Origin: Minisyncoccota bacterium
GTDB lineage: Bacteria; Patescibacteriota; Minisyncoccia; Phycocordibacterales; PALSA-1337
Direction: 5' to 3'
DNA length: 53,150 nucleotides
NCBI GenBank assembly: GCA_041662725.1
Contig: JBAZRX010000007.1
Coordinates: 1 to 53,150 of the forward strand
Part shown: positions 1 through 53,150 of the stretch, piece by piece
How the letters are laid out: every line of letters starts with the position of its first letter
Numbering within the stretch: the first letter of the stretch is position 1
Program-made: the position numbers and the translations under genes
The notes under the pieces: generated by a model
Databases searched by the model: none
What the model saw: the letters and a program-made list of their open reading frames with translations, nothing else
What the model was told of the DNA's origin: nothing

Positions 1-143
1 CAGTCGATTTTGTAGTGTCCCGACACAGTATACAAGAATCGCAAATCACAGAAAACCGTTATCCACAGTTACTGCTTGCAGGTTTTTATCGGTACCATAA
101 ATATCAATTAGTGCAGGATTCATTTGTTGTGATTATTAAAAAG

Positions 144-175
144 CCCTGTTCTCCGTCAGCTAACGGAGAACAGGG
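144..175 (-). terminator. Hairpin/terminator downstream of the DGR-type target gene
   Basis: 13-bp perfect stem CCCTGTTCTCCGT/ACGGAGAACAGGG with a 6-nt loop, followed by a T-run on the minus strand, 15 nt after the stop codon. Confidence 0.75.
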
Positions 176-190
176 TTAAAGACTAAATCT

Positions 191-937
191 TTAAATACCG
201 AAGCCTAGAGAGTCTTGGATTTGAGGATCAACTTGTGGAACAACGAACGCGAAACCACCATCGCCAAGCCAGCTGTCGCCAGGTCTGGCATAGCCGGCGT
301 GGAGCCAACGACCACCACCGCGTCGGTCGGAGTCGAGCAAGTTCGGAGCGCCGTCGGAATACTTGATAGGTTCGTGCATCGTAACGATGTACCACAGACC
401 CATCTGTTCCAACTGCCCATCCGTGAACGTATCGCGGATCAGGCAGGCGACCTCCCAATGAGGCTTGACCCAACCTTTCTTGTTAGCAATCGCACGAATC
501 TTCTTTGTGATACGGTCGCTGTCGCTAATCTTCTTGCCCAGATGCACCACGATGTTGTAGGTGACGCCATTGGTCGGCGCTTCGCTTGCGCGACGCAGCA
601 CTTGACGTGCATAGTCGCCGATTCGCCAACCACGACGATCGAGGTGCTGTTCCCAATGTTCGCTGGTAAAACCATTTGAGGTGAGCATGAAGTGGATGTT
701 GCCCTCATCATCGACGGTCCACTCAACGGGCGCTGGTACTGTCGGAATAACAACTCCTTCACTTCCAGTTTCGTTGACTTCGACAAGCTTAGCTTTCCCT
801 TTTCGCAGTAATGTGACTGCGCGGAAGTTTTCGCCTGCGCTCAAATAATCAATGTCCTCCGATGTGCCGTCGTTACGTTGAGCGGCAAACTCCAATTTCT
901 GTCCTGCTCCCTGGCTTAACATGAACTTGCCATTCAT
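191..937 (-). CDS. Hypothetical protein with a DGR variable-region-like (CLec-type) C-terminus
   Basis: C-terminus SDGAPNLLDSDRRGGGRWLHAGYARPGDSWLGDGGFAFVVPQ resembles CPR DGR targets; probable ATG at 937 with an AGAAAGGA SD (ORF track extends to 982). Confidence 0.6.
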   Translation of the reverse strand: MNGKFMLSQGAGQKLEFAAQRNDGTSEDIDYLSAGENFRAVTLLRKGKAKLVEVNETGSEGVVIPTVPAPVEWTVDDEGNIHFMLTSNGFTSEHWEQHLDRRGWRIGDYARQVLRRASEAPTNGVTYNIVVHLGKKISDSDRITKKIRAIANKKGWVKPHWEVACLIRDTFTDGQLEQMGLWYIVTMHEPIKYSDGAPNLLDSDRRGGGRWLHAGYARPGDSWLGDGGFAFVVPQVDPQIQDSLGFGI

Positions 938-1203
938 ATAGCATGTTCCTTTCTGGTTGTGAGCTCGCTGACTATACAGCATGCTCGGTTGTTTTTACTA
1001 GACTCTTCGCCACAACAGAGAATGACTTAGGCTGTAAGCCTCTTTCTGTTATGGCGAATCCTGTAATATCAAGGTTCTATTTCATAATAATAAAATCATG
1101 ATAGAACTTATTTGTCAAATTTTGGTTATGGTTCAATAGCTTGGAAACACCACATCGATTACGATAAAGAATATCGCATGCACATCAAATCTATATTTAT
1201 ATT

Positions 1204-1842
1204 TTACAAATGCGACTCTCTTAACGCTTTATTAATATGCTGATTCATTATTACCCTTTTATCAGAAGATCTATCAAGCAATTCCAAAGAAAAATCTGTT
1301 GATTTTAATAGACTATCAATTGATTTGTCATAACCAATATATCCAAGCATGTGCATAATCCGTAAAACCGTAATTGATTCAAGGGTTTTCAATTGTTCAT
1401 CACTGATTACCGTGGAATTAATCAAAAATTGAGCACAAACTTTCACACAATCGAATAATTCTGGATGAGCTTCTTCGCCACGAAGCAAACGCTTTAATAA
1501 AAAAGCCAAACGAGCAATTAATTCATATTGTTTCCCGGAATGATGAATTCTATTCCTTGTAATTAATGATGTCTGTAAAGAGATTCGTTCGCCCACTTCT
1601 TTAAAATCAGTAGAAAAATCAGAATTCGTTAAACGCCAAAATTCTTTTCCTCTGACTAAAGAAAAGGTTCCAAATGAATATTCTTGCATGTGATATCTCA
1701 GCTTAGATTTTTCCAAGCGAATTCCTTGAGCTGTAGCTATAACAAGACCAAAATCACGAGTAAAAATAAAGAAGATCTTACCCGCTTCGCCATAAGGCCG
1801 CGAATCTATAATAAATCCAGAGGTAGTATAAATAGCATGCAT
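1204..1842 (-). CDS. recO: DNA repair protein RecO
   Basis: N-terminal OB-fold pattern GFIIDSRPYGEAGKIFFIFTRDFGLVIATAQGIR...SKLR. Confidence 0.8.
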   Translation of the reverse strand: MHAIYTTSGFIIDSRPYGEAGKIFFIFTRDFGLVIATAQGIRLEKSKLRYHMQEYSFGTFSLVRGKEFWRLTNSDFSTDFKEVGERISLQTSLITRNRIHHSGKQYELIARLAFLLKRLLRGEEAHPELFDCVKVCAQFLINSTVISDEQLKTLESITVLRIMHMLGYIGYDKSIDSLLKSTDFSLELLDRSSDKRVIMNQHINKALRESHL

Positions 1843-1867
1843 TTCAGTTATGCTAATCGGGTAATTA

Positions 1868-4800
1868 TCAAACTTTTATTTCCATCGCTATGCCAAATTC
1901 TATTTTTCTAATTTTTGTAGCCTTTTTAATTACCTCTTCATTCTTGGAAATAATCTCCCTTAAATCTTCAGTAACTATAAGCGTCGCCATATCAGTAACC
2001 GATAAACCTTTATCTTTACGCATATCCTGAATCTTACGCAAAAGTTCACGAAGATCACCTTCTTCCTTAAGTTCTGGAGTTATTGTGGTATCAAGCTCTA
2101 TATCAGATTCAATTTCCGCACCAAATACAACATTCTTAATATTTATTTCATCCTTTATAAGATTAATTGAGTTGTTATCTAGAATATGTCTTTCTTTTAC
2201 TCTTAAAGTACTTAATGGCTGACGAACATTTATTTTTACTTTCATCCTTGCTTCAAGCCCTTTTGAAGCTATATCGCGAACAACTTTCATTTTATTCAAT
2301 AGTTCGGTATCAATTTTTCCAGCAACTGGCCATTCTTCTAAATGAACAGATTCTTTATCACCGCCAATTCGTAAATAAATATCTTCCGCCAAGAAAGGCA
2401 TAAAAGGAGCTAATAATTTAGCTACCTCATTTAAAACAAAATGAGTAGTTTGTAATGCTGAATTCTTATCAGCTTCATCTTCACCTTTAAACCTGTCTCT
2501 TGAACGACGTAGATACCAAGTAGAAAGATCATCTGTAAAATCCAAGAATGGTCTAGTTGCTCTATCCAATTCCCCTTTTTCCAAACTATCAGTGACAATA
2601 CTTACTAATTCATTCAACCTAGTAATAATCCATTTATCTAGAATATTTTCCGATTTAATTTTTACGTTTTGCGTTTTGCCTTTTGCACTATCTTCATACA
2701 TCTCATAAAAAGAAACTACATTCAAAAATCTATTCACAACTTTTTTAGTTATTTCATCAACCCCTTTTTCGCTAAAACAAAGATCTTCTCCATGTACAAC
2801 CGGTGAAGACATCAAGTAAAAACGTAGTGAATCTGCTCCATATTTATTTACAATCAACATCGGATCTGGGAAGTTTTTCTTTGACTTTGACATCTTCTCG
2901 CCATCTTCTGCTAAAACCAACCCATTAACAATAACTTTCTTAAAAGGAGATTTACCAAACAAAGCTACACCTAAAACTAACATGCTGTAGAACCAGCCAC
3001 GAGTTTGATCCAGTCCTTCAGCGATAAAATCAGCAGGATAACCATGAGACTTATGGAAAAGTCCGGAAGTAGGATCAAATTGAGATTTTCCATCTGCATC
3101 TTTTTCAAACGGATAATGCGCTTCACCGTAAGGCATTGAACCAGATTCAAACCAACAATCAAAAACATCAGGTACTCTAATAAGTTTATTTCCATTCTCA
3201 GTCTTTAATTCTAAATCATCTATATAAGGACGGTGTAAATCTAGTTCATAATCAGAATTATGAGGTAATGGGACAAAATTTAATGGTAATACTCTAGCGT
3301 TACCAATAAGTTCTTTCTCACTGCGAAGATCTAGTGCCTGTTTTTTGTTTAAACCATTGGCAACTGCAATTAAAAGAAATATTGGTGTCTCGTGAGAGAT
3401 GATAAGAATATTTTTACCTTTGTATTTATTCTCAAGATCATAAATAAAATCACCAACACGTTTTTTAATATCAGAATAAGTTTCACCACCTTCAGGACCA
3501 CGGTCAAATCTTTCCTCATGCTTAAATTCATTAATAAAATCAGAAACTTTCCTACCATTCCAAACACCTGCATCTAATTCTCTAATTCTACTATCAATAT
3601 GTATTTGCTCTTGCTTCCAATCTAATTTTTCTTTCAAGATGTTCGCAGTTTCTATTGTTCGTACAAAAGGAGAAACAAATATGAGATCAAAATGTTTATT
3701 TTTTAAAGATTCAGCTGTTTCATTGACTTGTTTTTTACCATTTACAGTTAGATGATGTGGTGCATCTGGTTCCCCACTAATAAAACCACCAACATTATTA
3801 TCCGCCTCACCATGACGTATAACGTAGTAAGTATTTTTTGCTTGACTATATTTACTTAAATCTTCAACAGAACCTATAACATGATAATTTTCTTTACCTT
3901 TATTATTGTTTACACTTTCAATTTGTTCCTTCCAAACAGGAATCGGCGCACCCCAGAATCTACTTCTTGAAATAGCCCAATCTCTAGCCCCCTCAAGCCA
4001 ATTACCGAATCTAGCACTACCAACTTCCGGTGGTACCCAAGTGACTTTATTATTTTCAGCAACCAGCTTATCTTTAATGCTTGGAACATTAACAAACCAA
4101 GAAGATGCCGCGTAATTCAAAAGAGGTGTATTACAGCGCCAACAATGAGGATATGAGTGAATCAGTTTTTCTTTATCAAATAACCTATTGTTGTGAGCCA
4201 GCCATTTGATAACTTCTATATCAGCTTTCTGATGTGCATTTTTATCTTCATCGGTATCTTTCGGTTTTACACTCATATCCGCAAAATCAATAACTTCTTT
4301 TTTGAATTTACCATCAGTAGATACATGCTGAACAAAAGGTAAACCATATTTCTTTAGCATTTCATAATCATCTGAACCAAAAGCTGGCGCAATATGAACG
4401 AGACCAGTACCATCTTCAATAGTTACGAAATCAGCACCATAAATTTTCCAACCATTTTTTAGACTTTGATCTTTTGAATAATAATCAAACAAAGGTTCAT
4501 ATTCCATTCCAATCAGTTTTGAGCCATGAATGGTTTCAATAACTTCGTATTTAATATCTTTTAATATCGTCATTGCTAAAGCAGACAATCTTTCCTTAGC
4601 AAAAATAAATTGACCTTTTTTCTGTTCATCCCCTTCTGTAATTCTTATCTTTATATAATCAATCTTCGGATTTACCGCCAATGCCACATTCCCCGGCAAA
4701 GTCCATGGTGTTGTCGTCCACGCTAAAAGATATATATTACTATCTGAATTCTGCGCGTTATTTTTGAGATTTGAGATTTTTCCGCCAGCTGATAGATTGA

Positions 4801-5518
4801 GATTGAATTTCACATACACCGAAATATCTGTTATGTCTTTATACCCTTGTGCTACTTCAAAATTAGACAGTGTTGTCTCACAATGCGGACATAAATTCAT
4901 AGACTTGAATCCTTCATATATCAAGCCCTTTTCATATAAATTCTTGAAAATCCACCAAACACTTTCTGTATAGGTTGCATCCATCGTGCGGTAATCGTTA
5001 TCCATATCAACCCACCTTCCAAGTCTAGGAATAATTTTCCTCCATTCATCGGCATAACACATAACACTCTCGCGTGCGGCTTCATTAAATTTACCTATAC
5101 CGTAGTCAATAATATCTTTCTTACTTTTCAAACCAAGTTCTTTCTCAATCAAATTTTCTACCGGTAAACCATGACAATCCCAACCCCAGCGTCTACGTAC
5201 ACTGTAACCTTGCATAGTTTTCCAACGAGGAATAACATCTTTAATTGTTCCAGCTAAAATATGTCCGAAATGTGGTGTTCCTGTTGCGAATGGCGGGCCA
5301 TCATAGAAGGTAAAGCTACCTTTCGGAGATTCCGATTTTGTTCCAATGGCATTAGAAGAATCCGCCCTTGTTCCGCCACCTGTAAACTTATTAAGAGTCT
5401 TTTCAAAAATACCTTTCTCTTTCCAAAAAGCCAAAATACGCTCCTCACGTTCTGCGTGTGAGGTTTTTTCTTGAACATCCTTGTCAGTCGTTTGATTTGA
5501 ATCGCTAATATCAGCCAT
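1868..5518 (-). CDS. ileS: Isoleucyl-tRNA synthetase (type 2) with an internal histidine-phosphatase domain
   Basis: FYDGPPFATGTPHFGH, GWDCHGLPVE, WTTTPWTLP, AEGLDQTRGWFY, KMSKS; an insert with RHG lies between GSVEDL and DLHRPYID. Confidence 0.95.
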   Translation of the reverse strand: MADISDSNQTTDKDVQEKTSHAEREERILAFWKEKGIFEKTLNKFTGGGTRADSSNAIGTKSESPKGSFTFYDGPPFATGTPHFGHILAGTIKDVIPRWKTMQGYSVRRRWGWDCHGLPVENLIEKELGLKSKKDIIDYGIGKFNEAARESVMCYADEWRKIIPRLGRWVDMDNDYRTMDATYTESVWWIFKNLYEKGLIYEGFKSMNLCPHCETTLSNFEVAQGYKDITDISVYVKFNLNLSAGGKISNLKNNAQNSDSNIYLLAWTTTPWTLPGNVALAVNPKIDYIKIRITEGDEQKKGQFIFAKERLSALAMTILKDIKYEVIETIHGSKLIGMEYEPLFDYYSKDQSLKNGWKIYGADFVTIEDGTGLVHIAPAFGSDDYEMLKKYGLPFVQHVSTDGKFKKEVIDFADMSVKPKDTDEDKNAHQKADIEVIKWLAHNNRLFDKEKLIHSYPHCWRCNTPLLNYAASSWFVNVPSIKDKLVAENNKVTWVPPEVGSARFGNWLEGARDWAISRSRFWGAPIPVWKEQIESVNNNKGKENYHVIGSVEDLSKYSQAKNTYYVIRHGEADNNVGGFISGEPDAPHHLTVNGKKQVNETAESLKNKHFDLIFVSPFVRTIETANILKEKLDWKQEQIHIDSRIRELDAGVWNGRKVSDFINEFKHEERFDRGPEGGETYSDIKKRVGDFIYDLENKYKGKNILIISHETPIFLLIAVANGLNKKQALDLRSEKELIGNARVLPLNFVPLPHNSDYELDLHRPYIDDLELKTENGNKLIRVPDVFDCWFESGSMPYGEAHYPFEKDADGKSQFDPTSGLFHKSHGYPADFIAEGLDQTRGWFYSMLVLGVALFGKSPFKKVIVNGLVLAEDGEKMSKSKKNFPDPMLIVNKYGADSLRFYLMSSPVVHGEDLCFSEKGVDEITKKVVNRFLNVVSFYEMYEDSAKGKTQNVKIKSENILDKWIITRLNELVSIVTDSLEKGELDRATRPFLDFTDDLSTWYLRRSRDRFKGEDEADKNSALQTTHFVLNEVAKLLAPFMPFLAEDIYLRIGGDKESVHLEEWPVAGKIDTELLNKMKVVRDIASKGLEARMKVKINVRQPLSTLRVKERHILDNNSINLIKDEINIKNVVFGAEIESDIELDTTITPELKEEGDLRELLRKIQDMRKDKGLSVTDMATLIVTEDLREIISKNEEVIKKATKIRKIEFGIAMEIKV

Positions 5519-5554
5519 ACTTTTAAAAGTAAGGTCATTCTATCATTTTTTTCG

Positions 5555-5580
5555 TATGAGGGTAGCCCTACCCTCCATAT
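5555..5580. repeat. Short degenerate copy of the GGAGGGTAG hairpin element, just after the argS stop
   Basis: Minus strand reads ATATGGAGGGTAG-GG-CTACCCTCATA; it shares 13 nt with the copies at 16943 and 17866. Confidence 0.7.
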
Positions 5581-5581
5581 G

Positions 5582-7330
5582 CTACATCTTTTCTGGCACC
5601 TTTATTCCCAACACCCAAAGTCCATCTGTCATCGTATCTTTAAAGACTTTCGTCAAAGCTAAATAATATGGAGAGAGCTTGTTATTTTTATCAACAATAA
5701 TCTGCGAGGCATAGAAACTGTTAAACGTCCCCGCTAATTCAATCAAATAATTCACTACAATCTGTGGTGCGTATTCATTTTTAGCACGCTCAATAATATC
5801 TGGAAAACGTATGAGAAGTTTTTCAAGAAGACCAACTTTTTCAGACATAGTTACATTTGTATTTTTAGCATCTAAGTTTTCAATTCCTTCTTCCCTAGCT
5901 TTTTCAATAATTGAGTTAGCTCTTACTACAGCATATTGTAAGTATGGACCAGAATCACCTTCAAAAGAAATAGAGGCCGCTGTATCAAAAACGATATCAC
6001 TGCCAACCGATGAACGTAAAATAGTGTATTTAATAGCTCCTACAGCTATAACATTAGAAATCTCTTCAATTTCTTCATTTGTAAAATTACGATCTTTAAT
6101 TTTCGCACTCACTAATTCTTTTATATCAGCAAGGAGTGTTTCCGCAGTAACAACATTACCAGTCCTTGAAGACATTTTGCCTGAAGCAAAACGCATCATA
6201 CCATGACCAACATGCTTAGTTTTTAAGCCATTTTTGGAATCAATAAGTGTTAAAACCTTTGTAAGCACTTTAAAATAATCATTTTGTTCACTAGCCGTTA
6301 TAATAATTGACTGATCAGTATCTGGATATTTTTTAAACTTCATAACATTCAAACCAACATCTTTAGTTTCATATGTCGGCAAACCAAGTGAACTTATAAA
6401 AACACGCGTATGCAATCCGTATTTTTCTCCTTTGAAGACAACAGCACCTTCACTCTCTTCAAAAACTCCTTTCTTCAAAAATTCTTTCACTATCTCCAAA
6501 CCGACTGGGGCTATTTCACTTTCATATATGTACTCATTAAATTTTGTTCCAAACTGTTTATAAATCAATTCGAAATGATCAATACTCCATTGTCTTCCTT
6601 TCACATACAATTCATCAACTTCAGAACTGGACTTGTTATAAATAACCATATTCAAAATATCTATTTCTTTCTTCACTACAGGATCAGAATCGTATGCGTT
6701 GGTACCCTCTACATACATTTTTCCTAAAAATTCAGTTCTGTCTTTGATCGGCGCAGAATCAGCTGGCATTTTATCCAAATGCTTTTGCAATGCCCAAATA
6801 GATTTTGCGATATGCAAACCAATATCAGATGGGTAACAAATTCTCGTAACTTGAACTCCAGAATATTCAATAAGTCGAGAAATTGACTCGCCGATAGCGT
6901 TAGACATTAAATGTCCTATATGAAAAGCCTTAAATGTATTCGGATCCGTATATTCCACGAGGACCTTTTTCGAGGCTTCGCCTCGAAAATACCTAGTAAA
7001 CTGGCCATTTTTCTTGTCTAATCCACAGGATATCCCCACGATATCCCCAGCAACTACTTGGTCTTTTATAAAGAAATTGATGAATCCAGGGCCAGCTACA
7101 TTAATATCATGTATAAAATCTGGTATACCCTTCTTAAATTCGGTAACAATCTTTTCAGCCAAATCTTTAGAAGATATGCCAAGTTTCTTTGAATTAACTA
7201 ATGCTATATTGGTTGAAAGATCGCCATGTTTAGGATCTTCTGGATAATCAAATTTAATTAACGGCTCAGCGACACCGCAATTAATTGCGACTTTCTCTAA
7301 AACTTTAGCGAGTTCATCTTTAATTATCAT
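5582..7330 (-). CDS. argS: Arginyl-tRNA synthetase
   Basis: VEYTDPNTFKAFHIGHLMSNAIGESISR, GKMSSRTG, SFEGDSGPYLQY and DALR-type C-terminus; probable start MIIKDEL (ORF track extends to 7378). Confidence 0.95.
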   Translation of the reverse strand: MIIKDELAKVLEKVAINCGVAEPLIKFDYPEDPKHGDLSTNIALVNSKKLGISSKDLAEKIVTEFKKGIPDFIHDINVAGPGFINFFIKDQVVAGDIVGISCGLDKKNGQFTRYFRGEASKKVLVEYTDPNTFKAFHIGHLMSNAIGESISRLIEYSGVQVTRICYPSDIGLHIAKSIWALQKHLDKMPADSAPIKDRTEFLGKMYVEGTNAYDSDPVVKKEIDILNMVIYNKSSSEVDELYVKGRQWSIDHFELIYKQFGTKFNEYIYESEIAPVGLEIVKEFLKKGVFEESEGAVVFKGEKYGLHTRVFISSLGLPTYETKDVGLNVMKFKKYPDTDQSIIITASEQNDYFKVLTKVLTLIDSKNGLKTKHVGHGMMRFASGKMSSRTGNVVTAETLLADIKELVSAKIKDRNFTNEEIEEISNVIAVGAIKYTILRSSVGSDIVFDTAASISFEGDSGPYLQYAVVRANSIIEKAREEGIENLDAKNTNVTMSEKVGLLEKLLIRFPDIIERAKNEYAPQIVVNYLIELAGTFNSFYASQIIVDKNNKLSPYYLALTKVFKDTMTDGLWVLGIKVPEKM

Positions 7331-7468
7331 AATAAGTAACAATATTGTAGCAGATAAATCACATCCATTCATTAACACTTTCCTTAGATAACAAGATCAT
7401 TTAAAACACAAATTGGATATTATGCCACAAATTTTCCCATTTAGTCATAAAAACTATTTTAAAAAAAT

Positions 7469-7628
7469 GCCGGCTGACACCCCTGGAAGAAGACGAAAGG
7501 GGATTTGCTGGTCAGCCGGCGGAGAGAAGATCTAAAGATCAAAACAAAATCCTTTTTGTTTAAAGAAAAAATCTCTAAAAAGACCGGCTGACATTTATAA
7601 GAATATAACTATTCATGTCAGCCGGTCT
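7469..7628. repeat. Pair of related GC-rich stem-loops
   Basis: GCCGGCTGAC..GTCAGCCGGC (7469-7520) and a 14-bp perfect stem AGACCGGCTGACAT..ATGTCAGCCGGTCT (7581-7628). Confidence 0.75.
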
Positions 7629-7686
7629 GGCCAAAGGATGCCTAAGTATCTTGCTCCCCAAAGGAGCTAAAAAGACATTTAGACGC

Positions 7687-7743
7687 TTAAATATCACCGC
7701 CTTCAAAAGAAGGCGCAAAAGTAAAAGTGGAATTTTTCATCAT
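7687..7743 (-). CDS. Possible 18-aa small ORF/leader peptide MMKNSTFTFAPSFEGGDI
   Basis: Strong GGGAGGT SD about 8 nt upstream of ATG; manually translated. Confidence 0.3.
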   Translation of the reverse strand: MMKNSTFTFAPSFEGGDI

Positions 7744-7802
7744 ATATAGATACCTCCCTTTTACTGAAATAACTCAGCGAACTATCCGCGTCCATTCTTT
7801 CA

Positions 7803-9035
7803 TTAACGTAATATTTTGTCAATCTTAACCGCAATTGCTTTAAAATCCTTCTCTTTTCTACCTCTGGTAGTCTCAGCAGCTGTACCTAATCTTATACCGG
7901 AAGGATCTGCTGGTGGTCGTGTATCAAAAGGAATTGCGTTCTTATTTACAATAATCCCCTGCTTTTCCAGCCTATCACTTGCTTCTTTTCCAGAGATAGC
8001 ACCTGCACCCTCGGCATTTTTCACTCCCCCATTCCATGTATCTATAAGAATCAAGTGGGTATCTGTACCACCGGAAATTATACGCCAACCACGTTTTTTT
8101 AATTCATCTGATAAAACTTTTGCATTTTTTATTATTTGCAAAGCATGTTTTTTGAATGCAGGAGTTGCCGCTTCTTTCAAAGCTACTGCTACTCCAGCAA
8201 TTTGATTGATGTGTGGACCACCTTGTAAACCAGGAAAAACTGCCTTATCTATTTTTTTATCAAGTTCACGAGCGTCTTTTTTAACAAAAATTAAAGCCGC
8301 GCGAGGACCACGAAGAGTTTTATGGGTAGTAGTAGTTACTATATCAGCAAATTTGAATGGTGAAGGATATACACCACCAGCCACAAGCCCTGCAATATGA
8401 GACATATCTACCATCATCAATGATTTAACCGTTTTATCTACTCCAGCAGATTGAACAATTGAAGGTGGGATAGAATCAACAACTTCTCTTATTTTCTTCC
8501 AATCAACAATACGTGGATAAGCTGTAAAGCCAGACACAACCACTAAAGGTTTTTCTTTGATAGCAATTTCACGTAATTGATCATAATTCAAAACTTCAGT
8601 AGTTGAATCAAGTCCATAAGGCACCTGCACCCAGAATTTTCCTGTAGCAGAAACTTTATGACCATGTGTCAAATGTCCACCATGTGCCAAAGACATACCC
8701 ATAATCTTTCCTCCTTGAGGAACACAAGCTAAATAAACTGCTAAGTTAGCTGGAGAACCCGAAAGCGGTTGTACGTTAACATGCCACTCATTTGGATTAA
8801 GACCAAAAAGTTTAAGTGCTCTTTCCTTGCAAAGATCCTCAATCTTATCTACATTTTCATTACCACCATAATAACGAAGCTTGGAATACCCCTCAGCATA
8901 TTTATTTGTAAGTTCCGAACCAAGAGCCAAGAGTACATCTTTCGAAACGTAATTTTCCGACGCGATTAGGTTGATAACTTTTTTCTGACGCTTTTTCTCT
9001 GCCTCTATTAGTTTTTTTATTTGTGTGTCTTTCAT
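7803..9035 (-). CDS. glyA: Serine hydroxymethyltransferase
   Basis: LIASEN, NKYAEGY..RYYGG, VQPLSGS, HGGHLTHG, TTTTHKTLRGPR, FPGLQGGP. Confidence 0.97.
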   Translation of the reverse strand: MKDTQIKKLIEAEKKRQKKVINLIASENYVSKDVLLALGSELTNKYAEGYSKLRYYGGNENVDKIEDLCKERALKLFGLNPNEWHVNVQPLSGSPANLAVYLACVPQGGKIMGMSLAHGGHLTHGHKVSATGKFWVQVPYGLDSTTEVLNYDQLREIAIKEKPLVVVSGFTAYPRIVDWKKIREVVDSIPPSIVQSAGVDKTVKSLMMVDMSHIAGLVAGGVYPSPFKFADIVTTTTHKTLRGPRAALIFVKKDARELDKKIDKAVFPGLQGGPHINQIAGVAVALKEAATPAFKKHALQIIKNAKVLSDELKKRGWRIISGGTDTHLILIDTWNGGVKNAEGAGAISGKEASDRLEKQGIIVNKNAIPFDTRPPADPSGIRLGTAAETTRGRKEKDFKAIAVKIDKILR

Positions 9036-9213
9036 ACCGAAATCGTATCACTTTTATGTATAAACAAAAAGGGGTGTGCGATATTATTCGCACACCCCAA
9101 TACCAAGCAGAGAAGAGGAAACTGCTTCATGAAATAGCAAATTAAGGAACAAATATCTACACAACAAGATTAGCTTTTATTGATAAAAAAGTCAATCTAC
9201 AATTTATCCACAG

Positions 9214-9260
9214 TTTAGAGGCATCGCCTCGAGGCGAAGCCTCGAGGCGATGCCTCTAAA
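9214..9260. repeat. Perfect 22-bp inverted repeat with a GAA loop
   Basis: TTTAGAGGCATCGCCTCGAGGC-GAA-GCCTCGAGGCGATGCCTCTAAA between divergent glyA and thyA. Confidence 0.9.
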
Positions 9261-9311
9261 ACATGATATAATCGCCGTATAATTATTAAAATTATTTTTA
9301 ATACAACCAAC

Positions 9312-10223
9312 ATGAAACCATATTCCGAAAGAGTTCCTGATACACAATATCGTGACCTGTTAAAGAAAATACTAGAAAACGGAGTGAGAACCAATACTCA
9401 ACAAGAAGTAGATGCTATCACCTATATGGGCGCAGGCTCTATGCATTTCAAAATGTCAAATGGTTTTCCGATGATTACCGAGAGAAATATGAATCCGAAA
9501 GTTTCTGAAATGCTCAAGGTAACCGTCTGGCAACAAGCTATCGGTGAAATTCTTGCTTTTGCCAATGGTGCAAGAACATTGAAAGCTCTTGAGGAATTTG
9601 GTTGTTTCTGGTGGGATCCATGGGGCACTGAAGCAAAATGTAAGAAACGAGGACTTGAAACTGGAGATTTAGGTCCAGGAAGTTACGGTGCCGCTTTCCA
9701 TGATTTCCCTACTTCCGAAGGCCCAGCTTACAATCAATTCAAAAATATTATTGAGCAAATAAAAGAATTCCCTCACTTGCGTACACATTTCATCACTCCA
9801 TGGATACCTCAATACACTATTCGTGGTACTGGCAAACAACAAAAAGTCGTTGTAGCACCTTGTCACGGCTGGATACATTTACGTGTTTTGGATAATAAAC
9901 TCACCTTACACATGATCCAACGTTCAGGAGATGTGCCGATAGGAGTACCGTCAAACATGGTTCAATACGCCGCATTACTCCTTGCTATTGCCCAAGTCAC
10001 AGGAACTGAGCCTTATGAATATATTCATACTATTTCTGACGCACATATTTATGTCGATCAAGTTCCAGCTGTAGAAGAAATGTTGAAACGTGAACCAAGA
10101 GCCTTCCCTACAATATCTATCAATCCTGATAAGAAAGATCTGTTTGAATTCCGTAAAGAAGATTTTACTCTTTCAGATTACAATCCTCATCCAGGAATCA
10201 AGGGTATACCTGTGGCTATATAA
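9312..10223 (+). CDS. thyA: Thymidylate synthase (divergent ThyA)
   Basis: APCHG catalytic Cys, QRSGD, GVPSN (Asn that specifies dUMP), DAHIY. Confidence 0.93.
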   Translation: MKPYSERVPDTQYRDLLKKILENGVRTNTQQEVDAITYMGAGSMHFKMSNGFPMITERNMNPKVSEMLKVTVWQQAIGEILAFANGARTLKALEEFGCFWWDPWGTEAKCKKRGLETGDLGPGSYGAAFHDFPTSEGPAYNQFKNIIEQIKEFPHLRTHFITPWIPQYTIRGTGKQQKVVVAPCHGWIHLRVLDNKLTLHMIQRSGDVPIGVPSNMVQYAALLLAIAQVTGTEPYEYIHTISDAHIYVDQVPAVEEMLKREPRAFPTISINPDKKDLFEFRKEDFTLSDYNPHPGIKGIPVAI

Positions 10224-10250
10224 TTCCAAATAATTCGAGAAAATACATTC

Positions 10251-10724
10251 ATGAGCAAATATATTATTACCGACAATGTTCGCCGAGAAGATCAAAAGAA
10301 AGTCATGGCTGAGATAGAAACTGCCAATCACTGTCCTTTCTGCACAGAAAATCTTTCCAAATATCACAAAAATCCTATTCTAAAAGAAGGTAAATTTTGG
10401 ATCTTGACTGACAATCAGTGGCCTTATGAGAAAATAAAACATCAGTTATTGGCTATTTACAAAACCCACATAGAACACATTTCTGAAATGGATCCAGATG
10501 CGGGTCGAGAGCTTATTGAGCTTTTCAAAGAAGAAGCTATGAAAAGAAACATTCCTGGCGGAGGTCTAGCTATGCGTTTTGGTAGTAATCCGGAACATGG
10601 TTCTTATGGTAATAGCGTACTTCATATTCACGCACATCTGATTGAACCTGATTTAGACGCTCTCAATCCTGATGAATCTTGGAAGTTTAAGTTTGGACAA
10701 CCAAAAAATTACAAAAAAGAGTAA
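10251..10724 (+). CDS. HIT-family nucleotide hydrolase
   Basis: CPFC zinc motif, NQWPY, LHIHAHLI triad. Confidence 0.8.
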   Translation: MSKYIITDNVRREDQKKVMAEIETANHCPFCTENLSKYHKNPILKEGKFWILTDNQWPYEKIKHQLLAIYKTHIEHISEMDPDAGRELIELFKEEAMKRNIPGGGLAMRFGSNPEHGSYGNSVLHIHAHLIEPDLDALNPDESWKFKFGQPKNYKKE

Positions 10725-10729
10725 ATGAA

Positions 10730-10757
10730 AAGCGTAGCATGATTAAGTGCTACGCTT
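10730..10757. terminator. Probable bidirectional terminator between the convergent HIT genes
   Basis: AAGCGTAGCA..TGCTACGCTT stem. Confidence 0.6.
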
Positions 10758-10805
10758 ATTGATTAAACTGGAAAGTAATTAAAGAAAGTTACGTTAGTGA
10801 TCTGA

Positions 10806-11417
10806 CTAACAACTTCCTTTCGGTGCAATCTTACCGTCGATAAGTATAAACTCCTCGGGCGATAAACCATTGAGCTTATCCTTACCAGCCTCCTCGTTTT
10901 CCAACATCTTTTTGAAAACAAGTAGTATTGGTAACTTCTTTTGAAGATCTTTTTCAGACTTCGCAATTGTAATCTCTACACGTTCCTTACCGGTCGGCAC
11001 GTGATGGTTGAAATGAAAATGTGGCATGCTCCGAGCATTTCTGGCCGGGTCACCAGAACGCATAACCGACACTGAACCGGTTATATTGAAATCACGGTCA
11101 ATCTTCTGAACTATGGCTAACAAATCACAAACTTCAGCAAATGTAAGTTCACTAAAACTCTGAACGTGCCTTCTGCACGGAATTACAAACTGATGTTCTT
11201 GACCAGCTTGTGGTGCAATAGTGTTCTCCATAACCACCCAGTGTTCAGTCTCAAAATGAACTGTATTGAATTTTAAATCAATGTTACAAAAACCACATCT
11301 TCCTACACGAAGATCCTGAACCTTCTTGTAGAAGTAATGATAGTTACTACAATTGAATAATTGCCAGATATCAGAAGGATTAACTCCTTCAACAGCAAAA
11401 CTCTCAAAGATACTCAA
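10806..11417 (-). CDS. HIT/GalT-like protein (variant triad)
   Basis: CGFC, HWVVMEN..P, HVQSFSELT, MPHFHFNHH. Confidence 0.65.
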   Translation of the reverse strand: MSIFESFAVEGVNPSDIWQLFNCSNYHYFYKKVQDLRVGRCGFCNIDLKFNTVHFETEHWVVMENTIAPQAGQEHQFVIPCRRHVQSFSELTFAEVCDLLAIVQKIDRDFNITGSVSVMRSGDPARNARSMPHFHFNHHVPTGKERVEITIAKSEKDLQKKLPILLVFKKMLENEEAGKDKLNGLSPEEFILIDGKIAPKGSC

Positions 11418-11522
11418 TTAAAAGCCTTTCTCTTTTTATCACTTGATTGTGATAATCTAAGCATCACCTTAATCAATAGAACATCCAATGTCAATGTATT
11501 GTGTATGTCTACAACATATTAC

Positions 11523-12389
11523 CTACTCCGTCTTCACAAACACAATCTCCACCCCCCTACTCTTTAGAATCCTCTCACCATCAAGCACACCATAGCCATC
11601 GGCATAATATATTTTTTTAATACCGGAATAGGCAATCATTTTGGCGCATGGCGGACAAGGAAAAGTAGTAGCATACATTTCTGCACCTTCGAGAGATATC
11701 CCCATCCTAGCCGCATCTGCGATCAAACCAGCTTCAGCGTGTAAAACAGTAGATAATTCAATATTCACTCCTTTATGAAAATCACTGCGTGGATCACCTT
11801 CCACGTAAGGTAGTAACTCCGAAGGAACAGCGTGATTGTGCCTAATGAGAATCATTTTTCCATCTTTCACGATAGCCGCGCCAATACGTCTCCAAAAATC
11901 TGAACTTTTCTCTGCTTCTTTTTTCAGAAGTGTAATAATTTTCTTATCGGAATCTTTTATTGAAATAGTCTGATCAGCTTCAACCGGTCTACTTTCCATA
12001 GATTTATGTTTATCCCAACGCAAAAAAATTGAATCAAAAACAACTTTACTTTTAGGTAAATATTTTTCTTGAAGTTCATGCATCACATCTTCATCAGGCA
12101 TGATAATGCTTATATCAGGCTCAGTAAGCTTCTTCCAATCTTCTACAGAATTCAAAATCTCAACACTTTCAAATCTTTTCCAAGCAGTCAGAGAATTTCT
12201 AATAAGTTCTGCTGGCAAAGCACGAATATCTTTAGCCAATGGTACAAATGATTGTGCAATTTCATTTCCAAGTAAAAAAAGTTTAACCGCATCAACATGC
12301 TTTTCAAAAAGTCTATGATAACCTTCATGCAAAACAGGAATATAAGCAATAATAATTTTCGTCTTTGCTTTAGTATGCTTTTTTTTCAT
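11523..12389 (-). CDS. dCMP/cytidine deaminase-family protein with an N-terminal nucleotidyltransferase-like domain
   Basis: C-terminal HAEAGL and FPCPPCAKMI zinc motifs; N-terminal AYIPVLHEGY resembles a degenerate HxGH fold. Confidence 0.85.
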   Translation of the reverse strand: MKKKHTKAKTKIIIAYIPVLHEGYHRLFEKHVDAVKLFLLGNEIAQSFVPLAKDIRALPAELIRNSLTAWKRFESVEILNSVEDWKKLTEPDISIIMPDEDVMHELQEKYLPKSKVVFDSIFLRWDKHKSMESRPVEADQTISIKDSDKKIITLLKKEAEKSSDFWRRIGAAIVKDGKMILIRHNHAVPSELLPYVEGDPRSDFHKGVNIELSTVLHAEAGLIADAARMGISLEGAEMYATTFPCPPCAKMIAYSGIKKIYYADGYGVLDGERILKSRGVEIVFVKTE

Positions 12390-12426
12390 ATAAAATCGTA
12401 ATCAGGCGCCACGAATTATTGTCAGA

Positions 12427-13053
12427 TTATTTACTACGCTTCTCTTTCGTTTGGCCCAAAGCCGCGCTGATCATATCAGCTAATTTTGGCACGATAGCTT
12501 TTTCAAAACGCTTAGCCAACTTGAGTTGAAGCAAGCGAATCTTGGCACTGGTTGAAGTTGTAGCCATTGGAGCCAAATTGATAACTTTTCCACAATATGA
12601 ACTCATTTCGGCTATTTCTTTCTTTGAATATTTCTCCAATGTTTCTTTGGTAACAATCAAAACATCCGGTCTAACAGTCTTTATAAGATGCCAACGTGGC
12701 ATATCTTTCTCTTTCAAAGTTACAATATCAACAGACCTCAAATGAGTAACCATTTCTAGACGTTCTTCTTGTGGCACAATAGGACGATCTGGTCCTTTTC
12801 TAGCACGAACTTTCTTGTCACTATCAACTCCAACAATCAATAGATCGCCGTGTTTTTTTGCTTCCTCAAAATAACGTCCATGGCCAATATGAACCATGTC
12901 ATAAGTACCTTGAGTAAGGACAACTTTTAATCCTAAACCTTTGCAATGATTAACAAGCTTATTTAGACGATCATAATTCGGCACAAAACGATCTTTAAAA
13001 TTCGAACCTAGCGCAAATATTCCTTCATTCGTGATAAATCCTTTAGTGGTCAT
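12427..13053 (-). CDS. HxGH cytidylyl/adenylyltransferase (RfaE-II/GCT-like)
   Basis: GTYDMVHIGH, LIVGVDSD, KGPDRPIVPQEERLE, STSAKI. Confidence 0.88.
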   Translation of the reverse strand: MTTKGFITNEGIFALGSNFKDRFVPNYDRLNKLVNHCKGLGLKVVLTQGTYDMVHIGHGRYFEEAKKHGDLLIVGVDSDKKVRARKGPDRPIVPQEERLEMVTHLRSVDIVTLKEKDMPRWHLIKTVRPDVLIVTKETLEKYSKKEIAEMSSYCGKVINLAPMATTSTSAKIRLLQLKLAKRFEKAIVPKLADMISAALGQTKEKRSK

Positions 13054-13136
13054 GTTGTTTTTTATTTATTAGTATATGAAGTATAATCCTAGTATAGGAA
13101 ATTGCATAGGTGACAAATAATAATTTTTAATATCTT

Positions 13137-13637
13137 ATGAAAACATTCATCATTGCCGCTTTGACCGCCGACGGCTATATCGGTAAACATTCTACCCACG
13201 CCGCTATGTGGACTAGTAAGGAAGACAAGAAACGCTTCATAGAGATCACCAAACGTGCGGGTGTGATCATTATGGGCCAGAACACTTGGAAAACCCTTGG
13301 TAAGCCTCTCAAGGACCGTCTGAATATCGTCTATTCCCCTACTCCTCTAGAAGGTATAACTGAAGGTGTTGAAGTTACCATAAAGAGTCCCACTGATTTA
13401 CTTAAAGATTTAGAAAACCGTGGTTTCAAAGAAGTTGCCATTTGTGGTGGTTCACAAATCTATACTATGTTTATGAAGTCAGGACTTGTTGATACACTTT
13501 ATTTAACTATTGAACCAATAGTTTTTGGTGACGGTATGAGATTGTTTAAAGAGGATATGGATTTTAAATTGAAACTTATAAGCTGTGTGCAAACCGAAAA
13601 TGGTTCACTGCTATTGGAATACAAGGTTGAAAAGTGA
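13137..13637 (+). CDS. folA: Dihydrofolate reductase
   Basis: IIAALTADGYIG, IMGQNTW, PLKDRLNIV, ICGGSQIY. Confidence 0.93.
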   Translation: MKTFIIAALTADGYIGKHSTHAAMWTSKEDKKRFIEITKRAGVIIMGQNTWKTLGKPLKDRLNIVYSPTPLEGITEGVEVTIKSPTDLLKDLENRGFKEVAICGGSQIYTMFMKSGLVDTLYLTIEPIVFGDGMRLFKEDMDFKLKLISCVQTENGSLLLEYKVEK

Positions 13638-13750
13638 AGAAATTTAATACTTCGTGGCTCTACCACATGAAAGGATCCAGGGCTTGCCTCATTGCTATTA
13701 AACGTATACCTATGGTAAGAATAATGTAAATAGCACACTGAAAGGAGAAA

Positions 13751-14359
13751 ATGAAAGTAAAATATTTCGTTATTCCTGGTGGTTCGCCACCTTTTCGTGG
13801 TAGTGCGAATGCAACAGGTTATGATGTTCATGTAAGAGCCGTCGTTTCAACAGAATTTGATCCTACCGAGATTTACAAACGTAAAATAATATACGATTTA
13901 CGTTCAGAACCAAATAATGAGGAAATTAAAAAACTTGTTATATTTCAAGATGGTCAGTACAAATACCTTCTTCAACCTGGAGAATCTGTAAATATTGGTC
14001 TTGGTCTTGTTTTTGGTATGAAACCAGGTTGTTCAGCTGTAATAATGAGGCGAAGTTCAACTGGATTAGCCGATATTGCTTTTGCTGATTTGTTTTCGAA
14101 TGAGCCCGAAACTCCAAAAACAATTATAGAGATGCTAGGAGGTATTCCTATTGATTCAGATTTCCGAGGTGAACCAATTTCACGACTTCATAATTTAGGA
14201 AAAGTATTTTATCCTATCTGGCACGGAAAACGGATAGTACAAATTGTTTTCTTAAACAAAAAAGGTATCTTTCATCCAAGGTTTGAAAGAGTTGAAAAAA
14301 TCAGTGATCTAGGTTTTACTAAAAGAAAAAACCATTGCCATGGATCGACGGGACTTTAA
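13751..14359 (+). CDS. dut: Trimeric dUTPase (divergent, with insertions)
   Basis: Motifs ATGYD, RSS, IDSDFRGE, RIVQ and C-terminal HGSTG. Confidence 0.8.
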   Translation: MKVKYFVIPGGSPPFRGSANATGYDVHVRAVVSTEFDPTEIYKRKIIYDLRSEPNNEEIKKLVIFQDGQYKYLLQPGESVNIGLGLVFGMKPGCSAVIMRRSSTGLADIAFADLFSNEPETPKTIIEMLGGIPIDSDFRGEPISRLHNLGKVFYPIWHGKRIVQIVFLNKKGIFHPRFERVEKISDLGFTKRKNHCHGSTGL

Positions 14360-14440
14360 TCAACAACCACAGGAGTTTATCCTCCACAAATTTGTAAGCA
14401 TTCACAATTACATCGAAATTTACTTTGATTCCAACACCAA

Positions 14441-14468
14441 AAAGCGCAACGTTAAGTTGCGCCTTTTT
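14441..14468. terminator. Bidirectional terminator between dut and rplK
   Basis: AAAAAGCGCAAC-GTTAA-GTTGCGCCTTTTT. Confidence 0.65.
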
Positions 14469-14523
14469 ACTAACCTAATTTACTAACCTAAAAGAAGTTT
14501 CTTCTAAAAATTTTAATTCCGCA

Positions 14524-14946
14524 TTACTTTACATCCACTCCCATAGACCTTGCTGAACCAGCAACAATCTTCATAGCCGCCTCAACTGTATTAGCATTCA
14601 AATCTGGCATCTTCTTTTCTGCAATTTCTTTTAACTGAGCCTTGGAAATAGTACCTACTTTGCTTAAATTAGGTTTACCTGAGCCTTTATCTTTTTTCAA
14701 AGCTTTTAGAATCAAACTTGAGGCTGGAGGAGTCTTTAGAACAAAAGTATATGAACGATCCTCGTAAACTGTGATAACCACAGGGATCATATCACCAATC
14801 TTGTCTTTCGTGGCATCATTAAACTTCTTGGTAAAATCTCCAATATTAACACCCGCTTGACCCAATGTTGGACCTAAAGGAGGAGCTGGAGTAGCTTTAC
14901 CTGCTGGAGCGAGAACTTTTACTTTTTTTATGATTTTCTTTGCCAT
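14524..14946 (-). CDS. rplK: 50S ribosomal protein L11
   Basis: [34 protein letters not shown]. Confidence 0.98.
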
Positions 14947-15000
14947 AATTTTGTTTTGCTATCCTACTATAGATTAACCACTAAATCAAATAATTTACCC

Positions 15001-15088
15001 ATTCGTATATTCGTAGCTCATTCGCATAATTCGTAGATTCCTATATTCGTAGATTCGTAGCTCATTCGCATAATTCGTAGATTCGTAG
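15001..15088. repeat. Degenerate ATTCGTAG tandem repeat
   Basis: Many ATTCGTA(G/T) units; exact 32-bp direct repeat at 15009-15040 and 15053-15084. Confidence 0.85.
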
Positions 15089-15634
15089 TTAAACTTTCTT
15101 AACCTGCAAGAAATCTAGCTCTACCGGCGTCTCTCTACCAAACATAGAAACTAAAACTTTAACCTTGCCTCTCTGCGTATCTACCTCCGCAACCTTACCT
15201 TCAAAATCCTTGAATGGACCATCTGCAACTTTTATTAAATCACCGATACTTAAATCAATAGAATGTTGTTTGTCTGAATTGTTCATACGAGCAAATAAAG
15301 ACTCAACTTCCTTAGGATCCAATGGTACTGGAGATACACCTGCACCAACGAAACCTGTAACTCTAGGAGTATTTCGGACGACATACCAAGAATCATCAGT
15401 AACAATCATATCTACCAATACATAACCTGGGTATATCTTTTCATCTTCTTCAACACGTTTATTAGCTTTAATTTTGATCTTTTTCTCTGTAGGAACAATA
15501 ACAGCAAAAATCTTATCTTCCATACCAAGAGATTCTATGCGCTGTTTCAAATTACGTGCAACCGCATTTTCATAGCCCGCGTATGTATGTATCGCGTACC
15601 AAGCACGTTCACCAGTTGTATGTTGTTTGGTCAT
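15089..15634 (-). CDS. nusG: Transcription termination/antitermination factor NusG
   Basis: WYAIHTYAGYE, YPGYVLV, VRNTPRVTGFVG, KOW motif GPFKDFEG, FGRETPVEL. Confidence 0.98.
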   Translation of the reverse strand: MTKQHTTGERAWYAIHTYAGYENAVARNLKQRIESLGMEDKIFAVIVPTEKKIKIKANKRVEEDEKIYPGYVLVDMIVTDDSWYVVRNTPRVTGFVGAGVSPVPLDPKEVESLFARMNNSDKQHSIDLSIGDLIKVADGPFKDFEGKVAEVDTQRGKVKVLVSMFGRETPVELDFLQVKKV

Positions 15635-15730
15635 AATGGTTAATTTAAAACTTAGAACTCAAAACTTAATCACATTATTTAAAATTTTTAATCTTTTAAT
15701 TAACAATAAACTTTGTGTTTAAATTTTGCG

Positions 15731-15907
15731 TTAGAACAAAAGGGTGAGCAGCTTAGAAAAGACAAAATCTGACACTCCGAGCAAAATCGCTGTTGCTAAT
15801 GAAACCGCGATAACAAGTGCTGTAAATCTAATAGTTTCAGCACGTGTTGGCCAGTTAACATGATTCATTTCTGCTTGTGTTTCCTTGATATATTGACTTA
15901 AAGACAT
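15731..15907 (-). CDS. secE: Preprotein translocase SecE
   Basis: Manual translation MSLSQYIKETQAEMNHVNWPTRAETIRFTALVIAV...; conserved position upstream of nusG. Confidence 0.93.
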   Translation of the reverse strand: MSLSQYIKETQAEMNHVNWPTRAETIRFTALVIAVSLATAILLGVSDFVFSKLLTLLF

Positions 15908-15994
15908 GTTTTTGTATTAAAAAACCCCTCAGGGGATTTATGTAAATATAGTATACCTACGAGAATATAAAGTCAATAAGCAAGATAAAAAAAT

Positions 15995-16077
15995 AATGAT
16001 CAATGTTCCGCCATTAATAACCAATAATCAAGTCTCGATTACGAGACTTGATTATTGGTTATTGATCATTGATCATT
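15995..16077. repeat. Long inverted repeat
   Basis: 22-bp perfect stem 16016-16037/16042-16063 (ATTA loop) plus an outer 11-bp pair AATGATCAATG/CATTGATCATT. Confidence 0.85.
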
Positions 16078-16083
16078 CTCTAC

Positions 16084-16869
16084 TTACTCTATCTCATAAG
16101 TAATAGACACGTTGGAAGTAATCTTCTGCTCTCCTGCTGGAATTGATGGTGGTGTAACAACCGCATCTAAAGCCATTGCTCTCGCCTCTCCTAAACCATA
16201 TTTCATCATCGTAGGCTGATTGTTAGACTCATAGAAACTGGATATACGTACCAAAGAGACTCCGAGTTCCTTTGCTAATTTATCTGCTTTTTCTTGTGCG
16301 TCAGCAATAGCTTCCGAACGAGCTTCTGCTTGTACACTTTCTGGTTTATCTACAGAAAACGAAAGTCCGTTCACATTCTGTACATTAAGAGATCCGATAG
16401 TTGTGAATAATGCTCCAGCTTTACTTAAATCACGCACTTTTACTTGGATACTTTGGCTAACTTCATAGCCAGTTAATATAGATTTTGAAGGAGGACAGCT
16501 ATACGTGGTACAAACGCTATTCTGATATTCATAATGTGGATTTATAGAATACGAAGTGGTTTGAATATCTTTATCTGCAACACCGCCATCTTTAATAGCT
16601 TTCAATACAGCATTCGTTTTAGTTGTAGCTTGCGTTTGTGCATCAGCTACAGTTTTAGCTGTTTCAGTTACAGAAAATGAAAAAGTAGCGATATCTGGTA
16701 TAGCGACAGCGTCACCTGTACCATTCACTGTAATACTATTAACCGCATTCGGATTGGCACCTATATAGCCAATAGATTTTAGCTCTTTAATTGAAATAAT
16801 AACAAAGAAAATTATAAGAATTGATAGTAAATACTTCGTTACCTGCCAAATTTTTTCTGGTATATTCAT
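16084..16869 (-). CDS. SIMPL (DUF541)-family exported protein
   Basis: N-terminal TM; ITVNGTG..AIPDIA, GYEVSQSIQVKVRD, EAIADAQEKA, VSITYEI. Confidence 0.88.
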   Translation of the reverse strand: MNIPEKIWQVTKYLLSILIIFFVIISIKELKSIGYIGANPNAVNSITVNGTGDAVAIPDIATFSFSVTETAKTVADAQTQATTKTNAVLKAIKDGGVADKDIQTTSYSINPHYEYQNSVCTTYSCPPSKSILTGYEVSQSIQVKVRDLSKAGALFTTIGSLNVQNVNGLSFSVDKPESVQAEARSEAIADAQEKADKLAKELGVSLVRISSFYESNNQPTMMKYGLGEARAMALDAVVTPPSIPAGEQKITSNVSITYEIE

Positions 16870-16942
16870 GGTTTTTATTTTAATTTTTAATTATTGATAT
16901 ACTCACATATTACAGTACAGAACTTAGGTAGACAAATCGGCT

Positions 16943-16978
16943 ATATGGAGGGCTACCCTTAAGGGCTACCCTCCATAT
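16943..16978. repeat. Hairpin repeat overlapping the folD 3' end
   Basis: ATATGGAGGGCTACCCTTAAGGGCTACCCTCCATAT. Confidence 0.9.
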
Positions 16979-17835
16979 TCGCACCAATCCACCAAATTCT
17001 CAAAAAGAGATATCACTGTCATTGGTCCTACCCCGCCAGGAACTGGTGTAATCGCTGAAACAATATCTTTTACAGATTCAAAATCAACATCGCCAACGAG
17101 TTTTTTCCCTTGGATTTCATCATCTAACTTTTCTCCGATTACAGTATTTATACCAACATCAACAATTACCTGCCCTTCTCTCACGTGTTTAGCATTAATA
17201 AGTCCAATCTTACCAACAGCAACAATAATAACATCAGCTTCTTTTGTCTCTTTAGCAAGATCAGTAGTTTTGCTATGACAAACTGAAACCTCAGCACCTT
17301 CGTTTAAGCACATCGCAGCTATTGGTTTACCAACAAGCGCGGAACGTCCGACTACGACAACTTTCTTACCTTTTAGACTGATATTATATTTTTTAAGCAA
17401 TGTCCGAACACCACGAGCTGTGGCTGGCATAATAGAGCCTTCTTTACCTTCAGACCATTTTTTTACATTCACAGCAGTAAGAGCATCCACATCTTTTTTT
17501 GGATCAATAGCATTTATAACAACGTCGCGATCAAGGTTAGCTGGTAATGGTAACTGCACAACAATACCTTTGATCACATCGTCATTATTACAATCCTCCA
17601 CAGCTTTAATAACGTCATCTATTGAAACTGTTTCAGCCAATTCAATGTGCTTAACATCAACTCCGATTTTGACTGCAAAGTTTTTCTTGGCACGGATAAA
17701 AGAATTGGAATCATCACGATTACCAACTTGGATAATAGCTAGAATTGGCTTGATAGAAAGCTTCTCCACCCTCTCTTTCAAGGCTGGAATGATAGAATCT
17801 CGAGTTTTACGGCCATCTAAAATGATTGCTGACAT
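16966..17835 (-). CDS. folD: Methylene-THF dehydrogenase/cyclohydrolase
   Basis: GIVVQLPLP, KDVD, PATARGV, VVGRSALVGKP, ITPVPGGVGPMT; probable start MSAIILDG. Confidence 0.96.
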   Translation of the reverse strand: MSAIILDGRKTRDSIIPALKERVEKLSIKPILAIIQVGNRDDSNSFIRAKKNFAVKIGVDVKHIELAETVSIDDVIKAVEDCNNDDVIKGIVVQLPLPANLDRDVVINAIDPKKDVDALTAVNVKKWSEGKEGSIMPATARGVRTLLKKYNISLKGKKVVVVGRSALVGKPIAAMCLNEGAEVSVCHSKTTDLAKETKEADVIIVAVGKIGLINAKHVREGQVIVDVGINTVIGEKLDDEIQGKKLVGDVDFESVKDIVSAITPVPGGVGPMTVISLFENLVDWCEYGG

Positions 17836-17865
17836 AATGAAAAAGCATAGCATATTTTGGAAGTA

Positions 17866-17899
17866 ATGGAGGGCTACCCTTAAGGGCTACCCTCCATAT
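17866..17899. repeat. Hairpin repeat overlapping the methyltransferase 3' end
   Basis: ATGGAGGGCTACCCTTAAGGGCTACCCTCCATAT, identical to the copy at 16945-16978. Confidence 0.9.
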
Positions 17900-18789
17900 T
17901 CCCATCTCGCATATATTCCACAAGGCAATACTCTTCCTTCCCCTTGCTTCGTCGCTCCATTTCCTCCTTCCTGTATTGCCAGCTCTCCTATCTCAATTTT
18001 CCCACCAAATTTCTCTACCAATGGTAAAAGGATATTCTCATAAGCAATCGCTGAATAGCCAGCCGAATAACCATTAATCAAAAAGAATTGCGGTTTGTCC
18101 TTCAGAATCTTGAAGCAATCATCTACTAGTTGTAAAAAGTGCTCTTCAATCTTCCAAAGTTCATTCTCTGGACCATGACCAAATGCTGGAGGATCCATGA
18201 TAATACCGTCATATTTACGTTCACGTTTTATTTCACGACCAACAAACGTGCGAGCATCATCCAAAATCCAACGTACTGGTTTATCAGCAATACCTGAAAG
18301 CTCTGCATTTTCACGCGCCCAAGCGATAGCAGACTTAGAACCGTCAACATGTACAACCTTTGCTCCAGCTTGTGCACAAGCAAGTGTTGCTCCACCTGTA
18401 TAACCGAACAAATTAAGAACCTCTGTGTCTTCTGCATTTCTTAATTTAATTTGTTTCTTCAACCATTCCCAATTCAGAGATTGTTCTGGAAATAATCCTA
18501 CGTGTTTAAATGCTGTTGGCTTTATATAAAATTTCAATCCGCCAAAATCAACAGACCAACGATCTGTTATTGTAGATTTCAAAAACCAATCACCACGACT
18601 ATCAGAGCGAATGAAACTACCATCAGCTTTCTTCCACTCTGCTAACGGTAATCTTTTGTGCCATAAAGCTTGAGGATCTGGTCTTGATAAAATAAATTTA
18701 CCAAAACGTTCAAGCTTCTCACTTTCACCACTATCAAGAAGTTCGTAATCAGATACAGATTCAGTTATTAGAATATTAGAAGTCTTCAT
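17887..18789 (-). CDS. Class I SAM methyltransferase (RlmI/RlmK-like)
   Basis: YELLDSG..EKLERFG, HVGLFPEQ, VLNLFGYTGG, IIMDPPAFG; start overlaps the VKOR stop (TAATG). Confidence 0.85.
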   Translation of the reverse strand: MKTSNILITESVSDYELLDSGESEKLERFGKFILSRPDPQALWHKRLPLAEWKKADGSFIRSDSRGDWFLKSTITDRWSVDFGGLKFYIKPTAFKHVGLFPEQSLNWEWLKKQIKLRNAEDTEVLNLFGYTGGATLACAQAGAKVVHVDGSKSAIAWARENAELSGIADKPVRWILDDARTFVGREIKRERKYDGIIMDPPAFGHGPENELWKIEEHFLQLVDDCFKILKDKPQFFLINGYSAGYSAIAYENILLPLVEKFGGKIEIGELAIQEGGNGATKQGEGRVLPCGIYARWEYGG

Positions 18790-19259
18790 TACAGTTGTTT
18801 TATTTGATACTTTTTTATCACTTCCATTGATGTGGCGAATAATATTATTGAAGTAAAGGCTGAAACAAGACAATATTGGCAATATGAATGCAAAGTAAAG
18901 ACTTGAATATATACAAACCAAAGAGAAGCGCCTAAGCCGAAAGCTGTAAACAACATGGTCCACTTAAGAATACTTAAGTTTTTACTTTCTAGGAAAGCAG
19001 ATACTCCAACAAGGATCAATAAATAATATATAACCCCAGCAAGTGATACAGGAATACCTAAAATCACAGAATATGGGCTTGTAAGAACCACCTCACAACC
19101 ACCTGAAATGGTACACGGTGGTATTTTTCCCTGAAAATGCTCAACGGTTAAATATCCAGCATCAACAAAACCGATAAGAGCAATAACTATAAGAAAGATT
19201 GCAATACTATTTGGTACTTTCTGAAGAGGCTGTCTCAATAAGTGTTTTAAATGCTTCAT
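18789..19259 (-). CDS. VKOR-family disulfide-bond formation membrane protein
   Basis: CTISGGCEVVLTSPYS..GIP and CQYC motif in TM context; adjacent to DsbA. Confidence 0.9.
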   Translation of the reverse strand: MKHLKHLLRQPLQKVPNSIAIFLIVIALIGFVDAGYLTVEHFQGKIPPCTISGGCEVVLTSPYSVILGIPVSLAGVIYYLLILVGVSAFLESKNLSILKWTMLFTAFGLGASLWFVYIQVFTLHSYCQYCLVSAFTSIILFATSMEVIKKYQIKQL

Positions 19260-19872
19260 AACTTGTTGGATTAACTATAGCTTTTCCATTTACAAAGAAA
19301 GTAGGGGTTGCGTTAATGCCGACACGAACACCCTCTTTCAAATCATTATTAATGTGTGTTTTCAAAGTTGAACTAGTAAGATCAGTTTTGAACTTATTTA
19401 AATCTAAACCGATTTTAGTTGCATAACCAATAAAGACGCTCGTCGGATCAGATAATTCAGTCCATTCAGAAGTGTCCTCAAAAATAAGATGATACATATC
19501 CCAGAATTTTCCCTGTACTCCTGCGGCTTCTGAAGCCATTGCCGCTGGAATAGCGTTAAGATGTTGTGTTAAAGGAAAATGTCTGTAGACAAATTTGATT
19601 GGAATAGTTGAACTAGCCAATAACTGTTCTACAAGAATATGATATGCCCCACAAGCTGGACATTGAAAATCACTATATTCTATTAAAGTAACCGGTGTTA
19701 CATCTGAAGAAGGTAAAATACTTGTAATATGATCTTCCGCTGTAATTGGTGCTGGTGTACCTCGTGGAACCAATGGTCCAGTTGGCTTATTCATAGCCAC
19801 AATAAGGCCCCATATAATAAGACCAATCACAATAATGAAACCTGCCCAAAAAGTAATGCGTTTAATATTCAT
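19207..19872 (-). CDS. DsbA-family thioredoxin-fold protein
   Basis: N-terminal TM; YSDFQCPAC, RHFPL, ATPTFFVNG. Confidence 0.92.
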   Translation of the reverse strand: MNIKRITFWAGFIIVIGLIIWGLIVAMNKPTGPLVPRGTPAPITAEDHITSILPSSDVTPVTLIEYSDFQCPACGAYHILVEQLLASSTIPIKFVYRHFPLTQHLNAIPAAMASEAAGVQGKFWDMYHLIFEDTSEWTELSDPTSVFIGYATKIGLDLNKFKTDLTSSTLKTHINNDLKEGVRVGINATPTFFVNGKAIVNPTSYEAFKTLIETASSESTK

Positions 19873-19919
19873 AGGGTTTGATTATAGCAAGTTATCGAAT
19901 AATACGACAATTTTAATCG

Positions 19920-20474
19920 TTATATTACCTGTGCAAACCACACAATACCATAGATTCCTACTGTATTCATAATGAAAGAGACAGGTATCAAAACTCCTAT
20001 ACGTACTTTAGAAAGCCCCATTAATGTAAGTGCGAATTCATCAGGCAACGGTGAAGCTATGATAAGTGCTCCTAAAATCGGAGATAACCATTTAAGAAAA
20101 CCTAGATGGAATGAAGAAAGAATATGTTTTACCACAGAAGGTTTCATAGAAGCCATAATATCGTCAGCGAGACGATCACGAATGAAAAAGAAAAGGATGA
20201 GATCGCCACACATAGCACCTAAACCTCCCCAAAATGCTACAGAAATCGCAGGCGCAGAATTAGCAATATTTGCAAGAGCGAGAGATGATGGAGCGATCGT
20301 GAAAGCTGATGTCCAGAAAATTCCTGCTACAAAACTAGCGGCTACATGACTTCCTAAAGCATCAACAAACCAACTAATTACACCTGATTTAGAAAGAATA
20401 ATTGCTATTACTACACCAAGTAATATGAAAAATAAATCTTTTTTAAGTTCTTTTCTAGCTGTTTTACGACGCAT
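19920..20474 (-). CDS. Membrane protein (VTT/DedA-like)
   Basis: Multiple TM segments; GAMCGD and SPLPDE motifs. Confidence 0.55.
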   Translation of the reverse strand: MRRKTARKELKKDLFFILLGVVIAIILSKSGVISWFVDALGSHVAASFVAGIFWTSAFTIAPSSLALANIANSAPAISVAFWGGLGAMCGDLILFFFIRDRLADDIMASMKPSVVKHILSSFHLGFLKWLSPILGALIIASPLPDEFALTLMGLSKVRIGVLIPVSFIMNTVGIYGIVWFAQVI

Positions 20475-20519
20475 GTTGATGTCATTATAACAGAGATTTA
20501 AAAGTAAAAGCCTAGTTTC

Positions 20520-21281
20520 TCAAATTCCTTGCGTCAAAGAAACTATTTTATATCCTTTAGATTCAATAACAGAAAAAACATCATCTAAGATTGAACCTGT
20601 AATAGAATCACCAAGATGCATTAAATAGATATTACCTGGAGCAAGACTTGAAAGAATACGCTCTTTAACTTCTAAAGCAGTCATACCTTCACTTTCCTGC
20701 CAATCACCAGCATCAATTGTCCAGCGAACAGATTGATATCCTTCTTTAAAAGCTGTAGATAAAACTCGCTTATCACTATCGCCATACGGCGCACGAAAAT
20801 ATGGTCTTGTAGAAAAATCAGAACCAATAATAGTTTTCATCGCATTATCCATTTTATTAAATTCATTTCGCATTTCTTCATCCTTAAGTTCCGGTAGATG
20901 AGGATGGCTGTAGGTATGATTAAATATTTCATTACCAGCAAGATAAATCTTCTTTGTTAAAACTGGGAAAGCTTCAACAAACTGTCCTGATAAGAAAAAA
21001 GTCCCTTTTACATTATGTTTGGCGAGAACTGCCAATATTTGATCCGCTGATTGGATACCCGAACCACCATCAAATGTGAATATAACTTGTTTATCAAATA
21101 TTTTTCCATGTGTAATCTCTGTGGAGGAATTAGCACGTTTCGGTTGAACGGGCATTTCGTACTTAGGTATTTTGAAAATATCTAAAGCAAAAACAAAAAC
21201 CACTAAGACTAAAATTAGCGAAATTCCTAAACGGGCATGTAGAGAATATGGATCACCTTCAATTTCTATATTAGTAGTCAC
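20520..21281 (-). CDS. Polysaccharide deacetylase (NodB/CE4)
   Basis: N-terminal TM; FTFDGG, NHTYSHPHL, FRAPYG, YLMHLG. Confidence 0.88.
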   Translation of the reverse strand: MTTNIEIEGDPYSLHARLGISLILVLVVFVFALDIFKIPKYEMPVQPKRANSSTEITHGKIFDKQVIFTFDGGSGIQSADQILAVLAKHNVKGTFFLSGQFVEAFPVLTKKIYLAGNEIFNHTYSHPHLPELKDEEMRNEFNKMDNAMKTIIGSDFSTRPYFRAPYGDSDKRVLSTAFKEGYQSVRWTIDAGDWQESEGMTALEVKERILSSLAPGNIYLMHLGDSITGSILDDVFSVIESKGYKIVSLTQGI

Positions 21282-21310
21282 ATGATTATTATATCACCTT
21301 ACAATTCAAA

Positions 21311-22225
21311 CTAACTTAAATATTGAATAAGTAATCCTGCAATTACGCTAATGAAAAACAATAACCCGATAATTTTGAAAGCTTCTTTCTTACTTTTCTC
21401 TTCTTTAAAGAGAACAAGAATTCCTAATCCCCCACTGGCACATAACCCTGCAATGACAGCTCCGTAAGTGATTGCGCCATTCAAATAGAGTTCCGCTAGA
21501 GCTACAGAAGATGCACAGTTAGGTATAAGACCGATTAAAGCCGCAAAAAAAGGCTGAAGTAAAACGTGACCTGAAAGAAATATCGCGATGGTATCTGCTC
21601 CAATTTTGAACATTATTCCGTTTAAAAGAAATGTGATTATGAAAATGAAAAGAAATATTTTCAAAGTATGCAAAATCGGATGAAGAAATACTTCCTTTAA
21701 ATTAAATTTTCCTGTTTCCTGACTAACACTATGTCCACAACAAGCTTGCTCATTTAATGATGGATTATGATTATGCCCTTTTTCATCTTGACCTTGAGCG
21801 TAAGCGTTTAAATGTATTAGAACTGCTTTATTCTTGCTTCTAAAAACAAAATCAATAATATAACCTGCAATAATTGCGATAATTACTTTAGTTAAAATAA
21901 GCGGAATAATAATACCAGCTTTATCTGGCTGAGATAAAATTACAGGAATAGCTTCATCTGAAGTAGAAAGATACACAGCTAGTAATGTTCCTATTGTAAC
22001 CAATCTCTGAGTATATAAAGCCGTTGTGACAACAGATAATCCACATTGTGGAAAAATACCAGCTATAGATCCTACAAAAGGACCTGCTAAACCTGCTTTT
22101 TGTATAAGTGTTCTTATCTTGTTTCCAAACCTATATTCCACCACTTCAATGCCAATATATATAACAAGCAATAATGGCACCATCTTGGCTGTATCCAAAA
22201 AAGCATCTATGAAGACTGACTGCAT
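21311..22225 (-). CDS. Putative metal (manganese) transporter
   Basis: Repeated GxxPxC motifs (GIFPQCG, GLIPNCA), TSDEA and a His/Cys-rich loop. Confidence 0.75.
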   Translation of the reverse strand: MQSVFIDAFLDTAKMVPLLLVIYIGIEVVEYRFGNKIRTLIQKAGLAGPFVGSIAGIFPQCGLSVVTTALYTQRLVTIGTLLAVYLSTSDEAIPVILSQPDKAGIIIPLILTKVIIAIIAGYIIDFVFRSKNKAVLIHLNAYAQGQDEKGHNHNPSLNEQACCGHSVSQETGKFNLKEVFLHPILHTLKIFLFIFIITFLLNGIMFKIGADTIAIFLSGHVLLQPFFAALIGLIPNCASSVALAELYLNGAITYGAVIAGLCASGGLGILVLFKEEKSKKEAFKIIGLLFFISVIAGLLIQYLS

Positions 22226-22682
22226 ATGACTATGATGCCAATAATAAAGATATTGGTCAAGAATAATAGATCTTATAATAATTTAAGACAAAAAAGCGGC
22301 ACACGTGAGGCGGCCGCTTATATACACACAACAATAGTCTACCCCACTAAGTCCTCGAGGGACTTTAAATCTAAAAATCTATTATAAGGTCCGCCTTATA
22401 ACGATTTTAGATTTGACTCAGTGGTTGCTTTTAACTTCCACCCAAAGTAGCAAGTGCTTCGCTTGATTCTTGTTGATGGTCCAAGATCAACTTAGCCTCT
22501 TGTCTGGGTTAACCTATTCAATTTGAGCAGGTTTCCCTTTAATCAGATAAACCATCAAATTCAACTGATGTTCAACTTACTGCTGTGTCTAGAGATAGAT
22601 TAAACCTAGAAGTAATTTATGTCAACAAAAAAAGAGGCTGAGAAATTTCAGCGCCTTAATAGGTGAACTAAATGGCATATAA

Positions 22683-22913
22683 TTACATACTCATCATTAA
22701 TAGTTCTGGGGCAGGAATCCAAAAATTACCGTCACAACAACAAAGTATTCTTTTGCCATTTTCATCTTCAATCCAACCTTTATTCCCTCTTTGAGGATTA
22801 TGGATGTAATCTTCTCCAAAAGAAAATATATGCGCAGTTACTTCATTTACAGCAAACCCAATCGGTTTTTTTGTATTTGTATTCGTATTCATAACAATTC
22901 CTAAAGCAAGCAT
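22683..22913 (-). CDS. Small hypothetical protein
   Basis: 76-aa ORF in an otherwise empty region; no family recognised. Confidence 0.4.
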   Translation of the reverse strand: MLALGIVMNTNTNTKKPIGFAVNEVTAHIFSFGEDYIHNPQRGNKGWIEDENGKRILCCCDGNFWIPAPELLMMSM

Positions 22914-23227
22914 ATTTTATATGCATATTTAATTGTCTAATGTACTAATTTCTACATTCCTCTTTGAGGATAAGAAAACAGGCCCGCTTGGAGCCTGTTT
23001 CTTGTAATCAATTTATTCTAGGGATTCATTACAAAGACAAGCTCCAATAGGCCTTTCTAAAGTAAAAGCTATAAAACCAATTGCTTTGTGTGGCGCGAAT
23101 CTTCATTTGTGTGAGTAAGTATATATTAAAATGTTTGGTGAGGCAAATAAAGAACTTCATCAATCTTGAATATACCGCTAGCTGAACTGATAGCAATCTA
23201 CAACGTGGTTACTAATATAAATGAGAT

Positions 23228-24586
23228 TTATAGTTGAGTCGTTGTAGAAGTTGAAGCAATTGAATTGCCAACAGGAAGCACTGTTAAAGTAACACCGAGA
23301 TATAGAAAATTATTATCATACCCTGTCTCACTGCCATGAAAGATATGTATCGGCAAATATCCTGTATAAGTTCGTGGCTGATCTCCGTTTGCAGAAAGAT
23401 ATTTATCATTAAAATACAAACTCAAAGGAAAACTACCGCCTACTCCCCCACTAGCAGTGTTAGCTATTATGCCATAAGTCGGAAATCCTACACCGTAGCC
23501 ACGTGTACTGAATCCGTATCCTCCACTTCCAACAATGGTTGCACTGAAACTTTTATTACCTTGTCCATCAACCATAGTTGCTGTGATATTACAAGGACTT
23601 AATGAGTATGTCTTACCATCAACTGTAATAGGTGAGCATATAGCTACAGCGAGTATTGTTGGTGTTGGTGTTGAAGTCGGAGTTGGTCTTGGTGTTGGAG
23701 CTGTAGTTGGAATTGGAGTTGGAGTTTTCTGCGACATTACGTTCACTGAATATTGATGCTGGGCTGGTATATCAGTACCACCGCCACAACTATTAATTTT
23801 AATTCGAGTCAAAGGACCAAAAAAACCTGTCGATGGTATGCCTTGTGATCTTTGGTAGGCTGAAACAGCAGAGGCAGTTTGATTGTCATATGTTCCTTTA
23901 GATATTAAACCTGCACTAATTCCAGAAATATTATAACCTTTAGCAATAAGCCAAGTCTGAAGTGCCACAACATCTGGACCAACACTACCAATGTCTAAAT
24001 TTGTTGTAAATATATAGCAACCAGAAAAACCATCAGTACCATAATGTGTAACTACTTTAGCTTGTTCCGTTTGAGTTTTAGGTGTTAAGGGTGTAGACGT
24101 AGCTATAATTGAACATGACCCATTAATATAAGCGCGAGTAGCAGGATCAAGTTGGCCAGTTGCGGCTAATCCTACACTTTGCTGATACTGCCGAAGAGCC
24201 TCTTCAATTCGACTATCAAAATAACTCTTAGAAATCCAACCCGTGGGAATATCACGAATTGTAAATCCTTTTGTAATTAAAAATGTCTGAAGATTGACCA
24301 CATCAGAACTCATGGAACCTAATGAGAGGTCAGTAGAAAAAGTGTACTCTGTACAAGTGTTTTTATTATTATAGTATCTTCCACCATTATTATAACTATT
24401 AACATTAGTAGCAATTGGCGTACAAACATATCCTGACGGACATACGATCGCTTGCGAAGCAATTGGTATACAGATATATCCAACTGGACAGTTAACCACC
24501 TGCGCTTGCACTAATTGTATAGATATGAAAAAAGTTATCATTAATACCGATGACAATACAGCAATAGAAATAATAGATTTTTTCAT
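23228..24586 (-). CDS. Secreted protein with two peptidoglycan-binding domains and a Pro/Thr linker
   Basis: Signal peptide; CPxGYxC repeats; two DVVxLQxxL...TG modules; PTPT run. Confidence 0.85.
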   Translation of the reverse strand: MKKSIISIAVLSSVLMITFFISIQLVQAQVVNCPVGYICIPIASQAIVCPSGYVCTPIATNVNSYNNGGRYYNNKNTCTEYTFSTDLSLGSMSSDVVNLQTFLITKGFTIRDIPTGWISKSYFDSRIEEALRQYQQSVGLAATGQLDPATRAYINGSCSIIATSTPLTPKTQTEQAKVVTHYGTDGFSGCYIFTTNLDIGSVGPDVVALQTWLIAKGYNISGISAGLISKGTYDNQTASAVSAYQRSQGIPSTGFFGPLTRIKINSCGGGTDIPAQHQYSVNVMSQKTPTPIPTTAPTPRPTPTSTPTPTILAVAICSPITVDGKTYSLSPCNITATMVDGQGNKSFSATIVGSGGYGFSTRGYGVGFPTYGIIANTASGGVGGSFPLSLYFNDKYLSANGDQPRTYTGYLPIHIFHGSETGYDNNFLYLGVTLTVLPVGNSIASTSTTTQL

Positions 24587-25143
24587 TGTAGAATTAGTAA
24601 TTTGTTAATAACAAAAGTATAGCTTACTTCTATATGAATTAATATAAAACTCATATAAACAAAAAACATCCTTAAATATCATAAATGGTAAGAAGAACCA
24701 CCTATCTTAATAAAGCTACAATGTCAAAAAGTATCTGTCAATTACGTTCCTTGAATTCTAGCCTGAATACTACCCATGATGATATTCCCGTAAAAAAGCC
24801 CACCGTTTTAGCGGTGAGCGAGCGTTGTTATACGCTATAAGATGAATCCCTGTTATGCGACCGTGTGGCGCGATGCCAACCGCTATACCAGCACGAACGA
24901 AGGGAAAGTTGTAGTGACGATACTATTACGCCTCTAGAAAGCGCATTCCCGTTTCTCAACATTCCGCAGAGTCATCTTTTGTAAGGTATCAAGATACCTA
25001 TAATAATTGCTAGCAATTCTCAGCCTAACAAAATACTTCATTTATGTACAGGATCAGATCTTTGATATAGAGCAGTTATTACTATATAATCCTAATAAAT
25101 AAACGCCATTAATAAAAGGTTTAATAAAAATTAACCAAAAAAT

Positions 25144-25881
25144 ATGAGATTAGAAAACAAAGTAGCTATTGTTACCGGTTCAGCCACTGGTATTGGCAAA
25201 GCGATCGCTGAAAAATTTATTAGCGAGGGCGCAAAGGTTGTATTTTCCGATATAAATGGAGACGATTCTTTAGTTCAAGAATTTGAAGGAAAAGCATTGT
25301 TTATTAAGTGTGATGTATCAAAATCAGAAGAGGTAGAAAATTTAATTGACAAAACTATTGAAAAATTTGGGAAATTGGATGTTATGGTAAACAATGCTGG
25401 TATTGGTAGTTTAGGTGGCATTATGGATGTAACTGATGAAAGTTGGAATAAAACAATTGGTATTAATCTTTCTGGCACAATGTTCGGTATGCGTGAAGCG
25501 GCAAAAGCTATGAAAGCAAAAAATATCAAAGGATCAATCATTAATTTAAGTTCTATCCTAGGAAAAGTAGGTTTTAACGGAGCTATCGCCTATTGTGCGG
25601 CCAAAGGTGGAGTTGTTCAATTAACACGTGCTGGATCTCTTGATCTTGCTCCGAGTCAAATTAGAGTCAACGCTATTGCACCAGGTTTTATTGAAACTAA
25701 TATGACAAAAGATATCTTAGAACAAAAAGAATTTAAAGATATGGTTACTTCTTCAACACCACTTGGTTATGTCGGTAAAACTGAAGATATTGCAAACGCC
25801 GCTCTTTACTTAGCCTCTGACGAATCAAGTTATGTTACTGGAAGTGTTATCTATGTTGATGGTGGATGGACAGCTAAATAG
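25144..25881 (+). CDS. Short-chain dehydrogenase/reductase (FabG/glucose dehydrogenase-like)
   Basis: TGSATGIG, NNAG, YCAAK, VNAIAPG, DGG. Confidence 0.93.
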   Translation: MRLENKVAIVTGSATGIGKAIAEKFISEGAKVVFSDINGDDSLVQEFEGKALFIKCDVSKSEEVENLIDKTIEKFGKLDVMVNNAGIGSLGGIMDVTDESWNKTIGINLSGTMFGMREAAKAMKAKNIKGSIINLSSILGKVGFNGAIAYCAAKGGVVQLTRAGSLDLAPSQIRVNAIAPGFIETNMTKDILEQKEFKDMVTSSTPLGYVGKTEDIANAALYLASDESSYVTGSVIYVDGGWTAK

Positions 25882-25912
25882 TTTAAATAATTATTTAGCT
25901 GTGTAGAAATTA

Positions 25913-25938
25913 AAAACCACTCTAAAAAGAGTGGTTTT
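25913..25938. terminator. Bidirectional terminator
   Basis: AAAACCACTCT-AAAA-AGAGTGGTTTT between convergent genes. Confidence 0.7.
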
Positions 25939-25964
25939 GTGTGAAAGTTTAGAGAAATAGAATT

Positions 25965-26969
25965 CTATATCTCCAAACCGAAAATTTTCAAAAGTAGAGC
26001 CGCGCGGATATATTGTCCATTATCCGCCTGTTCAAAAAATGCTACTTGAGGTAAATCGTCAACCTCTGTACTAATCTCCCCAACCCTTGGTAAGGGGTGC
26101 ATTAGAATTGCTTCTGGTTTGAACAATTTCATTTCTTTCAAACCAATATGAAATGCATCACGAAATTCAACGAAACGCGATTGATCAATAAGACGTTTTT
26201 TTTGAACTCGTGTCCAATAAACAACATCAGCCTCTGGTATAGCTTTATTTAGATCATTGGCAACTGTCCACTCTGTGCCAGATTCGTTTAGATGATCCGT
26301 AATATCTTGGCCCATAGCTAGTTCTGGCGGAGAAATAAAAATAATCTTAACTCCGTTGAATTTAGATAGACTATATGCCAACGAACGACAAGTTCTGCCG
26401 TTAGCCAGATCACCTCCAATAACAACTGTAATATTGTCCAATCTATTAAGCCTGCGCCAAATAGTATAAACATCCAGCAAAGCCTGTGTTGGGTGTTGCC
26501 CTATCCCATCACCAGCATTGATAATAGCTACCTTACCAGCGTAATATTTATCTATCACCGCCGCCGCTCTTTCTGCCGCACCGGTTTCTGGATGACGAAG
26601 AACGATAACACTAGGTCGTTGTCCAGCCAAAATTCTTATCGTGTCTTCCAAAGACTCCCCTTTAGCAACAGATGAAAACTTTGTCGCGTCTTCTGTAAAG
26701 CAAATGCCCATACCGAGCATCTCGCCCGCCGACCAGAAAGAGAATCTTGTACGGGTTGATTCCTCATAGAATATCTCGTACATTTTATACCCTTCTAATA
26801 GTTTCTTCATTTCCATGATTCCAATATGATCATCCGCTTTTTTCCGGATACGATCAGCAAGATCAAAGTAATCGAAGATAACTCTAGGCGAAGCGAATTG
26901 CTGTGCCCTCAAAATATGCATTCTTGGTTTTACAATGTTCATAATCAACACCTTCTTCCTTTCTTCCAT
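25965..26969 (-). CDS. pyrB: Aspartate carbamoyltransferase
   Basis: FYEESTRTRFSF, KGESLEDT, INAGDG..QHPTQALLD, MHPLPR. Confidence 0.96.
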   Translation of the reverse strand: MEERKKVLIMNIVKPRMHILRAQQFASPRVIFDYFDLADRIRKKADDHIGIMEMKKLLEGYKMYEIFYEESTRTRFSFWSAGEMLGMGICFTEDATKFSSVAKGESLEDTIRILAGQRPSVIVLRHPETGAAERAAAVIDKYYAGKVAIINAGDGIGQHPTQALLDVYTIWRRLNRLDNITVVIGGDLANGRTCRSLAYSLSKFNGVKIIFISPPELAMGQDITDHLNESGTEWTVANDLNKAIPEADVVYWTRVQKKRLIDQSRFVEFRDAFHIGLKEMKLFKPEAILMHPLPRVGEISTEVDDLPQVAFFEQADNGQYIRAALLLKIFGLEI

Positions 26970-27072
26970 TGCAAATACTATGCTTTTTGACTACCTTGTC
27001 AATGAGATAAGACAACAATAAAAATAAAACTCGCATACCGAAGCATGCGAGTTATTCGTAAACGATTAAATA

Positions 27073-28167
27073 TCAACTAACGATTTTCCAATAAAGAAAC
27101 TCGCCTCCTTTGAAAACTTTAACCGTTTCAATTTTCTGCGGAATTGAGAACGCTATCTGTTCTATTTCCATCATTTCTGAGCTAACCTTCATACCATACA
27201 AGCTAAGAAAATTCTCAGATAGAAACGAGCCGAGATGCTGTAAAGCGTTTTCCTCGGCGAAAACTGTTGTGTATAATTCAACAGCAATCGGTGCAGTAAA
27301 GATTCCAGCTGCACAACCGTAACAACGTGACTTTGCTTGCTCGTCATGTGGCGCTGAATCTGTTCCAGCTCCAAAACGAGGATTTCCTGAAGTTGCATAA
27401 CTGCGTATCTTTTGCCGATGTATTTCTCGTTTTGGCACCGGCTTACAATAATTACATGGGTTCATACCGCCCCAAAACATAGCATTGCGATTGATCATCA
27501 AATGATGAGCAGTTACAGTTGCCTGAATATTGTAACAAGTAGATTCTGCAATAAAGTCAGCAACACGGCCATCAGTCAAATGCTCAAATACTACTGGTAA
27601 CGCTGGGAAACTTTTAAGCAGTGGTTTGAGATCACGTTCAGTAGAAACAATCTCTCTATCAAATTCGTCAACGTTTTCTTCAACCGCTTCGAAATGTCCG
27701 AGAAGTGGAATTCCTTTCTTCTGCATTGCTTCAAACACTGGATATCTACCGCGAAGATTCTTAACCCCGTGTTGTGAACCAGTCGTTCCTCCTTGACCAT
27801 TTTGATTGGCCATATAGAGCTTCACTGCACACCAAGCTTTCATATCAAATCCTCGTACAACTTCTTCAGGAGTTATATCGTCTGTAAGATAACATGTCAT
27901 ACGAGGCATAAAATATATATCTCTGATCATTGGACCCATATCATTTTTACGAATGAGATCATCCAACACTCCATTAATCCGCTTCCGATATGCAACTGCT
28001 TTTTCAACAGTTGATGTTTCATCAGGATGTTTGAGATTGCCCATAATGACAGCTCCAACAGCACGTTGATTTATTGTGCATGGTAGAACCGTTTTGAGCA
28101 TTTCACCATCACGAATGTGTAGGTGACGATCAAACCATCTGGGAATAGTAATTTTGTTTGTTTTCAT
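27073..28167 (-). CDS. pyrC: Dihydroorotase (type II)
   Basis: HLHIRDG, MTCYLTD, AVKLY, FEHLT, HHL, GTDSAPH; ATGA overlap with pyrD. Confidence 0.92.
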   Translation of the reverse strand: MKTNKITIPRWFDRHLHIRDGEMLKTVLPCTINQRAVGAVIMGNLKHPDETSTVEKAVAYRKRINGVLDDLIRKNDMGPMIRDIYFMPRMTCYLTDDITPEEVVRGFDMKAWCAVKLYMANQNGQGGTTGSQHGVKNLRGRYPVFEAMQKKGIPLLGHFEAVEENVDEFDREIVSTERDLKPLLKSFPALPVVFEHLTDGRVADFIAESTCYNIQATVTAHHLMINRNAMFWGGMNPCNYCKPVPKREIHRQKIRSYATSGNPRFGAGTDSAPHDEQAKSRCYGCAAGIFTAPIAVELYTTVFAEENALQHLGSFLSENFLSLYGMKVSSEMMEIEQIAFSIPQKIETVKVFKGGEFLYWKIVS

Positions 28168-29033
28168 AAACTTTCTCTTTGTACAATGTATGTTGGCCTC
28201 CACGGAGTCCGTAAATGAATTGCACCAAAACTAATAGCTTTAGCACCAAGTTTTCTAACCCGATCAAGGTCATCAATTTCCATAACGCTCGGTCCAATAA
28301 CTGGAAGTACTCCTTGTCTGGACAATTCTTCTACAGCTTTCCAATTGCATTTCTGTGCAGGTTTACCAGACACACCACCACCTCCACCACCAACTTTTTC
28401 TTCAAGTTTCCATAGAGGAGTCTTTTCTCCATTCGGAAAAGCTGTTTTCCACGGAACACTATTCAGAGATATTGCTTCTGCAATATTTTTAAGCCCATTA
28501 GCAATGGTTAAATAGTCTTGATCAACAGAAACTTTTACAATAATCGGATAACGTGAAGCATGTTTGACCGCCTTCACACTATTTATGACAGCTTCAGCTG
28601 TTTGCATTGCGTGACCGGTATTCGGACACGATGGGTTAACTTCCAGAGCTACAAGCTCAAAAGAATTGAGCATGTATGCCATTTCAGTTAATTCCTTCTC
28701 GTCACCGAAAATTGATCCAACAAGAGGAAACTTGAGAAAATCTAAATGTGGGCCAATTTCTTTGCACCACCATTCAATACCTGGATTAGTTAGTCCAACC
28801 TTGTTAACCGAACCTCCGGGGATAAGACGAACACATGTCCAAGGTTTCCACCATCGCAGATTCCCTGGTCGTGGATGACGTGTCAAAGTTTTAATAACAA
28901 CCGTAAAAAGTTCTGGCTTTATAATACCAAGCCATGCAAGCGGTTTTTCCCAAAACCAACCTTTACCATCAAAAGCTAATGCCCCACTTGCGACCATGTA
29001 TTCGAAAGCATGGTCATTTGAAAAAGTAATCAT
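28164..29033 (-). CDS. pyrD: Dihydroorotate dehydrogenase (family 1-like)
   Basis: NKVGLTNPG, EVNPSCPN, PIIVKVS, GGVSG; lies in an operon with pyrC/pyrB. Confidence 0.82.
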   Translation of the reverse strand: MITFSNDHAFEYMVASGALAFDGKGWFWEKPLAWLGIIKPELFTVVIKTLTRHPRPGNLRWWKPWTCVRLIPGGSVNKVGLTNPGIEWWCKEIGPHLDFLKFPLVGSIFGDEKELTEMAYMLNSFELVALEVNPSCPNTGHAMQTAEAVINSVKAVKHASRYPIIVKVSVDQDYLTIANGLKNIAEAISLNSVPWKTAFPNGEKTPLWKLEEKVGGGGGGVSGKPAQKCNWKAVEELSRQGVLPVIGPSVMEIDDLDRVRKLGAKAISFGAIHLRTPWRPTYIVQRESL

Positions 29034-29041
29034 ATTTCCTT

Positions 29042-29120
29042 TCTTAGTACGCCGTAGTTCTGCACAGCAGAACGTAGGCGACTCTTAGTACGCCGTAGTT
29101 TTACGAAGTAAAACGTAGAG
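29042..29120. repeat. Tandem pair of hairpin elements upstream of pyrD
   Basis: TCTTAGTACGCCGTAGTT repeated at a 41-nt period; inner stems GTTCTGC/GCAGAAC and GTTTTAC/GTAAAAC. Confidence 0.85.
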
Positions 29121-29284
29121 TGTCTTATTTCAATGTTCAATTACACACTTTAAGCTGTGTGACAAGCTTATCAATTAAATTAACTCTATTGTCAACACTA
29201 ACTGAAGTGATGTTTAAAATCAATAAAGATAGTTAGATAAAAACTTCACAAAATTAAAATATTGTGTTATATTGTTTTTGGTAG

Positions 29285-29512
29285 TTGAACAAAAAGGATC
29301 AAAAAATGAAACTAAGAGTTAACAGGGGTACGGACAAACCAAAAGAAAAAATGATCAAATGTCCATGTCCAGGTTGTAGTTCATGGTTACCAGAGAATGA
29401 TTTTCGGATTCAAATGCAACATGTGGGGAGAAATCATCCTGAGTTAGTAACTGAAAGATTATATACCGCAGATACTAATCCGCGCAGAACTAGTCGTGCT
29501 AGTTGTATATAG
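29285..29512 (+). CDS. Small possible zinc-finger protein
   Basis: CPCPGC...HVGRNH (C2H2-like spacing); TTG start. Confidence 0.45.
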   Translation: MNKKDQKMKLRVNRGTDKPKEKMIKCPCPGCSSWLPENDFRIQMQHVGRNHPELVTERLYTADTNPRRTSRASCI

Positions 29513-29619
29513 ACGGCTTCGTTAGTCAGTTTCCATTAAGAAAACTTATCCTTTAAACGGTTCTGCAAAAGCATTACCGTTTTTTATTTTTTATGTCTAA
29601 ATTGTATAAGATCTTTAAT

Positions 29620-30105
29620 CTAAACTAAATCTTCCTCCTCTTTCAAATTGTAATTTATTATTTTTGCAGAATATTCTGCAGTAGACGGCTTATCAAATAG
29701 AAATTTCCCTTTAAATTTCTTCCCCTTAAGAAGTATTGGTAACCAATGAATATCATCTGACCACATTTCATTAAATGGTATTACATCCTTATTAAACCAT
29801 TGTGGTCTCATTTCTTCAGTTTCTATTGGTTCCCCTACAAATACATCCGTATGGAAAATATGTACTTCCAAAATTTTAGAATCATTCTGAAATTCAAAAT
29901 CAATAATTCCAGCTTTTCTTATACTACTAGATATGATTCCGGACTCTTCTTCAAGTTCCCTTCTTGCCGCCTCTTCAATTTCTTCACCAATCTCAACCTT
30001 TCCACCAAAACCATTCCACCTACCAGCACCAAAACCTCGCTTTTTCATACCAAGAAGTATTTTCTCATCTTTAGTTACAATACAAAGAGTTAATTGCTTT
30101 TTCAC
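29620..30105 (-). CDS. NUDIX hydrolase (MTH1/8-oxo-dGTPase-like)
   Basis: KKRGFGAGRWNGFGGK, Nudix box GEEIEEAARRELEEESG, MWSDD. Confidence 0.92.
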   Translation of the reverse strand: MKKQLTLCIVTKDEKILLGMKKRGFGAGRWNGFGGKVEIGEEIEEAARRELEEESGIISSSIRKAGIIDFEFQNDSKILEVHIFHTDVFVGEPIETEEMRPQWFNKDVIPFNEMWSDDIHWLPILLKGKKFKGKFLFDKPSTAEYSAKIINYNLKEEEDLV

Positions 30106-30524
30106 ATATAGAAGTATATCAAACTTCGTTCATTAAAATAAAAACACCCCAGAGCCGAAGCTTTGGGGTGAAGTACTTTAACGTCGTTACTCAGGACACT
30201 TTATAACTTAGGAGTCACTAAAATGGACTCCTCTCTCATGCGCGCCGTACAGCGCTCTTTTTTGTACAATGCATCGGAACTGGATATCATAGTCCGATGG
30301 GATTGAAGGTATCATTCCCATTAGTCAATCCATCCTTTGGGAACTATCGCTGTTTAGGCTAGCTAGAGAGCCGCGAAACGCTATCTCTAGCCAAATCAAA
30401 GAACTTTACAACAGTAGTGTATCATACCTATTATGTTTGTCAAGCGTTTTGAATAAAATTGACATCCTGCTACTAAAGTGTAGATTTATGTAAAGAAAAC
30501 AATTCATTACAGAAAGGCTCTCAT

Positions 30525-30764
30525 GTGATAGTAATAATTACACTACGGTTCCTTGAAATACAGGCTGATGGATCAAAACGTGTTATACAACCACCAATAA
30601 ACCTCTCACGATCCTTTGTATTAGAAGCCGAATCGGTAGAAGAAGCAACATTGGCTGTAGTTTGTGGCGTAAAATCATATTTTCAAAATAAAAATATGCA
30701 TTTACCGGATAATGTAGAGATGGTGGCTGTTCTTGAAAATGAAGACGATCCATCTCGAAATTAA
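30525..30764 (+). CDS. Small hypothetical protein
   Basis: 79-aa ORF with an upstream SD-like AGAAAGG and a downstream hairpin terminator. Confidence 0.5.
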   Translation: MIVIITLRFLEIQADGSKRVIQPPINLSRSFVLEAESVEEATLAVVCGVKSYFQNKNMHLPDNVEMVAVLENEDDPSRN

Positions 30765-30882
30765 CTCCGGTTTATTCTGTAATCAAAGGCGCTCTGAAGC
30801 GCCTTTTTTGTTATAAAAAGATTAAAGATGATGAATGATATGAGTATTTATATTTCAGACTTCTTCCATAATATTGAGCATA

Positions 30883-31821
30883 CTACATGGTATAGATAGC
30901 CTCATTTATCGATTGTTCCTCTCCATGCAACGCTTTTCGAGCAAAACGATATAGTATGTACTGTGCAGATATATTTCCAAGGTCTGCAACCTGTCGAGCT
31001 GCTTCCTCGCCATACACTCTCAACATACTCCCAAATAACTGACCTACGCCCCCTAACGATGAGATTCCCTGACTTATTCCTTGAATAGTTATCTGAGAAA
31101 TTCCCTTCAATGTATCAGTTCCTAAATTTGCAACTAATGATTTCTTAAATGTATCTGTTTTACTCACATCATTCAATTTATCAAGGTCAATCATCATAGA
31201 CTCAAATGTATATGCTGAACCAAAACTATCAAGAAAGATAAACCATGTATAACGGAGTTTAATTTTCAAATAGTATGCATATACACAAAGTCCAATTACA
31301 AATAAAAGTGGAATCGATATGAGAATATAGAGCAAAGATTGATACTCATATGCAAATTGACTTAATAAATATATTGACCCAATAAGAGCGAGCGCAGTAA
31401 GTGCGATTGGTAAAAAATAATAACGCCAAAAAATATTAAGTCGAAATACAAGACCAGGCCAAAATAGCTTTCTAGCTATTCTCCAACTGTCTTTTGGTTC
31501 AAGGTTTTTATTATCAAAATACGAGTCTACCCAGATTTGCTTTTCAATCGTAAGAACAAACCTAACTATTATTGTATAAATAACAGCAAGTAGTAAATAA
31601 ACAACTAAACACACAAAGAAACTGATAAGGTGTTCCCTGATAAACCCCTCCATGTCATAAAAAGAATTTAAAATATACCCACTTACGATAAGTAATAGAT
31701 ACGGCCAAACAACCAAAAATATTCTTCTTGCTAATAAAAATTTCCTCTTATTCAACTGCTTTCCCATCTCTTCTAATAATTGTCTGTATGTTGGAGGTAA
31801 AATAGTGTTTTGATTTTCCAT
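30883..31821 (-). CDS. Hypothetical multi-pass membrane protein
   Basis: Four hydrophobic segments; probable start MENQ. Confidence 0.75.
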   Translation of the reverse strand: MENQNTILPPTYRQLLEEMGKQLNKRKFLLARRIFLVVWPYLLLIVSGYILNSFYDMEGFIREHLISFFVCLVVYLLLAVIYTIIVRFVLTIEKQIWVDSYFDNKNLEPKDSWRIARKLFWPGLVFRLNIFWRYYFLPIALTALALIGSIYLLSQFAYEYQSLLYILISIPLLFVIGLCVYAYYLKIKLRYTWFIFLDSFGSAYTFESMMIDLDKLNDVSKTDTFKKSLVANLGTDTLKGISQITIQGISQGISSLGGVGQLFGSMLRVYGEEAARQVADLGNISAQYILYRFARKALHGEEQSINEAIYTM

Positions 31822-31941
31822 GTACGTAATAATATCAAAAAATAGGTTATAAATCTTTATAAAAAGTAAAAAGATTACCTTCAATAAGTAACAAAACCGC
31901 AGAGATTGCTCCCTGCGGTTGTTTAAACACTTACTAACTTC

Positions 31942-32451
31942 CTACTCAGATAGCTCGCGGAGACTATCCAATTCATGCTCCCTCTTCTCCTCTAGATACT
32001 GTGCCAAAGGTACTTTACACTGTTTAGGAAGACGGTGAAGTACAGCGACCCAATTTGCCACATGAAGAATGTACCGAGTTTCTTCAGCTCCTGATATCCG
32101 TTCAAGTCCATTTTCGACCGTTTCGCAAAAGTCGTATTCTATGGTTTTCGGAGGACCTTCAATAATGAAAGGCCACTTCCAAGTAAGACACCGAGTGGAA
32201 TAACTACTCATTCTCACACCCACTTTACCAATGATTTTCCCTTTCCCGTCTATTAGTAATAACACGTGAATCTTCCTCCAAGGAACAAACCAGTGTTGAT
32301 TACTGCTGACATGTTCCCCCCAAGGAGTTATTTTCAACGTGTTCAAATCTATCACTTGGACATAGAACTCATATACTTCTGAATCAAGAAGTGCTGGTAA
32401 CCAAGGATACTCCTTTTTTAGGATTGCGCGCGTCTCTTCGTTCAGTTTCAT
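31942..32451 (-). CDS. Hypothetical protein
   Basis: 169-aa ORF with an SD (AAGGAG); no family recognised. Confidence 0.65.
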   Translation of the reverse strand: MKLNEETRAILKKEYPWLPALLDSEVYEFYVQVIDLNTLKITPWGEHVSSNQHWFVPWRKIHVLLLIDGKGKIIGKVGVRMSSYSTRCLTWKWPFIIEGPPKTIEYDFCETVENGLERISGAEETRYILHVANWVAVLHRLPKQCKVPLAQYLEEKREHELDSLRELSE

Positions 32452-32598
32452 TACTTCTCCTTACAGCATCCCGCCGTTTTACACAATTTCAGCATCCCGC
32501 TTCAATTGTTGGATTTAGTTATTTTGAAAGGTCAGACACACTCATGCTGATCTGCAACTAACAGTAGCATAAATATATTGTAGTGTCAAACTGAGCTG

Positions 32599-32707
32599 TC
32601 GTAGAGAATGTTACTTGTCCTTCATAGCTGTGGTGAGTGAAACGAGTCAATGATGAAGATAGAGAGTTGTGTTTGAGAGGAGAAATGATGTAACAATATA
32701 TATTCCC
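32599..32707. repeat. 109-bp intergenic element, copy A
   Basis: Ungapped alignment to 33448-33556 with 22 mismatches by manual count. Confidence 0.85.
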
Positions 32708-32732
32708 GCATTCTACCCCACTATGCAGTTCA

Positions 32733-33368
32733 CTATATAAAAAGATCTATTCCGAGATCATCGGAAAGTTGCACAACATATTTTTGATGTCCGAGATTAT
32801 CTGAACTTTCATCATATTGTTTTTTCAAAAGTTCAGAAGCTTTTGCTGTGTTACCTTGTTTGAAATAAATTAACCCGAGCAATATTCGAGGGACTCCGGT
32901 AAAAGTATTTCTTTTCGTCTCACTTACATTCTTGATTATCTTCTCTCGCGTCTCAAAATTATCCAAGAATGGAACTCCGAACTGTTGCAGTAATTGAATT
33001 AAATTTTGCTCATCCGCTTGTTTAAAATTTTTTAAGTCAAACCACAAATCATTTTTCCCAGAAATATTACCTATTCTCGTTCTAATTTGGCAGTCATACT
33101 CGAGCACAAAAGATTTTTTCTTCTTAAAGATCGCTTCGTCAACTTCAGGCACATATATACCAAGATTTATGGTAAACAATCCATGGAGACTATCTTCTTG
33201 TTTCCAAGGTTCATACGCTCCTGCTTGAAAATTAATTACCTGTGTAAGTCCATCTGATGTTAGCCTGTTAAATGTATTTCCTTTCTTTTTAAAAGATTGT
33301 GGTTTTAACACATCGTTATACAACGATGCTGTAATCCTGCTTAGAAGTTTTGAATACTCCGTTTTCAT
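32733..33368 (-). CDS. DUF4304-like protein
   Basis: LKPQSFKKKGNTF, QVINFQ, FTINLGIYVP, CQIRTRIG. Confidence 0.7.
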   Translation of the reverse strand: MKTEYSKLLSRITASLYNDVLKPQSFKKKGNTFNRLTSDGLTQVINFQAGAYEPWKQEDSLHGLFTINLGIYVPEVDEAIFKKKKSFVLEYDCQIRTRIGNISGKNDLWFDLKNFKQADEQNLIQLLQQFGVPFLDNFETREKIIKNVSETKRNTFTGVPRILLGLIYFKQGNTAKASELLKKQYDESSDNLGHQKYVVQLSDDLGIDLFI

Positions 33369-33447
33369 ATATAAAGTCTATCAGGTTCGAACTAAAAATA
33401 CTGCTCTAAATAAAGATACTTCACTCTCAATTCCTGTTAAGGTGCCA

Positions 33448-33556
33448 TCGTAAAGGATGTTACCTGTCCTTCATAGCCGTGGCGAGCAAAGCGAGTCAAT
33501 GGCGAAGAAGGAGGACTGTGTTTGAGAGAAGAAACGATGCAAGTGTCTATATTCCC
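33448..33556. repeat. 109-bp intergenic element, copy B
   Basis: Contains the hairpin CCTTC-ATA-GCC...GGC-GAA-GAAGG. Confidence 0.85.
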
Positions 33557-33559
33557 ATG

Positions 33560-33892
33560 TTAAACTCCCGCAGGTAAAACAAACATACCATCTATTCCAA
33601 GGTTTAAATCAAAAACCGAAATAACCGCATCTGTATTTAGAGGACCGTAAATGTGTGGATACAATTTACCGTTACCAGCATCTTCATATTTGATTGGGGC
33701 GTGAACCATTTTCTCGTCAATAACTAAAATCTGTAAGTCAATTCTTCCTTTAAACATATAATTAGCAACCTCTATTACTTGATCTGGTGTAGAACAATGA
33801 ATAAATCCTTCTTTCTTTAATGTATCTCCGGCATATTCTTTTTCATTTTCATTCCATTTGTCTTTAGCCACAATATGAAGTATTTTTTTCAT
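33560..33892 (-). CDS. DUF952-family protein
   Basis: ILHIV, EGFIHCST, YPHIYGPLNTDAV. Confidence 0.9.
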   Translation of the reverse strand: MKKILHIVAKDKWNENEKEYAGDTLKKEGFIHCSTPDQVIEVANYMFKGRIDLQILVIDEKMVHAPIKYEDAGNGKLYPHIYGPLNTDAVISVFDLNLGIDGMFVLPAGV

Positions 33893-34196
33893 ACACGAAA
33901 GTATATCAGGTTAGAACTGAAAAGTCTTTGCGACACTTAAATATTTTCGCGAAATCTAACGCTGGGGTCACGACAGGTATCCATTTATGACGGTCCTTTG
34001 TGACCACGAATATTTGTGCGGAATACGAGAAAAGATAAGGCTTATTCAGGAGTTTCAGAGGGATGAAAAAGTGGCTGCGGTTTGAGCAAAAAAGTGACAA
34101 CTTTCGCGAATTTCAATCCTAACGATATTTTCGTACATAAAAATTCCTCACCGCGCTTTCGCAGTGAGGATGTGAAAACTTTGGCATTTTGATAGC

Positions 34197-35309
34197 TCAG
34201 CGGAGCGCCAGTGTTTCGCCGGCGTACTCCAAGCCCTTCGGCTTGATGACCACCTTCTTGTCGCCGTTTTCGATGTGACCGGCACGATAAGCCCGCAGTC
34301 CGAGCTTTTTCGCGACATGAACGACGGCATCAGCATGGGAATCAAGAACATAGAGAGCAAAGCCAGCTCCCATGTTGAGATTGCCGTAGGCCTCGGTGTC
34401 ATCGACCGGTCCATGCTCCTGCAGGAAGTCGAAGATCGGGAGCTGTGTTGGGAGGGTTTCGATCACGTATGTGAAAGGCTGCGTTGCTCGCATCAGCTTG
34501 CGCCAGCCATGGCCTGTGACGTTCACAGCGTAATGAACATCGACGCTCTGATTGAGGCAGTCCTCGACGAGACCGACATAAATGTGTGTCGGATCGAGAA
34601 GTGTTTCACCGTAGGTGCGGATACCGACCTTTGTTAGATAGCCCATCGGCAATTTGTCCGCGATCTTCCGCGCCAGCGTAAGTCCGTTCGCATGAATGCC
34701 GGAACTCTCGATGATGACGATCGCATCGCCGTGCCGAATCTTGTCGCTTGTGATCAGGCGTTCCTTGGGCTTGACGAGTCCCATCGCCGAACCGGAGAGC
34801 ACTACCGCTTCCGGGACCACAACACCTTTGAGGGTTGGCGTTTCGCCTCCTCCCCAAACGCACCGAGCCATGTCGCAGGCATTCTTCCAACCATTCACGA
34901 GGTCATGTGTGCGCTTCTCGTCATTGAACCAATCGGATGCGCCGACTGCGAGATGCATCGCCACCGAAAGCGGCAGAGCACCGAGAGTTACGAGATCATT
35001 CACGATCATGGCGACTGTGTCCTGCGCGATCTGGTCGTAATACGATTTGCCGGTGAGCTTGTACATCGCATCGGCGACCAGATTCTTTGTGCCAAGGCCT
35101 TCCTCGACATGGGCAAAGTAGCTTTTGGCCGCTTCGATGAGATAGGCGCTTTCGCCACGGCTCGCCTCGAGTTCCCGAAACTCACCGCCATTGAGGCGAC
35201 TGATATTACCGGCTGTTTCCCGTCCGGCAATCTGTGCCATCCGTTTGAATGGGTCCATAGCGTCATAGTTAACGCCGGTGCCCGCATAGGTCATATTCTG
35301 TTTTTTCAT
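34197..35309 (-). CDS. purM: Phosphoribosylformylglycinamidine cyclo-ligase (AIR synthetase)
   Basis: YAGTGVNY, EGLGTK, AMIVNDL, GGETP, SSGIHANG, NVTGHG, LNMGAG. Confidence 0.93.
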   Translation of the reverse strand: MKKQNMTYAGTGVNYDAMDPFKRMAQIAGRETAGNISRLNGGEFRELEASRGESAYLIEAAKSYFAHVEEGLGTKNLVADAMYKLTGKSYYDQIAQDTVAMIVNDLVTLGALPLSVAMHLAVGASDWFNDEKRTHDLVNGWKNACDMARCVWGGGETPTLKGVVVPEAVVLSGSAMGLVKPKERLITSDKIRHGDAIVIIESSGIHANGLTLARKIADKLPMGYLTKVGIRTYGETLLDPTHIYVGLVEDCLNQSVDVHYAVNVTGHGWRKLMRATQPFTYVIETLPTQLPIFDFLQEHGPVDDTEAYGNLNMGAGFALYVLDSHADAVVHVAKKLGLRAYRAGHIENGDKKVVIKPKGLEYAGETLALR

Positions 35310-35437
35310 GAATTTTCCTTTTGTTGAACTAGTTCTAATTGAATACTACCCATAGGTATTGAAAACGCAAGCCAGATTGACAATATCCCGAAAACGACTA
35401 GTCTTTAATTCCAGACAACGAAAGGAAAAATTGATCT

Positions 35438-37039
35438 ATGAAAACAATGAAAACTGCGTTGATCTCGGTGTACCACAAAGACGGTATCACTGATTTCGCG
35501 CTTGAACTGACTAAACTCGGATTCACCATATATGCCTCTGGCGGCACAGCCAAGCATCTCACAAAGGCCGGCATCAACGTCCTCGACGTCGCGACCCTAA
35601 TTGGCGGCGAGGCAATTCTCGGGCACCGGGTTGTTACCCTCTCCCGTGAAGTGCACGCCGGACTTTTAGCCCGCTATGATGTCCCAGAAGACATGGCTGA
35701 GCTTGAACGCCTCAATATTCCGTGCATCGATCTCGTGTGCGTTGACCTCTATCCGCTCGAACAGGAGATCGTCAAACCGGACAGCACGGAATCGTCAGTC
35801 ATCGAAATGACCGACATCGGCGGACCGACCATGATCCGTTCTGCGGCAAAAGGTTGCCGCGTCATCGTTTGTGATCCGGCAGACCGCCAGCCTGTAATCG
35901 AATGGCTGAAATCGGGTGAACAAAAGGACCCAGGCCTCCCCGGCAGATTATGCGCAAAAGCCGAATTCGTCGTTGCGAACTACTGCATGGCATCTGCTAC
36001 ATACCGTAGCGCAGGATGGTATCGCGGCCTTTCCGGTGAACGTGTCGCGGAATGCAAATACGGCGAAAACGCCCACCAAACACCGGCTGCGTTGTTCTCT
36101 TCGGGTATCGACGATCCGCTGGCGCTCGACAAATTCACTGTGGTTGAAGGTACGCCTCCCAGCTACAACAACTACTGCGATTTGGACCGGCTCCTGCAAA
36201 CAATGACGCATATCGTGGCCGTCTTGAGAAAAAACGACACTGAAGTTCCCTTCATCGCCTTGGGCGGCAAACACGGTAACGTCTGCGGCGCCGCCATAGG
36301 CAATGACGTCCGAGTTGTCCTCCAAGATATGATGGCTGGCGATCCGTTAGCGATCTTTGGCGGTTTGGTCATGACCAATTTCGCCATCGATGACGGGATC
36401 GCTGATGTTCTGTCGGGCAAGCTTCTCGACGGCATCATTGCTCCAGGGTTCACTGGCGACACAATCGCCAAACTCAGGCGTAAGGGCGACAAATGTCGCT
36501 TCATCTCAAATCCTGCACTCCGTTTGCAGGGCGCTGTTGACGGAAAAATGTCTCTCGACGGAGCTTCCCGCTTTCGTTATGTGAGAGGTGGATTCCTACG
36601 CCAGCCAAATTACACATTCGTGCTTGACCTCAAAGATGGGGGATGGAAAACCTACGGACAACCGTCTCTGCAAGGACTAACCGATATGTTCTTGGCTTGG
36701 GCGATCGGCAGCACGAGTAACAGCAACACGATCACGCTCGTAAAGAATAATACACTGATCGGCAACGGTGTCGGCCAACAAGATCGTGTCGGTGCAGCCA
36801 AACTGGCGATTGAGAGGGCGACTCGCTCAAAACACGACATCAACGGTGCCGTAGCCTACAGCGATTCGTTCTTCCCGTTCCCTGACGGTCCGCAGACCCT
36901 TATCGACGCCGGAGTCAAAGCAATCCTGACCTCAAGCGGCTCGGTCAAAGATCAGGCGACAATCGACGTCTGTGTCAAAAACAATGTCGCGTTGTATATG
37001 ATCCCCGATCCCATCGGGCGAGGTTTCTTCGGTCATTAA
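35438..37039 (+). CDS. purH: Bifunctional IMP cyclohydrolase/AICAR formyltransferase
   Basis: ALISVYHK, GHRVVTL, DIGGPTMIRSAAK, YGENAHQ, SYNN, KHGNVCG, SDSFFPF. Confidence 0.94.
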   Translation: MKTMKTALISVYHKDGITDFALELTKLGFTIYASGGTAKHLTKAGINVLDVATLIGGEAILGHRVVTLSREVHAGLLARYDVPEDMAELERLNIPCIDLVCVDLYPLEQEIVKPDSTESSVIEMTDIGGPTMIRSAAKGCRVIVCDPADRQPVIEWLKSGEQKDPGLPGRLCAKAEFVVANYCMASATYRSAGWYRGLSGERVAECKYGENAHQTPAALFSSGIDDPLALDKFTVVEGTPPSYNNYCDLDRLLQTMTHIVAVLRKNDTEVPFIALGGKHGNVCGAAIGNDVRVVLQDMMAGDPLAIFGGLVMTNFAIDDGIADVLSGKLLDGIIAPGFTGDTIAKLRRKGDKCRFISNPALRLQGAVDGKMSLDGASRFRYVRGGFLRQPNYTFVLDLKDGGWKTYGQPSLQGLTDMFLAWAIGSTSNSNTITLVKNNTLIGNGVGQQDRVGAAKLAIERATRSKHDINGAVAYSDSFFPFPDGPQTLIDAGVKAILTSSGSVKDQATIDVCVKNNVALYMIPDPIGRGFFGH

Positions 37040-37058
37040 ATTGACCCCGCCATTCACG

Positions 37059-37092
37059 TGCCACTCCCCTCAAGGGTGTGGCACTTTTTTAT
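37059..37092. terminator. Terminator between convergent purH and purB
   Basis: GTGCCAC..GTGGCAC stem followed by TTTTT. Confidence 0.6.
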
Positions 37093-37151
37093 TGCACAAA
37101 AAAGACTCACCCTGCTTTCACAAAGTGAGTCTACTGAATCTGCGTTGGCGA

Positions 37152-38678
37152 TCAGACACCGAGAAACGATGCCATGACTGCCGGAGCGGCCAGATACCCC
37201 TCGGCAATCTTGGCAATCTCCAGCGCTTTCTCAGCTGCCAGACCGGCATACTGGTCGGAATTGCCGCCGACCTTGCTGATAAGCGACATGACATCTTCCG
37301 GTAGTTTCGAACGGCCATCCAGTAATTCCTGATCGTGCTCATCTTCACCGATCTTTTTGATGGTATACAACCAGGAACTGCCTTGCTTGACGAGTGGAAG
37401 TGCTAGCTCATTAACAACCCTATGAGCGTCTCCTGTGTAGCCGGCCATCTGAAGTGCGATATACACCGGCTCAGCAAGTATCTCCGCACCCTGAAGCTCC
37501 AGATTGCGCTTGCAAGCTTCCGGATCAACCGAGATCCGCGCAATGAACGGCGAGTCGCCGCGCAAGAGGGTGTTCAACTGTGAGACCAGATTCACAACGA
37601 TTGTCGGAAAATCCCGAGCGATAGCGCTGTTCACCAAGTCCCGTTGATGCTCGCTTATGAGCACGTCCATGACCTTGCCGAATTCGCTCTTGGTCTTCAG
37701 CCATGTGCTCTCAAGGTTCTCGAAGTTGATCGGGTTCCTCTTGTGCGCCATGGTTGATGAGCCGACTTGGCCTTTGTCGAATGGTTCACCGAGCTCTGCG
37801 ATTTCGCTTCGCATGAGATGTCGGCCATCCCGACCGAATTGACCGAGAGAAGCCGATAGCTTCACACAAGCAAACAGATAATCGGCGAGTGGCTCAGGTG
37901 GCAGAATCTGGGTACTGATTGGCGCGGGTTTTAATCCAAGCCTTTTCAGTACCAACTGCTCGAATGTTGGGACATCCGCGTAATTGGCAACACCTGATGC
38001 AACGTCTTCCGCAGAACACGCACCAATCCCCTTTGATTTGCATCGTTCGATAATCCCGACTGCTTTCTGTGCGTTGTACGCGCCGACCGCGCCGGAGATC
38101 TTTCCCACGAGCCCATAGGCTGCTGCATTGGCACTCTCGAGATTCCGGAGAATCCTGCTCAAGATCGTGGCAAACCAGAAACCGACCGTGATTGGCAGCG
38201 CATGCTGGCCATGCGTACGACCGATCTGCTTCTGTGAGGCGAATGTCCGGGTCCGCTCAATGAAATGCCCGATGACCTTGTCCGCCAAAGGCTTGACGAC
38301 CTCGGTGTGAGCGCGGAGGAATTGAAGCGACCGCGCCGTATCGAGAACGTCATAGCTTGTGAGCGGAACATGAATCCATCGGCGAAGGCCGAGGGGTGAA
38401 CGCTCTTGAGCCAAGCGAACCCAGGCACGGATGTCGTGTTTGGTAATCTTTCGCTCAACTTCATCAACTTCGCTCGTTGTGATAGAGAGAAGTTTTTGTT
38501 CGACTTCCGGCGTGAGAAGAACGATGTCGGCGGGAGGAATAACTCCGATGTCCGCCAACGTCCTCATGGTTGCGATTTCTACTTCGGCCACACACCTGAA
38601 AAGGTTGTCGTAGCCGAAATGCCCTTGTAGGTCTTTCGGTTGATACCGGGGGTTGCCCGGCAATGATAAGTTAGGCAT
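37152..38678 (-). CDS. purB: Adenylosuccinate lyase
   Basis: TKHD, LTSYD, GRTHGQHA, GSSTMAHKRNP signature, HQRDL. Confidence 0.93.
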   Translation of the reverse strand: MPNLSLPGNPRYQPKDLQGHFGYDNLFRCVAEVEIATMRTLADIGVIPPADIVLLTPEVEQKLLSITTSEVDEVERKITKHDIRAWVRLAQERSPLGLRRWIHVPLTSYDVLDTARSLQFLRAHTEVVKPLADKVIGHFIERTRTFASQKQIGRTHGQHALPITVGFWFATILSRILRNLESANAAAYGLVGKISGAVGAYNAQKAVGIIERCKSKGIGACSAEDVASGVANYADVPTFEQLVLKRLGLKPAPISTQILPPEPLADYLFACVKLSASLGQFGRDGRHLMRSEIAELGEPFDKGQVGSSTMAHKRNPINFENLESTWLKTKSEFGKVMDVLISEHQRDLVNSAIARDFPTIVVNLVSQLNTLLRGDSPFIARISVDPEACKRNLELQGAEILAEPVYIALQMAGYTGDAHRVVNELALPLVKQGSSWLYTIKKIGEDEHDQELLDGRSKLPEDVMSLISKVGGNSDQYAGLAAEKALEIAKIAEGYLAAPAVMASFLGV

Positions 38679-38801
38679 ATGTGGCCCTTTCTATTGTTTT
38701 TTGTTTTCTGCACTTCTCGTGTCAATACTACTCAAAAGTATCGAAAAGGCAACAAAAAAACTCCGGGAGGTGTGACCCGGAGCGTGTAACTAAACGTGCT
38801 G

Positions 38802-40109
38802 TCACCAACTCATACCTGTCAGACGTTTCTCCTGGTCAAAGCGCAAGGCGGCATAGATGCTCGGATTGCGGATAGCCAGGATTTGCAGCGCCGCAAGCAC
38901 GGCATTCCCCGGCTCAAGGACCGTCATGGCCGGCACATTGCTCGGTGTCCGCAGTGATGACCAGACGTCTTCAGGGAATTCCTTGTACCCCGCAGGAACA
39001 GTGATAACCGGAACTGTTGAGTTCGCCGCCAAGGTGGGACCAGCACCGTTGCTTCGGCCGACATACGCGATGATCACGCTGTCGCACGGCTCTTCCTGCA
39101 AGTGTTGTTGCAACAGCTTGTATGCCAGCACCGGTTGCTTGTGAATGGAACAGGTGATCGGCAACAGTTGAAACTGCGGCTTTGGTTCCAATTTCATGAC
39201 CAGCTCTTCGACGGCCGTGAAGTGATCCTTATCGGAGCCGCACCAGACGATGAGACGCTGTGACGGGACCGTAAAGCGGTCCGTTAGTTCCGCAACTTCC
39301 CGATACTTGGTCGTAACCGTGTCGAGGTCACCACCGTCGCGATACACCTGCTTGTCGATGTAACCGCCGGAATGATCTACCACCCGCCATGAATCATTGT
39401 CGATGACGTCGGCCAGCCGGAGCTTACCTTCGGTATTGATGCCGAACTCGACCTTGAAGTCCACGAGCTTGCGCCCTTGGAGCTGCCATGCCTTCTCGAG
39501 GACCAGGAATGTCTGACGGGCGATGTCGCCCATTTGCTCGATGAGTTTCTGCTCATCGGGCTGAGTGAAGACCTGCGTCTCCGGCAAAGCCAGAAACGGC
39601 ATTGACGGCTTCTGGGCGAGGTTCGGTTGCTTGGGATCGTAAAGAAGAACCTGGGCGCCGTCGGCATCGTGAATCATGAGGGGATCGTCGCAGATGAGTG
39701 CGCTTTCCTTCCATTTCTTGCCGCTCGTCTTCAGATAGAACTCGAGGACCAACCTGGGAAAAACCTGCCCTTTCATGAGATGCGGTGCCCGCTTGAGATA
39801 CGATCCATGGGCTTCGCGCCGGACCACCACCTCATACGGCAACATGACGCATTTATCGGCAAGGAATTCGGTGGCTCCGTCCTGGCTTTCGAACGCTACG
39901 GGTATGTCACATGCCCGGAGGAGCCGGAACACGTTACAGGTCGTGCGTGTGGCCAAGGCGGCCTTGCCGTTGATGATGTCGTGCTTGGCACCGTCACCGG
40001 CCGTGATGTCGTCTTTTGATTCAATCCTGACTCTGGCAGGACTTCCCGGAATGGAGAAGATTCGTTTGGTCTTCCCCTCGTTCATTGGCTGAACTTCAGT
40101 CGTTTGCAT
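38802..40109 (-). CDS. purCE: Bifunctional SAICAR synthetase/AIR carboxylase (PurC-PurE, PAICS-type)
   Basis: EGKTK, SKDDITAGDG, GSYLKR, LVDFKVEFG, DVIDNDSWR; C-terminal GS.KD, SIHK, GRSNGAGP; probable ATG at 40109 with SD. Confidence 0.92.
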   Translation of the reverse strand: MQTTEVQPMNEGKTKRIFSIPGSPARVRIESKDDITAGDGAKHDIINGKAALATRTTCNVFRLLRACDIPVAFESQDGATEFLADKCVMLPYEVVVRREAHGSYLKRAPHLMKGQVFPRLVLEFYLKTSGKKWKESALICDDPLMIHDADGAQVLLYDPKQPNLAQKPSMPFLALPETQVFTQPDEQKLIEQMGDIARQTFLVLEKAWQLQGRKLVDFKVEFGINTEGKLRLADVIDNDSWRVVDHSGGYIDKQVYRDGGDLDTVTTKYREVAELTDRFTVPSQRLIVWCGSDKDHFTAVEELVMKLEPKPQFQLLPITCSIHKQPVLAYKLLQQHLQEEPCDSVIIAYVGRSNGAGPTLAANSTVPVITVPAGYKEFPEDVWSSLRTPSNVPAMTVLEPGNAVLAALQILAIRNPSIYAALRFDQEKRLTGMSW

Positions 40110-40163
40110 ATGTATTTTCCTTTCTTTGTACATTGGGAAGAATTCCCAAACCTGAGTCAAAAA

Positions 40164-42332
40164 CTACTCCTGGAGCAAGGGTAAGTCAAGATGGCGAATC
40201 TCCGCCTCAATCTTTTTATAATATCTTTCCCGTTGTTTGTATTGCCTCTCCAGAAATAGAATCTCTTTATCCCTATAGTCAACAATAGTTTTCTGAACAC
40301 CTCTGCCTCGCATCCGGCCGATATACTGCAGCAACTTTCCTTCAAACGAAAATGGAAATGCCAATATCAGGCAATTGATCCCCTTGATATCTAGCCCTTC
40401 TCCGAAAAATTGTCCCGTTGATAAGATAACCTTGTAGTGGCCGCCTTCGATCTGTTTGATTTTGGATGTCCGCGACGCAGCAGAATCATTCCCTGAAATA
40501 ATAATGGTCTCCAACTTGCCCTTGAGATACAGATTCAGAATTTCCAAATGATCTTTACGCTCACTCAAAACAAGCACTTGTTTACCCAATTCCACCTGTT
40601 TGAAAATATCATCCACTATCATCCTGTTGCGAGTCGTATCGAAGCAGATAATTTTGGCTAGCAATTGGAATTGATCTGTTGTGAATTTAAACGGAATACT
40701 CAAAGTCGTCGTTCGTATAATAATTTCAATGACTACCTCGACGCTTGGCACAATCGATACGAAGTCAGACATTTCCATACGGGAAATGATGTCGCCAATA
40801 AACGCATAGATTAACTTTTCATCATTATGCTTTCTTTGAGGAGTGGCGGTCAGCCCATAGATGTACTTCGGATTGAGTTGTGAGATAACCTCACGGAATG
40901 TTGATGCTGGTATGTGATGGCATTCATCAACAATGATCGTGCCGAACTGATTTTTCATATCTGATAAATCCTTCTTCCGGCCGAGACTCTGGAGTAATCC
41001 GACTGTAATCTGTTTCCCCACTTTTTTCTTGCCGCTTGAATATTGCCCGATATGAGTCTTGGCGATTCCAAGGAATGCCTGGATGCGCTCAACCCATTGA
41101 TCCAGGAGTTGCTTGCGATGGACTAGAATAAGTGCCGGTAATTTCTTTCTAGCTATAAGTTCCAAACCGATAATCGTCTTGCCACTGCCGGACGGTGCCA
41201 CGATTACGCCTTGGTCATGAGGCATGACATCTTGAATCGTTGAGATCTGAGGCAGGGTCAACTCGATCGAGCTCTTGAATAAAGTCTCCTCCACAACCGG
41301 ATGTTCAAAGCGGACCGAATATTTAATCCTGTGTTCCTCGAGAAAGTCTGTCAGTACATGCAGGAAACCGCGAGGTAGAAAAATGTTGTCGCCAGATTCT
41401 TCAACCAGCTTAAAATATTTCTCGACTTGATAGACGGATTTGCCGAGTCTGCGCTTTGTCAGGTATTCCGTATTAATGAAATTCAACTCCTCTTTCAAGA
41501 AATGGATGAGCTCAGGAACTAGCCCTGACCGCGGCATAACAATTTTATTGCTAACCAAAATATTAAGCTTCCCTGATCTCTTCGTCTCATGAAACTCTTT
41601 CCGTTCTTCCGAAAACAAAGCATTGTATACCTCATCCAATTCTACAGCTAAATGTCGTCTAATCTCACTCAAATACTCCCATTGATCAGAAAAAGCCTTG
41701 TCCGTTGTTAGATCAATGAAAACAGTGTTACCTTTCCGGACCGCCTTACTCTGAAACGGTAGCGCTATCAGATTTCCAAAACCATTCTTTGTCAGACTAT
41801 CTTGATTCGGAAAAAGCCGGTCGAAACTGACTTCTTTTTCGAATTCGGAAACATTTCGTATGCGGCGGATTATCTCAAGTCCAATCTGCCGGCTCTTATA
41901 ACATGGGTACGGTTCCGAGAAGAAAATCCAAACATGTCCGCCATTGCCGGACCGTGAACGTTCAAGATAAGCCGACAATCCAATTGCCGAGCACTGATCG
42001 ATGAATGCGCGTGATTCTTCCTTCCAATTTTCACCGTCAAAATCCGCAGCAAGAAAATGTGAAGTATTATCTTGCAAAATTGGATACACCCCAATGACAT
42101 GCTGACCGACCAAGTGTCCACGAATCACATCTTCAGTGAGAGGTATCAACCGCTTGTTCTCGAAATCCTTGAGTGTTCCGCCCCGGCGTTTGAACTCCAT
42201 GAATTCAGTCCAGTTGAATTCATACGCCGGCGCGTATCCCGATCGTCCATCTTTCTCCCAATGACGCGCATAAACATCGGCTCTTCCCCGAAATAGGGTC
42301 ATAAACAATTCGAGTTGTTGATCCTCTGTCAT
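40164..42332 (-). CDS. TOTE-type archaeo-eukaryotic primase fused to an SF2 (DEAD/DEAH-like) helicase
   Basis: FRGRADVYA, AADFD, ERSRSGNGGHVWIFF, LFPNQD, GNLIALP; APSGSGKT, DECHH, TATP, QYIGR. Confidence 0.85.
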   Translation of the reverse strand: MTEDQQLELFMTLFRGRADVYARHWEKDGRSGYAPAYEFNWTEFMEFKRRGGTLKDFENKRLIPLTEDVIRGHLVGQHVIGVYPILQDNTSHFLAADFDGENWKEESRAFIDQCSAIGLSAYLERSRSGNGGHVWIFFSEPYPCYKSRQIGLEIIRRIRNVSEFEKEVSFDRLFPNQDSLTKNGFGNLIALPFQSKAVRKGNTVFIDLTTDKAFSDQWEYLSEIRRHLAVELDEVYNALFSEERKEFHETKRSGKLNILVSNKIVMPRSGLVPELIHFLKEELNFINTEYLTKRRLGKSVYQVEKYFKLVEESGDNIFLPRGFLHVLTDFLEEHRIKYSVRFEHPVVEETLFKSSIELTLPQISTIQDVMPHDQGVIVAPSGSGKTIIGLELIARKKLPALILVHRKQLLDQWVERIQAFLGIAKTHIGQYSSGKKKVGKQITVGLLQSLGRKKDLSDMKNQFGTIIVDECHHIPASTFREVISQLNPKYIYGLTATPQRKHNDEKLIYAFIGDIISRMEMSDFVSIVPSVEVVIEIIIRTTTLSIPFKFTTDQFQLLAKIICFDTTRNRMIVDDIFKQVELGKQVLVLSERKDHLEILNLYLKGKLETIIISGNDSAASRTSKIKQIEGGHYKVILSTGQFFGEGLDIKGINCLILAFPFSFEGKLLQYIGRMRGRGVQKTIVDYRDKEILFLERQYKQRERYYKKIEAEIRHLDLPLLQE

Positions 42333-42582
42333 AACAATATGAGCCTACTACACCTCGCTAATTACCTCAATCGGCATTCATGCGACCGTAATCGCCGCCT
42401 TCTTGCCACCTGTTCGCCCCAGTGTGCGCTTTTCTGGCGCAAGTAAGGCATTTCCACGACTTCGGGCATGATTCGGGAGCGTGTGCCCGATTTCGAGGAA
42501 GTTAGTAGTCCGATTCAAAGATTAGTGAATCTATGCCGGATTTAACCTAAATTCACGCGAAAATTGCAAAGTTGCGTGAATA

Positions 42583-43098
42583 TTACTTCCTCTTCGGTCT
42601 TTCCCCTTTCAGTAACCTATCAAATGCCTCGAGATTACCCAAAGCATCATGGACAGGATTATGGTCATGCTTTGTTATACGCAAATGCTTCCAAGAGGAC
42701 GAGTCCATAAAATCTCCCGTAAGGCCGGCATAGAAATCACCAATTCTCCGCGCAGAATATCCGAACGGATTCCGGCCGAGAGTTCTCCAGAAGCTGTCAT
42801 TGATCCACTGCCAATCGAATGCAGGATTGTCGCTGACGAATTTCGGACGCTCTCCGCCGGTCATATCTGCGAGCCACTTCTCAAATTTCTCAAAAACCTC
42901 CTTCTCATCGAATACCTTTCCAGTATAAACACGAGTGGTCGGATTCTCGTCTGACCGATGGCCTTCGATGATGACACCATGGAATGTCGCCCTCGACGGA
43001 TATGCAACGGCGCCAAATTCCGTGAGCTTCCCCCTGCTCGGACATTTGCCATTGGCTTCGCAGTCAATGAAAATCAGGTTTTTGACTTCTATGCTCAT
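42583..43098 (-). CDS. DEDDh 3'-5' exonuclease (Cap18-like)
   Basis: FIDCE, AFDWQW, GRNPFG, HNPVHDA; begins 4 nt downstream of the CD-NTase. Confidence 0.85.
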   Translation of the reverse strand: MSIEVKNLIFIDCEANGKCPSRGKLTEFGAVAYPSRATFHGVIIEGHRSDENPTTRVYTGKVFDEKEVFEKFEKWLADMTGGERPKFVSDNPAFDWQWINDSFWRTLGRNPFGYSARRIGDFYAGLTGDFMDSSSWKHLRITKHDHNPVHDALGNLEAFDRLLKGERPKRK

Positions 43099-43102
43099 AA
43101 TT

Positions 43103-43870
43103 TTACCAAATAGCTTGATTCCAATTCCCTGCTAATGTTGTCTTGGCTAATTCTTTGACTTTAAGTTTTTCCGCAGCAGTTAATTCATCGGACACCTCAT
43201 TCTCTTGGTTTGCCGGATCTTTGATTGTCTTATTTTCAAAATCATTCACCAAATAATTCATTACTGTTATAAAGTTCGAAGAAGGACTAGAATTTATCAA
43301 GCCGCCCTCTTTCAAGGCTTCAATAACAGAAAGTTCAAGATAGAATGAAGGGAAATCCAATTTGTGAATCTTTCTCCAGATCTTTACAGCCTTGATATCA
43401 GGTATCCTGCCAGAGTTTTTCACATGATTTATATGCGCATCAATATTTGTCTTCGTCCAAGTCTGTGCCTTTCTTTTCCAGATTGAATGATCGAGCCCAA
43501 ACATTTGGTGCCGGACACCAGCAACGACATCAACTTTTAATCCTGTGTGGTCAATGCCTAAAGACACATTCTGCTCCCGCGCTGAATAGCCAGCTCCGTT
43601 AAATCTATTCCTCAGTGTGTTGTATACATTCTCAAGCGTGTTGCATGTACTCACCGATGGATCCAGAGATATAAATAAATCAATGTCGGTCGTGCCAGTT
43701 ATACCTGTCCCCTTTGCTAGCGAACCTGAAAGTTTCAGTGTATACGCGTGGCCATTTGCCCACGCATGGATGTGTGGCTTTAATTCATTGATCTTGTCTG
43801 CCACAATATAGGTAACATTCGGAGTATGCGCGGTAACAACATTCCGTATGTATTGATCGTTCTCGTTCAT
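43103..43870 (-). CDS. cGAS/DncV-like nucleotidyltransferase (CD-NTase)
   Basis: SGSLAKGT..DIDLF, REQNVS, VDVV, KIWR, FPSFYLEL, IKDPAN. Confidence 0.88.
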   Translation of the reverse strand: MNENDQYIRNVVTAHTPNVTYIVADKINELKPHIHAWANGHAYTLKLSGSLAKGTGITGTTDIDLFISLDPSVSTCNTLENVYNTLRNRFNGAGYSAREQNVSLGIDHTGLKVDVVAGVRHQMFGLDHSIWKRKAQTWTKTNIDAHINHVKNSGRIPDIKAVKIWRKIHKLDFPSFYLELSVIEALKEGGLINSSPSSNFITVMNYLVNDFENKTIKDPANQENEVSDELTAAEKLKVKELAKTTLAGNWNQAIW

Positions 43871-43871
43871 T

Positions 43872-44378
43872 TTATGATTCGTAGCTAGTCGTGATCATAG
43901 CGGTCACGATATCGTTTAATAAGCGCCCGCGGAAATTGGTTACAGCTGTGTGTCTTTTGCCATCAAGATTTTTCATCTGGTCATCGGGAATTCTACCCTT
44001 CTCGTACGGAGCGTACACAACGAGAGCACAGGCATCGGGTTTTTTCGAAAGAATCTCATCGATACTGTCCGACCAGTCCTGCCAAAAAACGAGGTATATA
44101 GATGCCTCTTCGGCTTTTCCAATATCGCTGACATTCTTTATTTCAAAAACATTCTTTGCACGAAAAAGCTTTGAATCTAATAGAAGGCTTCTCAAACTGC
44201 CTGCATTATCCCCTTTAGCAAATACTGCGATCTTTCGCCTTGCGAGTCCATTACCGAGACGAAATAACGCTGGTGAAATACCACGTACCCAGAGAACGGT
44301 TCCCCACACAATACCAACCAGAAGAATAATCGTCTCAATTATCCCGACATACGCTATAATCTGTAAAAATAAGGCCAT
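43872..44378 (-). CDS. Putative CBASS effector: N-terminal TM plus a Rossmann-like (NARF-like) domain
   Basis: Hydrophobic residues ~3-32; alpha/beta domain ending NFRGRLLNDI; 1-nt gap to the CD-NTase. Confidence 0.65.
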   Translation of the reverse strand: MALFLQIIAYVGIIETIILLVGIVWGTVLWVRGISPALFRLGNGLARRKIAVFAKGDNAGSLRSLLLDSKLFRAKNVFEIKNVSDIGKAEEASIYLVFWQDWSDSIDEILSKKPDACALVVYAPYEKGRIPDDQMKNLDGKRHTAVTNFRGRLLNDIVTAMITTSYES

Positions 44379-44392
44379 AATAATTTATTAAC

Positions 44393-44420
44393 TGTAAACT
44401 TGTTTAGGTTATGTTTAGGT
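44393..44420. promoter_or_regulatory. Candidate operator in the divergent CBASS/lexA intergenic region
   Basis: TAAAC-TT-GTTTA palindrome and TGTTTAGGT direct repeats at 44401 and 44412. Confidence 0.4.
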
Positions 44421-44428
44421 AGTATACT

Positions 44429-45061
44429 ATGACCATGAAAATAAAGTCAAGCATGGGTATCGGCAAACCATCAAAGCGACAAGCCGAGATACTTCACTTT
44501 GCGAGGGAGTACCGGAGAGAAAACGGCTACTCCCCTTCTTTGGTGGAGATGGCAAAACATTTTGGTATTTCTATACCCACGATTCACCAGCATGTCCATT
44601 CACTTCAAGATAAGAACCTTCTTACGATCGAAAAAGGCAAGAAGCGTTCAATCCAAGCGCTTCATAACCACAGATTACCTGGCGTCGAAATACCCCTTAT
44701 GGGATATATTGCAGCAGGAGGTCCAATCGAGGCAATCCGGGAACCAGAACCAATCGAAGTCCCCCGAAGCATGTTAACTTCTGGCTTCAATCACTACGCT
44801 TTGAAAGTCACCGGGCGGAGCATGATCGAGGAAGGCATCTCGGACGGCGACATTGTCATAGTCCGTGACCAACCAACGGTCGATGATGGGGAAAAAGCTG
44901 TCGCATATATGCCTGATAGAAACGAGGTCACCCTCAAAAAGATTTATCGAGAAAGAAATCGCATCAAATTGGTGCCTGCAAATAAATTTATGAAGCCATT
45001 TTATGAGACGAATGTCGAAATACAAGGTAAGGTCGTAGGAGTTCTTAGGAAAGAATCTTAA
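44429..45061 (+). CDS. lexA: LexA-family repressor
   Basis: wHTH (RQAEIL..GYSPS..EMA), IAAG cleavage site, GRSM catalytic Ser, TLKK catalytic Lys. Confidence 0.9.
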   Translation: MTMKIKSSMGIGKPSKRQAEILHFAREYRRENGYSPSLVEMAKHFGISIPTIHQHVHSLQDKNLLTIEKGKKRSIQALHNHRLPGVEIPLMGYIAAGGPIEAIREPEPIEVPRSMLTSGFNHYALKVTGRSMIEEGISDGDIVIVRDQPTVDDGEKAVAYMPDRNEVTLKKIYRERNRIKLVPANKFMKPFYETNVEIQGKVVGVLRKES

Positions 45062-45081
45062 TCAGTGATAAAATAAATTAT

Positions 45082-46656
45082 ATGCCATTAGTATCCATAC
45101 CAGAAGCATCAAAGTGGGCGTCAGATTATCTCGAGAAAGAGGTAACGCCGGCAAACATCTCGTACTTGGTACAGTATGGGAAGGTTAAAAAGCATGGCGA
45201 AAATGGTTCGACCATGATTGATTCCCATGATCTCAAAAATTACTACAAATCTTCACAAGGTAAACGCGAGGTGAGCTGGAAAAAACACCTCGGGAATGAT
45301 CTGAATTGGGCATTATCATTTGATCATCTTCGAGAAAAGGACACGACCAAACACGTCCACCGCCTTCACCCTTACAAAGGAAAATATATTCCCCAGCTTG
45401 TTCAATATTTCATCGACGACCACACTGACGACTTCAAGAAGCAGACCTACTTTAAACCAGGTGACATCATTCTTGATCCATTCCTAGGGTCCGGTACTAC
45501 ACTTATTCAATCGCTGGAAATGGGTATTCACTCAATAGGGATGGATGTCTCTGAATTCAACTGCATGATTGCCAGCTGCAAGGCTACACATTACGATCAC
45601 GAATATCTACAGAAGGCTATCAAGAAAATGTTAGCCGCCCTCGATTCATTCGAGCATGATAATAAGGTGCAGGATTTCGAAAATGAGCTCCTAGCAGAGC
45701 TAGCAAAATTCAATAACAAATATTTCCCAGGTTATGAATTTAAGTACCAGATGAATCAAAATAATATGGACGAGAGCTCTATTGCAACTGAAAAGCAAAA
45801 GGAATTCCTGCCTATATACCAGAAGTTGCTTAAGAAATATTCCATAAAGCTCAAACAGAATGTTTCTGACTCTTTTCTTGATATCTGGTTTATGGACAAT
45901 GTCCGCAGCGAGATTGACCACGTATTCAAAGCTGTAAAAAATGAGAAGGATGTGAAGGTTAGGAAGCTCCTTGCATTAATTCTGAGCAGAACAATCAGAT
46001 CATGCAGGGCAACCACACATAGCGATCTTGCCACCCTCAAAGAACCTCAGCTGACGACTTATTATTGCTTTAAGCATAAGAAGATTTGCAAACCGTTGTT
46101 TTCGATAAAGACGATGCTCAATCGCTATGCTTTTGACACTATGAGCCGAGTAAAAGAATTCGACCAGCTACGCAAGCCGGTGCACTACTCCGCTATTGCT
46201 GGAGACTCCAGAGCTGTAAACATTTTTGACAAGGTTGAAAAACAGAACCCTGAATTTTCAAAAATCCTTAAGAAACAGAAGATTGCCGGAATATTCTGTT
46301 CCCCGCCATATGTCGGCCAAATCGATTATCATGAGCAACATGCCTATGCCTATGATTTACTTGGATTCAAGCGAAAAGATGAACTCGAGATAGGACCGCT
46401 CCAAAATGGCCAAGGACTTGAAGCTCGACGAGCGTATGTCCAAGGCATTGCTGATGTACTAAACAACTGCAGAAAGTATTTCACAGACAATCCGGATGTA
46501 TTCTTGGTCGCTAATGACAAGTATAATCTTTACCCTGAAATCGCCGAAAAATCAGGAATGAAGATAGTAAATCAATTTAAGCGGCCGGTCTTAAATCGAA
46601 CTGAGCGCGATCGTACCCCTTATTCAGAAATAATATTCCACTTAAAATTAAAATAA
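45082..46656 (+). CDS. Amino (probably N4-cytosine) DNA methyltransferase with an N-terminal HTH-like extension
   Basis: HPYKGKY, DPFLGSGTT (motif I) preceding SPPY (motif IV). Confidence 0.9.
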   Translation: MPLVSIPEASKWASDYLEKEVTPANISYLVQYGKVKKHGENGSTMIDSHDLKNYYKSSQGKREVSWKKHLGNDLNWALSFDHLREKDTTKHVHRLHPYKGKYIPQLVQYFIDDHTDDFKKQTYFKPGDIILDPFLGSGTTLIQSLEMGIHSIGMDVSEFNCMIASCKATHYDHEYLQKAIKKMLAALDSFEHDNKVQDFENELLAELAKFNNKYFPGYEFKYQMNQNNMDESSIATEKQKEFLPIYQKLLKKYSIKLKQNVSDSFLDIWFMDNVRSEIDHVFKAVKNEKDVKVRKLLALILSRTIRSCRATTHSDLATLKEPQLTTYYCFKHKKICKPLFSIKTMLNRYAFDTMSRVKEFDQLRKPVHYSAIAGDSRAVNIFDKVEKQNPEFSKILKKQKIAGIFCSPPYVGQIDYHEQHAYAYDLLGFKRKDELEIGPLQNGQGLEARRAYVQGIADVLNNCRKYFTDNPDVFLVANDKYNLYPEIAEKSGMKIVNQFKRPVLNRTERDRTPYSEIIFHLKLK

Positions 46657-46657
46657 T

Positions 46658-47440
46658 ATGGCTCTATCAAAAGAACAAGTCAAAGCAGTCGAGGATACCT
46701 TGAAGCTCAGTCTCCGTAATAAATTTCAGAATTATAATCCTGAGCCGGCGTCGATGCCTTTCCATACACGTCTTCTTGGAAAAGACCGTCTGGCTCTTTA
46801 CGCCTTTATCCATTCGCTCAACACCAACTTCGGTAGCAGTATCTTCGAGCCGGTCGGTCTTACCCTCGCTCAAAAGAATTTCAAGATGGCCACGGCACAA
46901 GCTACGGCTGGTGAGCAGATCAGTACTGGCGCCCAAGCAGAAATTCAAAAGATCATTGATGGCCTTACAACCGCCACAACTACTCCAAACAAGAAAGACG
47001 AGGTCGAAAGGATACGAAAGGTCTGCCAAACCGGAAAAATGATCACGGTAAAACCTACGAAGGTTGATCTAATGTTTGAAGGAAAGGATGGTTCGTATTA
47101 CCTCTTTGATATTAAGACTGCAAAACCAAATGCTGGTGACTTTAAAGAATTCAAACGTACGTTGCTCGAATGGGTAGCTGTTATCTTGGCTAACAAGCCC
47201 GATGCGAAAATACATACCTTTATCGCCATTCCCTATAACCCATACGAGCCAGAACCATATACTCGATGGACAATGCGCGGCATGCTTGATCTTGAAAACG
47301 AGCTCAAGGTAGCGGATGAATTCTGGGATTTCCTAGGGGGTAAAAATACCTACAAAGACCTGCTTGATTGCTTTGAGCGCGTCGGTATTGAGCTACGAGA
47401 TGAAATTGACACTTATTTCAAGCGTTTCAATAAGAAATAG
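46658..47440 (+). CDS. Type II restriction endonuclease (TdeIII-like)
   Basis: HSLNTNFG..FE, VDL..DIKTAKPN (PD-D/ExK), PYNPY, FWDFL; 1 nt after the MTase. Confidence 0.85.
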   Translation: MALSKEQVKAVEDTLKLSLRNKFQNYNPEPASMPFHTRLLGKDRLALYAFIHSLNTNFGSSIFEPVGLTLAQKNFKMATAQATAGEQISTGAQAEIQKIIDGLTTATTTPNKKDEVERIRKVCQTGKMITVKPTKVDLMFEGKDGSYYLFDIKTAKPNAGDFKEFKRTLLEWVAVILANKPDAKIHTFIAIPYNPYEPEPYTRWTMRGMLDLENELKVADEFWDFLGGKNTYKDLLDCFERVGIELRDEIDTYFKRFNKK

Positions 47441-47443
47441 CCG

Positions 47444-47517
47444 AATGTAAACAAAGTAGGCATGTATGTTTACATCTTACGCACCAATGTAAACAAACTA
47501 GCATTTTCCTTTACATT
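47444..47517. promoter_or_regulatory. Two ATGTAAA(CA) inverted-repeat sites
   Basis: AATGTAAACAAA at 47444 and 47486; inverted TGTTTACAT at 47467 and TTTACATT at 47510. Confidence 0.5.
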
Positions 47518-47585
47518 CAAGGACGAGATGTAAGGGTTCCTTGCGCATACGCCTATCCTGCACTAGTATCAGGCTCATAATTACA

Positions 47586-48221
47586 ATGAATATTCCAGAG
47601 AGTCCTTACCAGCGACTCATAGACATCATCGACCTTATACTCGTAAAAAATGAAACCGTGCAAGGTGGTTCAATTTCTCTTCATGTCCTCGAATTACCGG
47701 CACTGCCACAAAACAGCCTCGGTAACCAGATCTTGGTAGACACACTTAAAACACTCAAACAAAAACAACTGATCGCAACCTTCAGTGGCGTGAGTCAATA
47801 TCGTATACCGAAGCTTGACGCTGAAGCTGAAAAGAAGTTAACCAGTGAGAGGCAAAATCTGTTTAATCGTATCAGCACAGCGAGGCCGGACCATGCGAAT
47901 GTATATCTGAAAGATGAGACGGTTTCATTCAACGACGAGCAATCGATAATCCAGATTGGTAAGAAAACGTGCGCATTGCCTCCATTCAAAAATGAGCACT
48001 ACTTCTGCCAGGCTATGTTCTCACATCTACCGAATGAGCCTGTCGATTGGTCCCTTATCTACAAGCAGATGAACGGTAACCATGCGGATATCGCGGATGA
48101 GAAACATAAACGGACCATTCAAGACACTATGTATGCACTAAATAACCGAATCAAGAAGACCGTTAACACAGATGATGCTTTATTTACATGGGAAAATAGA
48201 ACTGTAAAGCGAAACTTCTAG
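47586..48221 (+). CDS. Hypothetical protein with a possible C-terminal winged-helix domain
   Basis: OmpR-C-like pattern (WSLIY..TIQDTMYALNNRI); probable ATG at 47586. Confidence 0.55.
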   Translation: MNIPESPYQRLIDIIDLILVKNETVQGGSISLHVLELPALPQNSLGNQILVDTLKTLKQKQLIATFSGVSQYRIPKLDAEAEKKLTSERQNLFNRISTARPDHANVYLKDETVSFNDEQSIIQIGKKTCALPPFKNEHYFCQAMFSHLPNEPVDWSLIYKQMNGNHADIADEKHKRTIQDTMYALNNRIKKTVNTDDALFTWENRTVKRNF

Positions 48222-48304
48222 ACACTCATCCGAGTCGTAATTGAGTCAATACCATTCAAAGTAGACTTTCACACGAGAGTCTATTTTTTATTCGCTTAAT
48301 TACA

Positions 48305-48559
48305 ATGAGTATGAAAACAATCCACGAGACCGACTTCTATCGCACCTCCGACCTCGCATGCGCGGCGGCTGTTTCCCTGTTCGTGCAACTCGATAGCATC
48401 GATAAGACCGACAGACGCCGGGCATTTTTCATATTCGAACGGAATAGCGAATTGGATGGACTGCTCGAATCGTTCTGGAAAGGTGCGTTGCAGGTCGAGC
48501 CGCGTGCCTACTTCGATCAGATCAAGGCGCTGAAGACACGTTTGTACGAAATCGACTAA
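48305..48559 (+). CDS. DUF5659-like small element protein
   Basis: FYRTSDL..AA, RAFFIF, FWKG.LQVEP..YF..IK.LK. Confidence 0.7.
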   Translation: MSMKTIHETDFYRTSDLACAAAVSLFVQLDSIDKTDRRRAFFIFERNSELDGLLESFWKGALQVEPRAYFDQIKALKTRLYEID

Positions 48560-48560
48560 C

Positions 48561-48725
48561 ATGCCCGCTCAACCCTGCAAAGCACAGATGGTCCCGGCAC
48601 TGACGTCGAAAAACGAGCAGATCTTCATCGATCGCTTGATCGAGATATTGCTCATGCAGGTTGAGCCTAATGAAAATGAAAATCATCGACTTCGAAAAAA
48701 TACTCGGATTCATAACATTGTTTAG
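48561..48725 (+). CDS. Small hypothetical protein (54 aa)
   Basis: Manual translation MPAQPCKAQMVPALTSKNEQIFIDRLIEILLMQV...; starts 1 nt after the previous stop. Confidence 0.4.
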   Translation: MPAQPCKAQMVPALTSKNEQIFIDRLIEILLMQVEPNENENHRLRKNTRIHNIV

Positions 48726-49143
48726 ATACGACCTGTTTGTCCGAATGGCCGAACTGGAAGACGCTGAAATGCGCATGTATCTTTGCTATGCCGCTCTCGC
48801 CCCATTCAAAGATGGTGCAAGTCGCGAAGTTGGAGTAGTCGATATTACATTTGATGAGTTGCTAGCCGGTCCGCTTAAGACGTGGTCCAAGAGCTCAGCA
48901 AGCCGCACTCGAGCATCGCTAATACGCAAAGGATGGTTAACCCTGAGAGGCAAACGTCTGATCGTGGTCAATCACTATCCCCTGTACAAAGCGAAGATGA
49001 AAGATATGAAACGGATTATCCTACAGGTGAAACCGGGAGTTGCACTAACGGATAAGAGTATTGCGCAGGCGGAACAAAACACCCTATGTGGATTAAATGT
49101 GGATAAGCAAAAACTGTTGGAAAAGCTCACTAAACCGCCATAA
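48670..49143 (+). CDS. Hypothetical HTH protein (possible replication initiator)
   Basis: SKSSASRTRASLIRKGWL helix-wing pattern; upstream of a repeat-rich spacer. Confidence 0.45.
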   Translation: MKMKIIDFEKILGFITLFRYDLFVRMAELEDAEMRMYLCYAALAPFKDGASREVGVVDITFDELLAGPLKTWSKSSASRTRASLIRKGWLTLRGKRLIVVNHYPLYKAKMKDMKRIILQVKPGVALTDKSIAQAEQNTLCGLNVDKQKLLEKLTKPP

Positions 49144-49241
49144 AATATTTCACCCTTGCAACTTTTCTAAGGCCTAAGAATGAGAAGAAATGAAGAAAGA
49201 GAAGAAGCATACCATTGCAAATCGCATCAATTAAGATTAAG

Positions 49242-49594
49242 TCACAAAATCACAAAAGCCCAATCTCACAAAATGGCTACAGATAAGGGTTTTGCCAAAA
49301 TAGATGGCCATAGATGTCCACTCAATAGGTGTGAGAAAATTCAGAAAGGTCAAAATCAGAACATGGCCGAGTTAAGGCATCTTGCCAAAATAGATACACA
49401 AAGATACACACTCGATCAGCACATTCAGAATCGCACGCATTTGAGCCACCGCGCCAAAATAACCACGAATCAACACCAATGAATAATCATACGGAAATTA
49501 GCCACCGTTTCAAAATAACCTGCAATCAACCGTAACGAAATACCGAAAAGTCGATTTCTAGAACTGGCTCTATTGAGCCACCACGCCAAAATAG
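49242..49594. repeat. Iteron-like direct repeats
   Basis: GCCAAAATA at 49294, 49384, 49453 and 49585; 21-bp near-repeat at 49441/49573; TCACAAAA three times. Confidence 0.7.
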
Positions 49595-49660
49595 AGACGA
49601 ATAGATACGAACGAAACTTCTTGATATCTTCCCCATTCATTGCATACTGTGACCACAACC

Positions 49661-51247
49661 ATGAACAAAGCCCTGATTTACACACGCGTTTCCACTGAGG
49701 AACAAGCCACGTCTGACCGGCATTCGCTGAAGACGCAACTTTCTCTGTGCGAGAAAGCCATCGACGATAGCGGCGAGTATAAGCTCGCGCCGGATGGCGT
49801 CTACAACGATCCCGGCAAGAGCGCTACCAACATGAAGCGTCCGGGACTTCAGGACATGCTCCTGCGTATCCAGGAAGACAAAACTATCAGAGCCGTCTTC
49901 GTTCAGGACACCGACCGCTTGGCAAGAAATACTACCGACCACCTGACCATCAAAGCTTTGCTCGCCAAGCATCAGGTGAAGCTCATCTCCGTATCGCAAC
50001 CAGGACTCGAAGACACACCCGAGGGCAATCTCATGGATACGATCATCGCCGGCTTCAATCAATTCCAGTCACAACTCACCGCCCGCAAGAGCACCAAGAG
50101 CATGGCGCAGAAATTCAGCGACGGTGGTTGGCCGACACATGCGCCAATCGGTTACCTGAATGTCGGAGAGAAAGATAACGAAAAGAAACGAACGGTTATT
50201 GTCGACCCCATTCGGGGACCGCTCATCCAGGAAGCCTTCAAGCTCTATGCTACCGGTGACTACTCTGCCGTGGCCGTCTTGGACATCATTCATGAGAAAG
50301 GCTTCCGTGCCAGAAATGGCAAGCGTATCATGTTAGGCAAATTCGCCGACATGTTCAAGAATCATTTCTACTACGGCGAGATGCGCTGGCGCGGGCTTGT
50401 CGGTCCCGGAAAGCATCAGCCGCTCATCGACAAGGAGCTCTACGACCGTTGCCAGAGGATCACCGAGGAGCACAACCACCGCGCCTGCCGCCGGCACAAG
50501 CATAACTTCATCCTGCGAGGATTCATCCGTTGCGCCATCTGTGGTTGCCGATACACGGCCGAGCATAACTTCAAGAAGAAGATATCGTACTACCACTGCA
50601 ACCGATACAAGAATAATATTCCAGGAAATATAAAATGCTCCGACATGTTCGTCGAGATGAGTAATCTGGAAAATCAGGTTCAGGAACAATTCAACCGCCT
50701 GCAATTCACCGACGACTTCATCGCCAAGATCGAGGCTCGGCTAAAAATCGTCTACGAAGAAAAGAAAAGCTCGGTCACTGACGAGAAAAGTCGGATCATG
50801 CAGGCCAAGCTTTCAGTAGAGAGCAAGCTCGAACGTGCCGAGCACAAATTGATCGACGGCGTCATTGATGACCAATCTTTTGAACGCTTGAAGAAAGCCT
50901 ATCGCGAGCAGATCGAGGACTTCGAGAACCAGATCGCCAAGCTGGACCGCTCCAAGAACATCAAGGTAGACGTGATACAGCAGGTTCTGGCGCTCACCCG
51001 CGACATCGGGACCTCATACAGCAATGCCAAACCGGAACTCAAGCAGCTTTATCTCGGACTTTTCTGGCATCATTTCTTGGCTAAGGAGCGGAAAATCGTC
51101 GAAGCGGTGAAATCGCCAATCGTCGTGGCTTTGGAAGAAGTCGGAGCGATAACCGATGCCGCCGAAAACACCATGAATACGCCCATTCCTAGCCCTATGT
51201 CGGACGTGGGATCATCGGTTATAAATAATACCTTCAGGGGTGCCTAG
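49661..51247 (+). CDS. Large serine recombinase
   Basis: YTRVSTEEQ, DRLAR, APIGY, GKHQPLI, CAICGCRY zinc ribbon and coiled coil; stop codon lies inside tRNA-His. Confidence 0.95.
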   Translation: MNKALIYTRVSTEEQATSDRHSLKTQLSLCEKAIDDSGEYKLAPDGVYNDPGKSATNMKRPGLQDMLLRIQEDKTIRAVFVQDTDRLARNTTDHLTIKALLAKHQVKLISVSQPGLEDTPEGNLMDTIIAGFNQFQSQLTARKSTKSMAQKFSDGGWPTHAPIGYLNVGEKDNEKKRTVIVDPIRGPLIQEAFKLYATGDYSAVAVLDIIHEKGFRARNGKRIMLGKFADMFKNHFYYGEMRWRGLVGPGKHQPLIDKELYDRCQRITEEHNHRACRRHKHNFILRGFIRCAICGCRYTAEHNFKKKISYYHCNRYKNNIPGNIKCSDMFVEMSNLENQVQEQFNRLQFTDDFIAKIEARLKIVYEEKKSSVTDEKSRIMQAKLSVESKLERAEHKLIDGVIDDQSFERLKKAYREQIEDFENQIAKLDRSKNIKVDVIQQVLALTRDIGTSYSNAKPELKQLYLGLFWHHFLAKERKIVEAVKSPIVVALEEVGAITDAAENTMNTPIPSPMSDVGSSVINNTFRGA

Positions 51248-51310
51248 AGAGAATCGGACTCTCGATACCGGTTCCACAAACCGGAGTTTTACCACTAAAC
51301 TATAGGCACC
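51237..51310 (-). tRNA. tRNA-His (GTG)
   Basis: G-1 plus acceptor GTGCCTA/TAGGCAC, C73, anticodon arm CCGGT-TTGTGGA-ACCGG; genomic 3' end reads CCT rather than CCA. Confidence 0.93.
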
Positions 51311-51313
51311 ATA

Positions 51314-51814
51314 TCACCGTTTTGCTAATTCTAGCAAAAACTTGGTTCTTTCAAGACTATCATGATGTACGAGAAAATGGCAATTGTAACAAAGCCATGC
51401 CAGATTACTAACTTTATTGTTTAAACGATTCTGATCAATGTGATGAATAGATAAAATTCTCTTATCAGTCGCCTTGCACAAGATACACATCTGAACAATT
51501 TTATTTCTACCAAGAACACTTCTGTATGAGTATCGCCCATTTTTCCAATTTGCATGTTTTGGACCTATAAATTCTTGATTCCTCCATTTAGTTTGACAAG
51601 ATTTTCCACAAAAGAATTTACCACTTTTAGAGTGTTCATATTTATTTTGTTTCCTATATACTTCTTTTTGACATATTGAACACTTAACATATGAGCCTTT
51701 TCTTGAGCCAAGATATTTGCAATTAAGTGAGCAGTATTTGCCTTTTCCCTTCTTGATCCAAAAAGGCTTTACATAAAATTCTTTTTTACATTGAATACAG
51801 TTAACAATAGGCAT
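51314..51814 (-). CDS. HNH endonuclease-like protein with CxxC..CS.xC zinc repeats
   Basis: HHIDQNRLNNKVSNLAWLCYNCH. Confidence 0.8.
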   Translation of the reverse strand: MPIVNCIQCKKEFYVKPFWIKKGKGKYCSLNCKYLGSRKGSYVKCSICQKEVYRKQNKYEHSKSGKFFCGKSCQTKWRNQEFIGPKHANWKNGRYSYRSVLGRNKIVQMCILCKATDKRILSIHHIDQNRLNNKVSNLAWLCYNCHFLVHHDSLERTKFLLELAKR

Positions 51815-51830
51815 TGAATATTTAACTTAC

Positions 51831-52385
51831 TTAATATGTTGGAGCTATTTCTGAAATACCAGATTTATGGTTAGTTAGTCGAGCGAGTGCATATAATAGT
51901 GAAGATGTGCGATTCAGGAAAGCCAAAGTCGTCCCCCCTATTTCTACCGAACCATCTTCGACAGATCGGATGATTTGCCTCTCAACTTTACGAGACAATG
52001 TCCTTGAATAATCAATAAGTGCCGAGAGCTCTGTACCTCCCGAGACAAAAAAGGTTTTGATTAATGGTAATTGTTTTTCAATATTATCAATCATCATTTC
52101 CATCTCCAAAACCTTTGTTCGAGTAATTGTTTTATTTGATCCAGCTACCTCAGCTTGAACAATAAAAAGACAATTTTGTAACCAAGAGATTATTTCCGGT
52201 AATTTTTTCTTTTCTATTTTCCACTTCTCTTTTTGCCCCTTAACTTTTATTATTCCCAAGAATGAATTCAGTTCATCCAAAACACCCAGAGATTCAGTCT
52301 CGCACGAACTCTTGGAAACCCTCCCTTTCTTCACCAGAGAAAATGTACGAGTTTTACCATCATCACCTTTTCGTGTATAAAGCAT
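51831..52385 (-). CDS. PduO-type ATP:cob(I)alamin adenosyltransferase-like protein
   Basis: LYTRKGDDGKT, DELNS, RT..RKVER, LNR. Confidence 0.85.
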   Translation of the reverse strand: MLYTRKGDDGKTRTFSLVKKGRVSKSSCETESLGVLDELNSFLGIIKVKGQKEKWKIEKKKLPEIISWLQNCLFIVQAEVAGSNKTITRTKVLEMEMMIDNIEKQLPLIKTFFVSGGTELSALIDYSRTLSRKVERQIIRSVEDGSVEIGGTTLAFLNRTSSLLYALARLTNHKSGISEIAPTY

Positions 52386-52399
52386 ATACTTAGTCTATT

Positions 52400-52915
52400 A
52401 TGAAAATCGCCAAACCTCAATTCTTCGATCGTCCTACTCTCGCAGTCGCCGAGGATTTGATCGGCTGTTATCTCGTAAGAAAAAGTAGAAATAAAATCGA
52501 AAGATTCATGATCACCGAAACAGAAGCCTATGATGGTTTTCATGATCTTGCCAGCCATGCTTCAAAAGGTAAAACCCCGAGGAATGAAATAATGTTTGGT
52601 CCAGCTGGATATTGGTATACATATTTTGTCTATGGAGTTCACTGGATGCTAAACATTGTTACTGGTCAGAAAGGTTATCCAGCGGCAGTCCTGATTCGTG
52701 GAACAAAAGAAGTGAATGGTCCGGCTAGATTAACAAAGAAACTGAGTATCACTGGGAAATTTAATAAGACAAAAGCTGTGAGATCAACCGGCTTATGGAT
52801 TGAAATTGGTGATCATAAAATTCCTAAAAATAAGATCAAGCGAACAAAAAGAGTTGGTGTCGATTATGCTGGCCCGATTTGGGCCAACAAGAAGTATCGG
52901 TTTGTTTTGGGATAA
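52400..52915 (+). CDS. 3-methyladenine DNA glycosylase (MPG/AAG family)
   Basis: FFDRPT, ITETEAY, YTYFVYGVH, AVLIR, GPARLT, TKRVGV. Confidence 0.93.
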   Translation: MKIAKPQFFDRPTLAVAEDLIGCYLVRKSRNKIERFMITETEAYDGFHDLASHASKGKTPRNEIMFGPAGYWYTYFVYGVHWMLNIVTGQKGYPAAVLIRGTKEVNGPARLTKKLSITGKFNKTKAVRSTGLWIEIGDHKIPKNKIKRTKRVGVDYAGPIWANKKYRFVLG

Positions 52916-53150
52916 TGTTTTTACTGTGCGTCATCTGAAACAGAGTATGAACTTTTTTAACATTGGATACTTAGCATAAAAATGAAAAACCACACCGATC
53001 GTGGTGTGGTTTGAAGATTTTAGCGAGTTCTACAACTCGGTAGATAAACTACTTGCGAACAGCGAGGAAGTATTGAGACCAAGAATCCCATATTCTTCCG
53101 TAGTACTGACCTTGGAGACAACGCTTATTATCCGGCCAATATTTGTTTAA

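What the first reader, a model, noticed from the sequence alone, without database searches (positions are those of the whole stretch)
9312..14359. Thymidylate cluster with unexplained extra enzymes: two HIT proteins, an NTase-fold/deaminase fusion and a stand-alone HxGH nucleotidyltransferase
Seen: glyA, thyA, the deaminase, folA and dut make a coherent dTMP supply set. Embedded in it are a HIT protein (HxHxH), a second HIT with a variant HFHFN triad, an RfaE/GCT-like NTase, and a deaminase whose N-terminal half looks like a degenerate NTase fold. Known: HxHxQ-type HIT-superfamily members act as nucleotidyl transferases/phosphorylases. No LPS or teichoic acid genes that would explain the NTase are in the window. 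Inference: an undescribed pyrimidine salvage or modification route via NMP-X/NDP-X intermediates, possibly for processing scavenged host nucleotides.
Basis: partly seen in the sequence, partly recalled or inferred. Interest (0 to 1): 0.7.

Follow-up and report, generated by a model that had tools for sequence, protein, structure and literature searches.

The report
Conserved thymidylate module with unexplained enzymes
A gene set for making the DNA letter T in tiny Patescibacteria always carries three extra, uncharacterised nucleotide-handling enzymes, which in some species are fused to the known enzymes, so they probably form an undescribed step in thymidylate supply.

Summary
Window 7803-14359 encodes SHMT, a canonical ThyA, a DHFR-family reductase, a dUTPase homologue and a dCMP deaminase. 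Among them lie two paralogous HIT proteins (HIHAH and HFHFN), an RfaE-II/ECT-like HxGH nucleotidyltransferase (NTase), and a roughly 140-aa N-terminal domain on the deaminase. That domain is predicted to have a cytidylyltransferase-like fold, with HxGH degenerated to an invariant HEGY.

The association is not local chance. The deaminase fusion occurs in at least 306 species-level genomes. In the 81 loci examined, the NTase sits directly upstream of the deaminase in 80 (median gap 2 nt). thyA-(folA)-HIT1 lies convergently next to it in 73; 7 of the other 8 loci stop at a contig end. The core stays together when the flanking genes change.

Natural fusions tie the parts together. One protein, seen in two assemblies, combines NTase, N-domain and deaminase. 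At least 13 sequence clusters are DHFR-HIT1 fusions.

The chemistry is not shown. My best inference is a nucleotidyl-transfer relay: the NTase makes an NMP-X intermediate and a HIT enzyme releases the NMP, feeding cytidine deoxynucleotide to dUMP for ThyA. I found no description of the module in the literature I searched. Interest is moderate to high.

The parts
7803..9035 (-). glyA (serine hydroxymethyltransferase), which supplies CH2-THF. It is divergent from thyA.
   Evidence: PF00464 at 493 bits. It is the gene after thyA in 32 of 81 related loci.
9312..10223 (+). thyA, a canonical thymidylate synthase and first gene of the thyA-HIT1 unit.
   Evidence: TIGR03284 at 185 bits, above the 108 cutoff. 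Full-length match to solved ThyA with the catalytic Cys, Arg and Asn motifs kept. An extended -10 (TGATATAAT, 9264-9272) is conserved in L002.
10251..10724 (+). HIT1, a HIT-superfamily protein (CPFC ... HIHAHLIEP) starting 27 nt after thyA.
   Evidence: Weak Pfam HIT and DcpS_C hits. The family is highly conserved, with invariant H125, H127 and H129. It follows thyA or folA in 73 of 73 loci that contain thyA. It is fused to DHFR in L048, L075 and P0280-P0292.
10730..10757 (.). Hairpin between the convergent HIT1 and HIT2 genes, a probable shared (bidirectional) terminator.
   Evidence: Terminator-like site with a 10-bp stem. The function is inferred from its position only.
10806..11417 (-). 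HIT2, a fast-evolving paralogue of HIT1 (HFHFNHH). Here it is the last gene of the NTase-deaminase-HIT2 unit.
   Evidence: PF01230 at 24.2 bits. hhalign against HIT1 gives 99.9% probability. Present in 51 of 81 loci, in either orientation. Only 9 close homologues were found by word search.
11523..11951 (-). dCMP-deaminase domain (aa ~147-288) of the fusion protein. The HAE and PCxxC zinc motifs are intact.
   Evidence: PF00383 at 56.7 bits. Best PDB matches are the S-TIM5 and T4 dCMP deaminases, and the Foldseek top hits are all dCMP deaminases. H217, E219, C245 and C248 are invariant in 44 homologues.
11964..12389 (-). N-terminal domain (aa 1-142) of the deaminase. It has a cytidylyltransferase-like Rossmann (HUP) fold in which HxGH is replaced by an invariant H21-E-G23-Y24. 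K53, R56 and the FLRWDKH motif are conserved.
   Evidence: AF2 pLDDT 87 and pTM 0.78. Foldseek top hits are TagD, PPAT, 3glv and CCT and viral ECT, NMNAT and CT-like proteins. No sequence-level match in the PDB, Pfam or PHROGs. 581 representative clusters, almost all with deaminase-fusion lengths.
12427..13053 (-). Stand-alone HxGH nucleotidyltransferase (NTase, called CTPt in my notes), RfaE-domain-II/ECT-like. It ends 37 nt upstream of the deaminase gene.
   Evidence: PF01467 at 77 bits. TIGR02199 at 105.6 bits, below the 181.5 cutoff. Profile search against the PDB gives ECT 3elb and HldC 5x9q as best hits. H55, G57, H58, the RKGPxRP motif and ATTSTSAKxR are invariant. Directly upstream of the deaminase in 80 of 81 loci, median gap 2 nt. 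Fused to the deaminase in P0276.
13137..13637 (+). folA, a DHFR-superfamily reductase, divergent from the NTase gene.
   Evidence: PF00186 at 70.8 bits and PF01872 at 61.7 bits. In relatives it occupies three alternative positions, all inside the module.
13751..14359 (+). dut, a dUTPase homologue with an insertion in its N-terminal half.
   Evidence: PF00692 at 22.8 bits. All PDB matches are dUTPases. Motifs I-V are readable in the sequence.
16966..17853 (-). folD (methylene-THF dehydrogenase/cyclohydrolase), a peripheral folate-cycle gene.
   Evidence: Recognised by eye from the translation; it was not scanned against Pfam here. Its homologue, found with an HMM seeded from it, lies within 10 kb in 28 of 81 loci. 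In relatives the gene at this position carries PF00763 and PF02882.

Best explanation
This is one copy of a lineage-wide Patescibacterial thymidylate-supply module. The textbook enzymes (ThyA, DHFR, SHMT, dUTPase, dCMP deaminase) work together with three uncharacterised catalytic partners.

Shown: the module has two tightly coupled halves.
1. An intact RfaE-II/ECT-like nucleotidyltransferase (NTase) is translationally coupled to a dCMP deaminase, and in one lineage fused to it. The deaminase's N-terminal domain has a degenerate cytidylyltransferase-like fold.
2. thyA-(folA)-HIT1 forms the second half. HIT1 is fused to DHFR in many lineages.
A paralogue, HIT2, sits between the two halves and can belong to either transcription unit.

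Inferred mechanism: a nucleotidyl-transfer relay. The NTase probably docks on the degenerate N-domain as a pseudo-dimer, much like the two tandem domains of ECT. It uses a pyrimidine (deoxy)nucleoside triphosphate, most plausibly dCTP, to make a phosphoanhydride intermediate NMP-X and PPi. A HIT enzyme then releases the monophosphate. The net result is dCTP -> dCMP -> dUMP, handed to ThyA-DHFR for dTMP. This would connect the triphosphate pool to dUMP without a dCTP deaminase.

The identities of X, of the nucleotide, and the order of deamination and HIT cleavage are not established.
For: Conservation across genomes:
- The deaminase fusion has about 1920 90%-identity clusters, 581 50%-identity clusters and at least 306 species genomes.
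- In the 81 non-redundant loci examined, the NTase is directly upstream of the deaminase in 80. The gap has a median of 2 nt and is at most 40 nt in 76 of 82 measured pairs.
- thyA-(folA)-HIT1 lies convergently within about 2-4 kb in 73 of 81 loci. Seven of the other eight are cut by contig ends.
- The core persists where the flanks differ: gatB/miaA/gyrB in L084-L086, and other flanks in L035, L036, L044, L047, L048, L064, L068 and L074.
- folA moves among three positions but stays inside the module.

Natural fusions:
- P0276 is NTase + N-domain + deaminase. It occurs in two separate assemblies, next to a 315-aa DHFR protein and ThyA.
- DHFR-HIT1 fusions occur in L048, L075 and 13 diverse clusters.

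Catalytic competence:
- The NTase keeps invariant HxGH, RKGPxRP and ATTSTSAKxR motifs.
- HIT1 keeps an invariant histidine triad.
- The deaminase keeps HAE and PCxxC.
- The N-domain has a CT-like fold with a strongly conserved, basic, pocket-like residue set.

Neighbourhood: it is enriched in deoxynucleotide enzymes. These are a DNMK-like dNMP kinase in 21 loci, Tmk in 14, a YfbR-like HD 5'-deoxynucleotidase in 9, Nudix, a nucleoside deoxyribosyltransferase, and a DHFR-Tmk fusion.

Established knowledge (not tested here): HUP NTases make NMP-phosphoester or anhydride products plus PPi. HIT enzymes cleave or transfer NMP from such products through a His-NMP intermediate.
Against: - No substrate is identified for the NTase or for either HIT. 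The NTase's nearest characterised relatives are an adenylyltransferase (HldC/RfaE-II) and ECT, so even the nucleotide base is uncertain.
- A two-enzyme route to dCMP is more elaborate than known dCTP pyrophosphatases. dCMP could also arise by reversal of kinase reactions, so no missing step demands these enzymes.
- nusG-rplK is also adjacent in about 60 of 81 loci. Conserved adjacency in this lineage therefore does not by itself prove shared function.
- The loci were selected through the deaminase fusion, and only the best 80 of 306 were examined.
- The N-domain fold assignment rests on modest Foldseek scores. hhalign finds no significant similarity between the N-domain and the NTase (5% probability).
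- The NTase/N-domain complex is not modelled.
- L028 keeps NTase-deaminase with folA, dut and tmk but has no thyA or HIT1 nearby.
Confidence: 0.45

Rival explanations
1. Regulatory and house-cleaning reading. The CT-like N-domain is an allosteric (d)CTP/dTTP sensor for the deaminase. The NTase and the HIT proteins are auxiliary: one makes or senses a signalling or side-product nucleotide and the other clears dinucleoside polyphosphates or nucleotide adducts. They would not be steps in the main flux to dTMP.
For: Classical dCMP deaminases are allosterically controlled by dCTP and dTTP (established knowledge). The N-domain has lost the second catalytic His of HxGH but keeps a conserved nucleotide-pocket-like residue set. 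NTase-hydrolase clean-up pairs exist elsewhere, for example nadD-yqeK (my own knowledge). HIT2 is dispensable in 30 of 81 loci and evolves fast.
Against: The NTase has every catalytic motif invariant and is translationally coupled to the deaminase, and once fused to it. HIT1 is as conserved as ThyA's other partners and is repeatedly fused to DHFR. That pattern is typical of consecutive pathway enzymes, not of clean-up enzymes.
Confidence: 0.25
2. Synteny inertia. The NTase and the HIT proteins have unrelated housekeeping roles (for example a surface-glycan or cofactor nucleotidyltransferase and generic Hint-like hydrolases). They sit here only because gene order is conserved in this lineage.
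For: secE-nusG-rplK, which has no link to thymidylate, is adjacent to the module in about 60 of 81 loci. All sampled genomes belong to one phylum. The NTase is most similar to RfaE-II, ECT and TagD, which serve envelope synthesis.
Against: Fusion proteins join the NTase to the deaminase and HIT1 to DHFR in independent lineages. Gaps of 0-4 nt or overlaps are common between the NTase and deaminase genes. The core stays intact while flanks and folA position change. No envelope-glycan genes are found in the window or recurrently in the loci.
Confidence: 0.1
3. Base-modification pathway. The ThyA homologue and its partners make a modified pyrimidine nucleotide (for example a hydroxymethyl- or hypermodified dU or dC) through nucleotidyl intermediates, as in some phages.
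For: ThyA-family hydroxymethylases, deaminases and nucleotide-activating enzymes cluster in phage hypermodification loci (my own knowledge; see also the papers listed).
Against: ThyA passes the thymidylate-synthase equivalog threshold and keeps the dUMP-specifying Asn and all catalytic motifs. DHFR is co-transcribed with it or fused nearby. DHFR is needed only if ThyA produces dihydrofolate, meaning true methylation (established knowledge). The N-domain and the HIT proteins have no phage homologues. Tmk and dUTPase are neighbours.
Confidence: 0.05
4. Riboflavin/FAD reading. The deaminase plus the RibD_C-like reductase would be a split RibD, and the NTase a RibL-type FAD synthetase.
For: The window folA also hits RibD_C at 61.7 bits. 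The deaminase weakly hits RibD. The NTase resembles archaeal RibL-type enzymes such as 3glv.
Against: The deaminase matches dCMP deaminases far better than RibD (E 1e-15 against 3e-4; Foldseek top 15 hits are all dCMP deaminases). In other lineages the reductase is a canonical DHFR fused to HIT1. No ribA, ribB, ribH or ribE genes occur in the window or the loci. ThyA, Tmk and Dut are the constant neighbours.
Confidence: 0.03
5. Anti-phage dCTP-depleting deaminase system.
For: The NCBIfam 'anti-phage dCTP deaminase' and PADLOC dCTPase models hit the deaminase, and PADLOC ThsC (HIT family) weakly hits HIT2.
Against: The hits cover only the ~60-110-aa zinc-binding core and score far below cutoff (66 bits against 400). 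The genes form core, syntenic operons with thyA, folA and rplK in hundreds of species rather than a variable island.
Confidence: 0.02

Closest known systems
thyA-folA (dfrA) operons of Firmicutes and the T4 cd-td-frd dNTP-synthesis genes
   Same: ThyA, DHFR, dCMP deaminase and dUTPase are clustered for dTMP supply. The deaminase domain is closest to the phage (S-TIM5, T4) dCMP deaminases.
   Different: As far as I know, those systems contain no HxGH nucleotidyltransferase, no HIT proteins and no CT-like N-domain on the deaminase. Here these parts are constant members and are sometimes fused to the known enzymes.
CTP:phosphoethanolamine cytidylyltransferase (ECT/Pcyt2, PDB 3elb): two tandem cytidylyltransferase domains in one chain
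   Same: It is the best PDB profile match of the NTase (94 bits). An intact CT domain paired with a second CT-fold domain resembles the NTase plus N-domain pair, and literally so in the fusion P0276.
   Different: The second CT-fold domain here has lost HxGH (it reads HEGY) and shows no sequence similarity to CT domains. It is fused to a deaminase. No CDP-alcohol pathway genes are nearby. The acceptor is unknown.
HldC / RfaE domain II (heptose-1-phosphate adenylyltransferase, PDB 5x9q; TIGR02199)
   Same: It is the closest single-domain relative of the NTase (79 bits to 5x9q, 105.6 bits to TIGR02199), with the same motif layout.
   Different: The score is well below the equivalog cutoff of 181.5 bits. 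There are no heptose or LPS genes. The gene context is deoxynucleotide metabolism.
HIT superfamily: Hint and Fhit hydrolases, and the GalT / Ap4A-phosphorylase transferases
   Same: A CxxC element followed by the HxHxH motif. The best PDB matches are Hint-like and Fhit proteins.
   Different: The match to every characterised branch is very weak (E 0.007 or worse). There is a distinctive conserved N-terminal segment (R..Q..VM..I...CPFC.ENL.KYHK.PI). The third triad residue varies among H, N and Q. The proteins are in an operon with ThyA and fused to DHFR.
Bifunctional DHFR-TS of protists
   Same: DHFR is fused to a neighbouring enzyme of the thymidylate cycle, implying channelling or fixed stoichiometry.
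   Different: The fusion partner is a HIT protein (and, in P0315, Tmk) rather than ThyA.
Anti-phage dCTP deaminase (nucleotide-binding N-domain plus deaminase domain)
   Same: The architecture is a nucleotide-binding N-terminal domain followed by a dCMP-deaminase-type zinc domain.
   Different: The N-domain fold differs (CT-like here; a kinase-like P-loop there, from my own knowledge). Similarity is confined to the core and far below cutoff. The context is housekeeping.

Membership tests
Thymidylate synthase ThyA (TIGR03284 / PF00303) | Model score above the curated cutoff | tested here: met
   TIGR03284 at 184.8 bits against 108.35; PF00303 at 215.7 bits against 24.3.
Thymidylate synthase ThyA (TIGR03284 / PF00303) | Catalytic Cys (PCH), the dUMP-phosphate Arg/Ser/Asp (QRSxD), the base-specifying Asn, and DAHIY | tested here: met
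   All are aligned and identical to solved ThyA 6auj and conserved at 90% or more in 76 relatives.
dCMP deaminase (PF00383; ComEB / T4 cd type) | Zinc motifs H-A-E and P-C-x-x-C, plus a Pfam score above the gathering threshold | tested here: met
   PF00383 at 56.7 bits against 25. H217, E219, C245 and C248 are invariant. The fold matches dCMP deaminases at E 2.5e-11.
dCMP deaminase (PF00383; ComEB / T4 cd type) | Equivalog-level match (TIGR02571 ComEB) and the single-domain architecture | tested here: not met
   53.5 bits against a cutoff of 219.45. There is an extra 140-aa N-terminal domain.
dCMP deaminase (PF00383; ComEB / T4 cd type) | Substrate is dCMP rather than dCTP, CMP or an NDP-X | not testable with these tools
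   This needs an enzyme assay.
Cytidylyltransferase-like HUP nucleotidyltransferases (PF01467), for the stand-alone NTase | Pfam score above the gathering threshold, the HxGH motif, and a C-terminal ISSTxxR/RTxGISTT-type motif | tested here: met
   77.2 bits against 21. H55-I-G-H58 and ATTSTSAKxR are invariant in 42 sequences.
RfaE domain II / HldC (TIGR02199) | Equivalog score cutoff | tested here: not met
   105.6 bits against 181.5. There are no heptose-pathway genes in the window.
Glycerol-3-phosphate cytidylyltransferase TagD (TIGR01518) | Equivalog score cutoff | tested here: not met
   32.7 bits against 165.4.
Cytidylyltransferase-like fold, for the deaminase N-domain | HxGH catalytic motif | tested here: not met
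   The motif is H21-E-G23-Y24, with the Tyr invariant. There is no Pfam or PDB sequence match.
Cytidylyltransferase-like fold, for the deaminase N-domain | Five-stranded Rossmann-like HUP fold similar to solved CT enzymes | tested here: inconclusive
   The top Foldseek hits are CT-family proteins (2b7l, 1coz, 3otw, 3glv, 3do8, 9hsr; viral ECT and NMNAT). However, E is only 1e-3 to 1e-1 and TM 0.5-0.65.
HIT superfamily (PF01230) | Histidine triad HxHxHxx and a Pfam score above the gathering threshold | tested here: inconclusive
   HIT1 has a perfect triad but scores 18.7 bits, below 21.5. HIT2 scores 24.2 bits, above 21.5, but its triad is HxHxN. The two are clear paralogues (hhalign 99.9%). 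The first two His are conserved in both families.
GalT / Ap4A-phosphorylase branch of HIT (HxHxQ transferases) | Gln at the third triad position and a match to the GalT or ATP_transf models | tested here: not met
   The window HIT2 has Asn. Only a minority of homologues have Gln. There are no Pfam hits to those families, and human GalT matches at E 0.17 only.
dUTPase (PF00692 / TIGR00576) | Model cutoffs and the five dUTPase motifs | tested here: inconclusive
   PF00692 at 22.8 bits against 22 is marginal. TIGR00576 at 41 bits is below 102.55. Motifs I-V are readable and the PDB hits are all dUTPases.
Dihydrofolate reductase (PF00186) | Pfam score above the gathering threshold | tested here: met
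   70.8 bits against 25, but RibD_C also scores 61.7 bits. In L048, L075 and P0280-P0292 the equivalent gene is a canonical DHFR.

The most novel reading that the evidence does not exclude
A carrier-bound route to dUMP that has not been described.
1. The NTase converts dCTP (or CTP) plus an acceptor phosphate X-P into dCDP-X.
2. The degenerate CT-like N-domain of the deaminase holds the diphosphate-X moiety while the deaminase domain converts the base, giving dUDP-X.
3. HIT1, docked on or fused to DHFR next to ThyA, releases dUMP directly to thymidylate synthase.
4. HIT2 proofreads or recycles the carrier.

This would be a new metabolic logic for thymidylate synthesis, with pyrimidine deamination carried out on an NDP-X carrier and free dCMP, dUMP and dUTP kept sequestered. 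It would assign functions to three protein families that are universal in a large part of the Patescibacteria.
Probability: 0.15. Interest if true: 0.85.

Novelty: new variant of a known kind. Interest (0 to 1): 0.66.

Why it matters
Thymidylate synthesis is among the best-understood pathways in biology and is a classic drug target. Here three conserved, catalytically intact but uncharacterised enzyme families are built into it, and in places fused to it, across hundreds of Patescibacterial species. That suggests either a missing reaction or an unknown form of organisation or regulation of dUMP/dTMP supply in a major, largely uncultivated bacterial radiation that depends on hosts for nucleotides.

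The finding yields directly testable hypotheses with small soluble proteins. It would give specific annotations to genes now labelled 'deaminase', 'HIT family protein' or 'cytidyltransferase-like'. The DHFR-HIT and NTase-deaminase fusions are ready-made constructs for biochemistry.

Tried and rejected
- Sequence searches of the N-domain against the PDB (profile), Pfam and PHROGs found nothing significant.
- hhalign of the N-domain against the NTase family gave only 5% probability, although it aligned VLHEGY with MVHIGH. Direct homology to the neighbouring NTase cannot be claimed.
- A Foldseek search with the full-length model was dominated by the deaminase domain. The N-domain had to be modelled alone.
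- A scan of viral contigs for the N-domain found no relatives. The PHROGs scan found no phage family for either HIT or for the N-domain; the NTase matched one (phrog_7878, heptose-1-phosphate adenylyltransferase type).
- PADLOC gave only core-domain hits, so the defence reading was rejected.
- The word-indexed search with HIT2 found only 9 homologues because the family evolves fast. HIT2 members in other loci had to be recovered with iterated HMMs. Those HMMs merge HIT1 and HIT2, so the split by best score is approximate for divergent lineages.
- The representative search with the N-domain profile was meant to find other architectures. It found essentially none except the triple fusion P0276.
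- Five literature searches and one full-text look-up found no description of the module.
- The riboflavin/FAD, tRNA-deaminase and base-modification readings were considered and rejected (see the rival explanations).
- My automatic start-codon choice for HIT1 overestimates the thyA/folA-HIT1 gaps by about 57 nt because of a conserved internal Met. Only the bound (62 of 73 gaps at most 100 nt) is used.

Full report
**What is in the window**

- glyA: 7803-9035 (-).
- thyA: 9312-10223 (+).
- HIT1: 10251-10724 (+), 157 aa, motif HIHAH.
- HIT2: 10806-11417 (-), 203 aa, motif HFHFN.
- Deaminase: 11523-12389 (-), 288 aa. Only its C-terminal half (aa 147-263) matches dCMP_cyt_deam_1.
- Nucleotidyltransferase (NTase): 12427-13053 (-), 208 aa, CTP_transf_like with HxGH.
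- folA: 13137-13637 (+), DHFR-family.
- dut: 13751-14359 (+), a dUTPase homologue.
- rplK, nusG, secE, a SIMPL-family gene and folD follow.

The canonical enzymes look functional.
- ThyA passes the thymidylate-synthase equivalog cutoff. It aligns end to end with solved ThyA, with the catalytic Cys, the QRSxD phosphate site, the dUMP-specifying Asn and DAHIY all kept.
- The deaminase domain keeps HAE and PCxxC. It is closest in sequence and predicted fold to the phage S-TIM5 and T4 dCMP deaminases.
- The dUTPase homologue is divergent and carries an insertion, but it has the five dUTPase motifs and hits only dUTPases in the PDB.

Transcription layout, read from the sequence and a consensus scan:
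- thyA-HIT1 on the + strand and NTase-deaminase-HIT2 on the - strand converge on a shared hairpin at 10730-10757.
- folA-dut diverges from the NTase gene.
- glyA diverges from thyA.

**The accessory proteins**

The NTase belongs to the RfaE-domain-II / ECT / TagD group. TIGR02199 scores 105.6 bits, well below its 181.5 cutoff. Its best PDB profile hits are ECT 3elb and HldC 5x9q. Across 42 homologues the HxGH, RKGPxRP and ATTSTSAKxR motifs are invariant, so it is almost certainly an active enzyme of unknown specificity.

The N-terminal 140 aa of the deaminase match nothing by sequence. They are nevertheless strongly conserved, with PVLHEGY, KDIRAL, MPDED and FLRWDKH motifs. Modelled alone, the domain gives pLDDT 87 and a beta-alpha Rossmann-like fold. 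Its best structural neighbours in both the PDB and the viral library are cytidylyltransferase-family proteins: TagD, PPAT, 3glv, CCT, ECT and NMNAT. The statistics are modest, with E about 1e-3 to 1e-1 and TM 0.5-0.65.

HIT1 and HIT2 are paralogues (hhalign 99.9%). They match characterised HIT branches only weakly. HIT1 is highly conserved and HIT2 evolves fast. The third triad residue varies among H, N and Q in both families. The HFHFN variant is therefore not by itself diagnostic of a transferase.

**Is the association more than local chance?**

The deaminase fusion has about 1920 90%-identity clusters, all annotated as Patescibacteria or Paceibacterota where a name exists. It also has 581 representative clusters at 50% identity. 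A scan of one genome per GTDB species found it in at least 306 species, which is a lower bound because the scan depends on exact peptide patterns.

I kept the best 80 loci plus three others. The 81 non-redundant loci cover lineages labelled Taylor-, Zambryski-, Moran-, Uhr-, Kaiser-, Vogel- and Woesebacteria and WWE3.
- The NTase gene lies immediately upstream of the deaminase in 80 of 81 loci. The gap has a median of 2 nt and is at most 40 nt in 76 of 82 measured pairs, with many 1-4-nt overlaps.
- thyA-(folA)-HIT1 lies convergently just downstream in 73 of 81 loci. Seven of the remaining eight end at a contig edge.
- One locus (L028) keeps NTase-deaminase with folA, dut and tmk but has no thyA or HIT1 nearby.
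- HIT2 is present in 51 of 81 loci, in either orientation, so it can belong to either transcription unit.
- folA occupies three alternative positions, always inside the module.

There is a caveat. nusG-rplK is also adjacent in about 60 of 81 loci, so adjacency in this lineage cannot alone prove shared function. However, the core persists when other flanks are replaced, as in gatB/miaA/thrS/dnaE and gyrB/pheT in L084-L086.

**Fusions**

Two kinds of natural fusion go beyond synteny.
- P0276 (469 aa) is NTase + N-domain + deaminase in one chain. It was called in two independent ENA assemblies, next to a 315-aa DHFR-domain protein and ThyA.
- DHFR-HIT1 is a single in-frame ORF in L048 (WWE3) and L075. 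A search seeded with the L048 protein found 13 distinct full-length clusters, 295-328 aa long and mostly 38-46% identical to the query (one at 92%). In the three contexts examined (P0282, P0286, P0289; loci L084-L086), the order is thyA > DHFR-HIT1 > < deaminase < NTase.
- A DHFR-Tmk fusion (P0315) shows that DHFR tends to fuse with enzymes that act next to ThyA in the pathway.

Recurrent extra neighbours are deoxynucleotide enzymes: a DNMK-like dNMP kinase in 21 loci, Tmk in 14, a YfbR-like HD 5'-deoxynucleotidase in 9, a nucleoside deoxyribosyltransferase in 4, and Nudix.

**Interpretation**

Shown:
- This is a conserved, physically organised thymidylate module.
- It has two halves, NTase with N-domain-deaminase, and ThyA with DHFR and HIT1.
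- All partners appear catalytically intact.

Inferred:
- HUP nucleotidyltransferases make NMP-X plus PPi, and HIT enzymes remove or transfer NMP from NMP-X through a His-NMP intermediate (established knowledge).
- The pair would therefore form a nucleotidyl relay.
- Given the deaminase and ThyA, the relay would move a cytidine deoxynucleotide, most plausibly dCTP, to dCMP and dUMP for ThyA.
- The CT-fold N-domain plausibly docks the NTase as a pseudo-dimer like ECT's tandem domains.
- In the more novel version, the N-domain binds the NDP-X product so that deamination occurs on the carrier and HIT1 releases dUMP at ThyA.

Not established:
- the nucleotide;
- the acceptor X;
- the order of the steps;
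- any physical contact between the proteins.

The main rival is a regulatory or house-cleaning role. Readings as unrelated housekeeping genes, a base-modification pathway, riboflavin/FAD synthesis or a defence system were weighed and found weaker, for the reasons given under the rival explanations.

**Novelty**

Five full-text searches and a look-up in the main comparative paper on metabolism across the Candidate Phyla Radiation (the group that contains Patescibacteria) found no description of this module or of DHFR-HIT or NTase-deaminase fusions. Database names are generic: 'deaminase', 'dCMP deaminase', 'Ap4A HIT family hydrolase'.

I rate it a new variant of a known kind of system, a thymidylate gene cluster with three unassigned, obligate enzyme families. 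If the carrier-bound route is real, it could be a new pathway.

**Limits**
- The loci were selected through the deaminase fusion, and only the best 80 of 306 were read.
- The HIT1/HIT2 split is approximate in divergent lineages.
- The N-domain fold assignment is modest.
- No DNA was available for P0276.

Noticed in passing
window 9036-9215 (-), hairpin 9071-9098: The glyA leader is strongly structured (MFE -46.8 kcal/mol, z = -4.3). It ends in a GC-rich hairpin plus a T-run just upstream of the start codon. L002 has a hairpin plus T-run at the same place with a different stem sequence. No Rfam family matches. It may be an attenuator or riboswitch-like leader for glyA.
   Followed up: partly
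window 9218-9256: A perfect 18-bp GC-rich palindrome (GAGGCATCGCCTCGAGGC GAA GCCTCGAGGCGATGCCTC) lies between the divergent glyA and thyA genes, right next to the thyA extended -10 (TGATATAAT, 9264-9272). It is unique in the window and is not conserved in L002. It could be an operator, or a hairpin at the 5' end of the glyA leader.
   Followed up: partly
window 1868-5518 (-): The isoleucyl-tRNA synthetase carries an inserted histidine-phosphatase (His_Phos_1) domain at aa 565-731. The same architecture is seen in relatives.
   Followed up: no
window 34197-40160: A GC-rich island (52-55% GC against about 36% elsewhere) encodes purine de novo genes: an AIRS-family protein, purH, purB and a purC-purE fusion. 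It looks horizontally acquired.
   Followed up: no
window 40164-51309: A defence/mobile island at 42-46% GC. It holds a TOTE-type AEP primase-helicase, an Rv2179c-like exonuclease, a SMODS nucleotidyltransferase, LexA, a DNA methylase with a TdeIII restriction enzyme, and a large serine recombinase that abuts a tRNA gene (51239-51309).
   Followed up: no
window 25965-29033: Pyrimidine de novo-type genes are present in this small-genome organism: an ATCase/OTCase-family gene at 25965-26969, a 376-aa ORF with no Pfam match, and a DHO dehydrogenase at 28164-29033. A Nudix gene lies at 29620-30105.
   Followed up: no
window 14524-14946 and related loci: rplK is not followed by rplA in the window. 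An L1-like ORF is present near rplK in only 19 of 81 related loci. This may fit reports, recalled from memory, that some Parcubacteria lack ribosomal protein L1.
   Followed up: no
L028 10987-11799; L007 8020-8796 and three other loci: An F420-0:gamma-glutamyl ligase (CofE-like) homologue sits next to the NTase-deaminase pair in 5 loci. It may act on a folate or another glutamylated cofactor.
   Followed up: no
P0315: A 395-aa protein combines DHFR and thymidylate kinase domains (PF00186 + PF02223). It is another fusion within the thymidylate pathway.
   Followed up: no

What the first reader, a model, noticed from the sequence alone, without database searches (positions are those of the whole stretch)
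34197..42332. Late-purine-pathway block (purM, purH, purB, purCE) abutting the defence island, without purF/D/N/L
Seen: a four-gene block that is visibly more GC-rich than the backbone and has clear SD sites. The island helicase stops only about 55 nt upstream of the PAICS start, in the same orientation. The block covers FGAM to IMP only. Known: most CPR lack de novo nucleotide synthesis. Inference: this is horizontally acquired metabolic cargo, possibly carried by the tRNA-His element. If the early genes are absent genome-wide, the cell would finish purine synthesis from intermediates taken from its host.
Basis: partly seen in the sequence, partly recalled or inferred. Interest (0 to 1): 0.68.

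Follow-up and report, generated by a model that had tools for sequence, protein, structure and literature searches.

The report
Foreign late-purine gene block beside island
A small groundwater CPR bacterium carries four real, GC-rich genes for the second half of purine synthesis; they were recently swapped in from relatives by recombination and were not brought by the neighbouring tRNA-His defence island, and whether the first half of the pathway exists elsewhere in the genome could not be settled.

Summary
The block is real but the coordinates are wrong. The pur genes span 34197-40109: purM(-), purH(+, opposite strand), purB(-), and a PAICS-type purC-purE fusion(-). The stretch 40164-42332 is a TOTE primase-helicase, not a pur gene.

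The block has 54% GC (GC3 0.60-0.69) against a 36% backbone (GC3 0.20-0.30). Each gene has its own SD, promoter-like element and terminator. With a class II PurE, the set covers FGAM to IMP without PurK.

Horizontal acquisition is strongly supported. Backbone synonymous divergence from relatives is saturated, while pur genes give dS 0.15-1.7. About 1.35 kb in two tracts within 36801-38450 is 98-100% identical to Ca. Taylorbacteria from other aquifers. The block is a recombination mosaic.

"Cargo of the tRNA-His element" is not supported. Syntenic relatives keep PAICS-purB(-purH) at the same place with no island (L168) or only a decayed remnant (L009). Other members of this serine-recombinase family, all ending inside tRNA-His, carry defence genes and no pur genes.

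purN and purL sit directly upstream of PAICS in the closest cluster (L004). No purF, purD, purN, purL or purK is in the window, and genome-wide absence could not be tested. The host-intermediate idea remains speculation.

The parts
34197..35309 (-). purM (FGAM cyclo-ligase / AIR synthetase), 370 aa
   Evidence: Pfam AIRS + AIRS_C. TIGR00878 scores 185 bits, below the 236 cut-off. All best PDB hits are PurM. dN/dS is about 0.06 against L004. GC3 is 0.65.
34145..34170 (-). GC-rich hairpin plus T-run, terminator of purM; homology to relatives' blocks ends just beyond it (34121-34127; 33964 in L009)
35310..35437 (.). divergent purM/purH intergenic region with two SD sites (AAAAGGAAAA; GAAAGGAAAAA) and TTGACA-N16-TAGTCT / TAGTAT promoter-like elements
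   Evidence: repeats D17 and I25
35438..37039 (+). purH (AICAR transformylase / IMP cyclohydrolase), 533 aa, on the opposite strand to the other three genes
   Evidence: Pfam MGS + AICARFT_IMPCHas. NF002049 scores 369 bits against a 402 cut-off. Best PDB hits are M. tuberculosis and C. jejuni PurH. 30% identity to E. coli PurH over the full length.
37103..37132 (-). hairpin plus T-run between the convergent purH and purB genes (terminator)
37152..38678 (-). purB (adenylosuccinate / SAICAR lyase), 508 aa
   Evidence: Pfam Lyase_1 + ASL_C. TIGR00928 scores 264 bits against a 326 cut-off. Best PDB hit is B. subtilis ASL.
36801..38450 (.). two tracts 98-100% identical to the Ca. Taylorbacteria (L009) block, separated by a divergent patch at 37851-38150 (about 1.35 kb near-identical in all); the same sequence occurs in runs X4/X5, where the window's backbone is absent
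38802..40109 (-). PAICS-type fusion: N-terminal SAICAR synthetase (PurC) plus C-terminal class II AIR carboxylase (PurE), 435 aa
   Evidence: Pfam SAICAR_synt + AIRC. Best PDB hits are Bombyx and human PAICS over both domains. Motifs are SIHK and GRSNGAGP, matching Bombyx SAHK/GRSNGLGP and differing from E. coli class I SAHR/GGAAHLPG. dN/dS is 0.04 against L166.
38760..38783 (-). hairpin plus T-run after PAICS (terminator)
40110..40192 (-). conserved PAICS promoter/5'UTR: TTGACT-N17-TAGTTT, inverted repeat TTGGGAA-N3-TTCCCAA (40133-40149), SD AAAGGAAAA. Homology to five compared relatives (L001, L008, L009, L004, L168) starts at about 40168-40192, whatever lies upstream.
40164..42332 (-). TOTE archaeo-eukaryotic-primase + SF2 helicase gene (not a pur gene). 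It is a 2.2-kb indel (40193-42397), absent from L008. Its last 9 codons and stop are read from the conserved PAICS promoter.
   Evidence: Pfam PF22548, ResIII, Helicase_C; PADLOC PrimPol
42398..51236 (.). serine-recombinase island: exonuclease-like gene, CBASS-like cyclase + 1TM effector, LexA-like gene, type II MTase + REase, and recombinase 49661-51247(+)
51237..51309 (-). tRNA-His(GTG); the recombinase ORF ends (G-A-stop) antisense inside its 3' acceptor strand
25965..29033 (-). context: pyrB, pyrC (E. coli-type dihydroorotase) and pyrD with near-native composition (GC3 0.27-0.35)
7803..17853 (.). context: native one-carbon/folate genes that can supply 10-formyl-THF to PurH (SHMT 7803-9035, ThyA 9312-10223, DHFR 13137-13637, FolD 16966-17853)

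Best explanation
The block is a working 'late purine' module encoding steps 5-10. PurM makes AIR from FGAM. A PAICS-type enzyme carboxylates AIR directly with CO2 (class II PurE, so no PurK or ATP is needed) and ligates aspartate. PurB releases AICAR. PurH, using 10-formyl-THF from the native SHMT/FolD/DHFR genes, makes IMP.

The module lies at a fixed chromosomal place in this family of Paceibacteria (Ca. Taylorbacteria relatives). The order is ...PduO - tRNA-His - [variable region] - PAICS - purB - (purH - purM) - ... - DsbA - VKOR - MTase - FolD - SIMPL. It is therefore flanking chromosome next to an integration hot spot, not cargo of the present serine-recombinase island.

Its foreign composition arises because pur genes in this clade behave as a shared gene pool. 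The window's AT-rich lineage recently received or overwrote the module, in pieces, by homologous recombination with higher-GC relatives. DNA uptake is inferred as the route. The island and then the TOTE helicase inserted right up to the module's promoter, at the position where the closest cluster carries purN and purL.

Shown: gene identities, composition, mosaic near-identity, synteny, and island-independent occurrence. Inferred: enzymatic activity, the recombination mechanism, and that the early genes (purF, purD, purN/T, purL) lie elsewhere in the genome (about even odds).
For: Domains and structural relatives. Class II PurE motifs and no PurK; PMC3261824 states that class II PurE needs no PurK or ATP. 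Purifying selection, dN/dS 0.04-0.3. Own SD, promoter and terminator per gene.

Composition: GC 0.54 against 0.363 +/- 0.024, and GC3 0.60-0.69 against 0.20-0.30. Divergence: backbone dS is saturated against L001, L008, L009, L088 and L168, while pur dS is 0.15-1.7. Tracts 98-100% identical to L009 lie within 36801-38450, while other parts of the block are 60-90% identical. Pur-block k-mers occur in many other aquifer and sediment runs in which the backbone search listed no match.

Same locus in L008, L009 and L168 with 4, 3 and 2 pur genes respectively. L168 has tRNA-His and PAICS-purB with no recombinase. The recombinase family at tRNA-His in L172 and L174 carries defence or TA cargo only. 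L004 has purL-purN directly upstream of PAICS. The junction is supported by an independent contig at equal depth.
Against: The rest of the genome is unavailable, so a complete pathway is not shown. Two positions where relatives hold purN and purL (upstream of PAICS; between IleRS and ArgRS, as in L088) are empty in the window.

All four proteins score below NCBIfam's equivalog cut-offs, so they belong to divergent subfamilies with no biochemistry behind them.

Three of the four syntenic relatives (window, L008, and L009 as a remnant) do have the recombinase island next to the block. Recombinase GC3 (0.68) and dS to L008 (0.79) resemble those of the pur genes. Co-transfer of island plus block as one recombination tract cannot be excluded, nor can an older island origin of the block.

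No att repeat defines the island's distal end.
Confidence: 0.7

Rival explanations
1. The pur block is cargo of the tRNA-His integrative island: island plus block arrived together as one mobile element.
For: The island is immediately adjacent and co-oriented with the block. Both are compositionally foreign. L008 has the same recombinase (94-96% aa) and the same block with the same junction, with similar dS (0.5-1.0) for both. L009 carries a remnant of the recombinase next to the block. L004 has another, truncated serine recombinase just after purM.
Against: L168 has tRNA-His, PAICS and purB at the same locus with no trace of the recombinase. L001, L007, L010 and L167 carry the genes in core-gene contexts with no recombinase called within the fetched flanks. 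L172 and L174, the same recombinase family at tRNA-His, carry only defence or TA genes. Island interior GC3 is 0.41-0.48 against 0.60-0.69 for the pur genes. Homology among relatives always stops at the PAICS promoter (about 40168-40192) regardless of what is upstream. The mosaic inside the block fits homologous recombination, not site-specific transfer.
Confidence: 0.15
2. The genome truly lacks purF, purD, purN and purL, and the cell completes purine synthesis from pathway intermediates (FGAM- or AIR-level compounds or their ribosides) obtained from a host.
For: No early gene is in the 53-kb window. Two positions that hold purN and purL in relatives are empty. Syntenic relatives show still shorter sets at this locus: L009 lacks purM, and L168 has only PAICS and purB. 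CPR are generally reported to lack nucleotide synthesis (PMC7304191 and PMC8407418).
Against: The intermediates are phosphorylated ribotides for which no uptake system is known (established biochemistry). No transporter is linked to the block. purM is intact and under purifying selection, which implies a supply of FGAM and hence PurL. L004 shows that the same module is normally joined to purN and purL. Pur genes in this clade are dispersed over several loci. The window also holds pyrB, pyrC, pyrD and the folate cycle, so this organism is less reduced than the CPR stereotype.
Confidence: 0.12
3. Vertical inheritance with no transfer: the pur genes are simply slow-evolving and keep a high GC content.
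For: The same chromosomal locus is used in four lineages. The enzymes are conserved (about 60% identity even to Alphaproteobacteria and Verrucomicrobiota).
Against: Third-position GC of 0.6-0.7 in a genome at 0.2-0.3 cannot be held by protein-level constraint. Other conserved enzymes (IleRS, SHMT, FolD, L11, NusG) have native GC3 and saturated dS. A tract with 98-100% nucleotide identity sits beside tracts at 60-75%.
Confidence: 0.02
4. Assembly or binning chimera joining a GC-rich organism's pur genes to an AT-rich contig.
For: The composition steps are sharp. Logan contigs are fragmented between 37755 and 41918, where related strains co-occur.
Against: An independent contig spans 31763-37755 at the same depth as the flanks. 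AT-rich backbone syntenic with relatives lies on both sides (PduO - tRNA-His on the right; DsbA...SIMPL on the left). The same adjacency occurs in L008, L009 and L168.
Confidence: 0.02

Closest known systems
Animal PAICS (human 2H31/7ALE, Bombyx mori 4JA0): bifunctional SAICAR synthetase / class II AIR carboxylase
   Same: Same domain order (PurC then PurE). The best solved-structure matches cover both domains (E 4e-61 and 3e-54). It shares the class II motifs S-x-H-K and G-R-S-N-G-x-G-P. There is no PurK partner.
   Different: It is bacterial. Identity over the aligned stretches is only moderate. No biochemistry exists for this family.
Ca. Taylorbacteria RIFCSPHIGHO2_12_FULL_45_16 locus (MHRT01000007; L009) and uncultured bin AM-2014-D8_bin-0381 (CAIMKX010000009; L008)
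   Same: Same chromosomal neighbourhood (PduO - tRNA-His ... PAICS - purB - purH ... DsbA - VKOR - MTase - FolD - SIMPL). The same PAICS promoter is present. Tracts of up to 98-100% nucleotide identity are shared with L009. L008 has the same recombinase island and all four pur genes.
   Different: The backbones are far diverged (aa identity 50-70%, dS saturated) and have higher GC (45-46%). L009 lacks purM, has only an island remnant, and has a pyrC fragment plus a UMPS-like gene upstream. L008 lacks the TOTE helicase.
Six-gene cluster purL-purN | PAICS-purB-purH-purM of an unnamed relative (L004/L005)
   Same: PAICS is 92% identical, with the same order and orientation of the four late genes and the same promoter.
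   Different: It carries purN and a large purL directly upstream of PAICS, where the window has the helicase and island.
Classical bacterial pur operons (for example B. subtilis purEKBCSQLFMNHD) and class I PurE/PurK
   Same: Same pathway steps; purM, purB and purH are of bacterial type.
   Different: Only 4 genes are present, each with its own terminator, and one is on the opposite strand. It has a class II PurE fused to PurC and no PurK. No purine or ZTP riboswitch was found.
tRNA-linked genomic islands / integration hot spots
   Same: A variable region starts at the 3' end of tRNA-His and differs in every relative. A recombinase lies next to the tRNA. L168 holds a 21-nt repeat of the tRNA 3' end.
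   Different: The integrase is a large serine recombinase whose ORF ends antisense within the tRNA. The pur block is the conserved chromosomal edge of the variable region rather than island cargo.

Membership tests
PAICS-type bifunctional enzyme (SAICAR synthetase + class II AIR carboxylase) | Both domains in one polypeptide, PurC N-terminal and PurE C-terminal | tested here: met
   Pfam SAICAR_synt at residues 26-146 and later, and AIRC at 328-445 (numbered on the 452-aa TTG-start ORF). PAICS structures match in two stretches covering both halves.
PAICS-type bifunctional enzyme (SAICAR synthetase + class II AIR carboxylase) | PurE domain of class II (direct CO2 carboxylase) rather than class I (N5-CAIR mutase) | tested here: met
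   By sequence only. Motifs SIHK and GRSNGAGP align with Bombyx SAHK and GRSNGLGP, whereas E. coli class I has SAHR and GGAAHLPG. Among stand-alone PurE structures retrieved is the entry I recall as T. denticola class II PurE (3rg8). No structure that I recognise as class I reached E 1e-3.
PAICS-type bifunctional enzyme (SAICAR synthetase + class II AIR carboxylase) | No PurK requirement / enzymatic activity | not testable with these tools
   No purK-like sequence is in the window or in any fetched locus. Activity needs an assay or complementation.
PurM, PurH, PurB (equivalogs as defined by NCBIfam) | Whole-protein score above the curated equivalog cut-off | tested here: not met
   purM 185 against 236; purH 369 against 402 (NF002049); purB 264 against 326; purC part 72 against 190; purE part 60 against 150. 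These are still by far the best families, and the domain architectures are complete. The proteins are divergent subfamilies, and function is inferred.
PurM, PurH, PurB (family level) | Full-length domain architecture, with best solved relatives all of that enzyme | tested here: met
Complete de novo purine pathway | purF, purD, purN or purT, purL (or purQ, purS, purL) present | tested here: not met
   Absent from the 53-kb window. Genome-wide presence is not testable here. Laying run X1 on a relative's purM-purN-purL region gave purL-like contigs from several populations (depths 9.9-34x among those shown) that cannot be assigned.
Cargo of the tRNA-His serine-recombinase island | Lies between the element's two attachment junctions | tested here: inconclusive
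   The right end is at tRNA-His (51237). No repeat of the tRNA 3' end or other att repeat marks a left end. Comparative breakpoints lie at 42398 and 40192, both to the right of the block.
Cargo of the tRNA-His serine-recombinase island | Block present only where the island is present, and island relatives carry it | tested here: not met
   L168, L001, L007, L010 and L167 have the genes without a recombinase called nearby. L172 and L174 have the island without the genes.
Horizontally acquired DNA | Atypical composition, lower divergence from donors than the backbone, and near-identical tracts in distant genomes | tested here: met

The most novel reading that the evidence does not exclude
The organism really has only the late half of the pathway (FGAM or AIR to IMP), kept under selection and refreshed by recombination. 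On this reading, some Paceibacteria live on purine-pathway intermediates, or their ribosides, leaked or taken from a partner cell. That would be a metabolic hand-off at the level of pathway intermediates rather than bases or nucleosides. The graded sets at the same locus in relatives (4, 3 and 2 genes) would then mark different entry points.
Probability: 0.1. Interest if true: 0.8.

Novelty: new member of a known kind. Interest (0 to 1): 0.42.

Why it matters
It gives a clean, quantified example of core anabolic genes in CPR bacteria behaving as an exchangeable gene pool. Near-identical kilobase tracts are shared between genomes whose backbones are saturated with substitutions, and those genomes come from different aquifers.

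It also corrects an attractive but wrong link between a metabolic block and a defence island. It shows that a eukaryote-style PAICS (class II PurE, no PurK) is the form used by these bacteria. Finally, it narrows the open question to one simple check on the full bin: whether some Paceibacteria run a truncated purine pathway.

Tried and rejected
1. A 10-bp direct repeat (GCCAGAAAAG on the minus strand; 42429-42438 and 51059-51068), single-copy in L009, first looked like an att core with L009 as the empty site. I rejected this. The right copy encodes the invariant L-F-W of the recombinase. The 77 nt next to tRNA-His in L009 is the conserved 3' coding region of that gene. L009 therefore holds a deletion remnant, probably formed at this microhomology.

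2. A search for a repeat of the tRNA-His 3' end to mark the distal island end found none.

3. I tried to test for purL and purN in the window's own population by laying metagenome contigs on relatives' purL. On L088, runs X1, X4 and X5 gave many purL- and purM-like contigs from several populations at various depths, which cannot be assigned.

4. A search for purF and purD near pur genes in 168 fetched loci, using E. coli queries, found none. Neighbour clustering around purL found only purN and purM as recurrent neighbours.

5. An Rfam scan of 33500-42600 found no riboswitch or other RNA family at E<=1.

6. Literature searches gave only general statements that CPR often lack nucleotide synthesis. 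I found no report of this module or of bacterial PAICS in CPR.

7. A non-CPR donor for the block: PAICS is about 60% identical to Xanthobacteraceae and Verrucomicrobiota proteins, but those genes are stand-alone and the identities are star-like. No specific outside donor could be named.


Full report
WHAT IS THERE. The window has three composition zones. The first is an AT-rich backbone at 1001-34000 and 51248-53150: GC 0.363, sd 0.024 over 33 one-kb windows, GC3 of genes 0.20-0.30. The second is a GC-rich block at 34197-40160 (GC 0.54, GC3 0.60-0.69). The third is an intermediate zone at 40164-51247 (GC 0.44-0.45).

The GC-rich block holds four intact genes. They are purM 34197-35309(-), purH 35438-37039(+), purB 37152-38678(-), and a SAICAR-synthetase/AIR-carboxylase fusion at 38802-40109(-). 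The finding's interval also takes in 40164-42332, which is a TOTE archaeo-eukaryotic-primase + helicase protein (Pfam PF22548, ResIII, Helicase_C) and not a pur gene. purH is on the opposite strand.

Each gene has an SD-like AAAGGAAAA/AAAGGG motif, a TAGTAT/TAGTTT-type -10 element and its own hairpin plus T-run terminator. The genes are therefore four transcription units, not an operon. The helicase stop lies 54 nt before the PAICS ATG (40109). That ATG, not the upstream TTG, is the start conserved in relatives.

THE ENZYMES. The fusion protein's best solved relatives are insect and human PAICS over both domains (E 4e-61 and 3e-54). Its PurE half carries SIHK and GRSNGAGP. These match the PAICS motifs SAHK and GRSNGLGP and differ from E. 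coli class I SAHR and GGAAHLPG. Class II PurE carboxylates AIR directly and needs no PurK or ATP (PMC3261824). No purK is present. The four genes therefore cover every step from FGAM to IMP.

All four proteins fall below NCBIfam's equivalog cut-offs, so they are divergent subfamilies. They are nevertheless under purifying selection (dN/dS 0.04-0.3). The native backbone encodes SHMT, ThyA, DHFR and FolD, which can supply PurH's 10-formyl-THF. It also encodes pyrB, pyrC and pyrD, so this organism is less reduced than the CPR stereotype.

WHO IT IS. PAICS homologues at 66-97% identity come from Paceibacteria (Parcubacteria) CPR MAGs. These include Ca. Paceibacterota, Ca. Taylorbacteria RIFCSPHIGHO2_12_FULL_45_16 and Ca. 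Vogelbacteria. The next tier, at about 57-62%, is Xanthobacteraceae, Verrucomicrobiota and other CPR, where the gene stands alone. The window itself is held by one groundwater metagenome run, X1. An independent contig of that run crosses the backbone/purM junction at the same depth as the flanks, so the block is not an assembly chimera.

HORIZONTAL ORIGIN: SUPPORTED. I compared the window with relatives that share its backbone synteny (L008, L009, L168, L088, L001). For backbone genes (IleRS, ArgRS, SHMT, FolD, DsbA, L11, NusG and others), synonymous divergence is saturated in nearly every comparison, with the lowest finite value 1.9 (FolD against L168). Amino-acid identity for these genes is 49-87%. 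The pur genes give dS 0.15-1.7 and 69-97% identity.

In every relative the pur genes have GC3 of about 0.55-0.7. Apart from L001 (backbone GC3 0.74-0.76), that is above the backbone GC3 (0.35-0.71). A sliding comparison with the Taylorbacteria block shows a mosaic. Identity is 98-100% over 36801-37850 and 38151-38450, 60-74% over 36201-36800, 93-97% over 35301-36200 apart from one 150-nt window at 83%, and 61-91% across PAICS.

About 21% of the block's 31-mers occur in many aquifer and sediment runs from other studies. The backbone search listed no such runs besides X1. In runs X4 and X5 a 5.7-kb contig of the Taylorbacteria type is 97% identical over 36719-37948.

Different genes also have different nearest relatives. 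purB is nearest to L009, PAICS to L166 and L004, and purM to L004. This is the signature of repeated homologous recombination within a shared gene pool, not of one old transfer or of vertical descent.

CARGO OF THE tRNA-His ELEMENT: NOT SUPPORTED. The recombinase (49661-51247) is a large serine recombinase whose ORF ends (G-A-stop) antisense inside the 3' acceptor strand of tRNA-His. Homologues at 62% and 82% identity sit in exactly the same way at tRNA-His in two other genomes (L172, L174). Several family C-termini read GGAYRDSNP, which is the antisense translation of a tRNA T-arm. Those islands carry restriction, Abi and TA genes, and no pur genes within 10 kb.

In the window's family the chromosomal order is PduO - tRNA-His - [variable region] - PAICS - purB - (purH - purM) - ... 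- DsbA - VKOR - MTase - FolD - SIMPL. The relatives differ as follows.
- L168 has tRNA-His, a 21-nt repeat of its 3' end, HicAB, a two-component system, then PAICS-purB, with no trace of the recombinase.
- L009 has only a remnant of the island: 77 nt of the recombinase's conserved 3' coding region fused at a 9-10-bp microhomology to the island's distal 40 nt. This is followed by a pyrC fragment, a UMPS-like gene and PAICS-purB-purH.
- L008 has a related island (recombinase 94-96% identical but N-terminally truncated) joined 20 nt from the PAICS promoter, and all four pur genes.
- L001 and L007 carry PAICS in core-gene contexts (TatD; trigger factor and ClpP). L010 and L167 carry purH-purB-PAICS next to LeuRS and YchF.

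Homology between relatives always begins at about 40168-40192, the -35 region of a conserved PAICS promoter. It ends just past the purM terminator (34121-34127), whatever lies outside. The TOTE helicase is a separate 2.2-kb indel (40193-42397), and its last nine codons are read from that promoter.

I could not define the island's distal att site. An older island origin, or co-transfer of island plus block in one recombination tract (the window and L008 show similar dS for both), therefore cannot be excluded. I give the cargo idea about 0.15.

THE MISSING EARLY GENES. No purF, purD, purN/T, purL or purK is in the window. In the closest long cluster (L004/L005, PAICS 92%), purN and a 1292-aa purL lie directly upstream of PAICS, exactly where the island now sits. 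In L088, purM-purN-purL lies between IleRS and ArgRS, which are 63 nt apart in the window. Two known positions for these genes are therefore empty.

purF and purD were not found near any pur gene in 168 fetched loci. In this clade the pathway is evidently dispersed, and absence from one 53-kb window says little. Metagenome contigs resembling purL exist in X1 but cannot be assigned to this population.

An intact purM under purifying selection argues that FGAM, and hence PurL, is available. The shorter sets at the same locus in L009 (no purM) and L168 (PAICS and purB only) argue that the pathway is eroding in some lineages. I put the 'host supplies intermediates' reading at about 0.1. It is biochemically awkward because these are phosphorylated ribotides with no known uptake, but it is not excluded.

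VERDICT. The horizontal-origin inference is right and is now backed by divergence and near-identity data. The link to the tRNA-His island is adjacency at a hot spot rather than carriage. The truncated-pathway idea remains open and can be settled by scanning the full bin. The enzymes and the kind of event are known. The value lies in a well-documented case of gene-pool exchange of anabolic genes among CPR bacteria and in the bacterial PAICS form.

Noticed in passing
window 49661-51309; L172 10001-11641; L174 10001-11647: The large serine recombinase ORF ends antisense inside the 3' acceptor strand of tRNA-His. Homologues at 62% and 82% identity do the same in two other genomes. Several family C-termini read GGAYRDSNP or GAQRELNP, which is the antisense translation of a tRNA T-arm. 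This looks like a CPR family of tRNA-His-specific serine integrases.
   Followed up: partly
L009 7712-7820 (equivalent to window 51136-51059 and 42437-42398): The Ca. Taylorbacteria relative keeps a scar of the island: 77 nt of the recombinase's conserved 3' coding region joined at a 9-10-bp microhomology (CCAGAAAAG, which encodes the invariant L-F-W) to the island's distal 40 nt. At first sight this mimics an attB.
   Followed up: yes
window 40164-42397: The TOTE AEP-primase + helicase gene is a stand-alone 2.2-kb indel, absent from L008. Its last 9 codons and stop are supplied by the conserved PAICS promoter, so its C-terminus may be non-native. No partner genes of a TOTE system are adjacent.
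   Followed up: partly
window 40133-40149: An inverted repeat TTGGGAA-N3-TTCCCAA lies between the PAICS -10 element and the SD. The arms are conserved in L001, L004, L008, L009 and L168, while the central 3 nt vary (TTC against TGG). It could be an operator or a 5'UTR hairpin. No Rfam family matches, and there is no second copy in the window.
   Followed up: partly
window 25965-29033; L009 7914-9819: pyrB, pyrC (E. coli-type dihydroorotase, missed by Pfam) and pyrD form a row with near-native composition. In the Taylorbacteria relative, a pyrC fragment and a 440-aa OPRT-like + OMP-decarboxylase (UMPS-like) fusion lie between tRNA-His and PAICS.
   Followed up: partly
window 42583-47440: The island cargo comprises an exonuclease-like effector, a CBASS-type oligonucleotide cyclase with a 1TM effector, a LexA-like repressor, and a type II methyltransferase + restriction enzyme pair.
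   Followed up: partly
window 49292-49615: Iteron-like direct repeats lie just upstream of the recombinase gene: three copies of about 55 nt and two of about 35 nt. Their role (regulatory or attP-related) is unknown.
   Followed up: no
window 191-982: A second GC-rich patch (GC 0.53, GC3 0.56) holds a 263-aa ORF with no Pfam match. The only weak similarity is to an ORF at the end of L168. It may be another recent import.
   Followed up: partly
L168 6453-6473 and 6645-6665: A 21-nt direct repeat of the tRNA-His 3' end lies 190 nt downstream of the tRNA. It is probably the att remnant of another (tyrosine-type?) element, which would confirm tRNA-His as a multi-element hot spot.
   Followed up: no
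window 20520-33892: About 13 kb lies between purM and the syntenic backbone. It includes a polysaccharide deacetylase, an ArsP-like permease, a PG-binding protein, an SDR, the pyr genes, NUDIX, DUF4304 and DUF952. In L009, hyp184 and DsbA follow purH directly, so nothing corresponds to this stretch there apart from a pyrC fragment lying upstream of PAICS. L008 and L168 keep the deacetylase but otherwise carry different genes.
   Followed up: no
L011-L086 (genome-contig hits): PAICS-type purC-purE fusions at 57-62% identity are the stand-alone form in many Xanthobacteraceae (Pseudolabrys, Rhodoplanes), Chthoniobacterales and Akkermansiaceae, and in a Polyangiaceae MAG. This is an unusually flat identity across phyla for a family usually described as eukaryotic.
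   Followed up: partly

What the first reader, a model, noticed from the sequence alone, without database searches (positions are those of the whole stretch)
38802..40109. Animal-type bifunctional PAICS (PurC fused to class II PurE) in a CPR bacterium
Seen: PurC is fused to a PurE domain carrying GRSNGAGP, and no purK is present in the cluster. Known: vertebrate PAICS has the same domain order and a GRSNGLGP class II motif, carboxylating AIR directly with CO2. Typical bacterial class I PurE has AGGAAHLPG and needs PurK. The N-terminal SKDDITAGDG..GKAA also echoes my recollection of human [10 protein letters not shown]..GKAA. This bears on the origin of eukaryotic PAICS.
Basis: partly seen in the sequence, partly recalled or inferred. 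Interest (0 to 1): 0.7.

Follow-up and report, generated by a model that had tools for sequence, protein, structure and literature searches.

The report
Bacterial PAICS-type purine enzyme, horizontally acquired
A groundwater CPR (Patescibacteria) bacterium carries an intact single-protein fusion of SAICAR synthetase and a PurK-independent (class II) AIR carboxylase, the same design as animal PAICS, but the fusion is common in bacteria and this copy sits in a horizontally transferred gene block.

Summary
Window 38802-40109 (- strand) is an intact 435-aa ORF with an N-terminal SAICAR synthetase domain and a C-terminal PurE domain. The PurE domain carries class II signatures (S-x-H-K, GRSNG, SSLRxPS). 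No purK lies in the 53-kb contig. Solved animal PAICS are the best matches by sequence (E 1e-54 to 1e-61) and by fold.

The fusion is not rare. At least 327 species-level bacterial genomes encode it, including many CPR lineages, Xanthobacteraceae on megabase contigs, Verrucomicrobiota, Tepidisphaerales and Armatimonadota. JGI already annotates it as bifunctional.

This copy is only about 37% identical to human PAICS. Other prokaryotic fusions (the P0250 group, Armatimonadota, Woykebacteria) are about 50% identical to animal PAICS and branch next to it in NJ trees. So the family bears on PAICS origins, but this gene is a peripheral member.

An unreported twist is that the gene lies in a compositionally foreign block (GC3 0.60-0.70 against 0.23-0.35 in the backbone). 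A distant Patescibacteria contig shares that block at 83-96% protein identity while a backbone protein is 48% identical. The window's copy has cleanly lost purL-purN. The gene is under strong purifying selection (dN/dS 0.04-0.11).

Verdict: a real member of a known enzyme type, with under-recognised bacterial distribution. Moderate interest.

The parts
38802..40109 (-). purCE: 435-aa bifunctional SAICAR synthetase / class II AIR carboxylase (PAICS-type), stop codon included
   Evidence: ORF; Pfam SAICAR_synt plus AIRC; PDB phmmer 4ja0 at 4.5e-61 and 2h31 at 3.4e-54; AF2 model pLDDT 88 / pTM 0.90 with human and Bombyx PAICS as top Foldseek hits; dN/dS 0.04-0.11
39261..40109 (-). SAICAR synthetase (PurC) domain, about aa 1-283
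   Evidence: Human SAICARs-site residues are conserved: G12 K13 T14 K15, T36 A37 G38, E93, K127, K219, E221, D234, D239 S240 W241 R242, K253, R257 (residue list from PMC9376930). Stand-alone PurC structures superpose with TMt about 0.9
38805..39260 (-). Class II PurE (AIR carboxylase) domain, about aa 284-435
   Evidence: G291 S292 D295, S321-I-H323-K324 and G351-R-S-N-G355 match human G273 S274 D277, S301-A-H303-K304 and G330-R-S-N-G334. Class I has Arg where class II has Lys304. The best stand-alone structural match is T. denticola class II PurE (TMt 0.82, rmsd 2.1 A), against class I at TMt 0.68-0.73. Class I-type 2ywx shows AGLAAHLPG at the aligned loop
40110..40192 (-). Conserved purCE upstream region: -35-like TTGACT (40189-40184), 17-nt spacer, -10-like TAGTTT (40166-40161), AGGA (40121-40118)
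   Evidence: The sequence is conserved in the window, L088 and L007 right up to the deletion junction. Promoter and RBS assignment is inference from consensus only; the generic promoter scan did not list it
38760..38783 (-). Terminator-like hairpin plus T-run, 19 nt after the purCE stop
   Evidence: Similar hairpins follow purB (37103-37132) and purM (34145-34170)
37152..38678 (-). purB (adenylosuccinate lyase), bacterial type
   Evidence: Pfam and NCBIfam; best PDB match B. subtilis-type ASL 1f1o at 1e-46
35438..37039 (+). purH (AICAR formyltransferase / IMP cyclohydrolase), bacterial type
   Evidence: PDB 3zzm at 4e-65, above human 1p4r at 7e-53
34197..35309 (-). purM (AIR synthetase), which supplies the substrate AIR
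   Evidence: It is a clean presence/absence difference relative to L008 and runs X2/X3 (joint 34093 to 35375)
33963..42465 (.). Horizontally shared block (small ORF, purM, purH, purB, purCE, [purN-purL deleted], TOTE gene)
   Evidence: Collinear with L088 at 86% nt (33963-40192) and 77% nt (40195-42465). Block proteins are 83-96% identical while backbone ATCase is 48% identical. GC3 of pur genes is 0.60-0.70 against 0.23-0.35 in the backbone. PurH and PurB have relatives at 90% identity or more elsewhere, whereas backbone proteins are singletons
40192..40195 (.). Deletion junction: the 4,953-bp purN-purL segment present in L088 (and in L002/L005) is absent here
   Evidence: blastn coordinates; gene maps of L088 and L002; junction sequences
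40164..42332 (-). TOTE-type AEP primase-helicase gene that travels with the pur block; its last ~10 codons now read into the purCE promoter region
   Evidence: Pfam AEP-TOTE at 5e-82 plus ResIII/Helicase_C; 83% aa identity to the L088 homologue; C-terminal difference seen in the junction sequences

Best explanation
Window 38802-40109 (-) encodes a functional bifunctional purine-biosynthesis enzyme of the PAICS type.

Proposed mechanism: the C-terminal class II PurE domain carboxylates AIR directly with CO2 to give CAIR, using the conserved His323 as general base and needing neither PurK nor ATP. The N-terminal PurC domain then ligates aspartate to CAIR with ATP to give SAICAR. Together with the adjacent purM, purB and purH, it covers FGAM to IMP.

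The gene belongs to a large, mainly bacterial family of PurC-PurE(II) fusions. Animal PAICS is one branch of that family.

In this genome the gene was not inherited with the backbone. It lies in a GC-rich block (small ORF, purM, purH, purB, purCE, TOTE) that moves horizontally among Patescibacteria. This copy has lost purL-purN by a clean deletion that kept the purCE promoter region.

Shown here: domain architecture, residue conservation, fold, family distribution, compositional and identity contrasts, the deletion, and purifying selection.
Inferred: the catalytic activities, CO2 rather than N5-CAIR as the carbon source, the promoter, and the direction of transfers.
For: - Domains and order.
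- Full-length sequence match to solved PAICS is far stronger than to stand-alone enzymes. PAICS scores 1e-54 to 1e-61; stand-alone PurC 1e-23; stand-alone PurE 1e-4.
- All catalytic side chains of both human active sites are conserved.
- Class II loops H-K, GRSNG and SSLRxPS are shared with T. denticola class II PurE and PAICS, whereas class I-type 2ywx shows H-R and AGLAAHLPG.
- Confident AF2 model (pLDDT 88, pTM 0.90). Top Foldseek hits are human 6yb8 and Bombyx 4ja0. T. denticola class II is the best stand-alone PurE.
- No PurK/ATP-grasp protein was found in the window. None appears in the pur clusters of L002, L085 or L088.
- dN/dS is 0.04-0.11.
- Family breadth: 327 species genomes and about 80 clusters of fused proteins at 50% identity.
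- HGT: GC3 contrast; block-versus-backbone identity contrast; junctions confirmed by independent contigs.
Against: - No biochemical data exist for any bacterial fused member that I could find.
- Three AIRc-site positions differ from human: T275 to D293, S276 to K294, L335 to A356. S276 is a phosphate contact.
- The contig lacks purF, purD, purN/T and purL. The purL-purN deletion raises the possibility that the pathway is incomplete in this organism.
- purK or a class I purE elsewhere in the genome cannot be excluded from one 53-kb contig.
- dS between copies is high (0.3-1.2), so selection cannot be assigned to the window's own lineage after the deletion.
Confidence: 0.8

Rival explanations
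1. The pur block is a decaying remnant in this genome. After loss of purL-purN, and with no purF or purD on the contig, the remaining genes including purCE no longer support de novo synthesis. They are either on the way to pseudogenisation or kept only for a partial route, for example AICAR to IMP.
For: Clean 4.95-kb purN-purL deletion relative to L088, L002 and L005. No early-step genes in the window. Relatives show progressively smaller clusters (purCE-purB only in L001 and L004). CPR bacteria commonly lack nucleotide biosynthesis (general knowledge).
Against: All four remaining ORFs are intact with conserved catalytic residues. The promoter-like region, RBS and terminators are retained. Family-wide dN/dS is 0.04-0.16. 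Early-step genes may lie elsewhere, as purF does, about 5 kb from the block in L088.
Confidence: 0.15
2. The PurE domain works as a class I-like N5-CAIR mutase. It would use N5-CAIR made by a PurK encoded elsewhere, or formed non-enzymatically at high CO2, rather than acting as a true AIR carboxylase.
For: Some archaeal class I-like PurEs function without PurK, and class assignment from sequence can be ambiguous (PMC3261824). By overall phmmer score the PurE domain is about as close to class I-type M. jannaschii 2ywx (3.5e-5) as to T. denticola class II (6.2e-5).
Against: All three discriminating loops are class II. Structurally it is closest to T. denticola class II (TMt 0.82 against 0.68-0.73). 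It groups with PAICS at E 1e-13 to 1e-16 for the domain alone. No purK appears in any of the examined pur clusters.
Confidence: 0.05
3. The bacterial fused family descends from a eukaryotic PAICS transferred into bacteria (eukaryote to bacterium) and then spread. Bacterial copies, including this one, would then say nothing about the origin of the fusion.
For: Earlier work read archaeal class II PurE as transfers from eukaryotes (PMC3261824). The unrooted fused-protein tree cannot by itself exclude a root on the eukaryotic stem. Only NJ trees were possible.
Against: Eukaryotes form one clade (BS 95-100). That clade sits inside a ladder of prokaryotic lineages: the P0250 group, Armatimonadota, Woykebacteria and P0225 (BS 67-100). 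The same holds with a stand-alone PurC outgroup (BS 77). Prokaryotic fused diversity is far larger, about 80 clusters at 50% identity against about 3 for eukaryotes among the top 150. Named eukaryotic members found were almost all animals.
Confidence: 0.2
4. The locus is an artefact: a eukaryotic or foreign high-GC fragment mis-joined to a low-GC CPR contig.
For: Abrupt GC change from 37% to 54% at 34150 and back at 40160.
Against: Independent contigs span both junctions at even depth. The same gene order sits within CPR backbones in L002, L007, L008 and L088. Bacterial RBS and terminators are present. The neighbours PurB, PurH and PurM are bacterial-type.
Confidence: 0.02

Closest known systems
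Animal PAICS (human 2H31/6YB8/7ALE; Bombyx mori 4JA0)
   Same: Same domain order (SAICAR synthetase then AIR carboxylase) in one chain of about 425-435 aa. Catalytic residues of both sites are conserved. Best full-length sequence and fold match.
   Different: Only about 37% identity to human. Foldseek TM is about 0.66, lower than the per-domain matches to stand-alone PurC and PurE structures. There is an extra segment of about 20-30 residues at aa 145-185, with pLDDT 60 for residues 161-170. P-loop is GSDKD rather than GSTSD. It is encoded in a bacterial gene block with its own RBS and terminator. Octameric assembly was not tested.
Prokaryotic PurC-PurE(II) fusions already in databases (Xanthobacteraceae such as Rhodoplanes and Pseudolabrys, Verrucomicrobiota, Tepidisphaerales, Armatimonadota; CPR Vogel-, Taylor-, Uhr- and Woykebacteria)
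   Same: Same architecture, 59-97% identity for the window's own clade, and the same invariant motifs. JGI annotates them as phosphoribosylaminoimidazole carboxylase / SAICAR synthase.
   Different: This copy sits in a transferred, GC-rich block with a TOTE gene and lacks purL-purN. In Xanthobacteraceae none of the tested pur genes lies within 10 kb of the fusion.
Treponema denticola PurE (3RG8/3RGG), the characterised stand-alone bacterial class II AIR carboxylase
   Same: Shares the H-K, GRSN and SSLRxPS loops. It is the best stand-alone structural match (TMt 0.82, rmsd 2.1 A).
   Different: It is stand-alone, not fused to PurC. Only about 22% identity.
Class I PurE (N5-CAIR mutase; E. coli 1QCZ/1D7A, A. 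aceti, S. aureus 3ORS) working with PurK
   Same: Same PurE fold and the universally conserved catalytic His.
   Different: Class I has H-R and AAHLPG-type loops and needs PurK. These features are absent here, and matches are weaker (E 1e-3 to 0.2; TMt 0.68-0.73).

Membership tests
PAICS-type bifunctional enzyme (SAICAR synthetase + AIR carboxylase) | Single polypeptide with an N-terminal SAICAR synthetase domain and a C-terminal PurE domain | tested here: met
   Pfam PF01259 (aa 26-146 plus a second stretch) then PF00731 (aa 328-445) in one 435-aa ORF
PAICS-type bifunctional enzyme (SAICAR synthetase + AIR carboxylase) | Full-length homology to solved PAICS that exceeds homology to stand-alone PurC or PurE | tested here: met
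   4ja0 at 4.5e-61 and 2h31 at 3.4e-54, against the best stand-alone PurC at 1e-23 and PurE at 1.4e-4. Foldseek top hits are 6yb8 and 4ja0 at E 1e-32 to 7e-35
PAICS-type bifunctional enzyme (SAICAR synthetase + AIR carboxylase) | Conserved SAICARs ATP-site and CAIR/Asp-site residues (human G16 K17 T18 K19, E97, K131, K191, E193, D207, D212-R215, K228, R232) | tested here: met
   20 of the 24 listed positions are identical. N43 to D, F129 to Y, D133 to S and M190 to F differ, and D137 falls in a gap (list from PMC9376930)
PAICS-type bifunctional enzyme (SAICAR synthetase + AIR carboxylase) | Octamer built on a PurE core, with CAIR transfer between the two sites | not tested
   Only a monomer was modelled. 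The C-terminal helix (aa 416-429) is present
PAICS-type bifunctional enzyme (SAICAR synthetase + AIR carboxylase) | Both catalytic activities demonstrated | not testable with these tools
   Needs an enzyme assay or complementation
Class II PurE (AIR carboxylase, EC 4.1.1.21) | 40s loop S-x-H-K (Lys after the catalytic His; class I has Arg) | tested here: met
   S321-I-H323-K324 aligned to human S301-A-H303-K304. The Arg/Lys difference is stated in PMC10484210. H323 and K324 are invariant in 46 homologues
Class II PurE (AIR carboxylase, EC 4.1.1.21) | 70s loop G-R-S-N-G instead of the class I G-x-A-A-H-L-P-G | tested here: met
   G351-R-S-N-G355 matches human G330-R-S-N-G334 and T. denticola GRSNA. 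Class I-type 2ywx has AGLAAHLPG at the aligned position
Class II PurE (AIR carboxylase, EC 4.1.1.21) | Closer in structure to a characterised class II enzyme than to class I enzymes | tested here: met
   T. denticola 3rgg/3rg8 at TMt 0.81-0.82 and rmsd 2.0-2.2 A, against A. aceti and T. maritima class I at TMt 0.68-0.73 and rmsd 2.9-3.9 A
Class II PurE (AIR carboxylase, EC 4.1.1.21) | Organism lacks PurK | tested here: inconclusive
   None in the 53-kb contig or in the pur clusters of L002, L085 and L088. The rest of the genome is not available
Class II PurE (AIR carboxylase, EC 4.1.1.21) | Uses AIR plus CO2 directly, not N5-CAIR | not testable with these tools
   Needs a biochemical assay
Class I PurE (N5-CAIR mutase, EC 5.4.99.18) | S-A-H-R and A-A-H-L-P-G loops, with a PurK partner | tested here: not met
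   Both loops are class II type. No PurK nearby. NCBIfam purE equivalog model scores 60 bits against a cut-off of 150
Horizontally transferred genomic block | Composition unlike the host backbone | tested here: met
   GC 0.54 against 0.37, and GC3 0.60-0.70 against 0.23-0.35
Horizontally transferred genomic block | Much higher identity between genomes for the block than for backbone genes | tested here: met
   Against L088: PurCE 95%, PurB 96%, PurM 91%, PurH 83% and TOTE 83%, but ATCase 48%. Nucleotide identity is 80-87% for the block and 65-73% for the backbone against L007 and L008. Only block proteins have relatives in the 90% clusters
Horizontally transferred genomic block | Defined ends, repeats or an integrase that explain the mobility | tested here: inconclusive
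   Sharp homology ends at 33963 and 42465, but no terminal repeats. A large serine recombinase lies 7 kb away beside tRNA-His. It is 94% identical (aa) to the one in L007 and has GC3 0.68. Its link to the block is unproven

The most novel reading that the evidence does not exclude
The PurC-PurE(II) fusion arose in bacteria, and animal (eukaryotic) PAICS descends from a bacterial fused gene acquired by horizontal transfer. Its nearest living relatives would be in Armatimonadota-like and CPR (Woykebacteria) lineages. The window shows that such purine modules still move as cassettes among Patescibacteria, here together with a TOTE defence gene, and are being trimmed module by module (purM, purL-purN and TOTE are each clean presence/absence differences between genomes).
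Probability: 0.45. Interest if true: 0.65.

Novelty: new member of a known kind. Interest (0 to 1): 0.42.

Why it matters
Reviews still present PAICS (class II PurE fused to PurC) as the eukaryotic solution and PurK plus class I PurE as the bacterial one. That contrast underlies proposals to target PurK/PurE with antibacterials (PMC10484210, PMC10912719, PMC3261824).

The data here show a large, mostly uncharacterised bacterial family of PAICS-type enzymes. Animal PAICS appears as one branch of it in NJ trees. This makes the origin of PAICS testable with proper phylogenetics and offers small bacterial PAICS proteins for biochemistry.

For CPR biology, it shows that late purine-biosynthesis genes can be gained and lost as horizontally moving modules in organisms usually regarded as nucleotide auxotrophs.

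For this particular locus, the enzyme itself is an ordinary member of that family.

Tried and rejected
- Exact-product look-up of the 435-aa protein found nothing, probably because of a different start call.
- Literature searches found no paper describing bacterial fused PAICS-type enzymes. The terms covered bacterial PAICS, purCE, class II PurE in CPR, and HGT of PAICS.
- The T. denticola PurE paper and the human PAICS structure paper are not held. The 'six distinguishing residues' of Mathews et al. therefore could not be checked one by one.
- Rfam found no riboswitch or other RNA apart from tRNA-His.
- The generic promoter scan found nothing upstream of purCE. The promoter proposal rests only on a conserved TTGACT-17-TAGTTT seen by eye.
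- No terminal direct or inverted repeats lie at the block ends.
- No match to the tRNA-His sequence that might mark an att site appeared among the repeats reported by the repeat finder. No dedicated search with the tRNA sequence was run.
- Searching with the lone non-animal eukaryotic sequence P0310 returned only animals and unnamed proteins, so eukaryote breadth stays unresolved.
- Deep nodes of all NJ trees are unsupported. No ML software was available.
- The idea that the whole module is eukaryote-like was rejected, because PurB, PurH and PurM match bacterial enzymes best.
- Assembly chimera was rejected.
- The 109-nt repeat near the island folds only weakly.
Full report
OBSERVATION.

The reported feature is real and sits at the stated coordinates. 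The ORF listing gives an open frame at 38802..40160 on the minus strand. That length and N-terminus match the homologues, which are 432-440 aa. An AGGA lies 8 nt upstream.

Pfam finds SAICAR_synt (E 2.8e-41) followed by AIRC/PurE (E 2.6e-17). The quoted motifs GRSNGAGP and SKDDITAGDG...GKAA are present. HMMER aligns them to the human PAICS strings GRSNGLGP and [10 protein letters not shown]...GKAA. Every ORF of 300 aa or more in the window was scanned, and none is a PurK/ATP-grasp protein.

WHAT THE PROTEIN IS.

Against all solved structures, the best sequence matches are the two animal PAICS enzymes: Bombyx 4ja0 at 4.5e-61 and human 2h31 at 3.4e-54. Stand-alone PurC (1e-23) and stand-alone PurE (1e-4) score far lower.

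I took the published lists of human active-site residues (PMC9376930) and mapped them onto the window protein. In the AIR carboxylase site, G291, S292, D295, S321, H323, K324 and G351-R-S-N-G355 are conserved. Three positions differ: T275 to D, S276 to K, and L335 to A. In the SAICAR synthetase site, 20 of 24 listed residues are identical, including the GKTK ATP loop.

The catalytic His is universal in PurE. The following Lys (Arg in class I; PMC10484210) and the GRSNG loop are class II features. Class I-type 2ywx shows H-R and AGLAAHLPG at the aligned positions. T. denticola class II PurE shares H-K, GRSN and SSLRxPS with the window protein.

An AlphaFold2 model built on 46 homologues is confident (pLDDT 88, pTM 0.90). 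Its top Foldseek hits are human and Bombyx PAICS over the full length. Among stand-alone PurEs, the T. denticola class II enzyme fits best (TMt 0.82, rmsd 2.1 A), ahead of class I enzymes (TMt 0.68-0.73).

Whether a PurK exists elsewhere in the genome cannot be decided from one contig.

HOW COMMON IT IS.

The fusion is widespread in bacteria. A search of 5.8 billion proteins returned 2,731 hits. All of the best 120 are fused proteins at 59-97% identity, and several are annotated by JGI as the bifunctional enzyme.

A scan of one genome per GTDB species found relatives in 327 genomes. They include:
- CPR lineages: Parcubacteria, Paceibacterota, Taylorbacteria, Vogelbacteria and MAGs labelled Saccharibacteria.
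- Many Xanthobacteraceae (Rhodoplanes, Pseudolabrys), on contigs of up to 5 Mb.
- Verrucomicrobiota and Tepidisphaerales.

An exhaustive search of 50%-identity cluster representatives gave about 80 distinct clusters of full-length fusions among the top 150. Further named clusters are Uhrbacteria, Minisyncoccia and Woykebacteria/Microgenomates.

The searchable literature still treats the fusion as eukaryotic (PMC3261824; PMC10912719). I found no paper describing the bacterial family.

RELATION TO ANIMAL PAICS.

The window protein is about 37% identical to human PAICS. It groups robustly only with other Patescibacteria sequences: BS 100 with P0002 and P0004, 99 with P0007, and 72 with P0010 and Vogelbacteria.

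Other prokaryotic fusions are much closer to animals:
- P0250 is about 50% identical to animal PAICS. It sits in a plainly prokaryotic operon, purH-purCE-purM-purS-purQ-purL-guaB-guaA, with overlapping genes.
- Its relatives include Armatimonadota MAG proteins on contigs of over 100 kb.
- Woykebacteria (CPR) branches just outside this group.

In NJ trees the eukaryotic clade has BS 100. It consists of animals, one EukProt sequence, and a TARA group on a gene-sparse scaffold with a divergent PPAT-like neighbour. It is joined successively by these prokaryotic groups:

| Group added | Bootstrap |
|---|---|
| P0250 group | 67 |
| Armatimonadota groups | 36-38 |
| Woykebacteria | 78 |
| P0225 | 100 |
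| A further prokaryotic clade | 98 |

A PurC-domain tree rooted with M. jannaschii PurC gives the same nesting (BS 77, 77, with eukaryotes at 95), although deep nodes are unresolved.

This favours a bacterial origin of the fusion, with later transfer to eukaryotes. The caveats are that only NJ was available and that eukaryote sampling was almost all animal. The neighbouring PurB, PurH and PurM are ordinary bacterial types, so only the fusion resembles the animal enzyme.

GENOMIC SETTING.

The window is a complete 53,150-bp contig from a groundwater metagenome.

Its backbone (1-34100) is 37% GC. It encodes IleRS, ArgRS, SHMT, ThyA, DHFR, FolD, NusG, RecO, ATCase and DHODH. It is syntenic at 65-73% nt identity with Taylorbacteria and other Patescibacteria MAGs.

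The four pur genes form a 54% GC island. Their GC3 is 0.60-0.70, against 0.23-0.35 for backbone genes. Independent Logan contigs span both junctions without mismatch at even depth, so this is not a chimera.

The block is shared with other Patescibacteria at much higher identity than the backbones:
- 80-87% nt identity against L002, L007 and L008.
- At the 90% protein-cluster level, backbone proteins are singletons, whereas PurH and PurB have partners on other contigs.

The clearest case is L088, an 81-kb contig with the layout TOTE | purL purN | purCE purB purH purM. Window 33963-40192 and 40195-42465 are collinear with it.

| Protein | Identity to L088 |
|---|---|
| PurCE | 95% |
| PurB | 96% |
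| PurM | 91% |
| PurH | 83% |
| TOTE | 83% |
| ATCase (backbone) | 48% |

The window thus carries the same block minus a 4,953-bp purN-purL segment, at a 2-nt junction. The deletion preserved the conserved purCE upstream region (TTGACT, 17 nt, TAGTTT, then AGGA and ATG). It also replaced the last residues of the TOTE protein.

Other modules are also clean presence/absence differences between genomes. purM is absent in L008 and in runs X2/X3. TOTE is absent in L007.

purCE is under strong purifying selection (dN/dS 0.04-0.11). Synonymous divergence between copies is high (dS 0.3-1.2), yet the window's copy keeps a GC3 far from its host's. This implies arrival from an unsampled, GC-richer donor more recently than the copies diverged from one another. 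That last step is inference.

No terminal repeats mark the block. A large serine recombinase lies 7 kb away beside tRNA-His. It has GC3 0.68 and is 94% identical in protein sequence to the one in L007. Its role is unproven.

MECHANISM.

Most likely (confidence about 0.8), the protein converts AIR to CAIR with CO2 in the class II PurE domain, with His323 as general base and no ATP or PurK. It then converts CAIR to SAICAR with ATP and aspartate in the PurC domain. PurM feeds it, and PurB and PurH carry the product on to IMP. The backbone folate genes (SHMT, FolD, DHFR) could supply the 10-formyl-THF that PurH needs. CO2-rich groundwater would suit a class II enzyme; that point is inference.

The main open question is whether the pathway is complete in this organism after the loss of purL-purN (rival, 0.15).

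VERDICT.

The protein is a member of an already annotated, widespread bacterial family, and it is not specially related to animal PAICS. The family-level pattern (animal PAICS nested among bacterial fusions) and the modular, horizontally moving pur/TOTE block in Patescibacteria are the points worth following up.

Noticed in passing
window 1868-5518 (-); also L001 2194-5970: The isoleucyl-tRNA synthetase carries a complete histidine-phosphatase (His_Phos_1) domain inserted at aa 565-731. The same architecture occurs in a related Patescibacteria contig.
   Followed up: partly
window 40164-42332 (-): A TOTE conflict-system AEP primase fused to a ResIII/helicase domain. It travels with the pur block (83% aa identity in L088) and is a clean 2.2-kb presence/absence difference relative to L007. 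Its last ~10 residues were replaced when purL-purN was deleted.
   Followed up: partly
window 42583-51309: A variable defence and mobile region at 41-52% GC. It holds an Rv2179c-like exonuclease, a SMODS-like nucleotidyltransferase, a LexA/S24 repressor, an N6/N4 DNA methylase with a TdeIII restriction enzyme, and a large serine recombinase (49640-51247) whose 3' end overlaps tRNA-His (51237-51309). The recombinase has GC3 0.68. L007 shares the recombinase (94% aa identity) and the exonuclease but has different cargo in between.
   Followed up: partly
window 33987-34085 (+); L088 and L008: A conserved 32-codon small ORF (MTVLCDHEYLCGIREKIRLIQEFQRDEKVAAV) lies at the left edge of the shared block, convergent with purM. 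It has the same length in three genomes. Against L088, 8 codon differences are synonymous and 2 nonsynonymous; against L008, 3 and 4.
   Followed up: partly
window 49292-49606: Three copies of a 22-nt repeat (GCCAAAATAGAT...), spaced 90 and 201 nt apart, lie just upstream of the serine recombinase gene. They could be binding sites.
   Followed up: no
window 32599-32707 and 33448-33556: A 109-nt direct repeat (80% identical) lies upstream of two consecutive minus-strand genes, one of them DUF4304. Its predicted structure is only weak (-4.75 kcal/mol consensus).
   Followed up: partly
L085/L086 (JGI 3300020193 and 3300020200), 8464-18653: An unnamed prokaryote carries a compact operon, purH-purCE-purM-purS-purQ-purL-guaB-guaA. 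Its fused PurCE is about 50% identical to animal PAICS and is the closest prokaryotic relative of the animal enzyme found here.
   Followed up: partly
L087 (TARA scaffold), 3870-9272: An intron-less 423-aa PAICS lies beside a divergently oriented PurF/PPAT-like gene on a gene-sparse scaffold. This resembles the animal PAICS-PPAT head-to-head arrangement, in an unidentified marine eukaryote.
   Followed up: no
L001 11437-12892: In this relative, purB next to purCE is called as two genes (ADSL_C and Lyase_1 on separate products). This suggests a frameshifted or split purB.
   Followed up: no

What the first reader, a model, noticed from the sequence alone, without database searches (positions are those of the whole stretch)
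42583..47440. One LexA-like repressor sits between CBASS and a Type II R-M operon: a candidate DNA-damage-inducible dual defence switch
Seen: a full LexA (wHTH, Ala-Gly cleavage site, Ser/Lys dyad) starts 50 nt from the divergent CBASS operon. It is also the first gene of a lexA-MTase-REase run (gaps of 20 and 1 nt). Known: CBASS can be controlled by damage-sensing regulators (CapH/CapP, CapW), whereas R-M systems usually use C proteins. Inference: RecA-stimulated self-cleavage could co-induce both systems. A LexA heading an R-M operon is an unusual regulatory design.
Basis: partly seen in the sequence, partly recalled or inferred. Interest (0 to 1): 0.8.

Follow-up and report, generated by a model that had tools for sequence, protein, structure and literature searches.

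The report
LexA hub linking R-M and CBASS
A self-cleaving SOS repressor gene (lexA) sits on a compact two-way promoter that reads into a restriction-modification operon on one side and a CBASS anti-phage operon on the other; the same layout, with other methylases and other defence cassettes, recurs in dozens of candidate-phyla-radiation bacteria, which suggests (untested) that DNA damage is the shared alarm for these immune genes.

Summary
The minus strand carries a three-gene CBASS: 1-TM effector, CD-NTase, DEDDh exonuclease. A complete LexA faces it, followed by an N6/N4 methyltransferase (gap 20 nt) and a TdeIII-family endonuclease (gap 1 nt).

It is not a one-off. In 74 non-redundant related loci, almost all labelled Patescibacteria, the gene just downstream of lexA is a DNA methyltransferase in about 70. 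Four unrelated MTase families are involved. At least 120 protein clusters are LexA-MTase fusions. The divergent upstream slot holds interchangeable defence cassettes: CBASS in about 15 loci, plus ThsB-TIR, MBL/TM and E1-ubiquitin-like types.

The intergenic DNA is a conserved back-to-back promoter. A direct repeat, TTTAGGT-N4-TTTAGGT (44403-44420), lies next to a palindromic -10 that serves both strands. The leftward -35 (TTGAC) is embedded in lexA codons 4-6. One bound LexA would therefore block both promoters.

Damage induction, LexA binding and RecA dependence are inferred, not shown. The link is primarily LexA-methylase. In about 28 of 63 loci the endonuclease is a separate convergent unit, so methylation homeostasis is a serious alternative to a defence boost.

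I found no description of this in the searchable literature. One 2017 paper on Patescibacteria LexA could not be read.

The parts
42583..43098 (-). DEDDh 3'-5' exonuclease, last gene of the CBASS operon (accessory)
   Evidence: PADLOC 'Effector Exonuclease' PDLC00753 9.9e-15 and Pfam Rv2179c-like/RNase_T. Present only in the window and the L001 group; other loci with the same cyclase and TM pair lack it.
43103..43870 (-). CD-NTase (CBASS oligonucleotide cyclase), 255 aa
   Evidence: PADLOC cyclase PDLC00803 3.6e-78 over its full length; Pfam SMODS; NCBIfam CBASS_cyclase_b 6.8e-15, below that model's cutoff. The GS...DID active-site motif can be read in the translation.
43872..44378 (-). 1-TM CBASS effector, first gene of the leftward operon
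   Evidence: PADLOC Effector 1TM PDLC00664 9.8e-62 and C3a59 TM 6.1e-52. No Pfam hit.
44400..44405 (+). -35 hexamer TTGTTT of the rightward (lexA) promoter, 17 nt from the -10 TATACT (44423-44428)
   Evidence: Read from the sequence. The stretch CTTGTTTAGG is 90-100% conserved in 77 distinct promoters. The block of nucleotide homology to L012 and L024 starts at 44398.
44403..44420 (.). Putative LexA operator: direct repeat TTTAGGT-TATG-TTTAGGT with an 11-bp period
   Evidence: One copy per locus, always at the lexA promoter, in 749 kb of related loci. It is the only perfect match in the window; weaker matches are at chance level. The repeat bases are about 90-100% conserved while the 4-nt spacer varies. 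It is absent where the LexA recognition helix differs. Binding has not been tested.
44421..44428 (.). Palindromic -10 octamer AGTATACT, giving TATACT on both strands
   Evidence: Among 77 promoters: AGTATACT 40, ATTATAAT 25, hybrids 10. Positions 2 and 7 covary, Fisher p = 2e-10, with the caveat that the sequences are related.
44445..44450 (-). -35 hexamer TTGACT of the leftward (CBASS) promoter, embedded in lexA codons 4-6; 18-nt spacer to the minus-strand -10 (44426-44421)
   Evidence: The promoter scan gives TTGACT-18-TATACT, 10 of 12 matches, the joint best match in 42300-48400. GTCAA sits at a fixed offset in 72-73 of 77 promoters. The codon before it always ends in G (72 of 72) although the residue varies (K/E/A/L/M/Q). 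A control Lys codon is AAG 40 / AAA 37.
   Evidence: TIGR00498 159.7 bits against a cutoff of 110.95. LexA_DNA_bind plus Peptidase_S24. Cleavage site and Ser/Lys dyad aligned to PDB LexA structures. The ATG lies 6 nt after the -10 in 74 of 77 promoters.
45082..46656 (+). Type II DNA methyltransferase (N6/N4 class), 524 aa, 20 nt after lexA
   Evidence: PADLOC MTase_II PDLC03249 8.7e-221; Pfam N6_N4_Mtase. About 80-96% identical in roughly 26 loci that share this lexA-M-R layout.
46658..47440 (+). TdeIII-family type II restriction endonuclease, 260 aa, 1 nt after the MTase
   Evidence: Pfam RE_TdeIII 4.1e-94. Nucleotide homology to L001, L012 and L024 ends at its stop codon.

Best explanation
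The window holds one member of a conserved Patescibacterial defence locus built around lexA.

The 56-nt intergenic region carries two back-to-back sigma-70-type promoters that share a palindromic -10 (44421-44428). The rightward promoter makes a probably leaderless lexA-MTase-REase mRNA, starting near 44435. The leftward promoter has its -35 inside the first codons of lexA and makes the CBASS mRNA, starting near 44414.

A single LexA operator, the direct repeat TTTAGGT-N4-TTTAGGT at 44403-44420, covers positions -32 to -15 of the rightward promoter and -6 to +12 of the leftward one. Bound LexA should therefore hold both units at a low, autoregulated level.

When ssDNA-RecA filaments form, LexA cuts itself at Ala-Gly. 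Such filaments could arise from phage attack, from processing of restricted DNA, or from self-restriction. Both promoters then fire: methylase (here with endonuclease) to the right, CBASS to the left.

Shown here: gene identities, operon spacing, conservation of the architecture, fusion proteins, and the sequence anatomy and nucleotide-level constraint of the promoter.

Inferred: that the repeat is the LexA site, that both promoters are used, that cleavage is RecA-dependent, and the physiological purpose (priming a second-line defence, restoring methylation, or both).
For: 1. LexA is complete and keeps its catalytic residues in all 20 relatives displayed in the alignment.
2. lexA-MTase linkage. 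72 of 76 downstream genes are co-directional, with gaps from -8 to 51 nt. About 70 of 74 are DNA MTases from four Pfam families: N6_N4 35, C5 26, Eco57I 6, D12 3.
3. Fusions. LexA_DNA_bind + S24 + MTase occur in one ORF in L155, L162 and L175. L182 has the LexA DNA-binding domain fused to an MTase without S24, behind the same promoter. At least 120 90%-identity clusters of 455-526 aa have this architecture.
4. The divergent slot. 74 of 80 upstream genes are divergent, with a median gap of 71.5 nt. They include CBASS cyclases (about 15), ThsB-TIR (about 11 proteins), MBL/PDC-M48 (6) and ThiF/multiubiquitin. Next to fusion proteins they include OLD-TOPRIM + PDDEXK + PIF1, or DndB.
5. The promoter. 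The best minus-strand match is TTGACT-18-TATACT. Nucleotide constraint inside the lexA codons is independent of the encoded residue. The -10 is palindromic and covaries.
6. The operator. The repeat is unique to lexA promoters. It co-occurs with the recognition helix S(I/V)PT(I/V)HQH, and is missing where that helix is TAPTAHQH or S(V/I)STAHFH.
7. Precedent. Direct-repeat LexA sites with an 11-bp period are known (GTTC-N7-GTTC, PMC8565304). PMC7739468 cites the Patescibacteria study among its direct-repeat cases.
8. Modularity. Nucleotide homology blocks break exactly at the promoter edge (44398), at the lexA stop (45082) and at the REase stop (47440). LexA clades follow the downstream R-M type, while the upstream cassettes are shuffled.
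Against: - There are no binding, transcript-mapping or induction data.
- No recA lies in the window or in any fetched locus, so a RecA partner is assumed.
- The rightward -35 (TTGTTT) matches the consensus at only 3 of 6 positions and was not reported by the promoter scan.
- Promoter-like hits in the region are no more frequent than in shuffled sequence (10 found against 12 expected). The argument rests on conservation, not on the scan.
- In 13 of 74 loci the gap to the divergent gene exceeds 110 nt, so some cassettes may have their own promoters.
- In 28 of 63 loci the REase is convergent and in at least 11 is accompanied by a small C-protein-like HTH gene. 'Dual defence induction' cannot be the general logic of the right arm.
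- The same M-R pair survives without LexA: with a decayed lexA in a 2.1-Mb contig, and with no lexA in an archaeal MAG.
- The loci were found through similarity to this LexA or its operator, so the statistics describe this LexA family only.
Confidence: 0.55

Rival explanations
1. LexA here is essentially an R-M controller. It works like a damage-sensitive C protein, or like the HTH domain of self-regulating methylases. It sets the methylase level when the system is established, and raises it when under-methylation, recombination repair or self-restriction produces RecA filaments, a form of restriction alleviation for type II systems. CBASS merely sits next to it, as defence genes cluster, and is not meaningfully LexA-controlled.
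For: - The invariant partner is the MTase, in about 70 of 74 loci.
- LexA-MTase fusions are abundant, and L182 keeps only the DNA-binding domain.
- In 28 of 63 loci the REase is outside the lexA transcription unit, in at least 11 next to a small C-protein-like HTH gene.
- The upstream cassette type is unrelated to the LexA clade.
- Damage-triggered restriction alleviation is established for type I systems (PMC11109961, abstract).
Against: - The minus-strand -35 is embedded in lexA and is conserved at the nucleotide level independently of the protein sequence.
- The -10 is palindromic.
- 74 of 80 upstream genes are divergent, at a median of 71.5 nt.
- Together these argue that leftward transcription starts inside the operator-controlled region. 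In the window itself the REase is co-transcribed, so the M:R ratio would not shift.
Confidence: 0.22
2. This is simply the host's ordinary SOS lexA, with a genome-wide repair regulon. R-M and other defence genes pile up beside it because the site is an insertion hotspot next to a tRNA gene, with no special regulatory meaning.
For: - It passes the LexA equivalog model.
- An SOS network for Patescibacteria has been published (Sanchez-Osuna, Barbe and Erill 2017, cited), but I could not read it.
- The window and L001 share the right-hand context, tRNA-His and a cobalamin adenosyltransferase.
- Four-fold degenerate sites of the module are about 50% identical against 37% for the flanking gene. The high protein identity is therefore mostly constraint, not recent transfer.
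Against: - Insertion next to a housekeeping gene does not predict operon spacing of -8 to 51 nt, four unrelated MTase families in the same slot, hundreds of gene fusions, or a promoter for the neighbouring cassette built into the lexA codons.
- LexA clades track the R-M type, not the taxonomic labels.
- No second operator copy occurs in 749 kb of flanks or in the 53-kb window.
- This rival is not exclusive. The same LexA could also have distant targets.
Confidence: 0.13
3. LexA is the repressor of an integrative mobile island, in the manner of CI or SetR. Its real target is excision or transfer through the large serine recombinase, and the defence genes are cargo.
For: - A large serine recombinase lies downstream in the window (49640-51247) and in at least 10 other loci, next to a tRNA gene (His, Ser, Lys, Val).
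- In L051 the recombinase follows lexA directly, with a 3-nt gap.
- LexA control of recombinases has a precedent in integron integrases (Cambray et al. 2011, reference seen).
Against: - Recombinases are present in a minority of loci and are only 21-29% identical to the window's.
- They are usually separated from the lexA operon by other genes and long gaps; in the window the gap is about 2.2 kb and holds three ORFs.
- No phage or conjugation genes are present.
- Neither LexA nor its promoter is found in the viral contig collection.
Confidence: 0.06

Closest known systems
LexA / SOS repressor (TIGR00498), including the Patescibacteria LexA studied by Sanchez-Osuna, Barbe and Erill (Environ Microbiol 2017; not readable here)
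   Same: Winged-HTH plus S24 domain, Ala-Gly site, Ser/Lys dyad, a score above the equivalog cutoff, and an operator at its own promoter. The direct-repeat operator geometry (11-bp period) matches known non-palindromic LexA sites.
   Different: No repair gene is seen under its control. The operator was found only at lexA itself. The gene is co-transcribed with, or fused to, a DNA methyltransferase, and shares its promoter with a defence cassette.
CapH/CapP and CapW: DNA-damage-responsive regulators of CBASS (bioRxiv 10.1101/2022.04.27.489752, abstract; the rest from my own knowledge)
   Same: A repressor encoded next to CBASS that is removed by proteolysis in response to a DNA-damage signal, raising CBASS expression.
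   Different: CapH is an XRE-type HTH cleaved by a separate metallopeptidase, CapP; CapW is a WYL protein. Here a single self-cleaving S24 LexA is used, and it is shared with an R-M operon. No CapH, CapP or CapW homologue is present.
C (controller) proteins of type II R-M systems, and methylases with an N-terminal autoregulatory HTH such as M.SsoII (own knowledge)
   Same: A small DNA-binding module encoded at the head of the R-M genes that feeds back on their promoter. The L182-type protein (LexA DNA-binding domain + MTase) has the same design as the HTH-methylases.
   Different: C proteins are 70-100-aa HTH_3 proteins, usually ahead of the REase, with no signal input. Here the controller is a LexA with a damage-sensing protease domain, ahead of the MTase. 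In at least 11 related loci a C-protein-like HTH_3 gene is present as well, next to the convergent REase.
LexA-controlled integron integrase (Guerin et al. 2009, from my own knowledge; Cambray et al. 2011, reference seen)
   Same: A LexA box in a compact divergent promoter region beside an array of exchangeable cassettes; the SOS response is coupled to a mobile, modular locus.
   Different: There LexA is the distant host regulator and the target is a tyrosine recombinase. Here lexA is part of the locus, and the cassettes are whole defence systems on both sides of it.
Restriction alleviation of type I R-M systems after DNA damage (PMC11109961)
   Same: The logic of protecting the chromosome from its own restriction enzyme when repair creates unmodified sites.
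   Different: The known mechanism is ClpXP proteolysis of HsdR. Here it would be transcriptional induction of the methylase through LexA cleavage, in type II systems. This is a hypothesis only.
Symmetric bidirectional bacterial promoters that share a -10 region (Warman et al. 2021, own knowledge)
   Same: Two divergent start sites about 20 bp apart, produced by a -10 element that reads as TATAMT on both strands.
   Different: Here the symmetry is conserved and covaries, and a repressor site is placed to control both directions.

Membership tests
LexA (TIGR00498 / PF01726 + PF00717) | N-terminal LexA winged-HTH DNA-binding domain | tested here: met
   Pfam LexA_DNA_bind 8.6e-10, residues 15-73.
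LexA (TIGR00498 / PF01726 + PF00717) | C-terminal S24 peptidase domain with Ser/Lys dyad and an Ala-Gly cleavage site | tested here: met
   Peptidase_S24 3.9e-25. Alignment to PDB 3k2z and E. coli LexA places A96-G97, S131 and K170 at the canonical positions. They are conserved in the 20 relatives displayed in the alignment.
LexA (TIGR00498 / PF01726 + PF00717) | Score above the curated equivalog cutoff | tested here: met
   159.7 bits against a cutoff of 110.95.
LexA (TIGR00498 / PF01726 + PF00717) | Binds an operator in its own promoter (autoregulation) | tested here: inconclusive
   A conserved direct repeat overlaps the promoter and co-occurs with one type of recognition helix.
LexA (TIGR00498 / PF01726 + PF00717) | RecA-stimulated self-cleavage, and control of DNA-repair genes (SOS regulon) | not testable with these tools
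   No recA and no second operator in the window or in 749 kb of related loci. Whole genomes could not be fetched.
CBASS, minimal cyclase + effector form (type I, by my own recollection of the usual classification) | CD-NTase with an intact nucleotidyltransferase motif | tested here: met
   PADLOC cyclase 3.6e-78 over the full length. GS...DID motif in the translation.
CBASS, minimal cyclase + effector form (type I, by my own recollection of the usual classification) | Adjacent effector, and no Cap2/Cap3 or HORMA/TRIP13 genes | tested here: met
   1-TM effector 9.8e-62. The neighbours are an exonuclease and a TOTE primase-helicase; no E1/E2/JAB or HORMA hits.
Type II restriction-modification system | Separate MTase and REase genes side by side | tested here: met
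   MTase_II 8.7e-221 and RE_TdeIII 4.1e-94, 1 nt apart. The recognition sequence was not determined.
C-protein-controlled R-M system | Small HTH_3 controller gene (about 70-100 aa) upstream of the REase | tested here: not met
   None is present in the window. Related loci with a convergent REase do have one (cluster c4, HTH_3 2.4e-16).
CapH/CapP or CapW regulated CBASS | XRE-type repressor plus IrrE-like metallopeptidase, or a WYL-domain regulator, next to CBASS | tested here: not met
   Pfam and PADLOC scans of all neighbouring genes show none. The only regulator is LexA.

The most novel reading that the evidence does not exclude
In Patescibacteria, LexA is not mainly a DNA-repair regulator. 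It is the dedicated, damage-sensing master switch of modular immune loci. It is welded to R-M methyltransferases, as the first gene of the operon or as a LexA-MTase fusion protein, so that RecA filaments raise methylation. Such filaments could come from restricted phage DNA or from self-restriction. Through a symmetric two-way promoter, the same signal would also arm whichever abortive-infection cassette (CBASS, TIR, MBL, ubiquitin-like, OLD/Gabija-like) occupies the opposite slot. The conserved lexA gene would also serve as the homology anchor through which these cassettes are exchanged between lineages.
Probability: 0.35. Interest if true: 0.9.

Novelty: new variant of a known kind. Interest (0 to 1): 0.8.

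Why it matters
Candidate-phyla-radiation bacteria mostly lack CRISPR (my own knowledge) and have tiny genomes, and how they regulate immunity is unknown. This locus suggests a simple rule: one SOS-type repressor, one operator and one symmetric promoter, with an R-M methylase on one side and a swappable second-line defence on the other.

If the model holds, it would be:
- the first case of LexA as the built-in controller of R-M systems, and of naturally occurring LexA-methyltransferase fusions;
- a transcriptional route to restriction alleviation in type II systems;
- a direct wiring of first-line defence (restriction, which makes DNA ends) to the induction of abortive-infection systems.

It also gives a compact, portable part for synthetic biology: a damage-inducible bidirectional promoter with its cognate repressor. 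The conserved promoter would serve as a search handle for new defence cassettes in uncultured bacteria, since whatever lies in the divergent slot is a defence candidate.

Tried and rejected
1. Other regulon members. An exact search for TTTAGGTTWTSTTTAGGT in the metagenome collection returned 120 loci. Every hit with the promoter context belonged to lexA or a LexA fusion. The rest were telomere-like or simple TTAGG-type repeats, or lacked the promoter context. No second site appeared in 749 kb of related loci or in the window. This does not exclude degenerate sites elsewhere in the genomes.
2. Phage origin. Neither LexA nor the 26-nt promoter core is in the viral contig collection.
3. An att repeat of tRNA-His at the left end of the island. 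None was found. This is expected if a serine recombinase is responsible.
4. Recent horizontal transfer, judged from window against L001. Rejected as proof. Four-fold sites of the module are only 43-55% identical against 37% for the flanking gene, so the 88-99% protein identity reflects constraint.
5. The inverted repeat GATAAC...GTTATC (DnaA-box-like TGTGGATAAC) as the operator. Rejected for the window, because its left arm is absent here and in L001 while the direct repeat is always kept.
6. Methylation-sensitive operator. Unlikely, because the operator is constant while four MTase families alternate.
7. recA near lexA. Not found.
8. The 2017 Patescibacteria SOS paper could not be obtained. 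Literature searches for LexA with R-M, CBASS, CPR or fusions found nothing relevant.
9. Whether the host has a second lexA.

Full report
**1. What is in the window**

On the minus strand lies a three-gene CBASS operon:
- a 1-TM effector at 43872-44378 (PADLOC 9.8e-62);
- a 255-aa CD-NTase at 43103-43870 (PADLOC cyclase 3.6e-78);
- a DEDDh exonuclease at 42583-43098.

On the plus strand lie three more genes:
- lexA, called as an ORF at 44429-45061;
- an N6/N4-class methyltransferase at 45082-46656, 20 nt after lexA;
- a TdeIII-family endonuclease at 46658-47440, 1 nt after the methyltransferase.

LexA passes the NCBIfam equivalog model (159.7 bits against a cutoff of 110.95). Aligned to solved LexA structures, it keeps the Ala-Gly site (A96-G97), Ser131 and Lys170.

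One correction is needed. The real start is almost certainly the ATG at 44435, giving 208 aa. Relatives are 207-209 aa, and in 74 of 77 distinct promoters the ATG lies exactly 6 nt after the -10 hexamer. The mRNA would then be leaderless.

The wider context is as follows. The host-like DNA (1-34 kb and beyond 51.3 kb) has about 35-38% G+C and carries housekeeping genes. The stretch from 40.2 to 51.2 kb has about 43% G+C. It begins with a TOTE-type primase-helicase and ends with a large serine recombinase whose 3' end overlaps tRNA-His.

**2. The neighbourhood is conserved, and the conserved partner is a methylase**

LexA has more than 1400 relatives. The best 120 are 72-93% identical, and the few that carry a source name are almost all labelled as Patescibacteria (CPR). 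I fetched 59 genome loci and 120 metagenome loci, and removed duplicates.

Downstream of lexA:
- The next gene is co-directional in 72 of 76 loci, with gaps from -8 to 51 nt and a median of 19 nt.
- Pfam scans of 74 such genes give N6_N4_Mtase 35, C-5 DNA_methylase 26, Eco57I-type 6 and D12-class 3.
- Two more are Vsr genes, themselves followed by a C5 methylase.
- The only other exceptions are one serine recombinase and one rRNA-type methylase.
- Even a LexA only 38-39% identical to the window's (L064) is followed by a D12 methylase.

Two architectures exist among the 63 loci where the second downstream gene is visible:
- In about 26 loci the layout matches the window: lexA, a 524-aa methylase and a 260-aa endonuclease, all co-directional.
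- In 28 loci the gene after the methylase is convergent. Representatives are restriction endonucleases (HindVP and Alw26I families), and in at least 11 loci a small HTH_3 C-protein-like gene lies alongside.

The strongest evidence for a functional link is gene fusion. L155 and L162 encode LexA_DNA_bind + Peptidase_S24 + N6_N4_Mtase in one ORF. L175 encodes LexA + a D12 methylase. L182 encodes only the LexA DNA-binding domain fused to a methylase, behind the same promoter.

A database search with L155 returned at least 120 clusters at 90% identity, 455-526 aa long, all with this three-domain architecture and from many CPR lineages. Two fusions examined on long contigs have the familiar surroundings. 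A convergent small gene lies downstream. A divergent cassette lies upstream: OLD-TOPRIM + PDDEXK + PIF1 helicase in one case, DndB in the other.

**3. The divergent slot holds interchangeable defence cassettes**

The upstream gene is divergent in 74 of 80 loci, with a median gap of 71.5 nt. Among 122 upstream proteins, Pfam and PADLOC find the following:
- CBASS cyclases of several clades, with TM, SLATT or Cap15-like effectors (about 15 loci);
- ThsB-type TIR proteins (11 proteins);
- the MBL + TM pair PDC-M48 (6);
- ThiF/E1 + multiubiquitin + DUF6791 (3-4);
- GIY-YIG nucleases, Clp/SDH proteases, patatin and others.

The window's own cassette (cyclase c8 + TM effector c6) recurs in L001, L010 and L033. 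In L033 it sits next to a different R-M system.

A clustering of LexA sequences follows the downstream R-M type rather than the taxonomic labels, whereas the upstream cassettes are shuffled across it.

Nucleotide homology blocks break at precise points:
- The window and L012 or L024 share 44398-47440, that is, from the -35 to the REase stop.
- The window and L033 share 43104-45082, that is, from the cyclase to the end of lexA.
- The window and L001 share 42575-47441.

lexA with its promoter is therefore the pivot around which both arms are exchanged.

**4. Anatomy of the intergenic region**

The sequence from 44398 to 44437 reads:

`AC TTGTTT AGGTTATGTTTAGGTAG TATACT ATGACC ATG`

Across 77 distinct promoters the core is 90-100% conserved. 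Its elements are:
- **Rightward promoter.** The -35 is TTGTTT at 44400-44405, followed by a 17-nt spacer and the -10 TATACT at 44423-44428. The predicted start is at the ATG, 44435.
- **Direct repeat.** TTTAGGT-N4-TTTAGGT occupies 44403-44420, with an 11-bp period.
- **Shared -10.** The -10 lies inside an octamer that is palindromic in 65 of 77 cases (AGTATACT 40, ATTATAAT 25). Positions 2 and 7 covary (Fisher p = 2e-10, with the caveat that the sequences are related). Both strands therefore read TATAMT.
- **Leftward promoter.** On the minus strand the scan finds TTGACT-18-TATACT at 44450 to 44421, 10 of 12 matches and the joint best score in the region.

The leftward -35 lies inside lexA codons 4-6. 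GTCAA is at a fixed offset in 72-73 of 77 promoters. The codon before it ends in G in 72 of 72 cases although the residue varies (K, E, A, L, M, Q). A control lysine codon nearby is AAG 40 / AAA 37. This is selection on the DNA, not on the protein.

The predicted leftward start is near 44414. The repeat therefore covers -32 to -15 of the rightward promoter and -6 to +12 of the leftward one. A single bound LexA dimer would occlude both.

Three observations make the repeat the likely LexA site, although none proves it:
- It occurs once per locus, and only at lexA.
- It is present wherever the recognition helix reads S(I/V)PT(I/V)HQH. It is absent in relatives whose helix reads TAPTAHQH or S(V/I)STAHFH, even though their C-terminal domains remain about 80% identical by inspection of the alignment.
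- Direct-repeat LexA boxes with the same period are known (GTTC-N7-GTTC). The Patescibacteria study is cited among the direct-repeat cases.

**5. How it most likely works, and the alternatives**

The best reading is a LexA-operated two-way promoter (confidence about 0.55).
- In the resting state, LexA holds lexA-M-R and CBASS at a low level.
- When RecA-ssDNA filaments form, LexA cleaves itself and both arms are derepressed.

Gene content, spacing, fusions and promoter constraint are shown. Binding, use of both promoters, RecA dependence and the physiological purpose are inferred.

The purpose is open. Because the conserved partner is the methylase, and the endonuclease is often outside the unit, the right arm may primarily be a homeostat. 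Too little methylation or recombination repair would lead to breaks, then to LexA cleavage, then to more methylase. This would resemble the restriction alleviation known for type I systems (PMC11109961). In the window the endonuclease is co-transcribed, so both enzymes would rise together.

The left arm fits a layered-defence logic. Restriction of phage DNA produces ends and RecA filaments, and this would prime CBASS. It works like CapH/CapP-controlled CBASS (bioRxiv 10.1101/2022.04.27.489752), but the parts are unrelated.

The rivals are as follows.
- **R-M controller only (0.22).** LexA controls the methylase, and CBASS is not meaningfully under its control.
- **Ordinary SOS LexA in an insertion hotspot (0.13).** This is not exclusive of the main model. 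It is weakened by the operon spacing, the fusions and the embedded promoter.
- **Mobile-island repressor acting on the serine recombinase (0.06).** Recombinases are present in a minority of loci, are only 21-29% identical to the window's, and lie at a distance. However, L051 has lexA followed directly by a recombinase.

**6. Mobility and dispensability**

Protein identity of the module between the window and L001 is 88-99%, against 55% for the flanking adenosyltransferase. Four-fold degenerate sites, however, are only 43-55% identical against 37%. The difference is therefore mainly purifying selection, and this pair gives no proof of recent transfer.

Transfer over longer times is indicated in two ways:
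- LexA clades follow the R-M type rather than the taxonomic labels.
- On a 2.1-Mb contig, the same promoter, MTase and REase (REase 79% identical) follow a decayed lexA that has a stop codon and has lost residues 65-173.

In an archaeal MAG the same M-R pair has no lexA at all. The R-M system can therefore work without LexA. LexA is retained intact in the Patescibacteria-labelled loci.

**7. Comparison with what is known, and novelty**

As a protein this is a LexA family member, and the membership tests are met except for those that need experiments. As a system it resembles several known designs: C-protein or HTH-methylase control of R-M systems, CapH/CapP control of CBASS, LexA-controlled integron integrases, and symmetric bidirectional promoters. 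It is a member of none of them.

Searches of the held literature found no description of lexA-methylase operons or fusions, or of LexA-linked CBASS. The one directly relevant paper, Sanchez-Osuna et al. 2017 on the Patescibacteria DNA-damage network, is not held. It may already report the motif, and possibly the operon partners.

I therefore rate this a new variant of a known kind, with high interest (0.8).

**8. Limits**

- All related loci were found through similarity to this LexA or to its operator, so the figures describe this family only.
- Genes in the loci were called with a simple ORF picker.
- The taxonomic labels of metagenome-assembled genomes are unreliable.
- The host's full genome, its recA gene and any second lexA could not be examined.

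Noticed in passing
window 40164-42332 (-): A 722-aa protein with a TOTE-type archaeo-eukaryotic primase domain (Pfam AEP-TOTE 5.3e-82) fused to an SF2/ResIII helicase. It lies directly beside the CBASS operon and is probably a third conflict system in the same island.
   Followed up: no
window 34197-40160: A block of purine-synthesis genes at 52-57% G+C inside a host of about 35% G+C: an AIRS/PurM-like gene with Pfam hits, and ORFs I read as PurH, PurB-like and a PurC/PurE-like fusion from their translations alone. It looks horizontally acquired and abuts the defence island.
   Followed up: no
window 49292-51309: A large serine recombinase (49640-51247) whose stop overlaps the 3' end of tRNA-His (51237-51309, minus strand). 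Upstream of it lie three 55-nt and two 35-nt direct repeats (49292-49615). In related loci the island's right end also abuts a tRNA gene (His, Ser, Lys, Val, Asn), often with a recombinase that is only 21-29% identical.
   Followed up: partly
window 42391-42465; L001 7539-7613: A 75-nt non-coding block, 89% identical between the window and L001, lies just outside the CBASS operon. L001 also has a 28-nt partial second copy. There is no Rfam hit and no similarity to the tRNA. It could be an island end or a small RNA.
   Followed up: partly
window 1868-5518 (-): A 1216-aa class I aminoacyl-tRNA synthetase (I/L/M/V type) carries a histidine-phosphatase (His_Phos_1) domain inserted at residues 565-731, between the catalytic and anticodon-binding parts.
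   Followed up: no
L008-L063 and many metagenome loci, 5-6 nt upstream of the lexA -35; absent at window 44385-44397: Most related promoters carry TGTGGATAAC, a perfect DnaA-box complement. It forms an inverted repeat with GGTTATC inside the operator. In Saccharibacteria both arms change together (GAAAAC / GTTTTC). The window and L001 lack the left arm. Possible roles are a second protein site, a hairpin in the 5' UTR of the leftward transcript, or a cassette junction.
   Followed up: partly
L054, L057, L058, L060 (LexA genes): These LexA proteins have a classical S(V/I)STAHFH recognition helix and no TTTAGGT repeats. Their C-terminal domains are still about 80% identical (by inspection) to the window's, and the same defence/R-M architecture surrounds them. 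This looks like a swap of the DNA-binding domain within one family.
   Followed up: partly
L190 4060-6783 (contig of 2.1 Mb): The same promoter/operator, MTase and REase (REase 79% identical) follow a decayed lexA with a stop codon and an internal deletion of residues 65-173. The module has apparently entered a larger genome and lost the repressor.
   Followed up: yes
window 47541-49143: Three small ORFs lie between the REase and the recombinase: a 226-aa protein with no family hit (26% identical over part of its length to the ORF in the same position in L024), a DUF5659 protein (48305-48559) and a 160-aa protein with no hit. Their functions are unknown, and it is unclear whether they belong to the lexA operon.
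   Followed up: no
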